Positions 1 to 40,089 of a DNA stretch of 40,089 bases are shown piece by piece. The DNA is taken from contig JAUNLE010000003.1 of NCBI GenBank assembly GCA_030532415.1, positions 11,107 through 51,195 of the forward strand. Reading direction: 5' to 3'. Origin of the DNA: Coriobacteriia bacterium (GTDB taxonomy: Bacteria > Actinomycetota > Coriobacteriia > Coriobacteriales > JAEZZM01). A program made the translations under genes and the position numbers. The notes under the pieces were generated by a model. It saw only the letters and a list, made by a program, of their open reading frames with translations. It did not search any database and was not told where the DNA came from. Each line of letters starts with the position of its first letter. Positions within the stretch are counted from its first letter, which is position 1.

Positions 1-57
1 TTTTAACAATATCAAGCGTCAGATTGTTATCCATATATTTAAGCCTTTTATCCTTAA

Positions 58-1173
58 TTAATAGCGTGAAGACCTACCACCATTTCTTCGTCCTTCGTCA
101 AAAAATCCGAAGCATTCTAAGAAAATCGTTTTTGCCTTCACGTTAAATTGAGTGCAGGCTTCATCAAGTGCGTCTTCTATAATTTCTGCCATAGTGTCCG
201 ATTCACAGACAGCACGGGCGTTAATAATCAAAGCGAGTGAATAGTATTCTTGCTGTAAGACCTTATCGTGTTCGATATCATAATCAATTCCAATTAAGGA
301 AGACTTCAAATAGTCTTCTCCCTCACCTGCTGCAAATAATTTTAGGTGAGGAACATTTCTTTTTGCTTCGATAAGGCCATTTCTAATTTCTTCAATTAAG
401 AAATCAACAAACTCGTTAAAATCGATGTTTTTGCCGTCGCGCTCAGATAAGAAAACGCGGCGATTATACCAGCACATCAACTCTTCGGCAGAATCAAATT
501 CTTTAGAGCCATAACCAATTTCTTTATGTTCAGCTAAAGATTCATGCGTCATTAAATATTGGGCGAGCTCGTGAATTCCTTCACCTGTTTTCGCTGAAAT
601 TTCGAAAAGTTCTGCATCAGGATAGGCTTTTTTAATAAAGTCAACGAATTTTTTTCGCTCTTCATCAGAAAGTAAGTCAACCTTATTAAGTGCAATAACA
701 TCCGCTTCTGCCAACTGAGCATTAAGCAAAAAACGCATTTCTTCAGGAAGATGAATATCTTCACTTTCTGGTAGCACTAAGCGCATTCTCTCGGGATCAG
801 CTAAACATAAGAATGGAAGGAGGGTGTATTGATCAGGATATTCTTCTTTGAGCTTGATATACACATGGTCAAGCGCACCAATTCCGCTTCCCGGAATGTC
901 GCTCATAACTAATTGAGCTCCACCTTTTGCCAGGCGTTCTATATGATCAACAAGATCTTCGGTAACATAGCAAATGCAGTCACCGCGAATCTCAGCAATT
1001 TCAAGATCTTTTGTACGAGTATAGTCAGCATCGACTAAATTTTTTGCACCTAAGTCATTAGCAATAATGGCAGACTGCATTCCTAAAGCATTAAATTCGC
1101 GAGAAAGCGCTATCATCGAGGTAGTTTTTCCAGAACCTAAAAAACCACTAACAATCATATACTTTGTGCGCAC
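58..1173 (-). CDS. G3E-family P-loop GTPase (CobW/HypB/UreG-like metallochaperone)
   Basis: 371-aa ORF with N-terminal Walker A GFLGSGKTT and an NKVD guanine-specificity motif. GDCICY sits where COG0523 proteins carry CxCC. The GTG start at 1173 lies 7 nt after AGGAG and overlaps the TAA of the upstream gene, suggesting translational coupling. Confidence 0.75.
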   Translation of the reverse strand: MRTKYMIVSGFLGSGKTTSMIALSREFNALGMQSAIIANDLGAKNLVDADYTRTKDLEIAEIRGDCICYVTEDLVDHIERLAKGGAQLVMSDIPGSGIGALDHVYIKLKEEYPDQYTLLPFLCLADPERMRLVLPESEDIHLPEEMRFLLNAQLAEADVIALNKVDLLSDEERKKFVDFIKKAYPDAELFEISAKTGEGIHELAQYLMTHESLAEHKEIGYGSKEFDSAEELMCWYNRRVFLSERDGKNIDFNEFVDFLIEEIRNGLIEAKRNVPHLKLFAAGEGEDYLKSSLIGIDYDIEHDKVLQQEYYSLALIINARAVCESDTMAEIIEDALDEACTQFNVKAKTIFLECFGFFDEGRRNGGRSSRY

Positions 1174-1177
1174 AATA

Positions 1178-1909
1178 TTACTCCTTCATTGTTACTGGAT
1201 AATAAGGACATTGCTCCTTAATACATTCATTATTTCTCTTATAAAATGCGCAGCGTATTTGCTTTGGCATTTCAAAACTCACACCAAGTTCTTCTTCGAT
1301 ATATAAGCTTGCTTCCAGTAAGGCGGTGTATCCTGTTCTTTTGCAACAACGGCACCCACCAATATCAGCAATGGCTCCCAGTGCATTTGAAGTAAGTTTT
1401 AAAGGATGTTTCCACATCTTTTCATTCAGTGGAGTTGATCCGAAAATGATACTTGCCGCCTGTCCAACACTAGCAGCTGCCCCGCACACACCCCAATATC
1501 CGCAGGTTCCTCCAGGAACGAGAGCCGAACGATTTTTCAATTCTTCCAGTGCTTCTATCCTGTTAAATGTCTCATGCTTTTGCTCTTGTACATTATTTGC
1601 ATAAGCACTTATGAGTGCCGCACCAACCAAGGTATGATGTTCTGGACCATGAGGTGAAAAGCTTACGTCGCGCATCCCTTGATTGAGTATCGTAATTGGA
1701 TTTTTGCTATCGCTTTTCATCGTGAGTTCAAGTGCTTTTTCTACACCCTGTGCACGGTGACAATTGCTGCATATATAGTGCTCATCTTCACAACAACAAA
1801 GCGTCTTTTCGGATTTACCGCACACCATGCAAGTGAGCTCTTTTGCTTTTTGAAAATACATCAGAGGCTTTTCGCATATAAGACAATTTGCCTGCGCTTT
1901 TACTTCCAT
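1178..1909 (-). CDS. Cys-rich protein: N-terminal zinc-ribbon plus a CGAAxSxG-type motif (resembles C_GCAxxG_C_C / DUF5714-type proteins; family assignment tentative)
   Basis: 243-aa ORF. The N-terminus carries CLIC..CMVC..CCCEDEHYICSNCH, the middle GTCGYWGVCGAAASVG, and the C-terminus GGCRCCKR and CIKEQC. It is coupled to the downstream GTPase gene. Confidence 0.55.
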   Translation of the reverse strand: MEVKAQANCLICEKPLMYFQKAKELTCMVCGKSEKTLCCCEDEHYICSNCHRAQGVEKALELTMKSDSKNPITILNQGMRDVSFSPHGPEHHTLVGAALISAYANNVQEQKHETFNRIEALEELKNRSALVPGGTCGYWGVCGAAASVGQAASIIFGSTPLNEKMWKHPLKLTSNALGAIADIGGCRCCKRTGYTALLEASLYIEEELGVSFEMPKQIRCAFYKRNNECIKEQCPYYPVTMKE

Positions 1910-2141
1910 AGACCTACCGTTTCAATTATATTAAGAGCTCTTAGCGCGCTTATTTTTAGCAAGCACAAATAAGAACACTACTAGACAATATCTAATAATA
2001 GCTTCTCACGTTATTGTGTCAATCTTGTATAAGCGAGAAGCGCTAGACTGGTATCCACAGATAAAATAGATACGATGATTATTGTAACGTAAGCAAAAAC
2101 AAGCATAGTACTGATATAAATTCACCTCTAAAGGAGCTCAA

Positions 2142-2933
2142 ATGACATCCCACACATTTACCTTTATGGGAACGGGGGCAGGCTGTGGTGTTCCAGCCTT
2201 TTTCTGTGATTGCAAGGCCTGCGAAGAAGCACGGCACAATCCAAAAGCTCGCCGAGGCGATTGTTCGGTAATGATAACAGGCAGCAAAAAGGTACTCATC
2301 GATACCCCACCTGACCTTCGTCATTATCTTATCCGAGAAAATGTTCGCTCTATCGATAGGCTTTTGTATACTCATGCACACTATGATCACCTTGGTGGTC
2401 TTGGAGAGCTTGAATATATGTCTCGCTTATACACAAAAGAGCACATAAGTACCTACGCAAGCAATCGCGCTTTATCGACTATCAATCATGAGTTTCATTA
2501 TTTGAAAGATATTTTAGACGAGCATGAACTCGAGCCCTACGCTTCTTTTACCTATGATGACGTTAACTACACAGCACTGCCTGTACAACATGCTCCCGGA
2601 ACTTATGGATACCTTATTGAAACCCCAGCTACCAGGCTCTTTTATGCCTGTGATACCGGAAAGCTTCCCGATGAAACAGCAAAATTGGTAAAAGACTGCG
2701 ATATTTTAATTCTTGACGGAACATACTGGGAAAGAAGTTGGTCTCCTGAAACTCACAACAGCATTCAAGGTGCGATTGAACAGGCGTTTAAGCTGAATGC
2801 GAAGAAGTTCTACCCCACCCACCTCGCAATGCACTACGATACAGCTATAAGCTTGGCAGAACTTGAAGCCTATGTAGCGCAATACGAGGGGCGCGTTGAG
2901 ATTCCTTACGATGGTTTATCGATTGCTATTTAG
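2142..2933 (+). CDS. PhnP/PqqB-family MBL-fold metallo-hydrolase
   Basis: 263-aa ORF with RBS AAAGGAG 6 nt upstream. The N-terminal GTGAGCGVPAFFCDCKACEEAR resembles the PhnP structural-Zn motif (GTGGAQGVP..CxCxxC, from memory). It also has the HAHYDH (HxHxDH) MBL signature. Confidence 0.75.
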   Translation: MTSHTFTFMGTGAGCGVPAFFCDCKACEEARHNPKARRGDCSVMITGSKKVLIDTPPDLRHYLIRENVRSIDRLLYTHAHYDHLGGLGELEYMSRLYTKEHISTYASNRALSTINHEFHYLKDILDEHELEPYASFTYDDVNYTALPVQHAPGTYGYLIETPATRLFYACDTGKLPDETAKLVKDCDILILDGTYWERSWSPETHNSIQGAIEQAFKLNAKKFYPTHLAMHYDTAISLAELEAYVAQYEGRVEIPYDGLSIAI

Positions 2934-2954
2934 TTTATAAACCCGCTCAGTCGC

Positions 2955-3905
2955 CTAGGAACAGGAGCAAGAAGATGCTGCTGATGATTCATCTTCTTCA
3001 TCGGCAGCATAGGGAATGTTTCCACATCCAGGGAAAGGTCCATAGTGTACATGGCGATTTCCGGTAATCTTAAAATACTTGCCTACACGAGTATCTTGTA
3101 CCATAGCGCAAGAATTTCCACAGACATCCAGAGGAACATCTTTCTCAAAACGGTGATGGTCATCTAGGTCGTAAAATGCTCCAGCACCTTCTATACCACC
3201 TAAATAGGTAGCAGTTTGATTATATTGTTCGCAGAGGTCTTCAAGCTTATCTGGAAGTTTATAGGTTCTAAAGGTGCGTTTGAAGTAGGCAATATCGGCA
3301 AAGCGTTCATCTTGTATACGAAGAGGCCTTGTGCTCACGTGTCGTGTGGTCAACCAGCCTGCCTGGGTCATTAAGCGTCTAAAATCCTCTATATAAAGAG
3401 CATTTGACAAGCCATTGGGCTCTTCACCTTTTTTCTGGAGCAAATTAAGGGGAATGCGGCGGTCTGCAAAAATATCGCAGCCATAAAACTCGCCACCATA
3501 ATTAAGAACCCTGAACACTTCCGCTAAGGTTTTTTGCACATTGTTACAGCGTGACAAACTTCCATTACTTAAAACAACATCAATGCTTCCTGATTGAATT
3601 TTATTGAGCTCATCGAGCGGGAATGCAAAAAACTGGCAGTTTTCAGGGGCGTTTTTAAGAGCAATGTCGATTAAAGCTTCGTTTTCATCAACACCAATAA
3701 CAAGCCCATTTTCCCCTACCAACTTTGAGGCAATGTATGCATCACGACCTGCACCACAGCCCAAAACGAGAACTTTTGCACCTTCGAGCGCAAGCGGAAA
3801 AGGATAGCCAACACCCCTTGTGTGTTCTAGGACATCACTTGGAATGTCTTTTACAACTTCCTTCAGGTACTCTGGTACTGCTCCTGGTGAATATAAGTCT
3901 GCCAT
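2955..3905 (-). CDS. Class I SAM-dependent methyltransferase, ArsM (arsenite methyltransferase) fold
   Basis: 316-aa ORF. The SAM motif VLVLGCGAGRDAYIASKLVGENGLVIGVD and the downstream DIFADRR...NALYIEDFRRLMTQAGW are collinear with my recollection of ArsM. The positions of the three As(III)-binding cysteines appear substituted (see findings). RBS AAGGGG. Confidence 0.8.
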   Translation of the reverse strand: MADLYSPGAVPEYLKEVVKDIPSDVLEHTRGVGYPFPLALEGAKVLVLGCGAGRDAYIASKLVGENGLVIGVDENEALIDIALKNAPENCQFFAFPLDELNKIQSGSIDVVLSNGSLSRCNNVQKTLAEVFRVLNYGGEFYGCDIFADRRIPLNLLQKKGEEPNGLSNALYIEDFRRLMTQAGWLTTRHVSTRPLRIQDERFADIAYFKRTFRTYKLPDKLEDLCEQYNQTATYLGGIEGAGAFYDLDDHHRFEKDVPLDVCGNSCAMVQDTRVGKYFKITGNRHVHYGPFPGCGNIPYAADEEDESSAASSCSCS

Positions 3906-3937
3906 TAAGCCAACCCCTTCTTAATATTGGTGCTTCT

Positions 3938-3973
3938 AAAAAAATCGACCTCCGCAAATATTCACGAAGGTCG
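3938..3973 (-). terminator. Rho-independent terminator (minus strand)
   Basis: On the minus strand, stem CGACCTTCG / CGGAGGTCG (9 bp, 1 mismatch) with a 10-nt loop, followed by T7. The T-run ends only about 33 nt upstream of the methyltransferase ATG. Confidence 0.6.
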
Positions 3974-4005
3974 AAAAGAAATAACTATAGTAGTCAGAAT
4001 GTAAA

Positions 4006-4104
4006 CTAGTTGCGTGCAAATTTCCTTAGTGCCACAAGAGCTAAGCCCATGCCTGATAACGCAAGCGTTGGGATTACTGCACTAAGTCCTTTTCTAGATT
4101 TCAT
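4006..4104 (-). CDS. Possible uncalled 32-aa hydrophobic small ORF (signal-peptide-like)
   Basis: My manual translation gives MKSRKGLSAVIPTLALSGMGLALVALRKFARN. AAAGGAA lies about 10 nt upstream of the ATG. The N-terminus resembles the signal peptide of the LRR protein at 35966. It is below the ORF-track cutoff and may be a remnant. Confidence 0.25.
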   Translation of the reverse strand: MKSRKGLSAVIPTLALSGMGLALVALRKFARN

Positions 4105-4216
4105 TCCAACTTATTCCTTTCTATTGTTAGACCACTACATTCTACTTCATCTTTTATAAATATTCTCATCAATATCTTAGAAAGGATCAGCCTAAACTAT
4201 GAACGGAAGCAATACT

Positions 4217-5977
4217 TTAGTCTTCTAGTTGATCAGCCAAAATTTCTCTAAGTTTTTGAGGAAGTATCTGAGGATTAAAAACAAGTTGCGTATGTTTGGT
4301 AATAGGGTTTCCCGCAAATTTACCTATATTAATATGTCCTACATATACTTGCGGTGGCATATTCAAAACTGCTTTTCTCGCCTTAAAAGCATCAGCAAAC
4401 ATACCATCGCCAACAATCAGGCATAAAATTTTTCGTTTAGGATCAACATTAGCAGTAGCTTGAATGTACTTTAGCGCACCTGCAACAATCGTCTGCTCAC
4501 CTGTTGGATGCAAGAGACATTCATAGGCCGTTTGCACTTTTTCTTTTGGATGATAGGTAGCAAGTTCGGTTAAAGGTGCCCACCCTGCAGCAAAGGCAAT
4601 AAGCTGGGTGCGAACATCAATACCAGCTCCGTGATGAAGTGTCTGGGCTTTTTCGAATGCTCTCTCTAAACCTCGAATTAGGCAATATGCCATGTCAGTA
4701 GCCGAACGAGCCTTTTCTCCTCTCATAGAACTCGAAATATCTAGCAGCAAGAATACGTCCATTCCTTCGAATAGCCTGTCTTGCATACGGATATCTTTTT
4801 TTATCTTTTGCCAAATGGGCTGAGGTGTATCAGACTCAAGTGCTCTCATAAGTGCAATTTGAGCATTGGGGTGGATACGAGATCCACTGTATGACATGCG
4901 AGATGCATAACGTGGAACCATCAGCGTCTCCTGGGGATGCGCGATTTGTAAAAGCAAATCAGAAATTTGCTCAATCTCCATCTCCCAGTCGCCCATCTTA
5001 ATCTCTTGTGATTGTTCAGATTCACGAATTTCCATTGAACCGATTTGCGTTTGATCTTTTCGATTAATGGTATTCATGGTGGGAGACTGCGAGTCATCTG
5101 GTTCACTGCGACTTTGAATCAAAAGGTCAATATTACCTTTTTCCATAGCCTCAAGAGCACCATCAATACGATTTTTGTAATCGTGTTCATCTCTCATATG
5201 TGATTCATCAGAAAATGACTGCATTGAAGCAGAATAATCATCTTCTAACTCATAGAGGTTGAGGAAATTCCACGCATCTTGCGTATCTAGGTCAATACGC
5301 AAAAGAGTTTCGTATGGTTTCCACAAAAGGCGTTTTGCCATTTCATGGCGGTCAGTATAACTCAACGACAAGTCTTTAATGTAGCTCTCAAATTCGTTGG
5401 TTAAATCCGTATGCTCAGGTATGGTTCCTATATAGCGTAAAATTAATGGATGAATAACGGCCTGCAGATTCGATTCGAACACATAAAATTTCAGTGCCGA
5501 TAAAAACTGCATATGAAGCGGGTTATTGCGCATAACATGAGGAGCTTGACGCGATAAATATTGATCCATACGCTTTTTAGCGTAAGGTATATGCTCCATA
5601 CGAGCTAATGCAGCCATTTTATCGATTTTCGAATGAAAGTAACGCTCATACTGATCGTTGCGGCATAGCCTTACAGGCTCATGTTTCACGAAAGTCTCGT
5701 CGGTATAATCATACAGCTGCTCAAGATGCTCAAGAATAAACATCGTGTCTATTTCTTCGAGCGTTAAATGACCCTGCACACCATATCGATCCAAGGCAAC
5801 GTTTGCTAATTTTTCGGACTCGTTAGGATTAAACTGGCATACGATACCTTCGCTCGTGACCATAGCTGCAGACTTCACGTCTTCGCTTATTCGAATTGAA
5901 ATCCTCTTAAAACCTAAGACATTGGCAATCGTTTCAATTTTTTTATTTAATGAGGCAGCGCGTTGAATGGCAGACAT
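4217..5977 (-). CDS. von Willebrand factor A (VWA) domain protein, NorD/CbbO/CoxE-like architecture (long N-terminal region plus C-terminal VWA)
   Basis: 586-aa ORF. The C-terminal VWA has MIDAS DxSxS (VFLLLDISSSMRG) and a later VGDG segment. Its ATG is 2 nt after the TAA of the upstream AAA+ gene. Confidence 0.8.
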   Translation of the reverse strand: MSAIQRAASLNKKIETIANVLGFKRISIRISEDVKSAAMVTSEGIVCQFNPNESEKLANVALDRYGVQGHLTLEEIDTMFILEHLEQLYDYTDETFVKHEPVRLCRNDQYERYFHSKIDKMAALARMEHIPYAKKRMDQYLSRQAPHVMRNNPLHMQFLSALKFYVFESNLQAVIHPLILRYIGTIPEHTDLTNEFESYIKDLSLSYTDRHEMAKRLLWKPYETLLRIDLDTQDAWNFLNLYELEDDYSASMQSFSDESHMRDEHDYKNRIDGALEAMEKGNIDLLIQSRSEPDDSQSPTMNTINRKDQTQIGSMEIRESEQSQEIKMGDWEMEIEQISDLLLQIAHPQETLMVPRYASRMSYSGSRIHPNAQIALMRALESDTPQPIWQKIKKDIRMQDRLFEGMDVFLLLDISSSMRGEKARSATDMAYCLIRGLERAFEKAQTLHHGAGIDVRTQLIAFAAGWAPLTELATYHPKEKVQTAYECLLHPTGEQTIVAGALKYIQATANVDPKRKILCLIVGDGMFADAFKARKAVLNMPPQVYVGHINIGKFAGNPITKHTQLVFNPQILPQKLREILADQLED

Positions 5978-5979
5978 TA

Positions 5980-7419
5980 TTACCCCAAGAGTACCTGTAT
6001 TTGCTGCGCAATCTCGAAGTTCTTATGAGAACCTGCTTGATCTAGGTTGTGCAAAATCTTTGTTATAAGGTTGTCATCCAAGCGTTTACCTGGTAAGTTT
6101 CCTTCACTTGCATCACTTACAACGCGATACAATGCACGAGGAGTAATACAGTCGCTCATCAATGATTCTGCATCATTTTGAGTTTGTGTCTTCATATCGT
6201 TTTCTTCAAAAACTGCAATAACGTCTTTTGCAGGATTTGAATAGAGATATTGGGTTGCAAATGCTAAACGAGTGAATTTTTCGAGCTGATCGAGGTCTAT
6301 ATATTCACTAGGTAAGCCATCATAGTCACATGCAGCAGCATAAGCCATGCGCATAAGAGTGTCGGAAGTCTCTAAGAAACTTGTATTGTGAGCATCTGGA
6401 TAGTGTCTAAAAACAATATCAAAACGGTCACGCAAAGCAGGATCTAAAATCTCACGGTGCTTATAGCGAACTGAAGCCTCATTTGCAGTTGCAAACACAG
6501 CAAATCCGTGAGCAATGGTTACGAACTCACCTTTTTCTTGAATGAATACTTTTTCGCCTGGCTCTCTTAAGAGTAGGTCTTGCAAACGAGCGATAATAGC
6601 TTGATCACCGAAGTTAATTTCATCAAGTAAGAGCGGCTTACCCTCTCTCATAGCCTTGAGTAAAACACCATCGACAAACACAAAGGTTTTATTCTTTGCA
6701 TCATGCTCAATTTTTCCGATAAACTCATCACTCATCATATCGCCTTTGATTGACAAGATTAAAGGCTCATCGGTATAAAGACTCATAACAAACTTGACTA
6801 TTTGGGTCTTTGCAATACCCTTATCGCCAACGACTAGTGTTGGATGAGAGTTTAAGATATTACTTATGATTTGGTTTATATCGGCAAGCGTATCTTCATC
6901 GAATAGCAAACCATAGGTCTCAAGGGTGTATTTATCCCAAATAGCTTGAGCTTGTCGTACTGAATCCTCATCGCTTTTCTTTATAAGTTCATCTAAAAGC
7001 TCTTTTTGTTGAGAAATACTTTTGACATAAAATTCAAGTTCATCGGCCGTAAATTCCCTGCCAACAATATTTGCCACAAGCATAGATTTCCATAACAATA
7101 AGTATGAATTAAAGAATGCAATATGTTGCTTATATAGCTCAGTTGCGACTTGGTTTTTCTGTTTAATGACAGATAGCTGTTTAGCAAGACTCTCAAAAAG
7201 ATTGCGAATAAGTTCAGCCTTATCCGAATCATGTTCTTGTGTCTTAAGGGCAAGATCTTTAACTTGTCCATCAGAGGAAACGAACTCTTCTAAATTGTCT
7301 AGCGTGATATCTACATCATAGCTTTGAAGTGCAGATACAAATTTTACTAGCTTTTGTTTTTGCAATTCTGAAATAGCAGTATCGTTGAGCTCTTGAGATT
7401 GAATAGTAATGTTGGACAT
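5980..7419 (-). CDS. AAA+ ATPase of the MoxR/AAA_5 (NorQ/CbbQ/CoxD-like) type with an N-terminal helical extension of about 190 aa
   Basis: 479-aa ORF with Walker A VVGDKGIAKT, Walker B PLLLDEINF, sensor-1 FATANE and an ALRDRF arginine motif typical of AAA_5. Confidence 0.8.
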   Translation of the reverse strand: MSNITIQSQELNDTAISELQKQKLVKFVSALQSYDVDITLDNLEEFVSSDGQVKDLALKTQEHDSDKAELIRNLFESLAKQLSVIKQKNQVATELYKQHIAFFNSYLLLWKSMLVANIVGREFTADELEFYVKSISQQKELLDELIKKSDEDSVRQAQAIWDKYTLETYGLLFDEDTLADINQIISNILNSHPTLVVGDKGIAKTQIVKFVMSLYTDEPLILSIKGDMMSDEFIGKIEHDAKNKTFVFVDGVLLKAMREGKPLLLDEINFGDQAIIARLQDLLLREPGEKVFIQEKGEFVTIAHGFAVFATANEASVRYKHREILDPALRDRFDIVFRHYPDAHNTSFLETSDTLMRMAYAAACDYDGLPSEYIDLDQLEKFTRLAFATQYLYSNPAKDVIAVFEENDMKTQTQNDAESLMSDCITPRALYRVVSDASEGNLPGKRLDDNLITKILHNLDQAGSHKNFEIAQQIQVLLG

Positions 7420-7458
7420 ATTTATTCTTTCTTTAGAAATGGATAGTGTTACCTAATA

Positions 7459-7659
7459 TTATGTACCAAATTTTGTTTTATTTTGATACGTAATAGCGCA
7501 ACTCATTGGTGACTTGACGATAGCCTTTCGCTTATTCGGATTCTTTGCGATTGCGCCAACAGGACAAACCTTAGAACACAACATACATCCAACGCAAGCT
7601 TCTTCATCAATTTCAATAAACCTGCGAACCATGAACATTGAACGTTGTGGACCGTGCAT
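7459..7659 (-). CDS. Small single-cluster ferredoxin-like protein
   Basis: Contains IDEEACVGCMLCSKVCPVGAI (CxxCxxCxxxCP) plus one distal Cys. I prefer the ATG at 7659, preceded by AAGGAGG, over the ORF-track start at 7674, which lies inside that RBS. Confidence 0.65.
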   Translation of the reverse strand: MHGPQRSMFMVRRFIEIDEEACVGCMLCSKVCPVGAIAKNPNKRKAIVKSPMSCAITYQNKTKFGT

Positions 7660-7680
7660 GAAACCTCCTTTCAATAAAGA

Positions 7681-7716
7681 AAACCGGTAGCTTTATAATA
7701 TCAACAAGCTACCGGT
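7681..7716 (-). terminator. Intercistronic hairpin / possible partial terminator between the Mo enzyme and ferredoxin genes
   Basis: Perfect 10-bp stem AACCGGTAGC / GCTACCGGTT with a 16-nt loop. On the minus strand it is followed by TCTTTATT and then the ferredoxin RBS. Confidence 0.4.
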
Positions 7717-7772
7717 TTTCAATTAAATTAAGGTCTTACTGTTTTAAACTTCGTCTTAATCCTCTATCGGAC

Positions 7773-10562
7773 TTATTCAGTAATACCGTTGTTAATCTGA
7801 ACGTCAGATTCTGGAGTCTCAGCGTACTTAACTCTGCGGTCAGTGAAGAGTTTCTTCTCGTCGTCAGAGATTTGGCTCTCGTCAAGCTTTCTGAGTTCTA
7901 CGCAGCCAAGCTTGTCGAATTGATCGTTGAAGTAAGTACCACCGTTGAGGTAGTCAGCTCCAGTGAACCATTGATCGGTACGATCTGCAGGATCGATGCA
8001 TGGATATACGCGGCAGAGTAAACCACGGGTTGTCCAGGTAGCGGTTGCAGCATCTGAACCCTCAACAGAACCATCAACAAGTACGTTAACGTTAGAGATG
8101 AACGCACCTTGGTTCCATGGATCCTCAGCTGGGAGCTCTGGATACCACCATGAAGGCATTGCTTGAACAGTACCCTTGATGATAGCTTGGTCAACGTGAG
8201 CAACTTGCTTAATACGTCCGCGCTCGTTCTCAATCCATACCCACTCACCATCACGGATACCATACTTACGTGCATCCTCACGATGGATGTATACAGAAGG
8301 ATAAGGGAAGATTGAACGGGTACCTTGACCAGGAACACGGTTCTCTGAGTGATAGAGAACAGATACACGACCACCGGTGGTTAGACGTAGTGGATACTTC
8401 TCTGCTAACTCTGGATCAGATAATGGAGTTTCTGGAAGCTCGTGGTAGTAAGGTAATGGGCTGTATCCAAGGTCTTCCATGAAGCATGGAACAATCTCTG
8501 CCTTACGTGATGGAGTAGCGAAACCGCAAGTCTGACCGTTTGGTAAAGTTTCTGCATACTTGTAGAAACGGGTGGTGCTTGGGAAGTAAGTACCTTGCTC
8601 AACTAATTGATCATAGGTTAAGTCAGTACCACGTGAGATACGGAACTTAATGAGGTCCTCGTAGGTCTCCCATGGCCATTGCTCTTCTTCACCAAGACGG
8701 ATACCGAGTTTACGGAAGAAGTCGTAGTCCATGATACGATCGCCAACTGGCTTAGAACCACGGTCACCGCAAACTGAGAAGTCGTTAGCATCCTCAGCAG
8801 TGGTGTAGCATGGACGCTCAAGTGAGTCACAAGCAGGGATGATGTAGTCAGCTAAAGCAGCTGCTGGCGTCTTCCAGTACTCAACATCAACGATGAGTTC
8901 CATGTCCTCTTTCATGATCTTCCATAAACGCTTAGGATCTGGAGCCCATGCCATTGGGTTAGATGACCAAATGATCATACCCTTTACTGGATATGGATCG
9001 CCGAACTCCATTGCGTCGTACATTAATACTGGTGAGCAGAGGAGTTGGTGAAGCATTGGACGAGGTACACCGTGGATCTTACGATACTCGCGGTCGATAA
9101 TCTCGAATCCTTGCCAGCTCATTGCACGGAAGTGATCCCAACCGATGTATTTCTTACGAACCTCAGGATCTACAACCTCAGACATTTCGAGCTCAGAGTC
9201 ACGATATGGGAAGTGCTTGGTTCCGTCAAGATCAGGTACAGGACCAGGTTCACCTACGTACTCACCGCCAGGAACGTCGATGTAGTTGAGGATGATACGC
9301 ATGATGGTCTTGGTGATACAGAGGTTTGAAGCGTTAGGACCGTGTTGGTCACCACCGCCAAGACCCCAAGTAATGAAGCCGTGACCGTTAGTTGCATATA
9401 CGCGAGCAGAATCAATAATCTTGTTCTCAGGAATACCAGTGATAGGTGATGCCCATTGTGGAGTATATGGCTCAGCCATTTCCTTAACAGCTGCCCATGC
9501 AGTGAGACATTCTACCTTGCTACCGTCTTTTAAGGTAACAGTGAATTCACCGTCGATAGCAGCATCAACAGCGCCATCTTTCTTGTATGCGTTAATATCT
9601 GAGTTCCATACGAGAGGAGCGTTTTCTTCTTGATCCCAGACGATGAAGTTACCGTGCTCTTCACCCTCGAATACTTCGTCTGCACGAAGGAGGTGTCTGT
9701 TCTCTTTGGTCATCAAGAATACACCGTTTGACCAGTATTTGATGAAGTCGGTGTTATACCATTCATTCTCGATGATTTGGTTTAACCATGCAAGTGATAA
9801 TGCGTGGTCGGTACCTGGATAAATTGGGAGCCAGATATCAGCAAGTAATGCTTGGGTGGTGCAGTATGGATCAATAACGATCATCTTAGGCTTTTTGCCT
9901 GGACGGTTCATAGCTGCTAAATATTGACGCCACATTGGTGATTGAGGACCATATTTCTCAGAAGCACTCAAACCCCAGATAACAAAGGTATCAGCATAGT
10001 CGATACCAACTGGTGAGAGAGCCTCGATTGGCCAACCAACCATAGCCATGTTGAGTGAGTAGTTCCAGCACCAGCAGATAGTACCAGGATCGCAAACGTT
10101 ACCTGGGTTACCAAGGTAGTTCATGAAACGAGTACGTGACCATAGGTGATCTGAACGATAAGTACCCTCGAAAGATACAAGAGTCTCAGGACCATATTTA
10201 GCGATTAACTCTTTGATCTTGTCAGCAATTTCATCCATTGCTTGCTCGAGAGGAATTTCTTGCCATCTATCCTCACCACGTTTACCAATACGCTTCATAG
10301 CGTGGTTAATACGCTTTGGATGATAGTGCATCTGGATAGCTTTTTGTCCTTTTTCACCGATACGGTCACAAAGAACAGTACCCTCTTTCCAGTTAGGTTT
10401 GATCTCGACAATTCGATCAGTTTCGGTATCTACACCAATAACGATACCGCAGTTGAGGTGACAATAAAAGCAACGTGAATACGTCCATTGTACGCCATGT
10501 TCATCAACATACTTGTTAGGCATGTCGTAAGGCAACACAATTTGCTTTCTTTCTTCCGCCAT
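7773..10562 (-). CDS. Molybdopterin (bis-MGD) oxidoreductase, DMSO reductase family, cytoplasmic type (MoOx-1)
   Basis: 929-aa ORF with N-terminal FS0 motif CFYCHLNC...C (Cx2Cx3C..C). It has the typical KRINHAMKRIGKRGEDRWQEIPLEQAMDEIA segment and the C-terminal TTRGLLCRVY end of the MopB barrel, followed by a 74-aa tail. No twin-arginine signal. RBS AGGAGGGGG. Confidence 0.9.
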   Translation of the reverse strand: MAEERKQIVLPYDMPNKYVDEHGVQWTYSRCFYCHLNCGIVIGVDTETDRIVEIKPNWKEGTVLCDRIGEKGQKAIQMHYHPKRINHAMKRIGKRGEDRWQEIPLEQAMDEIADKIKELIAKYGPETLVSFEGTYRSDHLWSRTRFMNYLGNPGNVCDPGTICWCWNYSLNMAMVGWPIEALSPVGIDYADTFVIWGLSASEKYGPQSPMWRQYLAAMNRPGKKPKMIVIDPYCTTQALLADIWLPIYPGTDHALSLAWLNQIIENEWYNTDFIKYWSNGVFLMTKENRHLLRADEVFEGEEHGNFIVWDQEENAPLVWNSDINAYKKDGAVDAAIDGEFTVTLKDGSKVECLTAWAAVKEMAEPYTPQWASPITGIPENKIIDSARVYATNGHGFITWGLGGGDQHGPNASNLCITKTIMRIILNYIDVPGGEYVGEPGPVPDLDGTKHFPYRDSELEMSEVVDPEVRKKYIGWDHFRAMSWQGFEIIDREYRKIHGVPRPMLHQLLCSPVLMYDAMEFGDPYPVKGMIIWSSNPMAWAPDPKRLWKIMKEDMELIVDVEYWKTPAAALADYIIPACDSLERPCYTTAEDANDFSVCGDRGSKPVGDRIMDYDFFRKLGIRLGEEEQWPWETYEDLIKFRISRGTDLTYDQLVEQGTYFPSTTRFYKYAETLPNGQTCGFATPSRKAEIVPCFMEDLGYSPLPYYHELPETPLSDPELAEKYPLRLTTGGRVSVLYHSENRVPGQGTRSIFPYPSVYIHREDARKYGIRDGEWVWIENERGRIKQVAHVDQAIIKGTVQAMPSWWYPELPAEDPWNQGAFISNVNVLVDGSVEGSDAATATWTTRGLLCRVYPCIDPADRTDQWFTGADYLNGGTYFNDQFDKLGCVELRKLDESQISDDEKKLFTDRRVKYAETPESDVQINNGITE

Positions 10563-10680
10563 CTCTAACCCCCTCCTACTTTCTAAGTGATAGGTAATAT
10601 TTGTAGACGCTTCTCTCGTGGCACCTACGTTACGTTATCTATTATTCAAGACTTCCTGTTTATTTGCATGACCCTTATAA

Positions 10681-10721
10681 GATGATTTTTTAGACTACTA
10701 GTAGGGTGATGCCTAGGGTGA
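10681..10721 (-). promoter_or_regulatory. Candidate operator/promoter module A: TCACCCT-N5-TCACCCT-N11/12-AAAAATCATC
   Basis: The minus strand reads TCACCCTAGGCATCACCCTACTAGTAGTCTAAAAAATCATC. It lies between the LuxR stop (10733) and the MoOx-1 start (10562). A near-identical module occurs at 13667-13706. Confidence 0.45.
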
Positions 10722-10732
10722 CAGCCCTTTAG

Positions 10733-13453
10733 CTAGGATAATGTACTTTTCTTAAAAGCGTCCACTCTATTGTTTACCTCGAGTTTTTGGTAAATATGGG
10801 CAATATGTGTTTTCACAGTATTTAAGGAGATATTGAGCGACTGGGCGATTTCTTTTCTCGACAGGCCCAAATTAAGGAGTTCTAGAATCTCATTTTCACG
10901 ATCGGTTAAATTCGCATCGAATGAAGCTTCTGCAACTGCCTCGGTTTCTTGGTTATCGCCGAAATTACGCAGAATATTTCGGATGAAGTTTTTGGCAGAC
11001 CAATTACTTTTACTGGTGTTAAGCACTTCATGCAAAAGCACGTGCATCTTATCTCCTGCATAAACAAAGACGTCCATCTCTTTATTTTGTTCAGCAAGAC
11101 TTAAGAGACGATTGAGCTCTTTTTTTGCCTGGCCTGATTTTCCAAGCTCTTCTAAGGCCATCACCCGTAAAGTTCTTCCATTGAGTTCAGATGAAATTAA
11201 ATCAAGCTGGATTGCTCGTGCTATAAAGTTTTGAGAGTCTTCTAAAACCTTTTCAAACTTTCCCATCTTATAGTCAATCCAGGAGAAGATAAGCTCGCCT
11301 TTCAGACGGACAATAGGGTTATTGCATGCATTTTCCACAATCATCGCTGCTATATCTTTTGCCTGGTCGTAGTAGCCCATTTCAAAGACAATCTGAGCGT
11401 AAATAAGGTTACCTAAGAAATTTACTCCCCTTGGCAGGCTTTGCGGTTTAATTTCTACCGCCGCCTTGGTGACTAAGTTAAAGGCCTTTTTCTGTTGTGC
11501 AATCATATTAAGATAGAGTGCCTCAATAAATTTAAGCTCGAAATACATATCTATATTTCTTGTTTTAGACAGTCTCTTCTTCGCGCGCTTTAAATACGTT
11601 GAAGCCTCATCCAGACGACCTGTCTTAATACATATATATGCAAGGGCAGTATTCAAGGCACCGTACAGCGAAAAATCTGGAGGACAAACCTGGAGCGTAT
11701 CGCGACACATTTGTTCTGCATCCTCATACTTACCAGAAAGTATGTGCGTCCAACAAATACCAAGACTGCTAAATATAGCGAAAAACTTCGAATGAGCTAA
11801 TTCGGAAAGCGAATGAGACTCAAGATAATACTTTTCGGCTAAAACAAAGTTTCCCGCATATTGATAGGCTTCAGCCAAATCATAGATAATGATGCATTTC
11901 AAAGCATGAGGTAGGCTATCTTTATAGTCTTGTAATAGCTGTTCGTGCTGGTCAATAAGGTATTGGTATTCTCCACGCAAACCTTCACACTTAACCAAGA
12001 CATAGCGCTGTATAAGTGTGATCATTTTTGGATCAAAATAAAATACCGTATGCCGCTCATCAAACAAAATGGTTTGACCTTGGGCGAGCCTATAGTCTTC
12101 CATAAAGATATTGAGCCACTCAAGCAGTTCTTCTCTTCTACCTGCACATAAGTAGGCCCACATTACGAACATTGCTGTGAATGCATTCGTTTTGATTTGC
12201 TCGGCATTCATCTCACAAATGTCCATATAAAACTTGATATTAGAGCTCTCTTTCATAACCGTAAGCGGAGCGCTCAGATTTTTTATGTAGTCGAAATCGC
12301 TTGAGAGCAGCAAAAATTTTACTGCCTCGTACTTTTGACCATCTTTCTCAAACCACTCACTTGCCAAATAGGAAAGCTGCCTAATTGAGTCAAGACGAAT
12401 CTGCATGAGTTTGTTTCTTAGCCAGCGTGAAAATACTGGATTGAACTCATACCAACCGACTTGTTTTGGGTCTTCTTCGATAAATAGATTGAGTTTTAAA
12501 AACTTGTCTAAAACGACCTGAGCATCGTATCTGTCGAGCATGTAATTGCACAAGGATGCATTACAGCGCAAAAGCAGTGATGACTCTACGAGAAACTCTG
12601 AATCCAAGTTACTAATGGGCAAATCATCAAGACAGGCGGTGAAGAAGTTATGTACAAGTGAATTTAAGACATCCTTATCAAGATGCTCGGTTTGAGGCAG
12701 CTCATCGTGGGCCGCTGCCTCTATATAGGTATAGGTTCCTAAAAACCAACCCTTCGTATAGTCATAAAGTTCATCAAGTACGCTGCTTTCAAGTAGTTGT
12801 GGCGCATGCTCTTGTGCGATAAGAGCGGTTTCTTCTTTTGATAAATTAAGCGCATCATTGGCGAAGACATAAACGAAATTTCTAAAGTCTGCACGTATGA
12901 GCGTGCGCGTAAAGTAATTTTCAGCTATCACAAGATGAAATTTAGGCGGCATATACGAGCAGAAGTCATTAATAAAATCTACTGACTTATTGAAATCAAG
13001 CTTGTCGAAATTATCTAAAAAGATAACGACATCTTTGCTTTTCGGATTGCTGCTATATCTATAAAGAGCATTACTTAGGGCAAGTAAAAACTCTTCGTTT
13101 GTCGCAAAATCTTCTTCAAACAGGTCATCAAGCTGGCCTTTTTCGAAAATATTGCTCAGCCCTTGCAAGAGATAGTACTTTAAATTTTCGAAGGTCACAG
13201 CAGTGCCATCAATGGTAAGCCACATCTCATGGAATGCATCTTCAGATAAGGAATTGTAACAATCATATAAAAAGCTTGTTTTACCACTTCCTGGAGGTCC
13301 CTGAATTATGAGTATTTTGTAGTCAATGAGCCGATTGAATTCTTGAACTAATCGATCTCGTTTTTCAAAACGATTGGAATTATAAGGAGGTATTAGCCTG
13401 CTTAAAACAAGTGTTGGTTTCTTGTGGCCCTCTTGCGTATCAGCCATGTACAT
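10733..13453 (-). CDS. MalT-like LuxR-family transcriptional regulator (N-terminal P-loop NTPase, TPR-like middle, C-terminal LuxR HTH)
   Basis: 906-aa ORF with Walker A GPPGSGKTS near the N-terminus. The C-terminal LTDRENEILELLNLGLSRKEIAQSLNISLNTVKTHIAHIYQKLEV is a canonical GerE/LuxR HTH. Confidence 0.9.
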   Translation of the reverse strand: MYMADTQEGHKKPTLVLSRLIPPYNSNRFEKRDRLVQEFNRLIDYKILIIQGPPGSGKTSFLYDCYNSLSEDAFHEMWLTIDGTAVTFENLKYYLLQGLSNIFEKGQLDDLFEEDFATNEEFLLALSNALYRYSSNPKSKDVVIFLDNFDKLDFNKSVDFINDFCSYMPPKFHLVIAENYFTRTLIRADFRNFVYVFANDALNLSKEETALIAQEHAPQLLESSVLDELYDYTKGWFLGTYTYIEAAAHDELPQTEHLDKDVLNSLVHNFFTACLDDLPISNLDSEFLVESSLLLRCNASLCNYMLDRYDAQVVLDKFLKLNLFIEEDPKQVGWYEFNPVFSRWLRNKLMQIRLDSIRQLSYLASEWFEKDGQKYEAVKFLLLSSDFDYIKNLSAPLTVMKESSNIKFYMDICEMNAEQIKTNAFTAMFVMWAYLCAGRREELLEWLNIFMEDYRLAQGQTILFDERHTVFYFDPKMITLIQRYVLVKCEGLRGEYQYLIDQHEQLLQDYKDSLPHALKCIIIYDLAEAYQYAGNFVLAEKYYLESHSLSELAHSKFFAIFSSLGICWTHILSGKYEDAEQMCRDTLQVCPPDFSLYGALNTALAYICIKTGRLDEASTYLKRAKKRLSKTRNIDMYFELKFIEALYLNMIAQQKKAFNLVTKAAVEIKPQSLPRGVNFLGNLIYAQIVFEMGYYDQAKDIAAMIVENACNNPIVRLKGELIFSWIDYKMGKFEKVLEDSQNFIARAIQLDLISSELNGRTLRVMALEELGKSGQAKKELNRLLSLAEQNKEMDVFVYAGDKMHVLLHEVLNTSKSNWSAKNFIRNILRNFGDNQETEAVAEASFDANLTDRENEILELLNLGLSRKEIAQSLNISLNTVKTHIAHIYQKLEVNNRVDAFKKSTLS

Positions 13454-13666
13454 ATACCGTCTCCCTATGTACTCTATTTCTATTTATTCACATCTAGGTA
13501 TAGCTCTATGCTCATAAATAAGATTAATCTATTATATTTTTATATATTTATGTAAATGTACTTTTAATACTTGTAATTTAAATATTTCCCCACAGCTATT
13601 GTAACAAAAAAGGTTTATATGCAGGCTACGAGCGTAACCCTCCTCCATGAGTTTTAGACAAATTCT

Positions 13667-13706
13667 TCACCCTTTGTATCACCCTTAAAAAAGCACAAAA
13701 ATCATC
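13667..13706 (+). promoter_or_regulatory. Candidate operator/promoter module B: TCACCCT-N5-TCACCCT-N11-AAAAATCATC
   Basis: The plus strand reads TCACCCTTTGTATCACCCTTAAAAAAGCACAAAAATCATC, 60 nt upstream of the ATG at 13767. A possible -10 TATTAT lies 34 nt further downstream. Confidence 0.45.
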
Positions 13707-13766
13707 CAATGTCCCACTTTCCTATCTGCTGTTTCATAAGTATTATAGTTAGGGAAGGGGGATATA

Positions 13767-14354
13767 ATGGATACATGTACTGTTTGCGGAACTGAAAAAG
13801 TTGACTTAGTAAAAAATGGCTTTCCGTTTTGTTTGTCTTGCTACAACAAGTCCATGGCTAATGCGTATGGGCATCAAGAAATCAAAGAAATAGAGAAGCT
13901 CGAAGTGGTGGATGAACATGGTTTTGCACACACTTTTAAGCTTGAAGGCTATTCTTTGGGTCAAGACATTCAATGGGGAGCATTTGAATGCTTAGATGAA
14001 GAGGCGCGAAAAAACGGGCGCCAAGGATATGAGTTTAAAATTATAGAGGACTCTCAAATTCCACAAGACGAAGCGGTCGAAAAACTTAGAAGCATCGTTT
14101 TACATAATATGAAAAACACCTCACTTAAGAAAACTGAAAGCCCATTTTATGATGAAACCTTGTTAAGTCGTGATGATTTTCATTTTTCATTAAATGATGA
14201 AGGCTTTGCATACATAAGTGTGGGTAAAGATAATACATTAAAGCTTATTATTGACGGATATGAAATAAGCTCCGATGAGTTTTTGAAAATGCTTTCACGT
14301 ATGGAGGCCTACCAATTCCATTGGAAATTTAGTGATTCATGGGAAAACTCTTAA
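13767..14354 (+). CDS. Hypothetical protein with N-terminal zinc-ribbon
   Basis: 195-aa ORF with RBS GGAAGGGGGA and an N-terminal CTVCG...CLSCY. No family recognised for the remainder. Confidence 0.6.
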   Translation: MDTCTVCGTEKVDLVKNGFPFCLSCYNKSMANAYGHQEIKEIEKLEVVDEHGFAHTFKLEGYSLGQDIQWGAFECLDEEARKNGRQGYEFKIIEDSQIPQDEAVEKLRSIVLHNMKNTSLKKTESPFYDETLLSRDDFHFSLNDEGFAYISVGKDNTLKLIIDGYEISSDEFLKMLSRMEAYQFHWKFSDSWENS

Positions 14355-14387
14355 GCATTTTCCCTTAGCAAGAAAGAGAGAATAAGT

Positions 14388-15383
14388 ATGGCATCAGACC
14401 ACAAATCAGCAATGAAATTTCCTGAAATTGAGCTTAGTTCATATGAACCAGTTCAAATTACCTTAAAGAAAATCGAAATTTCAGACAAGGATATAGAAGA
14501 CCGCATGCGTCAAAATGCTAACAGTTTTGGCATGACCTATGCTGATAGCCCTGAGACCGAGGTGTCGGAGACTTCAATTGTTGATTTTGACTTGCAAGTT
14601 GATTTAAACGGAAAAGACATTCCAAATCTTACTGGTAAAAACCGTATGCTCGATTTAAACGTACCAATGATGCCTCAAAGTTTTAACGATGAAATTATTG
14701 GTATGAAAGTGGGAGAAACCAAGGAATTTATCTTTAATACTCCTGGTAATGCTGATCTTGAGAGCGAAAATACGACTACCGACTTCCACGCAGTTGTAAC
14801 TATTAACAAAATCAAAGATCGCGTTGAGCCTGAAATCACTGATGAATGGGTTAAGCAGTATATTCCTTTTGTAAATACTGTTGAAGAATTCCGTCAACAA
14901 GCTCGTGATGAAATTCAATCAGAGATTAATGAGTTTGCAAAAAATGAGAAGATTTCTCAGGCTGCTAACAAATTATCTGAAAGATTTGAAGGTAAAGTTG
15001 GAGACGAACTTTACAAGCAAGTTATGGACGATTTAAAGAACACCTATGAGCAACAAGCACAATCAATGGGTCAAACTCTTGAAGAAGCCTTGAAAGAACA
15101 AGGTAGCAGCATGCAACAATTCACTATGACCTTGATGATGCAAGCTCGTCAAACCGTACGCCAAGGTTTATCGCTTGATGCATGGGCTCGCCATTATAAC
15201 ATCACTCCAAAAGACAACGACATCAATATGATGTTAGAGACTATGTATCCTGGCCAAGGTCAACAAATGCGTGAGCAGTTCAATGAAAACCCAGAACAAC
15301 TCGAAGGTTTAGAAATTGCTGCACGTAGATATCTAGCTAACATGGATGTTGTGGCTAAAGCGCAAGTTGTATACGAAGATTAG
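14388..15383 (+). CDS. Trigger-factor-like chaperone lacking the N-terminal ribosome-binding domain (PceT/RdhT-like architecture)
   Basis: 331-aa ORF. It is collinear with the trigger-factor linker, the FKBP-like domain (VDFDLQVDLNGKDIP...GMKVGETKEF) and the C-terminal arm domain. No GFRxGxxP ribosome-docking signature is present. Confidence 0.8.
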   Translation: MASDHKSAMKFPEIELSSYEPVQITLKKIEISDKDIEDRMRQNANSFGMTYADSPETEVSETSIVDFDLQVDLNGKDIPNLTGKNRMLDLNVPMMPQSFNDEIIGMKVGETKEFIFNTPGNADLESENTTTDFHAVVTINKIKDRVEPEITDEWVKQYIPFVNTVEEFRQQARDEIQSEINEFAKNEKISQAANKLSERFEGKVGDELYKQVMDDLKNTYEQQAQSMGQTLEEALKEQGSSMQQFTMTLMMQARQTVRQGLSLDAWARHYNITPKDNDINMMLETMYPGQGQQMREQFNENPEQLEGLEIAARRYLANMDVVAKAQVVYED

Positions 15384-15392
15384 GAGGTAGAC

Positions 15393-15707
15393 ATGGCAGC
15401 AGATTCCCAAAATAAGGATAATCTTACTAATGATGATGTAAGAATTGTTGAAATAAAGGCACCAGGTTCAGACAAGGTTATTACCAAAGAGGTGCGAGAA
15501 GAAAAGCCAGAGGTTACTTGTCCAAACTGTGGTTCAAATGATGTTACCTTTACTCATTCCCCTATTAGCTACACGATCTTAACGTGTACCTGCAACGATT
15601 GTTCAGAGCGCTTTACCTGGGATACCCTTGATAAAAAAGCTCTCGATACTGAAAAAGACAGGATATCAAGTAAGCCTTACAAAGGTCCATATCCTCCTTT
15701 TTTATAG
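15393..15707 (+). CDS. Small zinc-ribbon protein
   Basis: 104-aa ORF with RBS AGGAGG 5 nt upstream and CPNCGSNDV...CTCNDCSERF (4-Cys ribbon). Confidence 0.6.
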   Translation: MAADSQNKDNLTNDDVRIVEIKAPGSDKVITKEVREEKPEVTCPNCGSNDVTFTHSPISYTILTCTCNDCSERFTWDTLDKKALDTEKDRISSKPYKGPYPPFL

Positions 15708-15767
15708 GCTGAAACATAAGTTAAGCTTAGAGATAGCTACTAAGCTTTACGTCTAGTAAATTTGACT

Positions 15768-15803
15768 AAGAGGTTTAGCAAAACGCTAGACCTCTTCTTT
15801 TTT
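15768..15803 (+). terminator. Rho-independent terminator
   Basis: Stem AAGAGGTTTAGC / GCTAGACCTCTT (12 bp including one G-U) with loop AAAAC, followed by CTTTTTT. Confidence 0.75.
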
Positions 15804-15906
15804 GCTTATAATTTCTTGCTTTCTATATTTTCATTTAGCCAATAGTTGGTATATGATATTATTCACATTTTAAATAATAGAAAATCTTGAGAGGACACAT
15901 CACACA

Positions 15907-16347
15907 ATGTGGGCAGTATGTAATCCAAAAACAGAAGATGAACTTAACGAATGTGAAGCGCTTGGTCATTCACTCAGTAGACTTATGCAACCAACCATTC
16001 TTACGGTTTTAAAGAAATACAACGAACCACTGCATGGCTATGTGATCGTTCAAAAGGTTGCAGAATCACCTATGTTTGGTGGAAAAAAACCAGATCCAAC
16101 TGGTACCTATCGCACCTTAAAGAAGATGGAAGAATGCGGCTACGTAACCTCAGAATGGAAAACTCCTGAAAAAGGATCACCTAAAAGAGTTTTTAGCCTT
16201 ACTGATGCAGGAGAGCGCTGTTTGCGTCGTTGGATTGATGCGCTTGCCTGTTACACCTACACCATCGAACTCCTTCGCTCTGACGCTTCAGATTCTTTAG
16301 GAATAGATTTACCAGAACTTCCTCAGTGTCACCAAGCTGCTCAATAA
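15907..16347 (+). CDS. PadR-family transcriptional regulator
   Basis: 146-aa ORF. LTVLKKYNEPLHGYVIVQKV...GTYRTLKKMEECGYVTSEW matches the PadR winged-helix signature. Confidence 0.75.
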   Translation: MWAVCNPKTEDELNECEALGHSLSRLMQPTILTVLKKYNEPLHGYVIVQKVAESPMFGGKKPDPTGTYRTLKKMEECGYVTSEWKTPEKGSPKRVFSLTDAGERCLRRWIDALACYTYTIELLRSDASDSLGIDLPELPQCHQAAQ

Positions 16348-16896
16348 TTGGAACTTTCAATGCAAGAAGTATTTGGACGAGATATATCTGCCATATTTAA
16401 CCCAAGACCACTTGTCTTGATAGGGGTTTGCGATCAAGACAAGACTTGCAATTTCACCACGATTGTGTGGCTTACTCCTCTTTCTCACAACCCACCTTTG
16501 CTTGGCTTTTCTCTTCGAAAGCAGTCAAAAAGCTACAAAATTCTAGAAGAACACCCCCTATGTTCACTTAGTCTTTTTGATGATGAGGGTGCTCAAACCT
16601 TCGCTGAGTGTGGTCTGAAGAGCGGCAACAAAATAGATAAAACTCATGTTTTACCGTATCGTCTAGAAACAATTAACGAACAAGCAGTGCCGATTCCAGA
16701 AGCTGCCATAAGTCTTGCTATTGTTGAGGTTTATGAACGAATTGATTGCGGCGATCACGTTTTGCATCTTTGTAAAACACATAAGGCTTATTCCAAAGAA
16801 GTAATTGAGGACAATAAGCTCATCTCTACTCACCCACTCCTGTGTATTCAATCAAAACGGTATACCCAGGCTCATGCAGGTTTTGAAGTCGAATAG
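16348..16896 (+). CDS. Flavin reductase-like (FMN-binding split-barrel) protein
   Basis: 182-aa ORF. The N-terminal PRPLVLIGV...TTIVWLTPLSHNPPLLGFSL is typical of the flavin reductase domain. The start is uncertain: TTG at 16348 directly after the PadR TAA, or ATG at 16360. Confidence 0.7.
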   Translation: MELSMQEVFGRDISAIFNPRPLVLIGVCDQDKTCNFTTIVWLTPLSHNPPLLGFSLRKQSKSYKILEEHPLCSLSLFDDEGAQTFAECGLKSGNKIDKTHVLPYRLETINEQAVPIPEAAISLAIVEVYERIDCGDHVLHLCKTHKAYSKEVIEDNKLISTHPLLCIQSKRYTQAHAGFEVE

Positions 16897-16935
16897 CAAC
16901 AAAAAAGAATACAAGATGAGCTTATCTGCTAGTTC

Positions 16936-18312
16936 TTATAAAAGCTCTTGAGCAGCCCAGGCGCCATATTCTCCTGTCCACATACCTTGAAGCTGTTCGA
17001 AAACTTTATCCCAGTCGAACTTGTTTTCAAACACAAGCTCAAGATAGTTGAGTTGCGAAAAGCCAAGGCCATTCACGCTTTTTTCAGCAACATCTTGAAG
17101 TTCAGGATGACTAAGCGCATGAGATGCCATGGTATAAGCGCAGGTTGGGCAATTATTAACTTGTAGGTTAGCTACGGTAAGTCCTTCGTCAAAGAGCTCT
17201 TGAGCACGTTTTGGACCAATATCAGGGTCTACAAGCGAAGTTGATCCTGAAGCCCAGCAACATTGAGCATTTTTGCCACGATAGCGCATCTCTTTAATTT
17301 CGTTTTCTTTAAATAATTCTCTAATGCATGCACCATAGCGCTGGTCTCTATCATGACAGGAATCAAAGACACAAACTTGTGCCGCTTGATTCTTATCTTC
17401 TTGATCAGGAGATGCCTTGAGTGATTGTGCTACTTGATCTGAAGAAATCGTAACACCTTGCTCCACCAAGAGTCTTGGGAGCGGGATTAATTCAAATTCG
17501 TCATCACTATGAATAGCCTCTTTGAGCTCTTCTTCACAACCTGGGCAGACAAATACGATTTTTTTAATGCCCTGGCTTATCATGCGATCTCTTAGCGAAT
17601 CTTTGAAGGTAGTAAGATCTCTATAATTGCCTGCGCTCTTAAGTGGAGAACCGCAACAATCTTCAGTAATGATAGATGGATAACCGTGCTCGTTTAGCCA
17701 ATCAAACACCTCGCGCGTAAGTTCTGGCGCATAGCTTGCAAGCGTACAACCTGGGAAAAATAGATATTCAGGCTTGGTATTTTCTTTCGATTCACCATCT
17801 TGTGCCTCTTGCTCTTCACGCTCTTCTGCCGTGAGCAGGCGTGGCATATCAAGATATGAAATACCGTTAATCGCGCGGTAGGCAGAGAACAAGTGCCAAG
17901 GCTCATCAATTTTGGTGAGTCTAAAATCGCGTTTGTTAATTACATCTGCTTCGTACATTAAGGCACGAAGAGCGGTATAGGCTGCACGAGCATCAATATC
18001 TACAGGGCAGTAGATGGTGCAAAATCCGCACATGCAACAACGTCTGATTGCAAACAGAATATCTGGTCGAGTTGTGTGCAAAACCTTACGAACATGTTCG
18101 AAAAACTCTTCTTCAGGAGCGTTCAGCTTGCCTTCGCTTAAAAATGAAGTGGAAGGATCGTCTGGATCTCGCCACATTACGTGTTTACAGATTTGCCCAA
18201 TTGTTAGAGGGATTTCAGTATCGAGTACTACACATCGATGAGTACAAATTCCGCACTCAGTACAGCGATAAGCTGCATCTTCTATAACTTTGAGAACTGA
18301 GTTAAAATCCAC
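16936..18312 (-). CDS. HdrD/GlpC-like Fe-S oxidoreductase (2x[4Fe-4S] ferredoxin domain plus two CCG cysteine-rich domains)
   Basis: 458-aa ORF with CTECGICTHRC and CCMCGFCTIYCP cluster motifs. CCG-domain motifs are FFPGC, CCGSPL, CPGC and CCWASG..CPTC. GTG start at 18312 with AAGGGGAG 6 nt upstream. Confidence 0.85.
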   Translation of the reverse strand: MDFNSVLKVIEDAAYRCTECGICTHRCVVLDTEIPLTIGQICKHVMWRDPDDPSTSFLSEGKLNAPEEEFFEHVRKVLHTTRPDILFAIRRCCMCGFCTIYCPVDIDARAAYTALRALMYEADVINKRDFRLTKIDEPWHLFSAYRAINGISYLDMPRLLTAEEREEQEAQDGESKENTKPEYLFFPGCTLASYAPELTREVFDWLNEHGYPSIITEDCCGSPLKSAGNYRDLTTFKDSLRDRMISQGIKKIVFVCPGCEEELKEAIHSDDEFELIPLPRLLVEQGVTISSDQVAQSLKASPDQEDKNQAAQVCVFDSCHDRDQRYGACIRELFKENEIKEMRYRGKNAQCCWASGSTSLVDPDIGPKRAQELFDEGLTVANLQVNNCPTCAYTMASHALSHPELQDVAEKSVNGLGFSQLNYLELVFENKFDWDKVFEQLQGMWTGEYGAWAAQELL

Positions 18313-18380
18313 TGGTATCTCCCCTTTTTACCGTATGCTGCTTACTATGACAAAGCATATCATCAAGAAACGTCTTAACC

Positions 18381-18821
18381 CTACACTAATTTCATCGGCA
18401 TAGGCTTACACGTATCAACTACTGGACACTCCACACACTCAGCTCTTACGTTTGGCTCAATTTCATCCAAGTGCGCCGGCACAAAACCAAGCTTCTCATA
18501 AAAGCCGACTGAACTACCTCGAGCGACAAGCCTCAATTCACCATACTTTTTATGGACGTAGGCTATGAGCTCGCGACCAAGTCCATAGCCTCGCCAAAGT
18601 TCATTAACGACAATAGGGTTTACGTGAGCAACCTTTTGTTCATCAAAACTTAAACGAATTGCTCCTAAAACCTGATCATCTTCATTTACTATTACATACG
18701 CCGTATCACCTTCGGAAAAATCTCCTAAATTATCTTGTAAGGCGTAGTAATTGATCAGTTCAAGGTCATCTGATCGAGCCTCACGTATAGCAAGTGACTG
18801 TCCTACTTTATCTTCTAGCAT
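18381..18821 (-). CDS. GNAT-family N-acetyltransferase
   Basis: 146-aa ORF with acetyl-CoA motif NELWRGYGLGRELI. It overlaps the upstream gene by 7 nt. Confidence 0.8.
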   Translation of the reverse strand: MLEDKVGQSLAIREARSDDLELINYYALQDNLGDFSEGDTAYVIVNEDDQVLGAIRLSFDEQKVAHVNPIVVNELWRGYGLGRELIAYVHKKYGELRLVARGSSVGFYEKLGFVPAHLDEIEPNVRAECVECPVVDTCKPMPMKLV

Positions 18822-19792
18822 GGTGGCAAATAAATCTTTGATCGAGATTGTGGAATTGCTTTTTTGCCCAGCTCTTCAAGGCCTTTTATGACATCTGGCA
18901 TGACGCTCACTGGTATACCCATGACCATGTACTCATCCCCTATGTCGGTTGAGGCACGGCAGCCATAACAACCAAAAGAAATATTAATCTCATGATTGAG
19001 ATAAGGGAGCAGCGTTACCTCAACACACTGAGCATTATAGCCTGAAGCATGAAAATCATGACGATGGCCCGTGTAGTAAGAAGTAGCCATTGAAAGCCAC
19101 ATCATTTGCTCAGGAGTAGCAGTGACTGCAATGACCTCTGGCTGGGTCTTTGCTTTAGCGAGTGGAGTTACCACAGTAGCTTCGATGGTGTATGGATCTA
19201 AATGTGGGCGCTCTTTTACCATTTGCTGAGCAGCTTCAACCGTAGCAAGTTTATGGAAGAGAATATAGAGCTCTCCTGATGCAAGTTTCTTTGGCATCTC
19301 ACTTAAACCTAAGATTGAGGTACCGTCAGGACAGGCATGTCGATTGACCGGCAGCATAATTGAAAGACCTCGACGTGCAGCAAGAAGCGATTGGCAATAG
19401 CGCATATGCTCATTTGGAATTGGCACGTCTGGAAGAGGCTCTCCCTTTTTAATCAAAGAAATACTTACTGGCTCCCAGCGTAAGTTAAGAATATCTTTAA
19501 GCTTCTTCGCCCAGCTTGCGTAGAGTTCTTTTTCTTCTTTTCCCAAATCTTCTGCACGTTTAGCAACCTCAACAGGTTTAGCATTTGGATTAGGAATAAT
19601 CTTGATGCACTGTTCTGGACACTGTCCTGAGCACGTTTCACAACCCCAACACGCCTCTGGTTGCACTATCACAGGATAAGAATCCATCTCAAATACGTCG
19701 ACAGGACAAAAAGCCTCGCACAAACCGCAGCTCGTACATGCATCGAAGTCTATTTCAACACTATAATCAAAGGCAGTATTTTGTTCACTCAA
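18815..19792 (-). CDS. Fusion of a 2x[4Fe-4S] ferredoxin domain with a DUF169-like domain
   Basis: 325-aa ORF with N-terminal CTSCGLCEAFCP and CWGCETCSGQCP. The remainder (WEPVSISLIK..., MRYCQSL, GCYGCR) resembles DUF169/COG2043 from memory. Apparent TTG start. Confidence 0.65.
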   Translation of the reverse strand: MSEQNTAFDYSVEIDFDACTSCGLCEAFCPVDVFEMDSYPVIVQPEACWGCETCSGQCPEQCIKIIPNPNAKPVEVAKRAEDLGKEEKELYASWAKKLKDILNLRWEPVSISLIKKGEPLPDVPIPNEHMRYCQSLLAARRGLSIMLPVNRHACPDGTSILGLSEMPKKLASGELYILFHKLATVEAAQQMVKERPHLDPYTIEATVVTPLAKAKTQPEVIAVTATPEQMMWLSMATSYYTGHRHDFHASGYNAQCVEVTLLPYLNHEINISFGCYGCRASTDIGDEYMVMGIPVSVMPDVIKGLEELGKKAIPQSRSKIYLPPC

Positions 19793-19868
19793 AACGTATC
19801 GCCCTTTCTTTACTCATCTACTTTACGTTTGCAAAGGTAGTTCTTATGTAGTGCCAAGCTACAAAAAT

Positions 19869-21173
19869 TTAAGCTAAATGCGCCTTCATCCATGGTGGAT
19901 ACACGCGTTTACCCTGACTATTCGTTAAATGATAGGCACAAAATGGAATAATATTTCCATTTGGCATTGCCACACTCATTGAGCACTCTCTAAGGCGCTG
20001 TGTATCTAGGTTGTACGCGTCCATATAATTCATGATAATCAGTGATAAGCTTCGTGAATAATCTAGCTGCAAGTCTTCAGCAATATCGAAAAATACTGAA
20101 CCTTGTGGACTTGAAGGATTAAAACGGGCCTTAAAATCGTCATGCGTTATATGTCGAGTGATAGCCTCATAGCTTTGAGGATTATCTTTGTTTGCAATAA
20201 GAAGGGTGCCGGTATCACACAATGGGTGAGCACAACCGAGTGACCAAATATCATGAGGCTCTAAAATACCATCAGATTGTTCGGCAAGCTCAAAGATTAC
20301 ATCTCCCATGGTTAGCGGCAAGTGTTCAGCATCAAAACGACCTGAGGTAAATGCAGGCTGCAGTGCAAGTCCAGCTACCACGTCGATGTTATCAAGTGCA
20401 AACTTAAGCAAATCGCCCAGCTGTTGATCGTTGAGGCCTTTAATAACTGTCGTAGCAAGCACTACTTGAATATTTGCCTCACGACAGCGCTCAACAGCAC
20501 GTAATTTTTGTTTCAAAATATCACGGCCGCACGTTGCCTCGTACACCTCACTTGTCAAACCGTCGAATGAAAGGTAGACACCTGTAAGGCCTGCTTCGAC
20601 CAATTCTTCAAGATAACCGTCGCGCGTAGCAATTATAAGACCATTGGTGTTAAGCTCAATGCCCCAAAAGCCCTTGTCGCGACCCATTTTAATAATCTCG
20701 GCAAGGTTTTTGCGCATGGTAGGTTCGCCACCTGTAAGTTGCACAGCGCCGTCAACACCCGCAGCAGACTTTATCGTTTCATACATGATTCCGATTTCTT
20801 CTAAAGTCGGATCGTGTTTGTGGTTGTCTGCACTCATAAAGCACACTGGACAGCGTAAGTTGCATGCCTGGGTAACCTCAATTTCAAGTAAGGTTTGCTT
20901 GCGCTCGTGTCGAGAACAAGTACCACAACCCAAAGGGCAAGCCTTCGTGCGCGCTATCGTATTTTGAGGGGCAACTTTAGGAAGCTCTTGGTCCATAATC
21001 CAGCTATAGTGATCGAAATCCGGCCAAATATAGCTTTTGAACTCACCGTGCTCAGGACAGGTTCTTCTCATCCAAACCCTGTTATCATCCTCATATAAAA
21101 TAGCAGGCAATTCGCGCAAGCAGTCAGGACAAACCGCAGTTGTTTTGTCTATATCACGCATCAAATCTCGCAA
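19869..21173 (-). CDS. Radical SAM enzyme, COG1964-like architecture (N-terminal rubredoxin/Zn-ribbon, auxiliary Cys motif, rSAM core)
   Basis: 434-aa ORF with CPDC...CPEHG, then CPLGCGTCSRH, then the canonical CNLRCPVCF (Cx3Cx2C) and GGEPT. The start is ambiguous: TTG at 21173 or ATG at 21161. Confidence 0.85.
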   Translation of the reverse strand: MRDLMRDIDKTTAVCPDCLRELPAILYEDDNRVWMRRTCPEHGEFKSYIWPDFDHYSWIMDQELPKVAPQNTIARTKACPLGCGTCSRHERKQTLLEIEVTQACNLRCPVCFMSADNHKHDPTLEEIGIMYETIKSAAGVDGAVQLTGGEPTMRKNLAEIIKMGRDKGFWGIELNTNGLIIATRDGYLEELVEAGLTGVYLSFDGLTSEVYEATCGRDILKQKLRAVERCREANIQVVLATTVIKGLNDQQLGDLLKFALDNIDVVAGLALQPAFTSGRFDAEHLPLTMGDVIFELAEQSDGILEPHDIWSLGCAHPLCDTGTLLIANKDNPQSYEAITRHITHDDFKARFNPSSPQGSVFFDIAEDLQLDYSRSLSLIIMNYMDAYNLDTQRLRECSMSVAMPNGNIIPFCAYHLTNSQGKRVYPPWMKAHLA

Positions 21174-21211
21174 TCAAGTTACGCTTAAAACTTGTACTAA
21201 CTGATTTAAGC

Positions 21212-22069
21212 TTATTCGTCGATATAATTTCTAGGATCATGATTTGCATTTGGAGGCGTCACCGCACGAATGTTGTAGTAATCAATCCACTGGATTGAAC
21301 GGTGTGGCACAAAAAGATCATGTTGATATTTAGCAGCTTGTTCAATTGCGCGCATACAAGAAACTGCGTGAGCTAAATCTTGAGCCTCATCAATATCTGC
21401 TATTGGTGACAAGTAAACATTAGGAATATTTTTTTCAGCTAAATTTTCAACATATACATCAAGGGCAGCACGTCCGTTAACGTTGTAGTACACGTCGGTG
21501 TGGTCGATATCGGTATCTTTAGAATATCCAACTAAGGAAGTACCGCACTCTTGACAAGGTGCTTGAACAAAGCCAGGAGTACCTAAATCGTTGAAGTACT
21601 CAAGCCATCTAAATGCCTGCTTAATATGTTCTTTTGGCATGGTTGGAAGGTCGCCTCCAACTGACACTATCGACTCATAGCCCATGTCAAAGATTTGCTG
21701 AAATGCGTCGTTGAAGTGTTCATCGAAATTGGCACCAGAATCGCAAAGATAGTGAACTTCAAGAGGCCAAGGTCCGATTTTTTCAAAGGTCTTTTTCATC
21801 TCTTCAACATTTGAAGCTGGCGTCGTAGATACAAAAAAGTCGTATTGAATTTTTGTTGCATCTGGATCAGCCGCTACTAATTCATCATTTTCTTGTTGAA
21901 GCTCCATGAGAGCCTGCATGCTCAAATCGCTTACATCATAAAGACAGCGAGAGTAAAAATCAGCAACTTGCTCATCAGTAAACTTAGTCGTTGCAACGAG
22001 GCGCGTTTTTACTAAGCCTGGAAGTGGTGGTTTACTGAAAATAAGAAGTGCTTCTTTTTTTTGATTCAT
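21212..22069 (-). CDS. DUF2064/COG3222-like nucleotide-diphospho-sugar-transferase-fold protein (MobA/CofC-related fold)
   Basis: 285-aa ORF. The N-terminal LLIFSKPPLPGLVKTRL and the middle VGGDLPTMPKEHIKQAFRWL match my recollection of the DUF2064 consensus. RBS AGGAGA overlaps the stop codon of the upstream Mo enzyme gene. Confidence 0.6.
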   Translation of the reverse strand: MNQKKEALLIFSKPPLPGLVKTRLVATTKFTDEQVADFYSRCLYDVSDLSMQALMELQQENDELVAADPDATKIQYDFFVSTTPASNVEEMKKTFEKIGPWPLEVHYLCDSGANFDEHFNDAFQQIFDMGYESIVSVGGDLPTMPKEHIKQAFRWLEYFNDLGTPGFVQAPCQECGTSLVGYSKDTDIDHTDVYYNVNGRAALDVYVENLAEKNIPNVYLSPIADIDEAQDLAHAVSCMRAIEQAAKYQHDLFVPHRSIQWIDYYNIRAVTPPNANHDPRNYIDE

Positions 22070-22077
22070 ATCTTCTC

Positions 22078-24294
22078 CTAGATATTGGTATGTACTTTTT
22101 TAATTTCACACCTGAGTGCATTATATTTCCACGTGCCTATGACACCTTTGAAAATCTGGATATCGCAATCGGTCAGCTCATTTATATTTGATTCCTTATA
22201 GCCGCCAAAGCTCGGTTCTTTGAGCTCTTGCTCTGGATACCACCAGCCGTAATCAACGCTTACAACATTGGGGGCCATGCGAGCAAAAGCAAGCTTAAAG
22301 CGAGCAGAACCCACTTCGTTAGAGACTTCAACCCAATCCCCTTCATCCAATCCCAAAACGTGCGCTGTATCTGCGCTCATGGTAGCAAGTGGATGAGGAT
22401 AGACCTCTCTAAATTGTTTGCGATTATGATACATGCTTCCATTATAAGGTTGTTTTCTATTGCCGCTGATGAGATGAAGTCTAGGGCTTTGATTGATAGA
22501 ATTTTTCCCGCCAATTTCTACATATTCTTCTATTTCAACTTGTGGCAGTCTGCCAGCACCCAAGTTTTCAAACAGAGTGCTTGCAAGCTCTATTTTTCCG
22601 GAATAGGTAGAAAAACCGCGAAGTTTCGCTTCACCATCTTCTTGCAAGTACTTATAGTACTGTGGCGCTTGCGCATAGCTTCCATACTGCTCGAAATATT
22701 CTTCTGTAACATGAGCTTTCTCAAGACAGTATAAAATATCTTCTTTAAGCGTTTTACGAGGCCATTTGTCGGCTTGTCCCAAGCGCTTGCCTAATTCGTA
22801 ATAAACATCGTACTCATCTTTTCTTTCATGGAGTGGCTCTATAGCAGCAAGGCCACCATAGGCTAGGTTTGCAACTCCCCCATGAAGCTGTAGCATAGGG
22901 CGTTCTAAAACGCCTGTTACCGGCAAGATGTAGTCGGCAAGTGCAGTAGTCGATGTCATAGTATGCTCAAGACAAACGAGTAAATCCAAAGATTTGAGTG
23001 CCGATAAAACCTGTTCACTATTCGCATACGTTAAAAGCGGATTAGTTGCTTGTACAATTAAAGCTTTAATTGGATACGGCTCATGCTCGAGCATCGCTTT
23101 GAAAACTAAGTCCGGATGCGCTGAGGTCATATAACGCATTGGTAGTGCTAGCTCGTGTTTTTGAGTATAGCCCAAGACCTCTTCATATCCTTTAAAGCAT
23201 TGAAGGGGCGTAATGGCTGTATTAAGGCAGAAAGATTTAGCCTCATCAGTTAGCTCTTCGCCCATCTCGAGTGAAAGCTCACTTACAAAATCGGGCTTGG
23301 TGTTAAGTACACAGGCACCAGGCTTATCGATTTGTCCGCAAATGGCCCTTAATATGTTGATTGACCTATGAGTTGCAAGCGTATTTTTGCCAAGCTGGTC
23401 AACTCCACGCCCACTCACGATACAAAAAGATTGTGCATGAGCAAGCGTGTGAGCAAGCTTTTGAATAGAAGCTGCTGCAATCCCACATACATCAGCGGCA
23501 TACTGAAGTGTATAGGAGTCCACATAGGTCTTAAGCTCATCAAAGCCATAACAGTACTTTGAGACAAAATCCTTATCGTAGAGCTCCTCATAAATTATTT
23601 CTCTAATGAGCGCGAGCAATAAAACAGGATCCGTACCTGGGGTAATAGCGAGCCAATCATCACTTTTACGAGCAGTTTGCGTGTAGACAGGATCGACGGC
23701 AATGATCTTGGTATCGGTTTTGGCAAGTTTTAGAATAGTTCGCCAAAACATTGAATTATCTGATTGAGAGGGATTTGTACCCCAAAGCATAAGAACTTCT
23801 GTTTTGCCAAATTGAATATCGGGCTCTATAGTCCAGCCAAGTTGAATGGTTTCAGTCCAAATGCGTGGATTCCAGCATATTTGACCGATACCCATATTAT
23901 TTGGCGAGCCAAGTATATTCATGAATCTGTGGAGCGGCCAGTATACGGTATGAGGTCCTCCAATAGCACTTGCGATCGTTTGAGGACCATAGTGTTTGCT
24001 TAGTGATTCAATCTTTTCAGCAATTTCATCGAGCGCCTCATCCCACGTTATGCGCTCAAATTCGCCAGAGCCTCTTTTGCCGACACGACGCAGCGGGTAG
24101 TTAATTCGAGACTCGCCATATACATCTTCTAAAATGGTTTTCCATCTTCTGCAACCATTCATAATTTGCTTACTATATGGGTAGCGAGTTTCATCGGGCA
24201 CTAACTCGCTTACTACTCCATCTTCGACTTTAGCAATAAGACCACAAAGATAACCACAATATTGACAAACGGTCCGCTTGAACTGAGTTGTCAT
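22078..24294 (-). CDS. Molybdopterin oxidoreductase, DMSO reductase family, cytoplasmic type (MoOx-2)
   Basis: About 738-aa ORF with FS0 motif CQYCGYLC...C, RINYPLRRVGKRGSGEFERITWDEALDEIA and no Tat signal. I prefer the ATG at 24294 (AAAGG 6 nt upstream) over the TTG at 24300 in the ORF track. Confidence 0.9.
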   Translation of the reverse strand: MTTQFKRTVCQYCGYLCGLIAKVEDGVVSELVPDETRYPYSKQIMNGCRRWKTILEDVYGESRINYPLRRVGKRGSGEFERITWDEALDEIAEKIESLSKHYGPQTIASAIGGPHTVYWPLHRFMNILGSPNNMGIGQICWNPRIWTETIQLGWTIEPDIQFGKTEVLMLWGTNPSQSDNSMFWRTILKLAKTDTKIIAVDPVYTQTARKSDDWLAITPGTDPVLLLALIREIIYEELYDKDFVSKYCYGFDELKTYVDSYTLQYAADVCGIAAASIQKLAHTLAHAQSFCIVSGRGVDQLGKNTLATHRSINILRAICGQIDKPGACVLNTKPDFVSELSLEMGEELTDEAKSFCLNTAITPLQCFKGYEEVLGYTQKHELALPMRYMTSAHPDLVFKAMLEHEPYPIKALIVQATNPLLTYANSEQVLSALKSLDLLVCLEHTMTSTTALADYILPVTGVLERPMLQLHGGVANLAYGGLAAIEPLHERKDEYDVYYELGKRLGQADKWPRKTLKEDILYCLEKAHVTEEYFEQYGSYAQAPQYYKYLQEDGEAKLRGFSTYSGKIELASTLFENLGAGRLPQVEIEEYVEIGGKNSINQSPRLHLISGNRKQPYNGSMYHNRKQFREVYPHPLATMSADTAHVLGLDEGDWVEVSNEVGSARFKLAFARMAPNVVSVDYGWWYPEQELKEPSFGGYKESNINELTDCDIQIFKGVIGTWKYNALRCEIKKVHTNI

Positions 24295-24303
24295 TATCAA
24301 CCT

Positions 24304-25194
24304 TTACTTACTATTTAATGATTTGTAATTTCGGACACCACTAAGGTCTTCAAAAAGAAAACGCGTATCAATATGCGTTCTAACCCTATCCCAGTCCACG
24401 AATGAATCGAAAAGAAACTCAAGATAGTAATAAGTTGGTACGAGATTTTGTGAGAAATGTAAGACCTGAGTACAGCTGAAACAGTCGGTTACTAAGGCAT
24501 CGGCATTTGCATCAAGCGCTTCTTGTCCTTTATAGCGCGAAGCAGCTTCTCCCTCATCATATTTGCCAACTGCATTTAACAAAGAGCCACAGCATCTACT
24601 TGTCTTAGGGGTATGATCCAGTTCGACAAGGGCATCTGGCTTAAAGAGCGCACGAGCCGGTGCACCAAACTTTTGTTTCTTGAGATCTTTACATGCATCA
24701 AAAAACGCGAGCTTAGCATCCGTATTTCCAAGTTCTTTGTGGATAACTTCGGTATCTGTTTGACATCCAAGTTCTACTAACACTTGTGGAAGTGCAAGAA
24801 TTTCAATATCGTCGAGAATTTCGGCATCTTTAAATAAGCCACTAAATTCAATATTACAAGAGGGACAGGCTAAAACGATTTTTTTCACGCCATGATTATG
24901 AAGGGCCTCTAAGAGTCGCTCTCCATGTGACTTTCGAAAGCTTTTGTCATTTTCCCATCTAAGTAGTGAGCCGCAGCACACTAAGCTTATTCCTTGAACG
25001 ACATTCGCTTCACGTAAAATCTTATAGGTCTTGTCTACAATATCTAATGACATATTTAAGTATGCACAGCCTGGAAAGAAAATTGATTCAACGTGCTTTG
25101 CTTCAATCGGCTGTGTTTGTGAAATCGTATCCACATCACCATCAAAGCTCACTCTCGTATCAACGAGCACGTCATCAAAAGTGAATGTTTCCAT
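24304..25194 (-). CDS. HdrB-like protein with two CCG cysteine-rich domains
   Basis: 296-aa ORF with FFPGC, CCGSLL, CPSC, then FFDAC, CCGSLL, CFSC. RBS AAGGGGA. First gene of the locus-2 operon. Confidence 0.8.
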   Translation of the reverse strand: METFTFDDVLVDTRVSFDGDVDTISQTQPIEAKHVESIFFPGCAYLNMSLDIVDKTYKILREANVVQGISLVCCGSLLRWENDKSFRKSHGERLLEALHNHGVKKIVLACPSCNIEFSGLFKDAEILDDIEILALPQVLVELGCQTDTEVIHKELGNTDAKLAFFDACKDLKKQKFGAPARALFKPDALVELDHTPKTSRCCGSLLNAVGKYDEGEAASRYKGQEALDANADALVTDCFSCTQVLHFSQNLVPTYYYLEFLFDSFVDWDRVRTHIDTRFLFEDLSGVRNYKSLNSK

Positions 25195-25302
25195 TTTTTA
25201 TCCCCTTATGTATATGGTAAACGTGGCATTTGCAAAGCTCATGCACAAATATATCCCATCCATTTATCTCAATGTATAACGCACTATTAGATAAAGTCAA
25301 GT

Positions 25303-25310
25303 ATTATACA
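25303..25310 (-). promoter_or_regulatory. Possible extended -10 element (TGTATAAT) for the locus-2 operon
   Basis: The minus strand reads TGTATAAT about 110 nt upstream of the ATG at 25194. The -35 is poor, so this rests on the sequence pattern only. Confidence 0.3.
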
Positions 25311-25381
25311 AGTTAAGGGGTATTCATGAAGAAATGCTTGAGAACATCTAAACTATCAAGGTTATTCTCATTTGATTTATA

Positions 25382-27043
25382 CTAGCTCTCATCCTGTGCA
25401 AGTAATTTCATTTCTTTCACTTTTTTCTCAACTAAAGAAATTAACTCTTGCTGTGATTGGACTTCAAGTTTGTTATAGATATTATATCTATGTGATTTTA
25501 CTGTATTTTTTGATATAAATAATTTTTTATGAATAAACTCTGTATCGCGTCCATGTGAAAGCAACTCAAATACCTCAAGTTGTCTACTCGACAATCCCTG
25601 TTGTTGTGCAATTTCTTTAATGCTTTCTCGCCAGAACTGCGGTGCTTCATACTCTTCAAGTTCCTTATTTTTAAAATTAGCTGGATTCTCAAACGACGAA
25701 CGAACGAAAAAAGTAAATACAAACAAAGCAAACAGACTAAGCAAACAAAAAACCATCAAAGCAAAAGGACCTAGCTTCAATATAATCCAACCGACTATCC
25801 AGCCACATAACATACCAAAAGCATTCCAAAAACGGCCGTGAGCAAATTCTTGAAGCTTGGGAAGCTTATACGTTTGAATGATTAATGCAATTTTCCATAA
25901 GTTCAATATGTCATAACAAGCAAAACAAATTGCAAATAAAGCATACGTTAAATATTTATACTCATCAAAAATATAAGGAGTTAGCAATAGAACTAACACT
26001 TCAACGCTAAGCAATATTCTGAAAATATTGTCTATTGAAATATATTTAAAAAAATGAAACCAATATAACAATAATAGCGAACCTGGCAAAAGCATAGAGA
26101 TGTACAAATACTGGTTTTCTTCAGATGCAAAATTAGCTCCTATACAAAGCATTGTTGCGAAGACAAATGCATAGAAAAATATCTCTAGGCCAAAATAAGG
26201 AAAAGAAAAGACTTTCCCATCAGAGTCATAATTTTCAAGCTTAATGTAATTCGATACATATATATCAATTGAACGTGTTAATCTATTACGAACTTTTCTT
26301 TCTTCACAAATCTCGACTTTCACATTTTTGTTTTGCCAGTTTGAGACTTCCGTATGTTCTGTGACAGACAGGTCAAGAGGATCTTCGTTCGTCTTTTTAT
26401 CATTTTGCACAAATAATTTTAATTGGCTTTGCCGAAATACATGATATATCAAGATCAGAAAAACCAAGCAGACTAACAGTGCTAGTGAAACCACAAATTG
26501 ATTTTGATTAGATAACAAAATATACAGTAAGGAAGTTAATATTAAACCAAAACTTACAATATAAGCAATATCATCACGGTGGAGGGCTGTGAGAATATGA
26601 CCCATCGCAAGCAGAGCGGCTGCCAACGTAGTGCCTGTTAGATACCAAGATATAACTATGAAAGGAAGTGGCAAAATAACATTACCATTAAGAAAATTTA
26701 ATATTGAAGGCATAATAAAAAGTAAAAGTGATCCAATCATAAAGATATATGCAGGAATGAGAAACTTTTCAGTCTTTATTTTCTTATTAAAATGCCAAAA
26801 TATTGCTAGGAACACAGTTGATCCAAAAAAAGCAGACCCTTTTAAAATAATGCTGATATGCTCAAACTCAGTTGGATACACATTGAAAATATCAGTATGA
26901 TAAATCAGGAACATCAGGACCCAATAAAATGTAAAAATTAGAAAACCTAAAACATTATATGGGGTAATAAAACAAAAAACTCCATCAAAAGCCTCATTAT
27001 CTATAGAATTATTTGATTGAGTCACGTCTTTTTGCATTTTCAT
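25382..27043 (-). CDS. Polytopic-membrane LuxR-family one-component regulator
   Basis: 553-aa ORF with about 12-14 hydrophobic helices, interrupted by a soluble loop of about 80 aa. The C-terminal LSSRQLEVFELLSHGRDTEFIHKKLFISKNTVKSHRYNIYNKLEV is a LuxR HTH. Confidence 0.85.
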   Translation of the reverse strand: MKMQKDVTQSNNSIDNEAFDGVFCFITPYNVLGFLIFTFYWVLMFLIYHTDIFNVYPTEFEHISIILKGSAFFGSTVFLAIFWHFNKKIKTEKFLIPAYIFMIGSLLLFIMPSILNFLNGNVILPLPFIVISWYLTGTTLAAALLAMGHILTALHRDDIAYIVSFGLILTSLLYILLSNQNQFVVSLALLVCLVFLILIYHVFRQSQLKLFVQNDKKTNEDPLDLSVTEHTEVSNWQNKNVKVEICEERKVRNRLTRSIDIYVSNYIKLENYDSDGKVFSFPYFGLEIFFYAFVFATMLCIGANFASEENQYLYISMLLPGSLLLLYWFHFFKYISIDNIFRILLSVEVLVLLLTPYIFDEYKYLTYALFAICFACYDILNLWKIALIIQTYKLPKLQEFAHGRFWNAFGMLCGWIVGWIILKLGPFALMVFCLLSLFALFVFTFFVRSSFENPANFKNKELEEYEAPQFWRESIKEIAQQQGLSSRQLEVFELLSHGRDTEFIHKKLFISKNTVKSHRYNIYNKLEVQSQQELISLVEKKVKEMKLLAQDES

Positions 27044-27196
27044 ACTAGCATCTACTGGTATTTTCGGGTATACATTAGTTTCAATGATACCTTACAATCA
27101 TTTAGTTATAAGCTGCTTAGATAAATTGAATTATTGTTAGCATACAAAAACTAAAGTTTCTATTAATTTAACCGTCTTACCAGAAAGGAGAAAAAG

Positions 27197-27376
27197 ATGT
27201 GCGGATATGCATGCATACAATGCGGTCGATGCGGCAAAAAAGTTTCAAAAATCTCTAAAAACACTTTTCACGTAGCTGGCCTCTGTGAAGCCTGTGGAAC
27301 ATTGAATAGCCCGAGCGCAAAAATTTGTAAGAAATGTAGCCAGGATCTTATTTCTCCAGCTAAACAGCATAATTAA
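27197..27376 (+). CDS. Uncalled 59-aa Cys-rich zinc-ribbon-like small protein
   Basis: My manual translation gives MCGYACIQCGRCGKKVSKISKNTFHVAGLCEACGTLNSPSAKICKKCSQDLISPAKQHN (9 Cys). Strong RBS AAAGGAGA lies 6 nt upstream. It is one residue under the ORF-track cutoff. Confidence 0.55.
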   Translation: MCGYACIQCGRCGKKVSKISKNTFHVAGLCEACGTLNSPSAKICKKCSQDLISPAKQHN

Positions 27377-27587
27377 TACCCGCGGTATGAGGTAATTTTT
27401 TCTATAATCTACCTGATTTCATCTTCTCGGACCATAGCGGACCCCCTCGAACTTCCTCATAGTAAGAAGCACCTAAGTTTGTAAAGTGCTGCGATAGGCT
27501 TTGTAAAAAGTCAATCAAGCCAATTGGTCAAAAGCCCAAAACACGAGCTTCTGGCCATTCTATGAAGTTGCTATTGGAGGAGGAACC

Positions 27588-29819
27588 ATGGAAGACAAGG
27601 GATACACATTTGTTCCCCATGAAAAGCCGTTTAAGTATACGGAAGACGGCTTAAAAGTAACACGGGGCAGCGCCTGGACTGGTCCTGGCTGTCACATTGG
27701 ATGCGGCGTACTTTTATACACTGATGAAAATGACAAGCTTGTCAAGGTAGAGGGAGATCCTGAAAACCCCTTTAACGAAGGCAGACTGTGTGCTCGTTGT
27801 TTAGCACTGCCAGAAACGGTTAACCACGAAGACCGCCTGAAGTACCCTATGAAACGAAGCAGAGACGACCGCGGTAAAGACAAGTGGGAACGCATTTCAT
27901 GGGAAGAAGCACTTGATACGATTGCCGACAAGCTCATTGATATCCGAGATACATATGGCCCTGAAACTGTGGCTTTCTATCAGGGTACTGGCCGTGATAT
28001 TGCTGCTTGGATTACCCGTTTATGCTGGTCATACGGTAGCCCAAACTACATCTTCGGTATGTCTGGTATGTCTTGCTACCTTCCTCGTGTTGCAGGATGT
28101 TTTGCAACGACTGGCTCATTTTGGTTAGGAGACTATTCACAACAATTTGCCCAGCGATACAAAGACCCTCGTTGGAAGCGTCCTGACGTTATTTTGTTGT
28201 GGGGTAATAACCCAGTCGTTTCCAATTCCGACGGTCTTTATGGTCACTGGGTTGTCGACCTCATGAAGATGGGAACGAAGTTTATTACCGTTGACCCTCG
28301 CCGCACCTGGTTAGCCAGCAAGTCAGAGCAATTCTGCCAAATCAGACCTGGAACCGACGCTGCGCTAGCAATGGGCATGCTTAAAGTCATTATTGATGAA
28401 GAACTCTACGACCATGACTTCGTAGACAAGTGGTGTTATGGTTTTGACGAACTTGCAGAGCGAGTAAGAGAATTTACTCCTGAAAAAGTAGAGCATATCA
28501 CTAATGTTCCTGCTGAGACGATGAAAGAAGCTGCTCGTTTGTTTGCTAAAGCAGACAGCGCAATCGTTCAATGGGGCCTTGCTGTTGATACTACAAAAGA
28601 GGCACTTCCTGCTTGTCAAGCAATTTCTGCACTTTTTGAAATCACTGGCAATATTGACAATCCTGGTGGAATGATTTCGCCTCCTTCAATTCTCTACTAC
28701 GCAGGTGGTTGGGGCGATGAGTTCTTAGATCCTGAGGTTGCAAAGAAACGTATTGGTCTTGATAAATATTCGCTCTTAAACTTTGGTTTCCAAGTTGCAT
28801 CAACCGACGAAATGCTTAAGACGATTGAAACGAAACAGCCCTATGAGATGCGCGCAGCTTGGTTGCAAACCACAAACTTCCTTACCTGTACTGCCCCAGA
28901 TCCTCATAGAACAATCAAGGCATTTAGAAACCTTGATTTCATCGTGGGCGTTGACCTCTTTATGACCCCAACTTTAATGGCACTTGCAGATATTGTTCTA
29001 CCTGCAGCAACCTATGCTGAGCGCGATGGTTTGCGAGTGGGCGACGGTGTACAACGCGGTGAGGCTATCAACAAAGTCACGCAAGTTGGAGAAGCTAAAT
29101 CTGATATGGAAATCAACCTGCTTTTAGGCAAAAGACTTCGCCCCGAAGCATGGCCATGGGATAACGTACGTGATATGTTCAGCTACATCCTTGAAGATGC
29201 AGGCGTAGGTATGAACTTTGATGAACTTCAAGAACACGCTCCTGCCTACATTCCTTTTGAATACTACAAGTATAAAAAAGGACTACTCAGAGCTGATGGA
29301 AAACCAGGATTTGAAACTCCTACAGGGCGTATCGAGCTGTGGAGTAACTTCTACAATAACGCCGGTCTTGACCCGCTCCCCTACTTTGAAGAACCAAGCC
29401 CTGGTCCACTTTCAACGCCAGAACTCCTTGATGAATATCCACTTGTGTTAACCACAGGCGCACGAGACTTCACCATTTTCCACTCTGAAAGCCGTCAGAT
29501 AGAGCACCTGCGTGCTGTTCACCCTGACCCAATCGTTCAGGTAAACCCAGCAACTTGTCGCACCTATGGCATCAGTGAGGGCGACTGGGTTTGGATTGAA
29601 AATGATCGTGGTCGCTGCAAGAGAAAAGTTGAAGAAACGTTAATTGTTGATGAGAATACTATTTCAACTGATCACGCATGGTGGTTCCCAGAAGGTGATC
29701 CAGAAAACCTCTACGATGTATTCGATTTGAACATTAACAATTTATTTCAATACATTCCTGGTAAATCTGGCTTCGGGTGTAACTACAAGACTCTGTTATG
29801 TAAGATTTACAAAGCTTAG
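27588..29819 (+). CDS. Molybdopterin oxidoreductase, DMSO reductase family, cytoplasmic type (MoOx-3)
   Basis: 743-aa ORF with RBS GGAGGAGG, RLKYPMKRSRDDRGKDKWERISWEEALDTIA and a normal C-terminal end TLLCKIYKA. The FS0 motif is incomplete (GPGCHIGCG...C). No Tat signal. Confidence 0.9.
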   Translation: MEDKGYTFVPHEKPFKYTEDGLKVTRGSAWTGPGCHIGCGVLLYTDENDKLVKVEGDPENPFNEGRLCARCLALPETVNHEDRLKYPMKRSRDDRGKDKWERISWEEALDTIADKLIDIRDTYGPETVAFYQGTGRDIAAWITRLCWSYGSPNYIFGMSGMSCYLPRVAGCFATTGSFWLGDYSQQFAQRYKDPRWKRPDVILLWGNNPVVSNSDGLYGHWVVDLMKMGTKFITVDPRRTWLASKSEQFCQIRPGTDAALAMGMLKVIIDEELYDHDFVDKWCYGFDELAERVREFTPEKVEHITNVPAETMKEAARLFAKADSAIVQWGLAVDTTKEALPACQAISALFEITGNIDNPGGMISPPSILYYAGGWGDEFLDPEVAKKRIGLDKYSLLNFGFQVASTDEMLKTIETKQPYEMRAAWLQTTNFLTCTAPDPHRTIKAFRNLDFIVGVDLFMTPTLMALADIVLPAATYAERDGLRVGDGVQRGEAINKVTQVGEAKSDMEINLLLGKRLRPEAWPWDNVRDMFSYILEDAGVGMNFDELQEHAPAYIPFEYYKYKKGLLRADGKPGFETPTGRIELWSNFYNNAGLDPLPYFEEPSPGPLSTPELLDEYPLVLTTGARDFTIFHSESRQIEHLRAVHPDPIVQVNPATCRTYGISEGDWVWIENDRGRCKRKVEETLIVDENTISTDHAWWFPEGDPENLYDVFDLNINNLFQYIPGKSGFGCNYKTLLCKIYKA

Positions 29820-29836
29820 AAGCATAGGAGATTAAG

Positions 29837-30169
29837 ATGGCTAAATATGGGATACTTGTTGACTTCGAATGGTGCACCGGTTGCCATACATGCGAAGTTG
29901 CCTGTCAAATGGAAAATCATCTTCCCACCGACCGTTTTGGAGTTAAGCTTGCTGCCTTAGGTCCTTGGGAAATAAGTAAGAATAACTGGCAACACGATAA
30001 CATTCCACTTTTTACAAATGAGTGTAATCTATGTGCTCATCGTGTAGCAAAGGGCAAAGAACCTACTTGCGTAAAGCACTGTCAATCAAAATGCCTTGTG
30101 TTTGGAACGGTTGATGAACTTAAAGAAAAGATGACTGATAAATCTCGTCAGATGCTCTTTATACCTTAA
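29837..30169 (+). CDS. Miniature Fe-S beta subunit (4Fe-4S ferredoxin-type)
   Basis: 110-aa ORF with RBS AGGAGA. It has CTGCHTCEVAC (group-I motif) and CNLCAHRVAKGKEPTCVKHC (group-IV-type motif of DmsB/PsrB-like proteins). The two central cluster motifs are absent. Confidence 0.75.
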   Translation: MAKYGILVDFEWCTGCHTCEVACQMENHLPTDRFGVKLAALGPWEISKNNWQHDNIPLFTNECNLCAHRVAKGKEPTCVKHCQSKCLVFGTVDELKEKMTDKSRQMLFIP

Positions 30170-30179
30170 ATCCTGATCC

Positions 30180-30226
30180 AAGAAAGAGAGTTTTATAACA
30201 AAGATAAAGCTCTCTTTCTTTTATTT
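30180..30226 (+). terminator. Rho-independent terminator
   Basis: Perfect 11-bp stem AAGAAAGAGAG / CTCTCTTTCTT with a 19-nt loop, followed by TTATTT. Confidence 0.6.
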
Positions 30227-30312
30227 AAAAAGGTACTATTATTAATTGAGGGGGAATTAGGTCTATGAGGATCTAATTTAAAAGGGAAATATAATAAAAA
30301 AGGGGAGAAAAA

Positions 30313-31101
30313 ATGGACAGCTCTGTCAATCATGGAAAAAATTTGGCCATGGCGTTTTTATTTGGAGGGACCTTTGCGCTTATTGGACAAATTATTTTAT
30401 CACTGGTAGCTCCTATTTCAGGACCGGCATTCGCAGGACCCATTACCTTACTGTGCTTTGGTGTTATCGCCTTAGTCATGTACATCCCAGGCATTCATCA
30501 CAAACTAGCACCATTAGCTGGCTTTGGTCTTATTTTGCCTTTTAATGGATTTGCAAGCGGTATTGCAGATGCATTTCAAGCAGGCTACCTTCCAAAAAAG
30601 GATTTCTCATCAGGTCTTCGCTCAGCTCTTAAACTTTTCTTTATAGTCATTGGTATCGGTGGACTTATAGACTTTCTTGCTGGAGTATTTGGATTTTACG
30701 TAAGTCTTCCGCAAATTACTCCGCCAGAAGCTCTTACTGGCGTTGCAGCTTTGATTGGAGCCTTCCTCGTAGGTGGAGGACTTTGCGTGGTGTTCCAGCT
30801 CTTTTTAGAGTTCACAAAGGTTCCTGTACCAGTGCTGCTTGTTTGCGGTTTAGCCTTAGGTGGTATTTGCACCTTATTCGGATTAACCGATATACTAGCT
30901 TCTCTTGGTGGTGGCGGATTTACCATCTTAGTTGTTGGAGCAGGACAGGCCGTCACTCTTACGACGATGCTTTTAATGCAAGGTCAACCCATGATGCTTT
31001 TGCTCGTGCTCTCAATTTTTGTAACCTTGTTCGTCGTGGGTATTATCTGCGCACTTGGAAATGCTGCTCTCAAACCATCTGACAATACAAAAACCGCATA
31101 G
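30313..31101 (+). CDS. Membrane protein with two tandem SpoVAC/SpoVAEB-like domains
   Basis: 262-aa ORF. AFLFGGTFALIGQ...AGFGLILPFNGFASG is followed by a second copy, AFLVGGGLCVVFQ...GGGGFTILVVGAGQA. Both resemble the SpoVAC/SpoVAEB signature (FLVGGxICxIGQ...AGAGxxVPxxGF, from memory). RBS AAGGGGAG. Confidence 0.55.
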   Translation: MDSSVNHGKNLAMAFLFGGTFALIGQIILSLVAPISGPAFAGPITLLCFGVIALVMYIPGIHHKLAPLAGFGLILPFNGFASGIADAFQAGYLPKKDFSSGLRSALKLFFIVIGIGGLIDFLAGVFGFYVSLPQITPPEALTGVAALIGAFLVGGGLCVVFQLFLEFTKVPVPVLLVCGLALGGICTLFGLTDILASLGGGGFTILVVGAGQAVTLTTMLLMQGQPMMLLLVLSIFVTLFVVGIICALGNAALKPSDNTKTA

Positions 31102-31138
31102 GATACCTTCTTGTAAAAACTAAAACGAATTTCTTTTG

Positions 31139-31168
31139 GCAGCTCTCTTTTCTGAGGGCTGCTTTTTT
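31139..31168 (+). terminator. Rho-independent terminator
   Basis: Stem GCAGCTCTC / GAGGGCTGC (9 bp, 1 mismatch) followed by T6. Confidence 0.65.
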
Positions 31169-31316
31169 ATACTCGCTCCTTTAAAAATTCAACCCAAATT
31201 TCAACCAAAAGTATCTTGTTTTTCAATTGAAAATAGGTTTCGGTTTTCTGCCGTAATGATATAGAATTGATACGGAAGTTTTACGTTAGCGGCAATGGGT
31301 TTAAACACACAGCGAA

Positions 31317-34076
31317 ATGACCCTCTATGATAGGTTCAGTATGTCGAACAACAATAAAGGAATAGAAGCTATTTCTTCAAGTCAAAAAAACATTACTCCT
31401 CTCCTAACCAAGTTTATTGCGCCTCAAGTTCCGAATAACTACTTTAAACGGGAAAATGTCTTTAAGGTTTTGCTTCAAGGTCTGAAACGTCGCTACACAC
31501 TGATAAGCGCGTCAGACGGATACGGAAAAAGCTCGGCTTTAGCTTATTTCAGTAAAACAATGAAGGAAGAAGGTTACCCCGTACTTTGGTTTAGTGTGGG
31601 CGAAAAAGACAATAATCCTGAATATTTTTGGACACAGTTTTTCTATTTGCTAGAGAATTTTGCTGAAACTACTCGTAATCAATCAAGTGACATAGCTCTT
31701 AGGACCACAAACGAAGAGCTAAGTTCCCAAGAACATGCGCATGATAGCCGAAAACTTAAACTAGCCAATGAGCTTAGTGCAATTGCCGGACAATTAAATG
31801 ACATCATTTTGATTATCGATAACTTTGAGCTTCTAAGCGAGGAAGATCTTGTAAGTGAGTTCATAGACTTTACCGCACTGTTCTCAAGCCACATACACAT
31901 TTATTTATCTTCACGCTATGCATTCAAGGTATCCTTGCTTAAGTCAAGTCACATAGAATTGTTGTACACGAATATTGATGAGCAAGATCTTGAATTTACG
32001 GTGGATGAAACCACCGACTTTGCCCAGCAATTCTATGGTTTAGATTTGAGTAAAGATGCCAGTAAACTCTTGTTAGAAAAAACGGGTAACTGGCCTTTCG
32101 CTATAAACATTTCTCTTGAGCAAGCTCAACGAACGGGCAATCCGCTTGAATTTTTAGAGAATCTTAACGCCTTAACCGAGCCGTTTAACAGCTTTTTTAA
32201 GCATAATGTTTTCGAGCAATTACCCAAAGACATTCAAGATTTTGTTATAAAAACATCCATCTTAGATACGCTATCCGTACAAATTTGTGATTATATATTA
32301 AATGAAAATAATTCTGAAGCGGCAATTTCGTATCTTTTTGATCGAAACATCGTCCAAAAATCTTATGACGACTATCAAGAACGATACTCCTATCGTCCAT
32401 TCTTTGAAGACTGGGTAAAGCATCAAATGACACAGCTCTTACCCGAACAAGCTCGTCGTCTTAACCTTTTAGCTTCTCAATGGTATCAGGGTCACAACGA
32501 TATCGTTAAAGCGGCAAAATTTATTACTCACGCTGTAAACAGAAAAGATCTTACTCGACTTGTAGCAAGCATCTTTCCTAGCCAGCCTATGAGCACGCTT
32601 GAGCTATATTACTCTCAAAAAGATATTCAATCCTTTGAAGACGTTACTGTTCAGTTTTGCCTTCTTGCTGCTTGGGCATATCTTTTATTAGCAAATATAA
32701 GCGATGCAGAATTTTGGATATACGAAGCCAAACAGCTATCAAAGGATAGTGAAAATTTACAGACTAAGGTTTTGATGCAGGTTATCCATGCTAAAAAATT
32801 AGGCTTGATTAATAAATTTAAAGAAAGCTTGGAAATTGTTGAAACCTTGCTTAATAATAAGAACCTAACTGAAGATACTGCTTTGCATATCATGGTGCTT
32901 AACTGTGCTGCTGAGGCTTATCATCAAAGTGGAAATATTACTGAAGCGATTAATTATTATCAAAATATTAGAACCTTATGCAAACACTATAACTTTACCT
33001 TTATTGAATCAATTAACGAATATGAATTTGCAAGCTTGTATTGTTCACTCGGGCAACTTGGTCAAGCAACTGAAATGTCTCGCTATACCGTTACCTCATT
33101 CCCAGTAGATTATCCCGCATACGCCTCTTCACTGGCACTCTTATCATATATTGAGCTTCTCCATGGTAATTATCAGGAATCTAAAAATCACCTGTGCGCA
33201 TCAACTGAGCATTTATCTGAGAATAACAACCTAGATATGTATATGGACGTACAGGCTACTATGGCGCTGTATTACTTGGCTACCTCAAACAAGACGAAAG
33301 CGCATCGGGTAATTCAAGAACTCAAGGCTTTTGCTTACACTTCAAATAAATCCATTCCGCGCGGCGCTTCTGCAAGAATTTACTTTTTAGAAGCCCTGTT
33401 AGCGTATGTGGATAACAAGCACTATTCAGAAATTCTTGAGATACGAAAGATATTTGAGGACTTCAAAATTACAAGTACTCACTATATTGAATCTGCTTGG
33501 AATATTCTGCTCATTGTGTCAGACAGCAATTCCGATCAAAAAGACAAGATTGAAAAACTTAGCAAAGCTATTGATGATACAGAAGTAAGCTCCTATAAAA
33601 TACTTTCAATTTTTGCCAGATTATTCTTAGCAGGAATATGGTTTGAAAATCATAAGTTTGCAAAGAGTTTTGAGCTTATCAAACAAGCCGTAGATATGGC
33701 ATTATCTGAACAAATCTATCTACCTTTTATTTTTATTTCTCAAAAACAAAGAAATATGTTCATCAAATATATTAATCAGGTGCGCCCAGAGTATGCACAG
33801 CTTGTCTTTATCAGAAGTTTCCTCCAAAGATCAAGTATGTTCGAGCAAGATGATTCTAAAGATATTTGCGAAACTGTATCGGTTCTTACAAAACGAGAAA
33901 AAGAGATTTTAGAGCTCTTACAAACAGGTTTTAACCAACAAGAGATCTCTCAAGAGCTACAGGTCTCGGTAAGTACTATCAAGTCTCATTTGTCACATAT
34001 TTACACGAAATTTAATGTGCATGGACAAAATGAATTGTTGGAGAAAACACAAAATTTAAAGGCACGCTGTAAATAA
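31317..34076 (+). CDS. MalT-like LuxR-family transcriptional regulator (second copy)
   Basis: 919-aa ORF with Walker A SASDGYGKSS (MalT-like APAGYGKT) and a long helical/TPR-like middle. The C-terminal LTKREKEILELLQTGFNQQEISQELQVSVSTIKSHLSHIYTKFNV is a LuxR HTH. The start codon has no obvious RBS. Confidence 0.85.
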   Translation: MTLYDRFSMSNNNKGIEAISSSQKNITPLLTKFIAPQVPNNYFKRENVFKVLLQGLKRRYTLISASDGYGKSSALAYFSKTMKEEGYPVLWFSVGEKDNNPEYFWTQFFYLLENFAETTRNQSSDIALRTTNEELSSQEHAHDSRKLKLANELSAIAGQLNDIILIIDNFELLSEEDLVSEFIDFTALFSSHIHIYLSSRYAFKVSLLKSSHIELLYTNIDEQDLEFTVDETTDFAQQFYGLDLSKDASKLLLEKTGNWPFAINISLEQAQRTGNPLEFLENLNALTEPFNSFFKHNVFEQLPKDIQDFVIKTSILDTLSVQICDYILNENNSEAAISYLFDRNIVQKSYDDYQERYSYRPFFEDWVKHQMTQLLPEQARRLNLLASQWYQGHNDIVKAAKFITHAVNRKDLTRLVASIFPSQPMSTLELYYSQKDIQSFEDVTVQFCLLAAWAYLLLANISDAEFWIYEAKQLSKDSENLQTKVLMQVIHAKKLGLINKFKESLEIVETLLNNKNLTEDTALHIMVLNCAAEAYHQSGNITEAINYYQNIRTLCKHYNFTFIESINEYEFASLYCSLGQLGQATEMSRYTVTSFPVDYPAYASSLALLSYIELLHGNYQESKNHLCASTEHLSENNNLDMYMDVQATMALYYLATSNKTKAHRVIQELKAFAYTSNKSIPRGASARIYFLEALLAYVDNKHYSEILEIRKIFEDFKITSTHYIESAWNILLIVSDSNSDQKDKIEKLSKAIDDTEVSSYKILSIFARLFLAGIWFENHKFAKSFELIKQAVDMALSEQIYLPFIFISQKQRNMFIKYINQVRPEYAQLVFIRSFLQRSSMFEQDDSKDICETVSVLTKREKEILELLQTGFNQQEISQELQVSVSTIKSHLSHIYTKFNVHGQNELLEKTQNLKARCK

Positions 34077-34167
34077 GAATCAAAAGTATTTTTATTACAT
34101 AAAGGTATTAAACAGAAGTGATGTCTGACTTTTAGTTAGTGGCGAGCGTCGAGCACCACCAACGTAC

Positions 34168-34202
34168 AAAGGCACGGCAGATGGCGTATCTACCGCGCCT
34201 TT
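34168..34202. terminator. Possible bidirectional hairpin between convergent genes
   Basis: AAAGGCACGGCAGA / TCTACCGCGCCTTT (14 bp, 2 mismatches). The flanking T-runs are short. Confidence 0.35.
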
Positions 34203-34243
34203 AATTAATCACTTAACGTGAAAATTAGCTCTATTGCCTTTTC

Positions 34244-35857
34244 TTAATTTCTTTTAAGGAAAGGTTTATTTTTAAGAATGAAGACACTTCCTAGGAGTAC
34301 TGCTGCACTAAGGATGCTATACCAAGCAAAGTTGTTTGAAGCATCTCCTGTTTTAGGGAGTGCACTTGGCTTAGCCTTGACTACTTGTTGTTGTGCACCT
34401 TCTGAATAGAAGTCATCTCGAGCATAACGGTCTGATGAAGGGCGTTTAATAGCACTTTCATCTGCAGCTTTCCAGACTGCAGTTAGGCTGTGATCTGAAG
34501 TAAATTCATACTCTTGTCCTGCGTAGTATCTAGAACCTTCCCAGTAAGCAAATTCATAACCTTGGCGCTTAGGACCTTCTGGCATTCTGACTTTCACACC
34601 ATCTTTTACAGGAATTTTTGCTTGGTCTTTATAAGTAATGCCATTTATTACAAGCTCATAACCTGGGAAGTTAAAGGTAAGGATGTGGATGTCACTTGAG
34701 CTAGAGCTTCCCGTTCCTTTATCTACGAAAGTTGCATTCAGTTTTACACTAAAATCAAAGGATTCTCTATCTTTATCAGCTTTGTATGTGTATGTCACAG
34801 TAGTAGGCGTAGCTGCATCAAAAGTTAAGGTGTTATCGGACGCAGATACATTATCCGTACTCCAGTCAACTGCATTAGAAAAATTAAAATTGCCAGGTAA
34901 AGAAGAGAGGTCGAATTTAAGAGTATTCTTATCAACTTCGATAGAATACTCTTGATCAGATGCGTCGAAATCGTCAGAATCAAGATTTAAATTATTACTT
35001 ACATTCAAGCTTGTTAATTGATTGTTTGCGCAACCCAAATACCACAAAGACTCGTTTTTACTTACGACTAAACTGGTTAACTGATTGTTGGCGCATTCCA
35101 ACTTTTTCAATGCGCTGTTTTGACGGACGTCAAGCTCGGTCAACTGATTGTCGGAACAATACAATTCCTCCAACGCCGTGTTTTGACTGACGTCAAGCTC
35201 GGTCAACTGATTGTCGGAGCAATACAATTCCTCCAACGCCGTGTTTTGACTGACGTCAAGCTCGGTCAACTGATTGGAGTCACACTCCAACCCTATCAAT
35301 GCTGGATGTCGGGTGACGTCCAGCTTGTTCAATTTATTTTCATCGCAATACAAATATTCCAATGCTGTGTTATTACTGAGGTCTAGTTCAGTCAACTGAT
35401 TATCAGAGCATCTCAGATATATCAATGCAGTATTTTCGCTAACATTTAACTCAGTCAGCCGCTGTTTGGGGCAAGAAAAATGTCTCAAGCTCTTGTTATT
35501 GCTGACATCTAGCTCTTCTAACAAATTGCCGCGACACTGCAATAATTCCAGTGCTGTATTTTGGCTGACGTCTAGACTAGCTAACTGATTTTCCCAGCAT
35601 TTCAATTGCTTCAATGCGGTATTTTTGCTCACGTCCAGACTGGTTAGTGAGTTTTGACTACAATCAAGAGTAGTAAGTTTAGTAAAATGTTCCACTCCCG
35701 TGAGGTCAGCAATGCCTTTATTATCAACGAAAATCGCTTCTACTGCATCTCTCTCCTCTTGAGAGAGCGTCCCGTCAGTATTCGTGTCGAAAGTTTTTAC
35801 ATACTCTCTAAATTTCTCATCTGGAAACGCGTCTTCAATAACAACGCCCCCCCCCAT
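34244..35857 (-). CDS. Internalin-like LRR surface protein with LPXTG sorting signal (mature part; out of frame with its signal peptide)
   Basis: 537-aa ORF with about 11 LRR units of 21-22 aa (LTELDVSQNTALEELYCSDNQ) and a Listeria-Bacteroides (Flg_new) repeat (GYEFAYWEG...LTAVW). The C-terminus is LPKTGD, a hydrophobic helix and KRN. The ORF-track start MGGG lies inside a G9 tract and has no signal peptide. Confidence 0.85.
   Translation of the reverse strand: MGGGVVIEDAFPDEKFREYVKTFDTNTDGTLSQEERDAVEAIFVDNKGIADLTGVEHFTKLTTLDCSQNSLTSLDVSKNTALKQLKCWENQLASLDVSQNTALELLQCRGNLLEELDVSNNKSLRHFSCPKQRLTELNVSENTALIYLRCSDNQLTELDLSNNTALEYLYCDENKLNKLDVTRHPALIGLECDSNQLTELDVSQNTALEELYCSDNQLTELDVSQNTALEELYCSDNQLTELDVRQNSALKKLECANNQLTSLVVSKNESLWYLGCANNQLTSLNVSNNLNLDSDDFDASDQEYSIEVDKNTLKFDLSSLPGNFNFSNAVDWSTDNVSASDNTLTFDAATPTTVTYTYKADKDRESFDFSVKLNATFVDKGTGSSSSSDIHILTFNFPGYELVINGITYKDQAKIPVKDGVKVRMPEGPKRQGYEFAYWEGSRYYAGQEYEFTSDHSLTAVWKAADESAIKRPSSDRYARDDFYSEGAQQQVVKAKPSALPKTGDASNNFAWYSILSAAVLLGSVFILKNKPFLKRN
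35116..35276 (-). repeat. Near-identical 63-bp tandem repeat (about 2.5 copies) inside the LRR array
   Basis: Units 35116-35178 and 35179-35241 differ at 2 of 63 positions. A third partial unit is identical for 35 nt. Each unit encodes one 21-aa LRR. Confidence 0.9.
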
Positions 35858-35966
35858 TTTCAGAAGCGAGGGCGGTCTGTGCCATCATAGATAGCACGCC
35901 AAATACCAGTGCAAGAACCATTGCCAAAATCGGCATTACCGCACTGAATGTCTTTCTACTCTCCAT
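35835..35966 (-). other. 5' segment encoding the signal peptide of the LRR protein, in a different frame from the main ORF
   Basis: My manual translation from the ATG at 35966 (RBS GAAAGGGGAAAG upstream) gives MESRKTFSAVMPILAMVLALVFGVLSMMAQTALASENGGGRCY-stop. One fewer G would read ...ASENGGGVVIEDAFPDEK, in frame with the 537-aa ORF. Confidence 0.75.
35847..35855 (-). repeat. Homopolymeric G9 tract (C9 on the plus strand): candidate slipped-strand phase-variation switch
   Basis: Nine consecutive C at 35847-35855. The tract lies exactly at the junction between the signal-peptide frame and the mature LRR frame. Confidence 0.85.
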
Positions 35967-36074
35967 TACAACTTTCCCCTTTCAATTCAGCTCGTTCTAT
36001 TCTACTCCTTTTTATATAAATAGTCTCTAGTAATGGCCTAAGGTCATAATGGCTTGCTCATCGGCTTGCAAAAC

Positions 36075-36110
36075 AAAAAAATCCCCGCACTCTTTCGATG
36101 TACGGGGATT
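36075..36110 (-). terminator. Rho-independent terminator of the locus-4 operon
   Basis: On the minus strand, ATCCCCGTAC / GTGCGGGGAT (10 bp including one G-U) with a 9-nt loop, then T7. Confidence 0.75.
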
Positions 36111-36147
36111 ATTCAAACTAAGGTAAATCTTTATGCTTTACCAGTAA

Positions 36148-37083
36148 TTATTCATATCTTGGTTCAGCATGTTCCTTGTAAATTTGTAAGAACTTTTCAT
36201 CGCCCTTAGGTAAGCGGTCATGATACTTCTGTTGACCTTTAATCAACATCATATCGTTAGTCCATACCACTAAGAAGCGTAAGATTAAACCACCAATGAG
36301 TACGAGTACTGCAGCAAGAACGCCAAGTGCCTCGCTTCCCATGAGATAGAACACGAGAGGTATTACAAGACCACATGCAACAAGACCAAGCCAGAATGCA
36401 AGTGAGAAATCGCCTTTTACCCACTTAAGCGCTGCTTTCTTAGCAACTACATTACCTGCACCAATGAGCAAGCCTAGGTAGATACCAACAATCATAAGTT
36501 CGAAAACAATAAGACCGGTATCCACTGAGTGGAAAATACCTAGTGCACGTTCAACCAATTCAGGATTGCTTTCAAGAAGCTTGCCAACACTTAAGGAGTG
36601 AGCTGCACATCCTGTTGAAAGAGCAGATACGAAGAACAAAATTGGTAGTGCTGGTGTTGACCAGAATGGGTGTGCTTTCAAACTAGCCAATAAAACACCG
36701 GTGTAAACCATGATAGCTGCACCAGAAATTCCGGATACTACTAATAATGGTACGCGTGCTCCAGCCAACATTGCAAAAGGTTCCCAATATGAAATCAAGA
36801 GGAGGAAACTTGCGATCAAAGCGATTGAAAGCAAGGTAGCACCCCACATGATGATAGCAGTTGGTCTTAAGAAGACTCGATAAAATACGGTTGGTTGACC
36901 CAACTCAAATACTAAGAAGAAACAACCCACACCAAGCGCTAAGAGCGACACAATAATTGGAGCAATAAAGAGCTCAATTGGGAAAGCCATGAAGTATAAG
37001 CACATAGCAAGGAACAGAATCGCTCCTCCAAGGCCACCCAAGAATAGATATATGGCGATTGGCCAAGTCCAATAACGTTTCAT
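36148..37083 (-). CDS. NrfD/PsrC/DmsC-family integral membrane quinol-interacting subunit
   Basis: 311-aa ORF with about 8 TM helices. The N-terminal WTWPIAIYLFLGGLGGA is the NrfD-family signature. It starts 2 nt after the beta-subunit stop. Confidence 0.9.
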   Translation of the reverse strand: MKRYWTWPIAIYLFLGGLGGAILFLAMCLYFMAFPIELFIAPIIVSLLALGVGCFFLVFELGQPTVFYRVFLRPTAIIMWGATLLSIALIASFLLLISYWEPFAMLAGARVPLLVVSGISGAAIMVYTGVLLASLKAHPFWSTPALPILFFVSALSTGCAAHSLSVGKLLESNPELVERALGIFHSVDTGLIVFELMIVGIYLGLLIGAGNVVAKKAALKWVKGDFSLAFWLGLVACGLVIPLVFYLMGSEALGVLAAVLVLIGGLILRFLVVWTNDMMLIKGQQKYHDRLPKGDEKFLQIYKEHAEPRYE

Positions 37084-37085
37084 GG

Positions 37086-37664
37086 TTATAACTGACCTCC
37101 TCTATTAGGAATATAGTAAACCTGAGGATCAGTTCCCAACTCTTCTAAAAGTCGGACCGTCTCAACAGAGTTAATAATCTTTGAAACCTCGCTATTTGGA
37201 TCATCTAAATCACCAAAGATACGAGCTTTTTGGTGACAAGTCTTTACGCAATAAGGAGTGAAATCTGGATCTACATCTCTTTCATCCTTGCAGAAGGTAC
37301 ATTTTCTAGCATATTGCTCAAGTCTTGGAACCATGTGTGAGGAATCTCTTGAGCTATAAGGACAAGCGTTAATGCAAACTTTACAGCCCATGCATTTTGC
37401 ACTATCAATCCAAACAGTTCCATCTTCTTCTTGCATGCTTGCACCGGTTGGACAACATGGAACACATGGAGGGTTTTCACAATGCATGCAAATTAAAGGT
37501 AACCAATTCTCATGCACGTTAGGGAAAACACCTTTCACTCCCTCAGATACCACTGGATTGTAGGTGATATCCATAGGTAAATCATTCCACGTTCTACATG
37601 CTACGGTGCAAGAATGACATCCGATGCAACGCGTTTGATCCATAATCATAACTAAACGAGTCAT
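37086..37664 (-). CDS. 4x[4Fe-4S] electron-transfer beta subunit (DmsB/PsrB/NrfC-like)
   Basis: 192-aa ORF with four Cys groups: CIGCHSCTVAC, CMHCENPPCVPCCP, CMGCKVCINACP and CTFCKDER...CVKTC. Its ATG abuts the alpha-subunit TAA. Confidence 0.9.
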   Translation of the reverse strand: MTRLVMIMDQTRCIGCHSCTVACRTWNDLPMDITYNPVVSEGVKGVFPNVHENWLPLICMHCENPPCVPCCPTGASMQEEDGTVWIDSAKCMGCKVCINACPYSSRDSSHMVPRLEQYARKCTFCKDERDVDPDFTPYCVKTCHQKARIFGDLDDPNSEVSKIINSVETVRLLEELGTDPQVYYIPNRGGQL

Positions 37665-40089
37665 TTATTCTTGCCCCCCTATCAATTCGCGTGTCTCCAG
37701 GTCATAACGAAGACCTGTCTCCATATCAATCAAATTATTTTGTTCAGGATCGAAGGCATAACCTGAATATAAATCGTAGTAAACGCCTTCGCTATCGTAG
37801 AGCCAACCAGAATCGATATCATAGAAGTAACCAGTAGCTTCTTGATACGCAATCTTTTGGCTATCGTCCCATAAAATTCCCTCTGGTAATTCAACGCCAG
37901 GTCCTGGAACGTATGGAATAGGATCAATTGCAAGTTTTGCGTCTGAAGGCATTACGGAAACACCCGGAGTACTTGCAGAACCTGGGATTGACCAAGTAGT
38001 GTCTGACTTAGCCTTCATTTCTGAGTCTTTAACCTTGTAGACCTTACATAAAAGACCACGGTTTGCCCAGCTACCGCCGATTGGATCGCAGTGATCGTCA
38101 TCAACAGAAGTTAAAACGTTAGCATTTGAAATTAAGCAACCAAATGGAGCTTCTTTATCAGCGGTGCCAAGTTCTGGATACCACCAACCACGCTGTACGA
38201 AGATAACATTTTCAGCAACTGCAGGCTCAACATTAGCTCTTTGTCTAATGCGTCCACGTCTGGTCTCAATCCAATACCAATCGCCATCTTTAATCTTGTA
38301 CTTCTTAGCGGTTGCATTGTTAACCGTGAAGTATGGATCGTGATAGAGGTATCTAACTGAGGCAAGTTGGAAGTGCTCTGAGTGGTGATATGGCATGAAA
38401 GCGCCGCCCGTGGTAAGGGTAAGAGGATACTCTTTAGCTAACTCAGGATGATCAATGTCATTTTCTGCTGAAGGAATATAGGTTGGAAGTGCTGGATAAC
38501 CTAGTTCAGCTAAGACTGAAGACTTCAATTCAACCTTACCTGATGCAGTGCAGAAGCCCTTGTCGCCATATTTGTAATATCTAAGTGGTGGGTAGTAGTA
38601 ACGATACTTTTCAACGAACTCATCATAACTATTTACCTGATAACCAAGTGGATAGATGAGGTAGTAGAATACTTCTTCCTCATTGTCCCATGGCCACATT
38701 TCTTCTGGCTGTCCAGTAGCAAGCGCAAGGTCTTTCCAGAAGGTATAGTCGGTACGGCGCTCATACATTGGATCGATTGCTCGTTGTGAACAAATGATTG
38801 AGTCAGTAACACCGTAGTTTGTGTGAACAGTAGGTCTTTCTAGCGCACCTGCGATTGGAATGACGTAGTCAGAGAAAATTGCAGTAGGAGTCATCCAATA
38901 ATCACAAGTAACTAAGAATTCAACTTTCTTCAGAGCCTCTAAGGTCATCTTTGAGTCTCCGTATGAGTTGATTGGGTTGGTAGCTGAAACTAAGAGTGCG
39001 CGAACTTGATAAGGATCGCCCGTTAATATTGCCTTGAAAACAGATGGTCCGTGAGCTTCGCACATCCACTCTGCAGTTGGTGCCTTACCCCAGGTTCTCT
39101 TTGCAATATCTGCAATTTTTTGATATCCAGGCCATGAAGTAAGTTTGAATTTGTCTGAACCAATTTGCTTTGCTTTTTGCTCTTCAGGAAGCCAGTCATT
39201 AGCCTCGAGCTCTTCGTCGGTAACATAACCGAAGCTTGGTCCAGGCATAAGGTCTCCACCAGGACAATCAAGGTTACCGGTAATAGCACGCATAATTGCA
39301 CGGGCATGCATACCTGTACCACTGGTAGGTCCTAGTTGGTCGTTGTTTGAACCCCATTGAATGTTTCCTGGGGTGTTGGTTGCATACAGACGAGCTGCTT
39401 CTCTAATCTTTTGTGGCTCAAGCCAAGTAATTTCAGAAGCCCACTCTGGTGTATATTGCTTCATGTGCTCATAGAGTTCTGGGAAACCAATGCACCAATT
39501 CTCAACGAAAGCTCGATCATAAAGACCTTCAAAAATAATTACATGGAGCATTGCAAGAGCTAAAGCAGTATCAGAACCTGGTTTCAAAGGTAACCATAAA
39601 TCAGCTTTTGAAGCGGTTTCAGAGAAACGAGGATCAACAACGATGAGCTTTAAACCATTTTTTTGAAGATCGGTATAGCCATGCATACCAGGAAGTCCAG
39701 ATGCGCCTGGGTTGTATCCCCAAAGAATTACGCATTTAGAAGAACCAAGGTCGGTCTCAAAAGGACTCCAGCCAGAAACTGCTGTCTCAACCATGAATGT
39801 TGGAATCCAACAAAGAAGTGCGTTGTGGAATGAGTTTGGTGAACCAAACATATTCATAAAACGTCTACGAGACCAGTCTTCTGTTCTTAAAGTACCACCA
39901 GCTGTCGCAACAGCCTCGGCTCCGCTTTCTTCTCTAATTTGTAAGAGCTTTTCGGCAATTTCTTGAATGGCTTGTTCCCATGAGATTCTTTCCCATTTGT
40001 TTTCGCCACGTTCGCCTTTTCTTTTAAGCGGATAGTTAATACGAGAAGGATGATCAATATGTTGTAGTGCTATATTACCTCTGCAACAT
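37665..40089 (-). CDS. Molybdopterin oxidoreductase catalytic alpha subunit (MoOx-4), 5'-truncated by the window edge
   Basis: The ORF-track start at 39857 is internal. I translated the same frame upstream and it stays open to 40089 (...CCRGNIALQHIDHPSRINYPLKRKGERGENKWERISWEQAIQEIAEKLLQIREESGAEAVATAGG...). The MopB core ends at RGLLCKVYKV and is followed by a 121-aa tail. Confidence 0.9.
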   Translation of the reverse strand, partial: CCRGNIALQHIDHPSRINYPLKRKGERGENKWERISWEQAIQEIAEKLLQIREESGAEAVATAGGTLRTEDWSRRRFMNMFGSPNSFHNALLCWIPTFMVETAVSGWSPFETDLGSSKCVILWGYNPGASGLPGMHGYTDLQKNGLKLIVVDPRFSETASKADLWLPLKPGSDTALALAMLHVIIFEGLYDRAFVENWCIGFPELYEHMKQYTPEWASEITWLEPQKIREAARLYATNTPGNIQWGSNNDQLGPTSGTGMHARAIMRAITGNLDCPGGDLMPGPSFGYVTDEELEANDWLPEEQKAKQIGSDKFKLTSWPGYQKIADIAKRTWGKAPTAEWMCEAHGPSVFKAILTGDPYQVRALLVSATNPINSYGDSKMTLEALKKVEFLVTCDYWMTPTAIFSDYVIPIAGALERPTVHTNYGVTDSIICSQRAIDPMYERRTDYTFWKDLALATGQPEEMWPWDNEEEVFYYLIYPLGYQVNSYDEFVEKYRYYYPPLRYYKYGDKGFCTASGKVELKSSVLAELGYPALPTYIPSAENDIDHPELAKEYPLTLTTGGAFMPYHHSEHFQLASVRYLYHDPYFTVNNATAKKYKIKDGDWYWIETRRGRIRQRANVEPAVAENVIFVQRGWWYPELGTADKEAPFGCLISNANVLTSVDDDHCDPIGGSWANRGLLCKVYKVKDSEMKAKSDTTWSIPGSASTPGVSVMPSDAKLAIDPIPYVPGPGVELPEGILWDDSQKIAYQEATGYFYDIDSGWLYDSEGVYYDLYSGYAFDPEQNNLIDMETGLRYDLETRELIGGQE

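Follow-up and report, generated by a model that had tools for sequence, protein, structure and literature searches.

In the 40,089-nt window (the whole stretch of DNA that was analyzed), a MoxR-type AAA_5 ATPase and a VWA-domain partner are encoded beside a bis-MGD molybdoenzyme. On the balance of comparative evidence, we give roughly even weight for and against the view that this pair belongs, as an accessory module, to a single MalT-controlled Mo-enzyme regulon, assisting the enzyme in a NorQ/NorD-like manner.

The molybdoenzyme gene unit

All four genes recognized in the initial annotation were recovered on the minus strand, with ORF coordinates matching those given. The Mo enzyme (929 aa, cytoplasmic; 7773..10562, minus strand) showed Pfam matches to Molybdopterin and Molydop_binding above threshold and a weak match to Fe4S4, with residue 31 being the first cluster Cys and no twin-arginine motif or TAT signal found at the N terminus. 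Its top PDB sequence match was acetylene hydratase (2e7z, E 1.8e-85), and it shared 73-79% identity with orthologues from Gordonibacter and other Eggerthellales. By these sequence comparisons, it is an acetylene-hydratase-like member of the soluble Gordonibacter-type catechol-dehydroxylase class, which was described in PMC7028382. The first ~38 residues of its 74-aa tail form an acidic extension present family-wide, the window-specific part being confined to the final ~35; an earlier suggestion that the tail could be a MIDAS ligand was not upheld, as the tail is not particular to pair-linked Mo enzymes.

The mini-ferredoxin (66 aa, Pfam Fer4; 7459..7659, minus strand, ATG at 7659) was present at the length first reported and is orthologous to the small 4Fe-4S protein that partners enzymes of this kind. 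However, alignment with six orthologues (73-99 aa) revealed that it is shortened and lacks the second Cys motif, a single CxxCxxCxxxCP being left. The 116-nt intergenic RNA between the Mo and ferredoxin genes had a fold energy of -38.8 kcal/mol and contains the terminator-like hairpin noticed earlier (~7679..7720, minus strand), which proved real and strong, with a 15-bp stem followed by the U-run UUUUCUUUAUU and a z of -6.7 against shuffles. A TG-extended sigma-70-like site (7722-7695, minus strand; 10/12 matches in the promoter scan) overlaps this hairpin. In the window, both elements lie between the pair and the Mo gene, an arrangement that speaks against the proposed accessory role of the pair. 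Downstream, only 39 nt separate the pair from the gene of the ferredoxin on which the Mo enzyme depends, with no terminator detected between them by the terminator scan, and the ATPase and VWA genes are joined by the TAA-TA-ATG junction (2-nt gap), as originally read. An intrinsic-terminator-like site (3945..3974, minus strand; 13-bp stem plus T7) closes the Mo-Fdx-ATPase-VWA unit.

Architecture and relatives of the ATPase/VWA pair

The ATPase (479 aa; 5980..7419, minus strand) comprises a helical N-domain (residues 1-190) and an AAA+ module (residues 190-479). Pfam AAA_5 matched residues 194-333 at 66.7 bits (cut-off, 22), so the extra N-terminal region of ~190 aa that had been proposed is real. 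The motifs GDKGIAKT, LLLDEINF, FATANE, and ALRDRF were likewise all found and are largely invariant in 17 relatives; Walker A and Walker B are encoded at 6805-6828 and 6610-6633 (minus strand), respectively. The VWA partner (586 aa; 4217..5977, minus strand) consists of an N-domain (residues 1-240), a low-confidence linker (residues 244-325), and a C-terminal VWA domain. Its MIDAS is complete, in line with the first reading (D413-x-S415-x-S417, T496, and D524; DISSS at 4727-4741, minus strand), and in a 29-sequence alignment S415 was conserved in at least 90% of sequences and the other four residues were invariant. The HMM searches recommended initially gave a mixed outcome: AAA_5 scored above its cut-off, but Pfam CbbQ_C had no match in the ATPase, and VWA matches in the partner were sub-threshold only (19.3 bits versus 23.8, residues 407-513). 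Matches to VWA_CoxE were marginal and confined to relatives.

In AF2 models (pLDDT 82 for the ATPase and 81 for the VWA protein), the predicted folds matched NorQ (TM 0.83) and CbbQ (0.73-0.79) for the ATPase, and NorD chains were the top Foldseek matches of the VWA protein, placing the pair, by fold, in the Q/D type as proposed. NorQ and NorD insert Fe_B into cytochrome c nitric oxide reductase. As in our pair, a MoxR-class AAA_5 ATPase gene is followed by that of a larger protein with an N-domain, a linker, and a C-terminal VWA domain with complete MIDAS, and these genes adjoin those of the client enzyme (a putative client in the case of our pair). However, sequence identity between the two systems is only ~16%, the 190-aa helical N-domain occurs only in the window ATPase, the N-domain of the window VWA protein is related to an HExxH domain, and the NorQ/NorD client is a membrane haem-copper oxidase relative, whereas the putative client here is a soluble bis-MGD enzyme. 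The Rubisco activase CbbQ/CbbO similarly combines an AAA_5 hexamer with a VWA/MIDAS adaptor acting on a finished enzyme, but its client and N-domains are unrelated to those of the pair. Of the MoxR/VWA pairs, only CoxD/CoxE has been described as serving a molybdoenzyme, maturing the Mo-Cu center of CO dehydrogenase (PMC2997495, PMC4240915); CoxD is of the AAA_3/MRP type with a xanthine-oxidase-family client, in contrast to an AAA_5 ATPase with a putative DMSO-reductase-family client. Among solved structures, the nearest sequence relatives of the ATPase are the AAA_5 domains of midasin/Rea1 (E 1e-56, against 1e-5 for NorQ, in a profile search of PDB sequences). In midasin, too, AAA_5 domains work with a MIDAS domain that docks on the ring (PMC13036017), but it is a single eukaryotic protein of 4,700-4,900 residues acting in ribosome biogenesis.

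The wider pair family is mostly found in Saccharibacteria, where three genes encode the ATPase, a ~300-aa protein, and an HExxH-VWA protein; the ATPase and VWA protein are always present in these members, and the ~300-aa protein may be present or not. An HExxH census indicated that the motif was lost in the Coriobacteriia branch, the N-domain of the window VWA protein being a relative of the HExxH domain with the motif gone. The Coriobacteriia pair probably derives from this three-gene system, from which the third gene disappeared along with the HExxH motif and the ATPase N-terminal Cys cluster, losses that would fit a change from a protease-linked role to non-destructive remodelling.

Linkage, promoter motif, and trigger-factor-like operon

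The pair adjoins an orthologous Mo enzyme (73-79% identity) in four distinct gene orders: MalT-Mo-Fdx-AAA5-VWA in the window, MalT-AAA5-VWA-Mo in L121, (Mo-MalT-TF) divergent from (AAA5-VWA) in Gordonibacter, and a convergent arrangement in L005 and L041. The genes flanking the pair and the Mo enzyme are unrelated and differ in every order. The identity matrices of Mo, AAA5, VWA, and MalT yield broadly similar groupings of the loci, the window being the most divergent, which indicates that the linkage is old. The association expected from the window was retained with the orthologue, with a promoter motif common to both partners in two of the orders, but it has exceptions. In two loci of Coriobacteriia, L013 and L123, the pair is present but no Mo enzyme lies within 3-9 kb, and ~20 loci in Saccharibacteria and others likewise have the pair with no Mo enzyme nearby. 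Conversely, Mo orthologues of 70% identity in L119 and L120 and ~35 loci with homologues of 54-57% identity lack the pair, indicating that the enzyme class generally does not depend on it.

Directly upstream of the Mo gene lies a MalT/LuxR-type STAND regulator (906 aa; 10733..13453, minus strand; Pfam GerE, TPR_MalT, and AAA_16; NCBIfam MalT, E 3e-48), and a MalT-like gene was found with the Mo orthologue at every locus examined. The tandem repeat TCACCCTAGGCATCACCCT, a putative operator (10703..10721, minus strand), precedes the ATG of the Mo gene by 141-159 nt, and a second perfect copy, TCACCCTTTGTATCACCCT (13667..13685, plus strand), is located 82-100 nt upstream of a divergent operon; AAAAATCATC follows the motif at equal distance in both promoters. 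These were the only two perfect copies of the tandem TCACCCT-N5/6-TCACCCT in the 40 kb, against a chance expectation of 0.14 matches at ≤2 mismatches. The tandem precedes the Mo orthologue by 75-190 nt in each of the eight lineages checked (background, 0.016-0.029 per kb) and is absent at the loci of the 54-57% homologues. It also precedes AAA5 in L121 and four Gordonibacter loci; the full motif was not found before the ATPase gene in the convergent loci, and no motif was found upstream of the ferredoxin-ATPase unit in the window, both of which count against the regulon reading. The pair and the Mo enzyme apparently share a putative regulator, as judged from this motif.

The divergent operon (13767..15707, plus strand) encodes, by Pfam, a DUF7685/7686/7713 protein (13767-14354), a 331-aa trigger-factor-like protein (14388-15383) that lacks the ribosome-binding domain and aligns with residues 112-418 of E. 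coli trigger factor, and a Zn-ribbon protein (15393-15707), all on the plus strand. Since this operon carries the Mo-gene motif, in the window as in Gordonibacter, a chaperone candidate is present, against the initial annotation, in which no TorD/DmsD/NarJ-like chaperone was visible in the window. Genes of this trigger-factor-like kind are likewise found beside the Gordonibacter orthologue and many 54-57% homologues, and their association with the Mo enzyme family is wider than that of the pair; such a chaperone alone could meet the chaperone need, a point against maturation by the pair. Like the PceT/RdhT trigger-factor-like chaperones of reductive dehalogenases, the 331-aa protein is a trigger-factor paralogue that has no ribosome-binding domain and whose gene adjoins that of a cofactor-rich reductase (PMC8905343), but PceT binds a TAT leader, which the window Mo enzyme lacks.

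Possible roles of the pair

In the proposed regulon, a MalT-like regulator would control the acetylene-hydratase-like bis-MGD enzyme and the small ferredoxin that goes with it, the AAA_5/VWA pair, and the trigger-factor-like chaperone operon. By analogy with NorQD, the ATPase ring would hold the VWA domain, the MIDAS and the N-domain of the VWA protein would grip apo-enzyme or inactive enzyme, and ATP hydrolysis would open the Mo enzyme for insertion or exchange of bis-MGD or the [4Fe-4S] cluster. As a precedent, catechol dehydroxylases of E. lenta require cluster-specific accessory genes for activity (PMC11887054). Compared by description only, their co-regulated accessory proteins DadhD-H parallel the putative role of the pair, being required for active enzyme within the same clade, but they comprise a helicase-domain protein, a hypothetical protein, a TorD-like chaperone, and ferredoxins, and the membrane complexes that they serve are TAT-exported; no AAA_5/VWA pair is reported among them.

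Linkage and the common motif point to regulon membership and not to a client, and an action within the regulon that differs from inserting cofactor into the Mo enzyme is conceivable, though we regard it as unlikely: the pair might reactivate inhibited or damaged enzyme, assemble an enzyme-ferredoxin complex, or remodel the trigger-factor-like protein or the MalT-like regulator, whose gene is always adjacent. The structural match to CbbQ, which with CbbO reactivates Rubisco, agrees with this, and orthologues without the pair suggest that basic maturation is independent of it. However, the nearest structural relatives, NorQ and NorD, function in inserting metal (PMC13036017), and the evidence favors none of these options over another. 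We also consider it improbable that the pair is autonomous, for example in protein processing or quality control retained from an HExxH-bearing ancestor, its position being synteny inherited in one bacterial family. The mainly Saccharibacterial family without nearby Mo enzymes in the loci examined, the unlinked copies in L013 and L123, and the hairpin and promoter-like site that precede the ferredoxin and pair genes in the window would fit such autonomy, but adjacency outlasted at least three rearrangements while every other neighbor changed, two arrangements carry the orthologue-specific promoter motif ahead of the ATPase gene, and loss of the protease motif coincides exactly with the linked branch. 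An anti-phage or conflict role is very improbable: ternary conflict systems of the MoxR-vWA type have been described (PMC7159879) and one relative (L009/L010) is surrounded by transposase, ParB, resolvase, and HipA genes, but PADLOC matched no component, the ATPase occurred in only 1 of 2.9 million viral contigs, and the pair differs from published ternary systems in its C-terminal VWA domain and in having no VMAP/iSTAND partner or variable effectors.

Our literature search found no paper describing a MoxR/VWA partner of a DMSO-reductase-family enzyme, in agreement with the novelty first suggested for this pair. If the NorQD-like assistance of the Mo enzyme holds true, the pair would be the first such ATP-driven remodelling helper proposed for this Mo-enzyme superfamily.

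Linkage of the ATPase-VWA pair to a molybdenum enzyme

On the minus strand of the window, the transcription order runs from a MalT/LuxR-type regulator (MalT; 10733-13453) through a bis-MGD enzyme of 929 aa (7773-10562), a hairpin, a ferredoxin of 66 aa (7459-7659), an AAA_5 ATPase of 479 aa (5980-7419), and a 586-aa protein with a C-terminal VWA domain (4217-5977) to a strong terminator-like site (3945-3974). The 2-nt spacing of the ATPase and VWA genes reported in the initial annotation was recovered, as was the hairpin between the Mo gene and the ferredoxin gene, which consists of a 15-bp stem followed by a U-run (z-score, -6.7). The window pair has no copy of the promoter motif described below upstream of itself, and its expression probably depends either on read-through of this strong hairpin or on a promoter-like site overlapping it. 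One point in favor of coupling of the pair to the Mo gene is the position of the ferredoxin needed by the enzyme, which sits past the hairpin and only 39 nt ahead of the ATPase.

The Mo enzyme belongs to the DMSO-reductase family by its Molybdopterin and Molydop_binding domains (Pfam), carries four N-terminal cysteines for a [4Fe-4S] cluster (C38 and C65 invariant, C31 and C34 nearly so), and has acetylene hydratase (2e7z; E, 1.8e-85) as its best sequence relative among solved structures. Its N terminus contains no twin-arginine (TAT/RR) motif, and a small 4Fe-4S protein is encoded directly after it. By sequence, the enzyme thus fits what has been published on the soluble "Gordonibacter-type" catechol dehydroxylases, in which a TAT signal is lacking and a small 4Fe-4S protein is encoded alongside (PMC7028382; bioRxiv 10.1101/2025.01.17.632430). 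Judged from gene context, the 915-aa Gordonibacter orthologue is apparently none of the published Gordonibacter enzymes. The window ferredoxin is orthologous but truncated: it keeps one full cluster motif and lacks the second CxxCxxCxxxCP motif present in all six aligned orthologues; with only five Cys kept, its capacity may be limited to a single cluster, or it may be decaying.

Loci were gathered starting both from the ATPase (genome scan and contig look-ups) and from the Mo enzyme (metagenome scan and look-ups), and all were screened by tblastn. Results revealed that four distinct gene arrangements place the pair next to the orthologous enzyme (73-79% identity): MalT-Mo-Fdx-AAA5-VWA in the window; MalT-AAA5-VWA-Mo at locus L121; Mo-MalT followed by a trigger-factor-like (TF-like) gene, divergent from AAA5-VWA, in several Gordonibacter species or strains (L001, L014, L018, and L122); and Mo-(GerE)-Fdx, convergent with VWA-AAA5, at L005/L012 and L041/L029. 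The remaining neighbors of the pair and the enzyme change from arrangement to arrangement, and when the loci were compared pairwise by identity, Mo, AAA5, VWA, and MalT each gave broadly the same grouping, with the window being most divergent. Taken together, these observations indicate that the association is old and has survived several rearrangements. When the window was compared with L001, L005, L041, and L121, the Mo enzyme proved unusually conserved (73-90% identity, in genomes of 41% to 66% GC), while the regulator (29-55%), the ATPase (47-79%), and the VWA protein (31-57%) diverged faster. The GC content of the window is 41%, though its best named relatives are Eggerthellaceae/Coriobacteriales (Coriobacteriia).

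The linkage has exceptions. Two Coriobacteriia-type pairs, in a Raoultibacter MAG (L013) and at the Raoultibacter-like L123, are surrounded by sulfatase, TetR, and transporter genes, with neither a Mo enzyme nor the motif nearby; their ATPases nest inside the linked clade, which suggests secondary separation from the Mo enzyme. Conversely, at two orthologues of 70% identity (L119 and L120), both motif and ferredoxin are present but 6 to 10 kb of surrounding DNA contain no pair, and ∼35 loci with homologues of 54-57% identity, mostly from the human gut, are without the pair. TF-like genes flank many of these more distant homologues directly.

Shared promoter motif and a chaperone candidate

In all lineages that were checked, a tandem motif, TCACCCT-N5/6-TCACCCT, stands ahead of the orthologous Mo gene; the motif is oriented with transcription, and its copies lie 75 to 190 nt upstream of a start codon. 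Two perfect copies occur in the 40-kb window, where 0.14 matches at ≤2 mismatches are expected by chance; one lies before the Mo gene and the other before a divergent operon containing a TF-like gene, and both are followed at the same distance by a AAAAATCATC box. The motif is also found before the ATPase gene at L121 and at four Gordonibacter loci, as well as before the TF-like gene in Gordonibacter. No full motif stands ahead of the ATPase gene at the convergent loci (L005/L012 and L041/L029), and loci with the 54-57% homologues have none (background, 0.016 to 0.029 per kb). We infer that the motif is a candidate operator of the MalT-like regulator and that the pair shares a regulon with the Mo gene in at least two arrangements; that the pair is functionally part of the Mo-enzyme regulon appears quite probable. 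At locus L044, a variant (TTACCCT-N5-TTACCCT, 9838-9856) occupies the equivalent position upstream of a 56% Mo-enzyme homologue and hints at a family of related operators for MalT-like regulators. The supplementary tables of PMC7028382 hold no "AAA family ATPase," trigger factor, or VWA entries from which co-induction could be read in the published RNA-seq.

The initial annotation had seen no TorD/DmsD/NarJ-like chaperone in the window. This stands, with no Pfam match of that type among 30 window ORFs (all but two of those of at least 100 aa), but a chaperone candidate of another kind is present. The divergent operon (13667-15707 including the motif, plus strand) encodes a DUF7685/7686/7713 protein, a TF-like protein of 331 aa, and a Zn-ribbon protein. 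The TF-like protein (Trigger_C E, 1e-17) aligns to residues 112 to 418 of E. coli trigger factor. It retains the trigger-factor PPIase and C-terminal domains, is missing the ribosome-binding N-domain, and is encoded beside its putative client, and is in these respects comparable to PceT of reductive dehalogenases (PMC8905343).

Elsewhere in the window, three further bis-MGD enzymes (22078-24300, 27588-29819, and 37665-39857) are encoded, one together with CCG-domain proteins, one with a Fer4_11 protein, and one with Fer4_11 plus NrfD (Psr/Phs-like). Two further LuxR-type regulators (25382-27043 and 31317-34076) and a SpoVAC/SpoVAEB-like membrane protein (30313-31101, plus strand) are also encoded. 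A cluster at 58-3905, comprising a CobW-like GTPase, a DUF5714 protein (weak match to the MbdU metal-binding family), a PhnP-like MBL hydrolase, and an ArsM-like methyltransferase with a Cys-rich C terminus, looks like a metal or metalloid handling module, with every NCBIfam match being below its cutoff.

Architecture and ancestry of the pair

The ATPase scored 66.7 bits against AAA_5 (Pfam cutoff, 22). The motifs read in the initial annotation (GDKGIAKT, LLLDEINF, FATANE, and ALRDRF) were confirmed and are largely invariant among relatives: across Walker A, Walker B, sensor 1, and the conserved Arg, an alignment with 17 relatives showed G198/K204/T205, D266/E267, T311-N313, and R332 to be invariant and R330 nearly so (at least 90%). 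An AF2 model (pLDDT, 82) matched NorQ (Foldseek TM, 0.80 to 0.83; E, 1e-11) and CbbQ (TM, 0.73 to 0.79), while in profile searches with the AAA_5 module the midasin AAA domains were closest (1e-56), followed by NorQ (1e-5) and CobS (8e-5). No CbbQ_C-type C-terminal domain was matched in Pfam, NCBIfam assigned the ATPase to no family at all (NorQ/CbbQ included), and its N-domain had no match in either database.

ATPase and VWA genes are paired in every locus with enough DNA. The VWA protein missed the Pfam gathering scores (VWA, 19.3 versus 23.8 bits; VWA_2, 18.3 versus 27), but the domain is established by motif and fold. The MIDAS proposed earlier is complete (D413, S415, S417, T496, and D524), all of its residues being invariant in the VWA alignment except S415, which is nearly so. 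The best Foldseek matches of the model (pLDDT, 81) were NorD chains, with generic VWA domains and the Rea1 MIDAS domain ranking next; the NorD alignments spanned 263 to 288 columns, about the size of the VWA region, with a query-normalized TM of 0.25 to 0.28. From these NorQ/CbbQ and NorD matches, the description as a "Q/D-type pair" is therefore fair at the fold level. VWA-domain matches dominated the search with the full model, which gave no fold for the N-domain; no metallopeptidase or other N-domain fold appeared among the top matches, and Pfam and NCBIfam had no match for this region.

Instead, an HExxH domain found in distant relatives is what the VWA protein's N-domain is related to. 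The motif HE[LVIF]GH is carried by nearly all non-Coriobacteriia relatives, by none of the 16 Coriobacteriia-type loci, and by 1 of the 14 closest representatives; the window protein lacks this zinc-binding motif and has ILEHLEQLYD at the aligned position. Searches of PDB and Pfam with a profile of the HExxH N-domain returned weak, motif-centered zincin matches only (ACE, E of 0.1 to 0.5; Peptidase_M91 in 5 of 10 members).

An exhaustive representative search indicated that the VWA-protein family is small, with 79 clusters at 50% identity among 1.84 billion representatives. Members outside the Coriobacteriia are mainly Saccharibacteria, with one Family XIII MAG and one Treponema MAG, and their usual unit comprises three genes encoding an AAA_5 ATPase with four conserved N-terminal Cys, a fast-evolving protein of ∼300 aa, and a VWA protein of HExxH-linker-VWA architecture. 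Such units were observed at L007, L011, L024, L028, L030, and other Saccharibacteria loci, at L009/L010, and at L124; one copy sits among transposase, ParB, resolvase, and HipA genes. No Mo enzyme was found near the three-gene units outside the Coriobacteriia, the system had no match in Pfam (as a system), PADLOC, or the literature, and the ∼300-aa protein had none in Pfam or NCBIfam. HExxH has been lost in nearly all Coriobacteriia-type members, the window included, the Cys cluster has been lost in those aligned, and neither the window nor the Coriobacteriia loci have the third gene. A protease-linked AAA+/VWA system may thus have become a non-proteolytic remodeling pair in the branch that joined the Mo-enzyme locus.

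Proposed role of the pair and its implications

Maturation of DMSO-reductase-family enzymes is thought to rest on small TorD/NarJ-type chaperones, and to our knowledge ATP-driven MoxR/VWA machines serve only other metal centers (NorQD, CbbQO, CoxDE, and chelatases). Gut-bacterial enzymes of the acetylene-hydratase-like/catechol-dehydroxylase clade transform dietary polyphenols and neurotransmitters, and their active expression is very hard to achieve. In agreement with the initial annotation, no MoxR/VWA partner of a DMSO-reductase-family enzyme turned up in the literature search; the client of CoxD/CoxE is a xanthine-oxidase-family enzyme (PMC2997495), whereas the client proposed here belongs to the DMSO-reductase family.

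Our best estimate is that the pair would be an ATP-driven remodeler of the NorQD kind, with NorQD taken as the model (PMC13036017), which would hold the Mo enzyme with the MIDAS site and the degenerate N-domain of the VWA protein and open it, allowing a cofactor to enter or be exchanged. There is about an even chance that the pair acts in the maturation of the Mo enzyme itself; the fuller proposal, a NorQD-like machine derived from the protease-linked three-gene system through loss of the catalytic motif and required for cofactor loading or exchange of a soluble bis-MGD enzyme, is put forward tentatively. The earlier idea that the acidic 74-aa tail of the enzyme serves as a specific MIDAS ligand was rejected, as nothing supports it: the first ∼38 residues are family-wide and shared with pair-less homologues (for example, P0146; net charge, -8), and the last ∼35 are unique to the window and absent from other pair-linked orthologues.

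Another role or client for the pair within the regulon is rather unlikely in our estimate, though both the shared motif and the motif-bearing L119 and L120 orthologues that have no pair are compatible with it. Nor do we consider it likely that the pair is an autonomous module whose position was kept by synteny; the unlinked pairs of L013 and L123 speak for this explanation, and the changing neighbors speak against it. A defense system is very improbable: no component had a PADLOC match, and, unlike MoxR-vWA ternary conflict systems, which have an N-terminal vWA, variable C-terminal effectors, and a VMAP or iSTAND third gene (PMC7159879), the pair has a C-terminal VWA domain and no third gene in Coriobacteriia loci. 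A phage origin was also discarded, with the ATPase being found on only 1 viral contig.

The published finding that E. lenta catechol dehydroxylases cannot do without cluster-specific accessory genes (PMC11887054) makes the pair plausible and testable as an accessory factor of the Mo enzyme. Genetic tools are available for G. urolithinfaciens and Gordonibacter sp. 28C (PMC11887054). The ATPase, the VWA protein, and the TF-like protein are named as candidates for co-expression, and the candidate operator TCACCCT-N5/6-TCACCCT can be used for mapping the regulon. Moreover, the family appears to be a clean case of a putatively protease-bearing AAA+/VWA system losing its catalytic motif upon attachment to an enzyme locus. 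If an acetylene-hydratase-like enzyme has a dedicated pair, the clients of MoxR/VWA machines would include a new class; if the proposal is true, the DMSO-reductase superfamily would gain its first ATP-driven maturation factor, and the resistance of gut catechol-dehydroxylase-type enzymes to heterologous expression could be partly explained.

Follow-up and report, generated by a model that had tools for sequence, protein, structure and literature searches.

A candidate MalT-type operator shared by a molybdenum-enzyme operon and a trigger-factor-like operon on either side of a soluble LuxR-family regulator gene

In a 40,089-nucleotide stretch of DNA from a Coriobacteriia bacterium (hereafter the window) the gene for a 906-residue MalT-like LuxR protein (W906; 10733..13453, minus strand) is flanked by two copies of a short repeat module, each facing a different operon, raising the question of whether both operons answer to one operator and to the regulator encoded between them. 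The two modules have the sequence and orientation originally predicted: site A (10721-10681, minus strand) reads TCACCCT AGGCA TCACCCT ACTAGTAGTCT AAAAAATCATC and site B (13667-13706, plus strand) reads TCACCCT TTGTA TCACCCT TAAAAAAGCAC AAAAATCATC, with the paired distal heptamers (site A: 10715..10721 and 10703..10709; site B: 13667..13673 and 13679..13685) beginning 12 nt apart in both. On both strands of the whole window exact matches to TCACCCT-N5-TCACCCT are confined to these sites, as had been claimed from a visual scan, against a chance expectation of about 2e-4 (base composition, 2 x 40 kb). The longer pattern TCACCCT-N5-TCACCCT-N11/12-AAAAATCATC also has two exact copies in the window, at A and B, and the additional 10-base block within ±1 nt after the heptamer pair makes coincidence negligible. 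With up to 3 mismatches allowed, one match to the heptamer pair is found beyond the two sites; it falls within the coding sequence of the Mo enzyme and is no more than chance predicts (1.94). Exact 7-mer direct repeats spaced by 9-14 nt occupy four places in the intergenic regions of the window (site A, site B, 31188 and 36051), and the spacing is 12 at all four.

Identity between A and B is restricted to both heptamers, the A-tract, a TCATC sequence and a -10-like hexamer at equal distance, while the spacers diverge. This pattern bears on how the copies arose. They are inverted and enclose a 2.9-kb single-gene segment, as would terminal inverted repeats of a mobile or invertible element carrying the regulator gene. 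We regard this origin as highly improbable: no transposase or recombinase was found in or beside 10681-13706, the similarity is block-wise, the enclosed segment also holds the regulator's own 200-bp upstream region, and elsewhere the arrays are single and always directed toward a gene, with the -10 a constant distance away. Transposon or invertible-element repeats were therefore rejected on the missing recombination genes and the single arrays elsewhere.

Downstream of the heptamers, each site continues into the elements of a putative activator-dependent promoter. At site A an A6 tract (10686..10691), the counterpart of the AT-rich spacer that related promoters have ahead of their proximal heptamer, leads into a MalT-type site in the -35 region (TCATCTT-ATAAG-GGTCATG, or TCATCT-N5-GGGTCA; 10667..10685), the window's single exact match to TCAYCY-N5-RGGTCA. 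Its GGTCATG box overlaps the -35 position, and the -10-like hexamer AATAAT (10641..10646) follows 20 nt after that box (N22 after GGGTCA), placing the probable transcription start near 10634. Because the inverted half-site ends about 35 nt before this predicted start, it would occupy the place of the -35 element. At site B an A5 tract is followed by TCATCCA, ATGTC and CCACTTT (13697..13720) and then by TATTAT (13741..13746), with a probable start near 13753 that would leave a 5' UTR of about 14 nt. Both -10-like hexamers match TATAAT at 5/6 positions and lie exactly 34 nt after ATCATC; the original prediction of a -10 at 34-36 nt thus stands for its presence, but the TAATAG call does not, the actual hexamers being AATAAT and TATTAT. 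Likewise the AAAAATCATC block is present but is not a separate element: it comprises the A-tract and the start of a degenerate proximal MalT-type box, the ATCATC corresponding to TCATCTT (A) or TCATCCA (B). A consensus scan of the relevant strands found no sigma-70 -35/-10 pair at either site. Against the MalT core (TCMTCC / GGAKGA) the proximal hexamers score 5/6 (TCATCT, site A) and 6/6 (TCATCC, site B), and the distal TCACCC scores 5/6.

Since the right half-site (GGTCATG / RGGTCA) is missing at site B, where CCACTTT stands in its position, site B may be weak or non-functional. Site A could then be a genuine MalT-type promoter and site B a partial copy that has decayed or arose by accident, as when insertion of the regulator gene duplicates a piece of promoter, so that the trigger-factor-like operon would not be co-induced. 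We think this unlikely, though it deserves more weight than any other alternative. In its favor, the GGTCATG-like box that site B lacks is present in site A and in 7 related promoters outside the window, trigger-factor-like homologues in four other loci (L007, L009-L011) are without an upstream array, and the gene is missing within 6-10 kb of the L002-L006 and L026 loci. However, identity confined to functional blocks with divergent spacers argues for constraint rather than recent duplication or decay, the proximal TCATCCA of site B contains the exact MalT core TCATCC (PMC7567727), an Ellagibacter promoter keeps the layout though it too is without GGTCATG, and in Ellagibacter synteny links the trigger-factor-like gene to the Mo enzyme.

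The position of the -10 also bears on whether the module acts in DNA or in RNA. A shared 5'-leader (riboswitch, attenuator or anti-Shine-Dalgarno element) could be imagined, as a fold of leader A pairs the first heptamer with the GGGGG of the ribosome-binding site and a hairpin in leader B can sequester its ribosome-binding site (z = -1.75). The chance of this is very small: no Rfam family was found at the gathering threshold, the two folds use different partners and shuffled sequences fold as well as leader A (z = -0.10), and the boxes vary in step with the recognition helix of a protein (see below). In addition the -10 lies downstream of the heptamers in 11/11 promoters, so that the boxes would not be transcribed from the conserved -10. 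A cis-regulatory RNA was rejected on the absence of an Rfam match, the lack of a common fold and the location of the boxes upstream of the -10.

The protein encoded between the sites has the architecture expected of a MalT-type activator, and domain matches confirm the original gene calls around the module. W906 is predicted to be a soluble STAND/LAL LuxR protein (AAA_16, TPR_MalT and GerE) with a Walker A motif GPPGSGKT (residues 52-59) and a Walker B motif VVIFLDNFD (~141-149). Its AAA_16 match scores 29.4 bits, just below the Pfam cut-off of 32.6, TPR_MalT reaches 60.7 bits (cut-off 45) with several further TPR families also matching, and PF25873 (WHD_MalT) appears in the precomputed list. 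Residues 15-387 align with residues 2-370 of E. coli MalT (8bob) at E = 1.3e-4, over the N-terminal P-loop NTPase domain (NOD). The GerE domain (residues 848-899, 65.9 bits) aligns with the DNA-binding domains of DesR, VraR, NarL and GerE and carries the recognition helix S-L-N-T-V-K-T-H; it is the sole DNA-binding domain, with no Pfam match in W906 to an OmpR-type SARP domain (Trans_reg_C / BTAD). No 19-residue window reaches a Kyte-Doolittle hydropathy of 1.6. The best homologue retrieved is 32% identical, and because W906 is without a close orthologue there is no true orthologous footprint for it.

The promoters resemble those of E. coli MalT (malPp, malKp, malEp) in several respects. The MalT core is GGA(T/G)GA (PMC7567727), and direct reading of malPp gives TCATCC and TCCTCC as a direct repeat spaced by 13 bp, and after them GGATGA in inverted orientation. 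Both systems combine a STAND ATPase, a superhelical sensor and a GerE helix-turn-helix with asymmetric boxes and a direct-repeat pair about one turn apart, at site A also with a site at the -35 of a promoter lacking a -35 hexamer, and the proximal TCATCT / TCATCC are essentially MalT cores. The two differ in that the distal boxes here are TCACCCT rather than TCMTCC and are spaced by 12 bp, a 23-24 bp gap with an A-tract precedes the proximal box, the helix starts N-T rather than T-T, the protein similarity is marginal, and the predicted targets are not maltodextrin genes but those for a Mo enzyme and a chaperone-like operon. Another counterpart of the proximal region is found in Actinoplanes sp. 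SE50/110, where the MalT site TCATCC-N5-GGATGA lies over the -35 with its 3' end 34.4 ± 1 nt from the start (PMC7567727). Site A similarly has a hexamer-N5-inverted hexamer over the -35 that ends about 35 nt before its predicted start, and in both cases one MalT-like LuxR protein serves (here, would serve) several promoters of a local gene region. However, the right half here is RGGTCA, making an imperfect palindrome, site B has no right half, and 1-3 additional boxes of the same orientation lie upstream.

Two other regulator classes share features with the locus. The SARP-LAL regulators (e.g. PimR; PMC5930380, PMC3367932) likewise combine heptamer direct repeats of about one turn near the -35 with a large ATP-binding regulator, but there an N-terminal OmpR-type SARP domain binds the repeats, whereas W906 lacks this domain and ends in GerE; a SARP-type heptamer-repeat promoter was rejected on that ground. 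In Eggerthella and Gordonibacter, catechol dehydroxylases are activated by the 10-12-TM LuxR proteins DadR, CadR and HcdR (PMC9734109, PMC11585353), whose operator is not defined in these papers. As here, these LuxR-family regulators are encoded beside bis-MGD enzymes, theirs being substrate-inducible, but they sense through a membrane domain, in contrast to the soluble STAND protein W906, for which the 10-12-TM class was excluded by hydropathy. The DadR-type membrane regulator of the window is instead LuxR-553 (25382-27043), which has about 10 hydrophobic segments and adjoins another Mo enzyme.

The layout recurs outside the window. A TCACCC(T) array followed at a set distance by a -10, usually with a GGTCATG-like box, lies upstream of Mo-enzyme homologues (63-79% identity) in L002, L003, L004/L005, L006 and L026, giving 6 other retrieved gene neighborhoods with the Mo-enzyme-type layout. 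It is also found upstream of the homologous AAA+ gene in L004 and of an unrelated ABC-transporter operon, and at every such locus a MalT-like LuxR gene adjoins the array. A metagenome scan that used DNA alone, with no protein information, matched two independent sites, both about 70-80 nt past the stop codon of a MalT-like LuxR gene and in unrelated gene contexts. Eleven promoters (3 in the window and L002, L003, L004a, L004b, L006, L007, L012 and L025) share the order heptamer array, N5, 7-mer box, N20 (±1) and -10-like hexamer, where the chance of a -10-like hexamer in the 3-position slot is 0.011-0.071 per locus; L026 supplies a twelfth example, with a possible second site facing a divergent MFS transporter gene. 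The GGTCATG-like box is present in 7/8 related promoters outside the window, the exception being that of Ellagibacter, as at site B. The heptamer spacing of 12 bp in the window compares with 10, 11 or 13 bp elsewhere, and the 23-24 bp gap to the proximal box is restricted to the window and the site-C promoter. This version of the promoter is so far undescribed and recurs in distant bacteria, while the kind of bacterial switch is itself ordinary. The homologous upstream regions that the original prediction proposed to compare carry the array before Mo-enzyme and AAA+ homologues, but not, in L007 and L009-L011, before those of the trigger-factor-like gene.

In a small sample of regulators, the first residues of the recognition helix follow the heptamer. 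The helix opens with N-T in the 7 regulators beside TCACCC arrays (W906, L002, L003, L004, L006, L025/L012 and L026) and with S-T in the 4 associated with TCAACC/T sites (W919, Ellagibacter L007 and the short LuxR proteins of L009 and L010, with TCAACCT as half-site); the LuxR protein of L011 has the same S-T helix, yet a TCAACC-type site was not found there. Full-length similarity sorts the regulators into the same groups. These data also address which protein would read sites A and B. The window encodes three LuxR proteins, and the helix of LuxR-553 (S-K-N-T-V-K-S-H) also begins N-T, so it may cross-recognize the sites; many LuxR paralogues moreover lie beside Mo enzymes in such genomes (PMC9734109). 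A genuine operator read by LuxR-553 or by a paralogue from outside the window is nevertheless improbable. The MalT-like N-T LuxR gene is the sole constant neighbor of the array in 7 other loci, including the DNA-only matches, the short or membrane-type LuxR genes examined adjoin inverted repeats rather than direct arrays, and both sites flank the W906 gene itself.

The original proposal of a shared operator for the MalT-like LuxR protein encoded between the sites thus gains support from four independent computed lines: the promoters of homologous genes, the DNA-only scan, the co-variation of helix and heptamer, and the match to defined MalT sites. We consider it probable that two activator-dependent sigma-70 promoters of the MalT type are present, with A and B as the parts that bind the activator, and that the two sites form a shared operator of W906. 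The module, the fixed -10 distance, the recurrence beside MalT-like LuxR genes and the helix/box co-variation underlying this proposal were all obtained by computation. In the proposed mechanism the regulator would bind ATP and an inducer, probably the compound on which the Mo enzyme acts or an aromatic related to it, and would then oligomerize as MalT does. Its GerE domains would bind cooperatively along one face of the helix, to the two same-orientation TCACCCT boxes 12 bp apart with their A-tract and to a weaker box, TCATCTT / TCATCCA, in the proximal position two turns past the heptamers, which at site A is paired with the inverted half-site (TCATCT-N5-GGGTCA) ending about 35 nt before the predicted start. 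With a -10 (AATAAT / TATTAT) 34 nt past ATCATC and a usable -35 hexamer missing, the promoter-proximal subunits would stand in for the -35 contact and recruit RNA polymerase, turning on the Mo-enzyme operon at the same time as the Zn-ribbon / trigger-factor-like operon that diverges from it.

The genes at stake are as follows. The first gene downstream of site A (7773..10562, minus strand) encodes a 929-residue Mo/W bis-MGD oxidoreductase without a Tat signal or hydrophobic segment; among proteins of solved structure its best relative is acetylene hydratase, and homologues occur in Eggerthellaceae (Ellagibacter, Raoultibacter). In the spacer 3' of this gene (7675..7772, minus strand) a hairpin with a 14-bp stem is followed by TTTTCTTT. 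A sigma-70-like TTGAAA-16-TG-TATTAT is also present, and the spacer might terminate transcription in part, provide the next gene with an internal promoter, or both. Because these elements intervene, co-induction with the Mo enzyme is not assured for the genes that follow on the minus strand, encoding a small 4Fe-4S ferredoxin (7459-7674), a MoxR-type AAA+ protein (5980-7419) and its 586-residue VWA partner (4217-5977). In L004 a homologous pair with a TCACCC promoter of its own shows 52% identity to the AAA+ protein and 34% to its partner. An intrinsic-terminator-like hairpin with a T-run (3945..3974, minus strand) lies downstream of the partner gene in the window. On the other side, the site-B operon (13767..15707, plus strand) comprises three genes, for a DUF7685/7686/7713 protein (195 residues, 13767-14354), a trigger-factor-like protein (331 residues, 14388-15383) that matches Trigger_C only and is without a ribosome-binding domain, and a small CxxC protein (104 residues, 15393-15707), and is closed by a second such hairpin and T-run (15768..15796, plus strand).

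PceT/RdhT is a trigger-factor paralogue without the ribosome-binding N-domain that acts as a chaperone of reductive dehalogenases, beside which it is encoded in Desulfitobacterium-like Firmicutes. The trigger-factor-like protein here similarly lacks that domain and its gene lies beside one for a complex cofactor-containing redox enzyme, but the partner is a Mo enzyme without a Tat signal and the gene sits between two zinc-ribbon genes. Synteny suggests a chaperone function. In Ellagibacter isourolithinifaciens the Mo-enzyme homologue has as its divergent neighbor a trigger-factor-like gene, whose product is 38% identical in the C-terminal domain, and nearer homologues (42-44% identity) sit in clusters of LuxR and Mo-enzyme genes. 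A broader reading, which we offer tentatively as the less likely outcome, is that one layout serves many LuxR-family paralogues beside Mo enzymes in anaerobic Firmicutes and Coriobacteriia. TCAxCC boxes may form direct arrays for MalT-like proteins or inverted repeats for short and membrane LuxR proteins, the last box may lie at a fixed 20-22 nt before the -10, and box position 4 may be read by the first helix residue (N with C, S with A, T with T/C). If so, regulons and cognate regulator-enzyme pairs would be readable from sequence alone, and in this organism the truncated trigger factor and two zinc-ribbon proteins would be dedicated, co-induced maturation factors of a cytoplasmic acetylene-hydratase-like Mo enzyme.

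The tandem heptamer TCACCCT-N5-TCACCCT has two perfect matches in the window, at 10703-10721 (-) and 13667-13685 (+), confirming that it is confined to two sites, and the full sequences predicted for site A (10721-10681, minus strand, before a molybdopterin enzyme gene) and site B (13667-13706, plus strand, before a trigger-factor-like operon) are present as described. Base composition alone would give the window about 2e-4 perfect matches; allowing up to 3 mismatches adds one match within Mo-enzyme coding sequence, which is at chance level (1.94 expected). Because sites A and B additionally share AAAAATCATC, positioned within ±1 nt, coincidence is removed as an explanation. Exact 7-mer direct repeats spaced by 9-14 nt occur at four places in the intergenic regions of the window (site A, site B, 31188 and 36051), all four with a spacing of 12. 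Searches of the window with TTCAACC and GCAAGCC pairs (≤3 mismatches), TCAYCY-N5-RGGTCA (≤2 mismatches) and AACCT-N4-AGGTT gave no further convincing sites. Strict scanning of 185,579 species genomes with a 24-base pattern gave a single match, which lies antisense within a Bacteroidetes MAG ORF of 901 aa and which we judged to be chance. An RNA element was rejected, there being no Rfam match and no shared fold of the two leaders, with the boxes lying upstream of the -10; a mobile or invertible element (terminal inverted repeats, inverton) was also rejected, given the lack of a recombinase, the block-wise similarity and the occurrence of single arrays elsewhere.

The predicted genes around the sites were borne out by Pfam. 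On the minus strand the 906-aa proposed regulator (W906, 10733-13453; AAA_16-like P-loop, TPR_MalT and GerE domains) is accompanied by the 929-aa molybdopterin oxidoreductase (7773-10562), a small ferredoxin (7459-7674), a MoxR-type AAA+ protein (5980-7419) and its 586-aa partner (4217-5977). The plus-strand operon encodes a DUF7685/7686/7713 protein (13767-14354), a 331-aa protein consisting of the trigger-factor C-domain only (14388-15383) and a 104-aa CxxC protein (15393-15707), and is closed by a terminator (15768-15796). Both Walker motifs are present in W906, the A motif as GPPGSGKT; the protein has no hydrophobic segment, and its residues 1 to ~370 align with E. coli MalT. The Mo enzyme lacks a Tat signal, and among solved structures acetylene hydratase is closest to it (E = 1.8e-85). 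Elsewhere the window encodes a further two LuxR proteins and a further three Mo enzymes.

Among 5.8 billion proteins W906 has no close homologue, those found being only 21-22% identical, so the comparative footprinting was run through the Mo enzyme and the trigger-factor-like protein instead. The Mo-enzyme homologues (56-79% identity) gave neighbourhoods L002, L003, L004/L005, L006, L007 (Ellagibacter isourolithinifaciens) and L026, every one with an adjacent MalT-like LuxR gene. In L002, L003, L004, L006 and L026 the Mo-enzyme gene is preceded by an array of 2-4 same-orientation TCACCC(T/A) heptamers 10-13 nt apart; then come N5, a GGTCATG box (in some loci GGCCATG, GGTCACG or GGACCATG) and, past N20(±1), a -10-like hexamer. 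The hexamer falls within a 3-position slot in 11 of 11 tabulated promoters, the chance of which is 0.011-0.071 per locus. The homologous AAA+ gene of L004 has its own promoter of the TCACCC type, so that the AAA+ pair belongs to the regulon there, and L004 is a second genome in which the boxes of one regulator precede two transcription units. On the opposite strand of L026 (5740-5800) a second GGTCATG box faces an MFS transporter gene divergent from the Mo-enzyme homologue; it reads AACCCCT-TTTGG-GGTCATG-N21-TATCAT, the TATCAT lying one base further than in most promoters, as on the Mo-enzyme side, and suggests that the transporter belongs to the same regulon in that locus.

Site A fits the layout of its relatives base for base, reading TCATCTT-ATAAG-GGTCATG-N20-AATAAT (10685-10641). 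The sequence ATCATC, originally taken as a block of its own, is thus better described as the promoter-proximal heptamer in degenerate form, with an A-tract before it, and in GC-richer relatives an AT-rich spacer stands at the A-tract position. A -10-like hexamer had been predicted 34-36 nt past ATCATC; it is present, and the distance sharpens to exactly 34 nt at both sites, where 5 of 6 bases match TATAAT (AATAAT at 10646-10641 for site A and TATTAT at 13741-13746 for site B). Neither site has a recognisable -35, and a consensus scan made no positive call of a sigma-70 promoter on the relevant strands, which fits activator dependence. A -10 without a -35 has the look of an activator-dependent promoter.

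The arrangement resembles known MalT sites. The Actinoplanes MalT site (TCATCC-N5-GGATGA) lies over the -35, with 34.4 ± 1 nt between it and the transcription start, and the E. coli MalT box (core GGA(T/G)GA) is likewise at -35 (summarised in PMC7567727). TCATCT-N5-GGGTCA of site A shares the geometry of the Actinoplanes site and ends ~35 nt short of the transcription start that the -10 predicts. In the E. coli malPp sequence TCATCC and TCCTCC form a direct repeat 13 bp apart followed by an inverted GGATGA, an arrangement in agreement with the title of a 1991 paper by Vidal-Ingigliardi et al. that PMC8265627 cites. These correspondences indicate that the module belongs to the MalT-type activator sites and differs in its box sequence, and it would accordingly work by a mechanism already known from a regulator family, MalT/LAL class II-type activation by way of repeated boxes. 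What is new here is the variant box, the target genes and a suggestive specificity rule. Published LuxR control of related Mo enzymes concerns the membrane-spanning class only, with no operator defined (PMC9734109, PMC11585353), and in the literature searched nothing relevant came up on TCACCCT in connection with LuxR or on molybdopterin enzymes under MalT-like regulators.

The box sequence also varies with the recognition helix of the adjacent regulator. TCACCC boxes accompany helices starting x-N-T-x-K-x-H (W906, L002, L003, L004, L006, L025/L012 and L026), TCAACC/TCAACT boxes accompany x-S-T-x-K-S-H (Ellagibacter and W919, the 919-aa paralogue of W906), and a TCAACCT half-site (TAAACCT-N3-AGGTTGA) accompanies S-E-S-T-A-K-T-H (short LuxRs of L009 and L010). 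The Ellagibacter locus keeps the same layout with its TCAACC/TCAACT boxes, as does a third promoter in the window (31188-31267, plus strand), which precedes the W919 gene (31317-34076) and reads TTCAACC-N5-TTCAACC ... TCAATTG-AAAAT-AGGTTTC-N20-TAGAAT. W919 and the Ellagibacter regulator are mutual best matches (27% identity, E = 4e-91), and the TCAACC box together with an S-T helix matching that of the Ellagibacter regulator suggests that W919 is autoregulated. The inverted repeat TAAACCT-N3-AGGTTGA adjoins the short LuxR genes of L009 and L010 and is probably the operator of this short class, yet it was not found in the L011 locus, where the LuxR helix is the same. E. coli MalT has a T at this helix position and binds TCATCC/TCCTCC (PMC7567727 and the malPp sequence). 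Every case agrees with a helix-box rule, which in so small a sample is suggestive. The repeats lie at L009 5922-5940 and L010 11585-11603 and 13254-13272, upstream of Mo-enzyme genes (L009, L010) and of a 467-480-aa LuxR gene (L010), with a -10-like hexamer ~20 nt later; these clusters are also where the trigger-factor-like protein has its closest homologues.

A different LuxR protein could in principle read the boxes, and the membrane LuxR encoded at 25382-27043 likewise has an N-T helix, but MalT-like genes constantly adjoin the TCACCC arrays and this alternative is disfavoured. A scan of a metagenome collection by DNA pattern (TCACCC-N4-8-TCACCCT-N5-GGYCATG) returned 14 loci, of which 11 were discounted as chance, being low-complexity CCCTCA-type repeats or isolated matches that lacked a neighbouring LuxR gene. 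In two independent sequences (L012 and L023/L025) the array lies 70-80 nt past the stop codon of a 971-aa TPR_MalT and GerE protein, with CATAAT or CATACT at the conserved distance downstream, so the promoter type travels with the MalT-like LuxR rather than with the Mo enzyme. The L025 promoter (3777-3806), right after the 971-aa LuxR gene, is followed by a small ORF and then by genes for an ABC transporter of MacB type that includes a cNMP-binding domain (3893-7927). The L025 organism is of high GC content, and this promoter has no connection to Mo enzymes. The recurrence of arrays beside MalT-like LuxR genes, the helix-box co-variation and the MalT-site layout thus support the original prediction of a shared operator for W906, with binding, transcription starts, inducer and co-induction all inferred.

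The extent of the regulon is less clear-cut. Site B has in common with site A the two distal boxes, their 12-bp spacing, an A-tract and the -10 distance, the spacers being different, and its proximal box is the exact MalT core TCATCC. Against the link, CCACTTT occupies the position where GGTCATG is expected, and arrays are absent upstream of the trigger-factor-like homologues in L007 and L009-L011. In its favour, the Ellagibacter homologue of 14388-15383 is divergent from and beside the Mo-enzyme homologue, and closer homologues (42-44% identity) lie in LuxR and Mo-enzyme clusters. On balance it is fairly likely that site B functions and shares its regulation with site A. The interval from the Mo-enzyme stop codon to the ferredoxin gene (7675-7772, minus strand) holds a hairpin with a 14-bp stem (AAAACCGGTAGCTT / AAGCTACCGGTTTT) followed by TTTTCTTT, with an embedded promoter-like site (TTGAAA-16-TG-TATTAT), so that the coupling of the ferredoxin, AAA+ and 586-aa genes to site A may be no more than partial.

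Mo enzymes of this clade, with relatives in Eggerthellaceae (Ellagibacter, Raoultibacter), are hard to assign to substrates and hard to express, and adjacent LuxR regulators have already served as a handle for substrate finding (PMC9734109, PMC11585353). For the soluble MalT-like class, an operator defined by sequence would give predicted regulons, ready-to-use inducible promoter parts and a candidate rule relating recognition helix to box. In this organism it would provide a testable link between the Mo enzyme, the MoxR/VWA pair and the trigger-factor-like chaperone operon, leaving knowledge of how MalT-type activators work unchanged.

The 553-aa LuxR at 25382-27043 (-), with ~10 hydrophobic segments before its GerE domain, thus belongs to the membrane-spanning LuxR class of the Eggerthella catechol dehydroxylases, and its recognition helix also begins N-T. 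It is divergent from a Mo enzyme (27588-29819), and between the two genes lies an uncalled 59-aa ORF with several CxxC pairs (27197-27376, plus strand). L009 (8796-9530) and L011 (15514-16087) likewise have small ORFs rich in CxxC between their Mo-enzyme genes, and small zinc-ribbon proteins apparently recur as companions of these clusters. Desulfitobacterium sp. PCE1 (L008, 13814-17244) has the gene order of window 27588-31101, namely a Mo enzyme of ~745 aa, then a small Fer4 protein and SpoVAC-like genes after it. The same strain has a homologue of the 929-aa Mo enzyme that is truncated to 541 aa. One more exact heptamer pair spaced by 12 nt, GCAAGCC-GATGA-GCAAGCC (36051-36069, minus strand), lies just past the NrfD/Mo-enzyme operon terminator and upstream of an LRR-protein gene (34244-35857); it has no second copy in the window, and the box/-10 layout is not seen there. 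The LRR-protein gene contains tandem 63-nt units (35013-35453), in five overlapping copies of a 126-nt reference with 61-100% identity.

Follow-up and report, generated by a model that had tools for sequence, protein, structure and literature searches.

An operon of a Coriobacteriia bacterium belongs to an uncharacterised system of acetylene-hydratase-like molybdenum enzymes and a tetraether-synthase-like radical SAM enzyme in several bacterial phyla

Acetylene hydratase of Pelobacter acetylenicus (PDB 2e7z) is a cytoplasmic enzyme without a Tat signal that has four FS0 cysteines, the metal ligand Cys141, the catalytic residue Asp13 and a hydrophobic ring (I14, I142, W179, W293 and W472); to our knowledge, it has no radical SAM, CCG or NrfD partner. 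Catechol dehydroxylases are members of the acetylene-hydratase-related clade of bis-MGD enzymes (PMC7028382), and those of Eggerthella and Gordonibacter (Dadh, Hcdh, Cadh and Dodh) stem from the same bacterial family as the organism studied here. The E. lenta type consists of a Mo enzyme, a 4Fe-4S protein and a membrane anchor, and the Gordonibacter type is a soluble enzyme that has no Tat signal and neighbours a small ferredoxin and an MFS transporter (PMC7028382). None of the described dehydroxylase operons holds a radical SAM enzyme, DUF2064, DUF169, GNAT or CCG proteins. A cytoplasm-facing Mo-FeS-NrfD complex without a Tat signal that exchanges electrons with quinones has a precedent in the sulfite dehydrogenase SoeABC. 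Among radical SAM enzymes, tetraether synthase (Tes, or GDGT-MAS; PDB 7tol) acts on lipid tails, and TrsS is encoded in a locus (NF045646 and neighbours; DVU_1553-1556 type) that also holds genes for a CCG iron-sulfur protein and a molybdopterin enzyme and is itself uncharacterised as a system. CCG cysteine motifs recur in HdrB/HdrD, GlpC, TfrB, LutA and LdhH, yet we know of no CCG protein that partners a bis-MGD enzyme.

Here, we analysed a 40,089-nt stretch of Coriobacteriia DNA (the window). Its ORF list contains seven co-directional minus-strand genes at 16936-25194 (Table 1), separated by 3 or 9, 8, 38, 76, -7 and 68 nt; the first value depends on whether the Mo enzyme MoB starts at a TTG (740 aa) or at an ATG two codons in (738 aa), and the negative one reflects a 7-nt overlap of the GNAT gene with the ferredoxin-DUF169 gene. 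Coordinates and gaps agree with a preliminary description made from the sequence, as do the Pfam and NCBIfam assignments of all seven ORFs. That description had also considered the combination undescribed. Indeed, we found no characterised pathway matching the gene set, no NCBIfam equivalog above cut-off among the operon's proteins and no literature on the system.

Table 1. Features of the system and its recurrent neighbours in the window
Feature	Position	Strand	Remarks
CCG2, HdrB-like	24304..25194	-	296 aa; Pfam CCG, two stretches
MoB, soluble bis-pyranopterin Mo/W enzyme	22078..24300	-	Pfam Molybdop_Fe4S4 + Molybdopterin + Molydop_binding
DUF2064 protein, GT-A / nucleotidyltransferase-like fold	21212..22069	-	285 aa; Pfam DUF2064
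Radical SAM enzyme (rSAM), Tes/TrsS family	19869..21173	-	434 aa; Pfam Radical_SAM + Zn_ribbon_HMPTM
2x[4Fe-4S] ferredoxin-DUF169 fusion (Fd-DUF169)	18815..19792	-	325 aa; Pfam
Small GNAT acetyltransferase	18381..18821	-	146 aa; Pfam Acetyltransf_1/7/10
HdrD-like protein, 2x[4Fe-4S] + CCG module, optional	16936..18312	-	458 aa; Pfam CCG + weak Fer4_7
Flavin reductase PF01613, convergent neighbour, recurrent member	16348..16896	+	Pfam
PadR-family regulator	15907..16347	+	Pfam PadR
PhnP/PqqB-like MBL-fold protein, N-terminal CxCxxC motif, displaced member	2142..2933	+	Lactamase_B_2
MoC, third acetylene-hydratase-clade Mo enzyme, soluble type	27588..29819	+	Pfam
Small ferredoxin partner of MoC	29837..30169	+	Fer4_11
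NrfD-type membrane anchor of MoA complex	36148..37083	-	Pfam NrfD
Four-cluster ferredoxin of MoA complex, DmsB/PsrB type	37086..37664	-	Pfam Fer4_11
MoA, membrane-anchored, cytoplasm-facing	37665..40089, runs off window end	-	Frame open to window end

The seven genes form a genuine operon and not a chance juxtaposition. This follows from their conservation in relatives, the window by itself not showing that the arrangement exceeds chance. All 20 Coriobacteriia loci keep the block DUF2064>rSAM>Fd-DUF169>GNAT intact, one of them with the GNAT gene inverted, and MoB and a 2xCCG protein precede it in nearly all; in one locus (L084), the seven genes meet at six junctions, five of which are 4-nt overlaps. 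The DUF2064, Fd-DUF169 and GNAT genes each also occur in an Anaerolineales (Chloroflexota) locus, L089, in the order HdrD-like>rSAM>MoB>DUF2064>Fd-DUF169>flavin reductase>GNAT. The synteny thus upholds the functional unit proposed in the preliminary description. Had the grouping been spurious, that description reasoned, synteny might keep the Mo and CCG genes only; the opposite was seen, the four 'tailoring' genes being the most constant ones.

The boundaries drawn at seven genes proved too narrow, as relatives add a MoA-FeS-NrfD complex, MoC with a small ferredoxin, an MBL-fold protein, a flavin reductase and PadR. In relatives, the MoA complex lies directly upstream of the operon genes, its NrfD gene immediately preceding CCG2 or rSAM, while in the window it is found at 36148-40089 and beyond. 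An ancestral MoA-FeS-NrfD-CCG-MoB-... unit has the operon as its downstream half; in the window, about 11 kb separate the two halves. Elsewhere, a MoA-FeS-NrfD-rSAM-MoB core stands alone (Desulfitobacterium, an unclassified Bacillota MAG, Dehalobacter, Anaeroselena and Geobacter), the rSAM and MoB genes overlapping by 4-8 nt in the three core loci with gene calls; Pfam domains show the same arrangement in a Bacteroidota MAG. The seven genes are thus the Coriobacteriia form of a gene set spread over at least five bacterial phyla. CCG proteins, DUF2064, DUF169 and GNAT are missing from most cores outside Coriobacteriia, where their contribution is dispensable. Conversely, L014 and L020 have the four-gene module but no Mo gene within 8-10 kb; in L014, the module stands by itself beside moeA. 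In L090 and L085, the core is followed by a full or partial set of Moco biosynthesis genes; Moco genes adjoining Mo enzymes are common and only weakly informative. An Rfam search revealed no Moco riboswitch or other Rfam element.

MoA, MoB and MoC are all closest to acetylene hydratase, in the clade that holds the catechol dehydroxylases. With acetylene hydratase as best PDB relative of both MoB (E = 3e-93) and MoA (E = 2e-122), at 31-37% identity, these two enzymes match it in length, domain order, cytoplasmic location and lack of a Tat signal: MoB begins with MIMTTQFKRTVCQYCGYLCG, which contains no twin-arginine signal, and MoA orthologues begin at the FS0 motif. The four FS0 cysteines, previously described for MoB, and the Cys141 ligand are kept in MoA and MoB. 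In contrast, MoB has Gly and MoA and MoC have His in place of Asp13, and most of the hydrophobic ring is replaced; in all eight MoB orthologues compared, Asp13 has become Gly and the ring is lost. MoB orthologues (44-53% identity) adjoin the rSAM gene in Coriobacteriia, Bacillota, Geobacter and Anaerolineales. MoA is 65% identical to its counterpart in L001 (58-65% across phyla), and its four-cluster ferredoxin 53-74% identical to the equivalent gene in relatives. MoC shares 31% identity with MoB; its orthologues (43-47%) lie beside the core in L012, L017, L018, L021, L086 and L087, and those of its small ferredoxin (32-44%) follow in all of these but L012. The kinship with Dadh and Dodh runs via the acetylene hydratase match and is not a direct placement. 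Nevertheless, MoA repeats the Mo, 4Fe-4S and membrane-anchor composition of the E. lenta enzymes, albeit without the Tat signals of these outward-facing proteins, and MoC resembles the Gordonibacter type in being soluble and free of a Tat signal and in its small ferredoxin and MFS neighbour. The likeness of the MoA complex to SoeABC is one of layout; MoA is closest to acetylene hydratase and not to Soe or Psr-type enzymes. Pairing of the Mo enzymes with CCG proteins instead of DmsB-type ferredoxins, as formerly assumed, does not hold throughout: a DmsB-type ferredoxin accompanies MoA, and the Mo enzymes are therefore not partnered by CCG proteins alone.

The radical SAM enzyme had been placed in an embedded tailoring set, yet it is not lineage-specific: no other partner of the Mo enzymes is so widely conserved, rSAM occurring in at least five phyla. 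In relatives, its gene follows MoA-FeS-NrfD directly or after a short gap. It is kept in Desulfuromonas (L087) and Trichloromonas (L021) together with MoA-FeS-NrfD where MoB is missing and is therefore not a MoB-specific maturase. Structure prediction (pLDDT 91.2) indicated rSAM to adopt a Tes fold, with a whole-length match to GDGT-MAS (TM 0.85, 32% identity). Both enzymes have a zinc-ribbon or rubredoxin-like module at the N-terminus and several clusters of conserved cysteines, in rSAM C15/C18/C39/H42, C79/C83/C86, C104/C108/C111 and C230/C319/C397/C412. However, rSAM is shorter (434 vs 526 aa), leaves residues 320-370 unaligned by sequence and scores below the cut-off of the Tes profile (331 vs 450 bits); unlike Tes, it sits among soluble redox proteins in a bacterium without archaeal lipids. 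It is sister to TrsS, aligning end to end with the TrsS profile at 366.7 bits (cut-off 490). In 10 loci, TrsS adjoins a CCG protein and an unrelated Mo-pterin enzyme, which, unlike MoB, is a xanthine-oxidase-family aldehyde oxidoreductase. Common to the contexts of TrsS and rSAM are thus a pyranopterin cofactor and CCG redox proteins. The methyltransferase, C-GCAxxG-C-C protein, CoA ligase and MbdU of TrsS loci are missing from the window operon, and these loci in turn lack DUF2064, DUF169 and GNAT.

Both CCG proteins of the window find their best NCBIfam match in the CCG protein of TrsS loci, 'diclust_near_Sec', CCG2 matching its CCG part; the named CCG-protein profiles all score far below cut-off. 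CCG2 has two complete CCG motifs, is paralogous to the HdrD-like protein in the latter's C-terminal half (27% identity, E = 2e-25) and lies directly upstream of MoB, often with a 4-nt overlap, in most Coriobacteriia loci that hold upstream sequence. For the HdrD-like protein, a 2x[4Fe-4S] plus 2xCCG layout, as in HdrD, had been proposed. Pfam supports Fer4 and CCG, yet leaves the second CCG domain unscored because its motif reads CCW instead of CCG, while the GlpC, TfrB and diclust_near_Sec profiles align across both halves (residues 89-398). Its membership of the operon likewise stands for the window and 7 of 20 Coriobacteriia loci (L001, where it is inverted, L009, L011, L012, L016, L083 and L084), as an optional and not a constant gene; it comes first in the Anaerolineales locus. 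Unlike heterodisulfide reductase, the system has no HdrA, HdrC or HdrE partners in the window.

As for the remaining block members, the DUF2064 protein reached 62.8 bits with TIGR04282 (cut-off 134) and matched CofC (E = 0.0016) and the putative nucleotide-diphospho-sugar transferase 3cgx (E = 2.8e-8). In the Fd-DUF169 model (pLDDT 86.7), Foldseek matches to the PDB are limited to the ferredoxin part, and the DUF169 fold is therefore without a solved relative. Its invariant residues (C133, H152, C154, D156, C256 and C275, with C278 nearly so) suggest a metal or redox site. For GNAT, neither an NCBIfam equivalog nor an informative PDB relative was found.

Around the operon, the flavin reductase recurs beside the cluster in L003, L005, L007, L010 and L019, beside the Desulfuromonas core and inside the Anaerolineales operon. 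Of the 20 Coriobacteriia loci, 13 have a PadR orthologue (61-69% identity) flanking the cluster. The recurrent regulator is PadR in Coriobacteriia or a sigma-54 activator in other phyla, and PadR regulators and MFS transporters are recurrent neighbours across loci. The membrane LuxR gene (25382-27043), earlier pointed out as directly upstream of the operon, is not conserved there in any relative; it is divergent to MoC, a layout typical of Eggerthella reductase regulators. In or near the loci are genes for a chemoreceptor and for LysE and MFS transporters, and a nucleoside hydrolase gene lies beside the core in L018, L084 and L090. The MBL protein (135 bits with the PhnP profile, below cut-off) shares 57% identity with the MBL protein encoded immediately before MoA in Adlercreutzia, whose copy shares 43% identity with that of Desulfuromonas; orthologues lie beside the system in 9 of 26 tabulated loci. 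Genes for an ArsM-like methyltransferase, a DUF5714/MbdU-like and a CobW-like protein are found at window 58-3905. In the 26 related loci checked, none of these three occurs and the MBL gene alone is syntenic.

What might such a gene set do? A chance juxtaposition of unrelated genes could invoke the variability of the HdrD-like and LuxR genes and nothing more; synteny refutes it, with the block in 20 of 20 Coriobacteriia loci and the same families reordered, with overlapping frames, in Chloroflexota, leaving it a negligible probability. One operon usually means one pathway, so that rSAM, DUF2064, Fd-DUF169 and GNAT might act in turn on the Mo enzymes' own small molecule, possibly by C-C or C-S bond formation, nucleotidyl or glycosyl transfer, redox chemistry and N-acetylation, in a biosynthetic, salvage or detoxification route instead of respiration. 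The four accessory proteins resemble small-molecule enzymes, as TrsS loci resemble small-molecule pathways (CoA ligase, methyltransferase, aldehyde oxidoreductase), and the recurring nucleoside hydrolase, the transporters and the chemoreceptor fit this reading. However, a quinone-linked membrane complex such as MoA-FeS-NrfD in the same operon suggests bulk electron flow, most core-keeping phyla lack three of the four accessory genes and no candidate substrate can be named; we consider such a route unlikely, if with an appreciable chance of being correct.

It is improbable that the four genes make a low-molecular-weight thiol or disulfide, recycled by the CCG proteins and used by MoB as reductant. 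This idea of the preliminary description found no support in anything tested. While CCG domains in HdrB reduce heterodisulfide, two CCG proteins flank the operon and a GNAT performs the last step of mycothiol synthesis, the match of the window GNAT to MshD is weak (E = 0.0023) and no cysteine ligase, sulfur-transfer enzyme or Msh/Bsh-type glycosyltransferase is present; CCG proteins work, too, with enzymes of lactate, glycerol-3-phosphate, succinate and glycolate that have no thiol substrate, the HdrD-like gene is optional and most cores outside Coriobacteriia do without the CCG, DUF2064, DUF169 and GNAT genes. The whole-length Tes fold of the model would also accommodate action of rSAM on an isoprenoid chain, such as that of NrfD-bound menaquinone, in a system modifying or handling a membrane lipid. 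Indeed, rSAM directly follows nrfD outside Coriobacteriia and Anaerolineales, save for a chemoreceptor insert in Geobacter (L085). Yet its sub-threshold Tes score, the soluble proteins that alone make up the sister TrsS loci and its position away from nrfD, among soluble proteins, in Coriobacteriia and Anaerolineales render this quite improbable. Least plausible among the functional readings is reduction and alkylation of a species of As, Se, Sb or Te, on the model of ArsM, the radical SAM enzymes ArsS and ArsL and the GNAT ArsN: among named DUF2064 families, the nearest is that of an arsenosugar-associated transferase (TIGR04282), and TrsS loci encode an ArsM-like methyltransferase and the metal-binding protein MbdU, which recall the genes at 58-3905. 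These are absent from the related loci, though, the DUF2064 protein falls far short of the TIGR04282 cut-off, no ArsN model matches GNAT and rSAM is not ArsS-like.

We tentatively favour a cytoplasmic, quinone-linked Mo system whose substrate is a small and probably phenolic compound and which includes a maturation or cofactor module centred on rSAM. At its core, MoB is encoded together with a multi-cluster enzyme of predicted Tes fold, almost always adjoined by the cytoplasm-facing, membrane-anchored MoA-FeS-NrfD complex and often by MoC and its small ferredoxin. The Mo enzymes would carry out reductive or hydroxyl-shifting chemistry inside the cell on a substrate whose class we infer from clade membership and neighbour types. 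MoA would connect this chemistry to the menaquinone pool, and the two CCG proteins, Fd-DUF169 and the flavin reductase may feed low-potential electrons to MoB and the rSAM clusters. Rather than turning over bulk substrate, rSAM (with DUF2064, DUF169 and GNAT in Coriobacteriia and Anaerolineales) would be a helper making or installing something that the Mo enzymes require, either a tailored cofactor or an active-site modification. The cofactor made in situ of the preliminary description is thus still a live reading. The TrsS context, the CCG matches, the four-gene module beside moeA and the Moco sets after the core are consistent with this role. Moreover, radical SAM enzymes usually use up SAM stoichiometrically, and maturation therefore suits rSAM better than an energy-yielding bulk pathway. 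Against it speak the only characterised relative of rSAM, GDGT-MAS/Tes, which acts on lipid tails and not on proteins or pterins, and the two loci with the four-gene module but no nearby Mo gene. The operon is thus part of a larger, uncharacterised system of acetylene-hydratase-like Mo enzymes and a tetraether-synthase-like radical SAM enzyme that is present in several bacterial phyla.

ORF listing and profile searches bore out the seven consecutive minus-strand genes of the preliminary description, in position as well as in family, with gaps of, in order, 3 or 9, 8, 38, 76, -7 and 68 nt. The soluble Mo enzyme of the operon (MoB) carries, as first read, a complete FS0 motif and no twin-arginine signal. 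CCG2, the HdrB-like protein, shares with HdrB and HdrD two CCG motifs (CxnCCGxmCxxC) in two Pfam stretches and is a paralogue of the C-terminal half of the HdrD-like protein, for which two motifs had likewise been claimed; here one is canonical, the other degenerate (CCW). The best NCBIfam match of both proteins was diclust_near_Sec, an NAD-binding/ferredoxin/CCG fusion, and the window and 26 related loci contained no HdrA, HdrC or HdrE gene. An Rfam scan of the window and five related loci returned no Moco or other riboswitch, while promoter and terminator predictions across positions 15800-27700 were as numerous as expected from shuffled sequence and hence uninformative on operon boundaries.

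Table. Positions and assignments of the operon, its partner genes and other features in the window and in related loci (L numbers)
Feature	Locus	Positions	Strand	Assignment
MBL orthologue	window	2142-2933		57% identical to Adlercreutzia copy
CobW-related GTPase, DUF5714 protein, PhnP-like MBL protein, ArsM-like methyltransferase	window	58-3905		
AAA_5 ATPase and adjacent gene	window	4217-7419		MoxR/dynein-like, 479 aa; then 586-aa protein without Pfam or NCBIfam match
Fourth Mo enzyme and regulator	window	7773-13453		929 aa, no Fe4S4-domain match; adjoins 906-aa MalT/LuxR-type regulator
Three small genes	window	13767-15707	+	DUF7685/DUF7686/DUF7713 protein; trigger-factor C-terminal-domain-only protein; 104-aa family-less cysteine-motif protein
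PadR and flavin reductase	window	15907-16896		profile matches
HdrD-like	window	16936-18312	-	458 aa; ferredoxin and CCG
GNAT	window	18381-18821	-	146 aa; GNAT
FdDUF169	window	18815-19792	-	325 aa; two-cluster ferredoxin joined to DUF169
rSAM	window	19869-21173	-	434 aa; Radical_SAM, N-terminal Zn_ribbon_HMPTM
DUF2064 protein	window	21212-22069	-	285 aa; DUF2064
MoB	window	22078-24300	-	740 aa (TTG start) or 738 aa (ATG); Molybdop_Fe4S4, Molybdopterin, Molydop_binding
CCG2	window	24304-25194	-	296 aa; two CCG domains (Pfam/NCBIfam profiles)
Membrane LuxR	window	25382-27043		
MoC	window	27588-29819	+	743 aa, soluble; then 110-aa ferredoxin
SpoVAC/SpoVAEB-like membrane protein	window	30313-31101		in a Coriobacteriia-like genome without expected sporulation
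Second MalT/LuxR-type regulator	window	31317-34076		
Surface protein	window	34244-35857		LRR and Listeria-Bacteroides repeats
MoA-FeS-NrfD	window	36148-40089+	-	same strand as operon; MoA frame runs past window end
Four-gene module without Mo enzyme	L014	13295-14626		
Stretch in MoB's place	L087	10327-11509		~1.2 kb without convincing ORF
Nucleoside hydrolase	L018	15938-16852		inosine-uridine type
Nucleoside hydrolase	L084	18921-19763		inosine-uridine type
Nucleoside hydrolase	L090	12650-13537		inosine-uridine type

Related loci were gathered from homologues of the operon's radical SAM enzyme (rSAM) and ferredoxin-DUF169 fusion (FdDUF169), and their neighbourhoods read; the rSAM alignment also served to scan one genome per GTDB species, and window proteins were compared with the loci by tblastn. 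All 20 Coriobacteriia loci contained the block DUF2064-rSAM-FdDUF169-GNAT. Wherever sequence exists, MoB (44-53% identical to the window copy; 35% in L019) stood directly upstream of this four-gene module, with L014 and L020 as exceptions, and CCG2 was placed upstream of MoB. At one locus (L084), neighbouring genes of the seven overlap by 4 nt at all but one of their six junctions. The HdrD-like gene was present in only 7 of the 20 loci and is inverted in Raoultibacter. Within the Eggerthellaceae, the cluster appears to be vertically conserved. The strongest single result for functional coupling of these families is a contig from Anaerolineales (Chloroflexota; L089) on which HdrD-like, rSAM, MoB, DUF2064, FdDUF169, flavin reductase and GNAT genes follow one another in this order with overlapping reading frames. 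Recurrence of the same families in a different order and phylum is a signature of functional coupling. The original reading of the genes as an operon thus stands, and the outcome named beforehand as refuting it, a chance juxtaposition in which, for example, only the Mo enzyme and CCG genes stay together, was not observed. In L014, a termite-gut Coriobacteriales MAG, the module is convergent with and abuts moeA, with a Pst/PhoU phosphate transporter upstream and no Mo enzyme within 8-10 kb.

The seven genes had been taken for the complete unit; they do belong together, but the unit is larger. In Coriobacteriia relatives with enough upstream sequence, CCG2 is directly preceded by the genes for a second Mo enzyme (MoA; 950-990 aa), a DmsB/PsrB-type ferredoxin with four clusters (FeS) and an NrfD anchor. 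A PhnP/PqqB-like MBL-fold gene often precedes this trio, and PadR, often with a flavin reductase, lies downstream of the cluster. All of these genes are present in the window at rearranged positions, MoA being 65% identical to its Raoultibacter orthologue. The ~11 kb separating nrfD from CCG2 hold the LRR protein, a MalT-type regulator, the SpoVA-like membrane protein, a membrane LuxR and a third Mo enzyme, MoC, with its ferredoxin. MoC is no random insert: orthologues (43-47% identity) with a small ferredoxin adjoin the MoA/rSAM core in other phyla (Desulfitobacterium, Anaeroselena, an unclassified Bacillota MAG, Desulfuromonas and Trichloromonas) as well as in an Eggerthella MAG. The membrane LuxR, which the preliminary description had noted directly upstream of the operon, was rejected as its regulator, since none of the related loci has an equivalent gene; it lies divergent to MoC, a layout described for Eggerthella reductase regulators. 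Full-length MoA orthologues have no Tat signal, so that, judged from sequence, the MoA-FeS-NrfD complex should face the cytoplasm. Coriobacteriia MoA proteins have an extra C-terminal extension of ~210 aa with aromatic-rich repeats and a weak OCRE Pfam match.

Outside the Coriobacteriia, the Desulfitobacterium rSAM was the query of a further search, which together with neighbourhoods and genome-scan loci placed a compact core, MoA-FeS-NrfD-rSAM-MoB, in Desulfitobacterium, Dehalobacter, Anaeroselena (Sporomusaceae), Geobacter and an unclassified Bacillota MAG; by Pfam, a Bacteroidota MAG has the identical layout. rSAM and MoB overlap by 4-8 nt in the three core loci where gene calls permit measuring, and MoA identity across phyla is unusually high (58-65%). 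The neighbourhood repeatedly includes sigma-54 activators, MFS transporters, the MBL gene and a flavin reductase. Downstream of the core lie moeA, moaA, moaC, moaB and mobB in Dehalobacter and moaC, moaB and mobB in Geobacter, whose operon (L085) also has a chemoreceptor gene inserted. Desulfuromonas and Trichloromonas have kept MoA-FeS-NrfD-rSAM and MoC, with MoB absent; in Desulfuromonas acetoxidans (L087), a stretch devoid of a convincing ORF lies between rSAM and MoC. In three distant genomes a nucleoside hydrolase gene adjoins the core; it could serve to remove 5'-deoxyadenosine or be a sign that the substrate is a nucleoside.

MoA, MoB and MoC are mutual paralogues (30-38% identity). Acetylene hydratase (2e7z) is the nearest solved structure to all three, by a wide margin in PDB sequence searches with MoB (E = 3e-93; 317 bits, next match 178 bits) and MoA (E = 2e-122; 413 versus 254 bits), and polysulfide/thiosulfate reductase is a distant second. 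Of the bis-MGD fold of acetylene hydratase with its N-terminal [4Fe-4S] cluster, the aligned enzymes keep the FS0 cysteines C9, C12, C16 and C46 and the metal ligand Cys141, except for Ala at C9 in MoC. The catalytic Asp13, in contrast, has given way to Gly in MoB (8/8) and to His in MoA (7/7) and MoC, and of the hydrophobic ring (I14, I142, W179, W293, W472) nothing is left in MoB and only W293 in MoA and MoC. Loss of Asp13 and of the hydrophobic acetylene pocket rules out all three as acetylene hydratases. Gut catechol dehydroxylases fall in an acetylene-hydratase-related clade, and two architectures are described for them: a Tat-bearing enzyme with FeS subunit and anchor in E. lenta, and a soluble one with a small ferredoxin and an MFS transporter in Gordonibacter (PMC7028382). 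By the PDB search, acetylene hydratase is the nearest characterised bis-MGD enzyme here too, as for the dehydroxylases Dadh, Hcdh and Dodh. MoA resembles the E. lenta type in its FeS and NrfD subunits but has no Tat signal, and the layout of MoC (small ferredoxin, no Tat) fits the Gordonibacter type. MoB, unlike both, has neither kind of partner and is accompanied by CCG proteins instead.

The rSAM protein scored 366.7 bits against the NCBIfam TrsS profile (NF045646; positions 2-440 of 441 aligned), below the curated cut-off of 490, and 331 bits, in two stretches, against the Tes/GDGT-MAS profile (NF045702), below the cut-off of 450; true TrsS proteins reach 503-607 bits against the TrsS profile. 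Identity to rSAM is 60-67% in Eggerthellaceae and 47-54% in other core loci but does not exceed 38% for TrsS and Tes, tiers that set rSAM and its orthologues apart from both. Its AlphaFold model (pLDDT 91.2) matched GDGT-MAS 7tol over the whole length in Foldseek (TM 0.85, E = 4e-41, 478 aligned columns); the match takes in the zinc-ribbon, the radical SAM core and the cluster domain at the C-terminus. The next-best folds, including MoaA and SkfB, remained at TM <=0.46. Four cysteine/histidine sets are conserved across the family.

Genuine TrsS loci were found in Blautia, Oscillospiraceae, Terrisporobacter, Syntrophobacter, Desulfarculia, Desulfomicrobium and Desulfobulbaceae. Common to them are genes for a Mo aldehyde oxidoreductase of the xanthine-oxidase family, diclust_near_Sec, a methyltransferase, a C-GCAxxG-C-C protein, TrsS and a CoA ligase. 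This type of rSAM thus recurs with a molybdopterin enzyme of an unrelated family and a CCG protein. None of the TrsS-locus genes (aldehyde oxidoreductase, diclust_near_Sec, DVU_1556 methyltransferase, DVU_1555, DVU_1553 CoA ligase) was found in the operon or its relatives. Ten TrsS loci have the conserved set (L053, L045, L028, L034, L062, L065, L068, L074, L080 and L082), spanning Clostridia and Deltaproteobacteria; the methyltransferase is present in six of these and the CoA ligase is PaaK-like. In some loci of Chloroflexota and Sphaerochaetaceae, TrsS is present in tandem.

Among the accessory proteins, the DUF2064 protein has a GT-A/nucleotidyltransferase fold (PDB 3cgx, E = 2.8e-8) and matches TIGR04282 and CofC weakly. 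It differs from the arsenosugar-associated transferases of TIGR04282 both in score (62.8 bits against a cut-off of 134) and in context, since that family requires an ArsS-type rSAM neighbour and the window rSAM is Tes/TrsS-like, not TIGR04167. The DUF169 domain of FdDUF169 was modelled with confidence (pLDDT 86.7); in Foldseek against the PDB, the ferredoxin domain alone found matches, DUF169 having no structural relative and yielding no functional lead. Together with the fused ferredoxin, invariant Cys, His and Asp residues in DUF169 hint at a redox or metal site. NCBIfam and the PDB offered no close characterised relative of GNAT, and PDB sequence searches with CCG2 and GNAT returned nothing informative. 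An arsenic/organometallic lead came from the ArsM-like, MbdU-like and CobW-like genes near the window's start, but these were rejected as part of the system, as none of them recurs in the 26 related loci; of the four genes there, the MBL gene alone shows synteny with the operon elsewhere. The DUF5714 protein among them matches the N-terminal half of the metal-binding selenoprotein MbdU (143 bits), and the Blautia TrsS locus also holds an MbdU-like gene and an ArsM-like methyltransferase.

The components of the system come from known families, and it is of the acetylene-hydratase/dehydroxylase kind, though its accessory set is undescribed. For the combination, the searches found neither a characterised pathway nor a curated equivalog or paper, in agreement with the initial failure to recognise it. 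In the literature searched, DUF2064 is unmentioned, DUF169 occurs in gene lists only and TrsS in a selenoprotein table only; there was nothing on DVU1553-1557, DVU1559 appears in two unrelated papers only, and an SAO selenoprotein preprint concerns a different locus.

As a tentative reading, possible rather than probable, we propose a cytoplasmic, menaquinone-linked Mo system for a small, probably phenolic compound, accompanied by an rSAM-centred helper module. Mo enzymes of the acetylene-hydratase/dehydroxylase clade would act on the compound in the cytoplasm and be coupled to menaquinone; clade membership, PadR, the MFS transporters and the chemoreceptor in the Geobacter operon speak for this reading. 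In Coriobacteriia and Anaerolineales, the CCG proteins, FdDUF169 and flavin reductase would be the obvious soluble electron carriers for MoB, which has no DmsB-type partner. The rSAM-centred module would serve maturation or cofactor tailoring. The main rival, which we consider unlikely, has the rSAM, accessory and Mo proteins work in turn on one small molecule. Radical SAM enzymes generally use up SAM stoichiometrically, and the helper role is favoured because of this, because the sister family TrsS accompanies another pyranopterin enzyme, because the four-gene module is able to stand alone beside moeA, and because the accessory proteins resemble small-molecule biosynthetic enzymes.

The helper role has its own weaknesses: the only characterised relative of rSAM acts on lipids, rSAM persists where MoB is absent, and the extra genes are missing from most phyla. 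A function of rSAM as a MoB-specific maturase is weakened by Desulfuromonas and Trichloromonas. We see only a slim chance for the more far-reaching claim that Tes/TrsS rSAMs are dedicated maturases of pyranopterin enzymes and, in Coriobacteriia and Anaerolineales, would build with the MobA/CofC-like DUF2064 protein, FdDUF169 and GNAT a modified Mo/W cofactor or new prosthetic group used by the acetylene-hydratase/catechol-dehydroxylase clade; if true, it would open a hitherto unrecognised branch of Moco biology.

Eggerthellaceae are gut bacteria with Mo enzymes that render drugs inactive and transform dietary polyphenols and neurotransmitters, and the cluster unites in them three members of one Mo enzyme clade in a previously undescribed arrangement. 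Its core is common to Geobacter, Desulfitobacterium, Dehalobacter and Sporomusaceae; several of these are cultivable or genetically manipulable and offer a direct route to testing. The system ties three families of unknown function (DUF169, DUF2064 and TrsS-like rSAM) to Mo enzymology. Should the rSAM module act in Mo enzyme maturation or in cofactor tailoring, this could explain why enzymes of the clade have been difficult to express in active form; DUF169, DUF2064 and the TrsS family would gain functions, and molybdenum cofactor biology a new step. Should the genes make up a small-molecule pathway instead, this would be a new anaerobic route tied to the quinone pool.

Follow-up and report, generated by a model that had tools for sequence, protein, structure and literature searches.

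The locus described here raises the question of whether two adjoining ORFs on the minus strand, one encoding a signal peptide and the other a leucine-rich-repeat (LRR) protein with an LPXTG sorting signal, are separate genes or a single gene whose reading frame is set by the length of the homopolymer at which they meet. We re-read the whole stretch of Coriobacteriia DNA in which they lie (40,089 nt, hereafter the window) and compared its products with protein-family, structure, genome and metagenome collections. The features of the locus are collected in Table 1.

Table 1. Features of the split LRR adhesin locus, in window coordinates, ordered 5' to 3' on the minus strand.
Feature	Coordinates	Strand	Basis
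Shine-Dalgarno-like GAAAGGGGA, 8 nt upstream of ATG 35966	35975..35983	(-)	Anti-SD duplex
Upstream ORF, 43 codons: signal peptide, SEN GGG RCY, stop	35835..35966	(-)	Translation
Sec-type signal peptide, 34 codons	35865..35966	(-)	Read from sequence
G9 homopolymer (plus-strand C9): frameshift point, putative slippage tract	35847..35855	(-)	Sequence
537-codon ORF, +1 frame, mature adhesin part	34244..35857	(-)	Translation, family searches
LRR N-terminal cap VIEDAFPDEKFREYV..., PF23952-like	35684..35839	(-)	Pfam LRR_EndoS, E 2.2e-07
About 11 leucine-rich repeats, 21 residues, 63-nt period	34976..35683	(-)	Pfam LRR_4, E 7e-21
Weak Listeria-Bacteroides (InlB B-type) repeat	34481..34645	(-)	Pfam Flg_new, E 9e-4 (19.7 bits; curated cut-off 27)
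Cell-wall sorting signal, LPKTG + SILSAAVLLGSVFIL + KNKPFLKRN	34247..34360	(-)	Translation

The upstream ORF starts at ATG 35966 and yields MESRKTFSAVMPILAMVLALVFGVLSMMAQTALASENGGGRCY before a stop at 35835-35837. Its signal peptide consists of an MESRK n-region, a 24-residue hydrophobic core (12-residue Kyte-Doolittle maximum, 3.03) and an A-L-A cleavage motif (ALA/SEN), and it aligns with the signal peptides of homologues. This re-reading agrees with the initial annotation, in which a 43-codon signal-peptide frame opened at the same ATG and ended three codons past the G run; the ribosome-binding site, which had been called good, is average rather than strong, since the GAAAGGGGA/anti-SD duplex (-8.1 kcal/mol) is close to the median for the 22 other genes of the window that were scored. 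The tract begins at nt 112 of this frame, between the flanks CGCTTCTGAAAAT and CGTTGTTATTGAAG, and encodes the Gly3 that links the cleavage site to the LRR cap; it is followed by the codons CGT TGT TAT and then by a TGA stop.

The downstream ORF reads, in order, as a cap, LRRs, an inter-repeat region, a B-repeat-like segment and an LPKTG sorting signal. The FPD..F motif of the cap is invariant and is common to homologues, and the LRR region contains nine in-register 63-nt copies, recurring in translation as L..L.C..N.L..LDVS.N units, as well as an exact 57-nt tandem duplication at 35157/35220 that corresponds to two near-identical LRR units. Residues 331-440, the stretch after the LRRs where an internalin would carry an Ig-like inter-repeat domain, have no family match. 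The hydrophobic stretch of the sorting signal, SILSAAVLLGSVFIL, has a hydrophobicity of 2.41 and precedes a basic tail, and the region scores 18.1 bits against Pfam Gram_pos_anchor, just under the cut-off of 20. In a PDB search the best solved match was Listeria internalin-J (InlJ, 3bz5; E 3e-62, spanning the LRR region only), and InlA matched with E 1e-13. Like InlJ, itself an LPXTG-anchored adhesin, the protein has 21-residue LRRs with a conserved Cys. We know of no homopolymer switch in InlJ. Of the hallmarks of an internalin, cysteine-ladder 21-residue repeats and an LPXTG sorting signal are present, as is, in the repaired frame only, the succession of signal peptide, cap and tandem LRRs.

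The start codon of the 537-codon ORF is ATG 35857-35855, the G of which is the first G of the run. No Shine-Dalgarno sequence precedes it (duplex +0.4 kcal/mol, versus -8.1 upstream), its frame offers no alternative upstream start, with a stop 11 codons upstream, and the 537-aa product has no signal peptide, as the initial annotation had also read it. Because the Shine-Dalgarno sequence and the signal peptide are missing and the frame is closed 11 codons upstream, the downstream ORF, as judged from its sequence, cannot usefully be expressed alone. In silico, deleting one G (G8) gives a 573-aa fusion (...ALASENGGGVVIEDAFPDEKF...) and adding two (G11) gives one of 574 aa, lengths that bear out the earlier claim that either change joins the two frames; G9 gives 43 aa and G10 runs into early stops. 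Changes in tract length therefore toggle the computed product between full-length and truncated, as at a contingency locus. The downstream ORF does continue from inside the tract, as first described, but in ribosomal terms its frame is +1 (equivalently -2) and not -1, and it is the DNA change that is -1 nt or +2 nt when the frame is restored.

Comparison with homologues supports the view that these ORFs are parts of one canonical gene for a secreted, sortase-anchored LRR protein, split by a frameshift exactly at the G tract. A signal peptide is found in about 104 of the 119 homologues by a crude hydrophobicity threshold, with several more just below it, and the FPD cap lies within the first 90 residues in about 80 of the 119. 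Among them the 537-aa ORF of the window is an outlier, with its cap at residue 11 and no signal peptide, and the repaired protein is collinear with the others through signal peptide, short linker, FPD cap and LRRs. At the tract position the homologues carry a linker that is short and variable in both length and sequence, so that either Gly3 or Gly4 should be acceptable there. Among the homologues inspected, none carries a run of Gly at the tract position. Searching 5.8 billion protein clusters for an orthologue of the fused protein returned only the window's own ORF, the next matches being at most 57% identical and confined to the LRRs, and an N-terminal-only query returned one homologue (45%). 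The GTDB genome scan gave no orthologue and two 54% paralogues in a sheep-rumen Clostridia MAG; in the JGI metagenomes, a DNA pattern with a variable gap had 0 matches, and a protein scan gave no orthologue and one 32% C-terminal match. No record was returned for the exact 537-aa, 43-aa or 919-aa product; the 537-aa product is present as a protein in NCBI nr. The eight window proteins checked were all singleton clusters, and the adhesin gene itself looks strain-specific.

The tract is no by-product of base composition, because no other G/C run in the 40-kb window exceeds 6 nt and because GGG is the rarest Gly codon there (32/662, 4.8%). A whole-window scan, in line with the earlier impression that no longer G/C run was present, placed a C6 at 37674 as the runner-up. 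Runs of nine or more are expected about 0.04 times from base composition, and the observed G8 count was reached in 2 of 100 dinucleotide-preserving shuffles. The four other Gly-Gly-Gly tripeptides use GGT, GGA or GGC and contain no GGG codon. A repeat that neither composition nor codon usage explains is regarded as a signature of selection for mutability, and the repeat expected of a contingency locus is a G/C run of at least about 7-8 nt, placed in the promoter or, as here, early in the coding region. A G9 run built from the rarest Gly codon in a linker tolerant of length changes thus looks like a slipped-strand contingency locus. No other tract of such length occurs in the window, and with a single tract in 40 kb there is no sign of a wider phasome.

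We propose that the locus is a single gene for an internalin-like adhesin (InlJ-type cysteine-ladder LRRs), the frame of which would be set by the length of the poly-G run in its linker. With G8 or G11 (3n+2), ribosomes starting at ATG 35966 would make the 573- or 574-aa precursor, which would be exported and then anchored by way of LPKTG. In the assembled G9 state, translation would stop after 43 codons, the 43-codon product being the only one expected, and the 1.6-kb body would be silent because it has neither a ribosome-binding site nor an export signal of its own. A nine-base G run is intrinsically prone to strand slippage during replication; stochastic, reversible ON/OFF switching among cells would then be expected, which would make the gene a contingency (phase-variable) locus. 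A poly-G-set, phase-variable internalin-like adhesin is the best explanation that we can offer, and we hold it with about even confidence. From the layout of the locus we infer reversible switching, real variation in tract length and use of that variation, and the earlier label of a phase-variation switch that is currently OFF would hold in the same conditional sense. Inverted repeats and an invertible promoter, as an alternative kind of switch, were sought and not found.

The closest precedent is in Bifidobacterium breve UCC2003, in which a poly-G tract splits the Sec signal ORF from the LPXTG ORF in the pilin genes bbr_0113a/b and bbr_1889a/b (Penno et al. 2022, PMC9187656). Tract-length variation was measured there (G12 ~60% and G11 ~37% in cultures, against a database length of G11), strains locked in frame produced pilus-like structures, and in vivo the in-frame lengths became enriched (PMC9187656). 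Both organisms are Gram-positive actinobacteria, B. breve of the gut; in both, signal peptide and LPXTG body lie in two ORFs around a poly-G run, the second ORF, although annotated with a start, has no Shine-Dalgarno sequence or signal peptide of its own, in-frame lengths fuse the two, and the database sequence has an OFF (or minority) length. The statement that such a switch is not well documented in Coriobacteriia-like Gram-positives consequently needs qualifying, since the same anatomy has been shown experimentally in this gut actinobacterium (PMC9187656); our literature search found nothing on homopolymeric phase variation in Eggerthella, and no paper on the read set SRR24915805. The B. 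breve tracts (G10-G12) belong to pilin genes that each lead a sortase-dependent pilus operon with its own sortase; the G9 described here lies instead in a stand-alone internalin-like LRR adhesin gene, which has a convergent LuxR gene on one side and an NrfD operon on the other. The ORFs scanned across the 40 kb yielded neither a sortase nor a pilin domain; for the 182-aa ORF at 16348-16896 the comparison was with NCBIfam only, and ORFs below 150 aa were inspected by eye only.

Related switches differ in other ways. In Listeria monocytogenes inlA, a 5' poly(A) tract is in frame as A7 and truncates the protein to 8 aa as A6; its reversion is ~1000-fold above the point-mutation rate, and it is polymorphic across 106 isolates (Orsi et al. 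2010, PMC2831843). The two loci share an LPXTG-anchored internalin-family LRR protein and a 5' homopolymer, inlA being toggled by a one-base indel; in contrast, the Listeria tract, 6-7 nt of poly(A), occupies codons 2-4 within the signal peptide, whereas here a 9-nt poly(G) lies past the cleavage site and is seen in one genome. Gardnerella, also of the Actinomycetota, likewise has homopolymer-associated surface proteins: tracts adjoin LPXTG and InlB-B-repeat proteins, slipped-strand mispairing is the mechanism put forward, and one gene has been shown to vary in tract length (PMC11287997). Its genomes carry a median of 20 G/C tracts, most of them upstream of ORFs (PMC11287997), unlike the single intragenic tract in 40 kb here. 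Campylobacter jejuni, Neisseria and Haemophilus switch surface-structure genes ON and OFF by frameshift at G/C runs of ~8-11 nt in the 5' part of the gene, as would be the case here, but in these Gram-negative pathogens each genome has many such loci and the switching rates have been measured. For C. jejuni, phase-variable polyG tracts have a modal length of nine (PMC3401435).

How the assembled G9 is to be taken depends in part on the reliability of the assembly. The organism is sampled as a single NCBI contig and as fragments in one set of reads. Inside intact long ORFs there are twelve A/T runs of 7-8 nt, and two Logan contigs, assembled independently from SRR24915805, are 100% identical to the window over 7,954 nt and reproduce runs of T8, T7, A7 and C6; systematic homopolymer miscalling as a general property of the assembly is therefore rejected. 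An apparent second frameshift, in a 730-aa molybdopterin ORF, was also rejected, as that ORF is still open where the window ends. The recovered Logan contigs all miss the tract; the nearest of them, L001, stops at 36018, 163 nt short. The tract itself could nevertheless have been miscalled, with G8 (or G11) as the true or dominant length in an intact gene and G9 as a consensus error or the assembler's choice from mixed reads. Long G runs are a known weak spot, and the shortness of the Logan contigs from the one read set (2.6-7.2 kb) points to modest coverage; in B. breve, moreover, the database G11 proved a minority in cultures, and an Illumina "G's end" artefact on G-tract templates led to a warning about annotated lengths (PMC9187656). 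Against this, every other homopolymer checked fits an intact ORF and was reproduced by the independent assembly. Consensus errors at a 9-mer homopolymer are generally uncommon in short-read assemblies, though the platform used here may differ. We regard a miscall as fairly unlikely; it is in any case compatible with the tract being a switch and removes only the claim that the switch is currently OFF.

If the G9 is real, it might also record a recent and fixed loss of function, in which one base was inserted into a prior G8 and the gene is becoming a pseudogene, the tract having no regulatory role. Inactivating indels occur most often in homopolymers, the tract is absent at this position in homologues, and a strain-specific gene without an orthologue is what would be expected of a dispensable accessory surface protein. 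On the other hand, no further lesion occurs in the 537-codon body, so that the frameshift must be recent or reversible; those codons run without a stop, and the signal peptide, Shine-Dalgarno sequence and sorting signal are likewise intact. A G8 run of the rarest Gly codon would itself need explaining, and any G9 reverts at a high rate, which makes a "fixed" state mechanistically hard to maintain. We consider such a loss fairly unlikely, to the same degree as a miscall. A constant low level of full-length protein could instead arise by recoding, through RNA-polymerase slippage on G9/C9 or +1 slippage of tRNA-Gly on GGG GGG GGG: the run permits perfect re-pairing after a +1 shift, GGG is a rare and slowly decoded codon here, and re-framing at the equivalent G tract was considered in the original B. 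breve GenBank annotation (PMC9187656). Programmed recoding pairs a slippery run with a stimulatory element, and here the run is present but no stimulatory RNA structure flanks it (MFE z-score -0.97); the A-site codon after the run, CGT, is neither a stop nor rare. Productive transcriptional slippage in bacteria is documented mainly for A/T runs. In B. breve it was replication slippage that proved to be the basis (PMC9187656), and we think recoding highly improbable at this locus. Least credible of all, and close to negligible in our estimate, is expression of the 537-aa ORF alone, from ATG 35857 as annotated, to give an intracellular protein, with the 43-codon ORF unrelated to it: the record of the 537-aa product in NCBI nr speaks for it, but there is neither a Shine-Dalgarno sequence nor an alternative start, an LPXTG sorting signal is useless without export, and the signal peptide that is missing is exactly what the upstream ORF provides, in register with homologues.

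Should the proposed phase-variable adhesin be borne out, a poorly sampled, Eggerthellaceae-like commensal would switch a host- or matrix-binding surface adhesin at random, in the manner of pathogens and bifidobacteria, a behaviour relevant to colonisation and immune evasion. The 537-aa database protein without a signal peptide is a mis-annotated fragment of the 573-aa precursor; split genes of this kind are missed by automated pipelines when the upstream piece has only ~40 codons. The layout of signal peptide, G tract and LPXTG body is already known from gut bifidobacteria and opens no new mechanism. Tentatively, and with somewhat less than even confidence, we suggest that this may be the first homopolymer ON/OFF switch of an internalin-like LRR adhesin in an Eggerthellaceae-related (Coriobacteriia) gut anaerobe whose lineage is unusually low in GC and has been sampled a single time, which would carry the switch type of B. 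breve beyond pilins to stand-alone adhesins and into a second class of actinobacteria.

The lineage called Coriobacteriia-like in the initial annotation is backed by one gene, that of a neighbouring 743-aa reductase 82% identical to a cluster containing Raoultibacter (Eggerthellaceae) proteins. The LRR gene is absent from the syntenic regions of the reductase relatives L006 (Raoultibacter-like) and L007; L006 is also free of G/C runs of 7 nt and above. No Rfam family was found in the window, and its GC content, 41%, is atypical for Eggerthellaceae.

Minus-strand reading and a mechanical ORF list bear out the arrangement described in the initial annotation, in which a short signal-peptide ORF runs into a nine-G run (G9) and stops, and a longer LRR/LPXTG ORF follows (tabulated below). 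The frame of the downstream ORF is +1 (equivalently −2) relative to the upstream ORF, rather than −1 as it had been labelled; the accompanying claim that G8 or G11 would fuse the two holds in silico, since loss of one G or gain of two yields a single-frame product of 573 or 574 aa, while G10 leads to early stops. The upstream ATG is preceded by GAAAGGGGA, located 8 nt 5′ of it, and its anti-SD duplex (−8.1 kcal/mol) lies near the median of 22 other scored window genes.

Features of the window and of related contigs
Feature	Position	Strand	Description
Upstream ORF	ATG 35966; TGA 35835-35837	minus	43 codons, MESRKTFSAVMPILAMVLALVFGVLSMMAQTALASENGGGRCY, then stop
G9 tract	35847-35855 (plus-strand C9)	minus	inside upstream ORF; TGA three codons past run
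537-codon ORF	34244..35857	minus	G of start ATG is the run's first G
Near-identical LRR units	35157-35276	minus	adjacent 63-nt units, identical in tandem over 57 nt; each encodes QLTELDVSQNTALEELYCSDN
P0121 gene	L004 121-1873		45% identity; signal peptide and cap contiguous
Molybdopterin oxidoreductase loci (four in 40 kb)	7773-13453; 22078-27043; 27588-34076; 36148-40089
743-aa molybdopterin oxidoreductase	27588-29819
Shared gene order	27588-31101; L006 10001-13384		molybdopterin oxidoreductase, 110-aa 4Fe-4S protein, SpoVAC/SpoVAEB-like membrane protein
Cofactor- or selenium-related cluster	58-1909; 18815-22069		TrsS-like radical SAM protein (E 1e-109, yet under NCBIfam cut-off), DUF169 + ferredoxin fusion, DUF2064, MbdU-like/DUF5714 protein, CobW GTPase
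ATPase pair	4217-7419	minus	AAA_5 (dynein-related/MoxR-McrB-like) ATPase, 479 aa, then 586-aa protein

The repaired protein, with both ORFs joined in frame, contains LRR_4 repeats (E = 7e-21), an LRR_EndoS-type N-cap (E = 2e-07), a weak InlB-type B repeat under the Pfam cut-off, a near-threshold Gram_pos_anchor match, and a clear LPKTG motif with hydrophobic segment and basic tail. Nine in-register 63-nt DNA units correspond to 21-residue LRRs, and among solved structures Listeria internalin J (3bz5, E = 3e-62) scores best, ahead of InlA and InlB. Taken together, the domain matches, sorting signal, repeat units, and InlJ match identify the product as a sortase-anchored, internalin-like LRR adhesin of the cysteine-ladder type. 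A signal peptide was detected in ~104 of 119 homologues by a crude hydrophobicity threshold (several others fall marginally below it), and the invariant FPD..F cap lies inside the first 90 residues in ~80 of the 119; against this set the 537-aa ORF is an outlier, with its cap at residue 11 and no signal peptide. The fused N-terminus is collinear with homologue N-termini (alignment A1), and the tract falls at a short linker that varies among them in length and sequence. Homologue architecture and this collinearity show that the two ORFs belong to a single gene whose reading frame is broken at the tract.

P0121, the sole N-terminal homologue found, is encoded on a Logan ERR14039184 contig (L004). 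Its neighbour there belongs to the phage-integrase family, a hint that mobile elements may carry LRR adhesin genes of this type. The near-identical LRR units within the adhesin gene indicate recent duplication or gene conversion; their tandem match is a likely breakpoint for k-mer assemblers, and LRR copy number is a possible second source of variation besides the tract. No inverted repeats indicative of an invertible element were found.

The C9 is the sole G/C run longer than 6 in the window (40.9% G+C), in keeping with the earlier remark that no longer one was seen. Base composition predicts ~0.04 runs of at least nine against the one observed, and the observed G8 count was matched or exceeded in just 2 of 100 dinucleotide-preserving shuffles. 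Of the glycine codons in 25 long ORFs, GGG is used least (32/662, 4.8%), and the window spells its four other Gly-Gly-Gly tripeptides with GGT, GGA, or GGC; a Gly3 linker written GGG-GGG-GGC is thus unexpected from the genome's codon usage.

The best explanation, to which we give about an even chance, is a single gene split at a hypermutable G-tract, with the assembled length corresponding to OFF. Two rivals matter most, a miscalled tract length and a frameshift that arose recently and became fixed; we consider each rather unlikely. The assembly has no general homopolymer-error tendency that we could see: 12 A/T runs of 7-8 nt lie within intact long ORFs, and an independent Logan assembly of run SRR24915805 contains two contigs that are 100% identical to the window over 2,637 and 5,317 nt and include T8, T7, A7, and C6 runs. 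The last molybdopterin ORF looks shortened at its N-terminus, which had raised the suspicion of a second frameshift, but it simply meets the window edge. Both Logan contigs, however, stop short of the tract, the nearer ending at 36018, and the Bifidobacterium breve study documents that database G-tract lengths can be minority species within a culture and that G-tract templates cause trouble for Illumina reads (PMC9187656); a miscall at this single site therefore keeps some probability.

Programmed recoding, by which ribosomes or polymerase would bridge the frames of the intact G9, is improbable: the RNA structure around the run is unremarkable (z = −0.97) and the codon after it is neither a stop nor rare, so that recoding is unsupported, although leakage through +1 re-pairing of tRNA-Gly on rare GGG codons or through RNA-polymerase slippage may occur. 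Independent expression of the 537-aa ORF is more improbable still; its ATG lacks a Shine-Dalgarno sequence (anti-SD duplex +0.4 kcal/mol), a stop lies 11 codons upstream in its frame, and no other start codon lies between.

The closest known case is the sortase-dependent pilin gene pair of B. breve UCC2003, in which a G-tract separates the Sec-signal and LPXTG ORFs, the second ORF lacks both an SD and a signal peptide, and replication slippage gives in-frame lengths that are enriched in mouse gut (PMC9187656). That tract is longer and lies in the gene that opens a pilus operon, whereas the gene described here is a stand-alone LRR adhesin, with no sortase found among the ORFs scanned within 40 kb. 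Listeria inlA carries a 5′ A6/A7 switch with reversion elevated ~1000-fold (PMC2831843), homopolymers of at least 8 bp adjoin genes for LPXTG and InlB-B-repeat surface proteins in Gardnerella (PMC11287997), and polyG tracts in C. jejuni contingency genes have a modal length of nine (PMC3401435). A literature search combining Eggerthella, phase variation, and homopolymeric tracts found no paper.

Each of the eight window proteins queried forms a singleton cluster at 90% identity among ~15 billion proteins. No adhesin orthologue was found in the protein database, GTDB representative genomes, or JGI metagenomes, exact-product look-ups found no record, and relatives with the neighbouring reductase lack the LRR gene at the corresponding position. 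The organism is seen as one 51,195-nt NCBI contig and otherwise as short Logan contigs from SRR24915805, the sole public read set identified for checking the tract. The significance lies chiefly in the under-sampled lineage and in an annotation correction.

The "Coriobacteriia-like" label is upheld by the adjacent 743-aa oxidoreductase, which is 82% identical to a cluster with Raoultibacter timonensis and R. phocaeensis proteins and 66-69% identical to Eggerthellaceae MAG proteins, and by the molybdopterin reductases and paired LuxR/MalT regulators abundant across the window. Exact placement is tentative, since G+C is 41% against 60% in the Raoultibacter-like locus L006 and other syntenic genes share just 34-63% identity; either the host is a strikingly low-GC Eggerthellaceae relative or the reductase operon was horizontally acquired. 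The SpoVAC/SpoVAEB-like protein in the shared gene order might be a reductase membrane subunit in a presumably non-sporulating lineage. The ATPase pair is uncharacterised, the 586-aa protein having no match in Pfam, NCBIfam, or PADLOC. In two oxidoreductase loci a 4Fe-4S subunit gene lies alongside, accompanied by NrfD in one case and by the SpoVAC-like protein in the other, and upstream of a third is a small ferredoxin-like ORF. Every one of the four adjoins a LuxR/MalT-type regulator gene (553-919 aa), and the arrangement resembles Eggerthellaceae xenobiotic-reductase islands.
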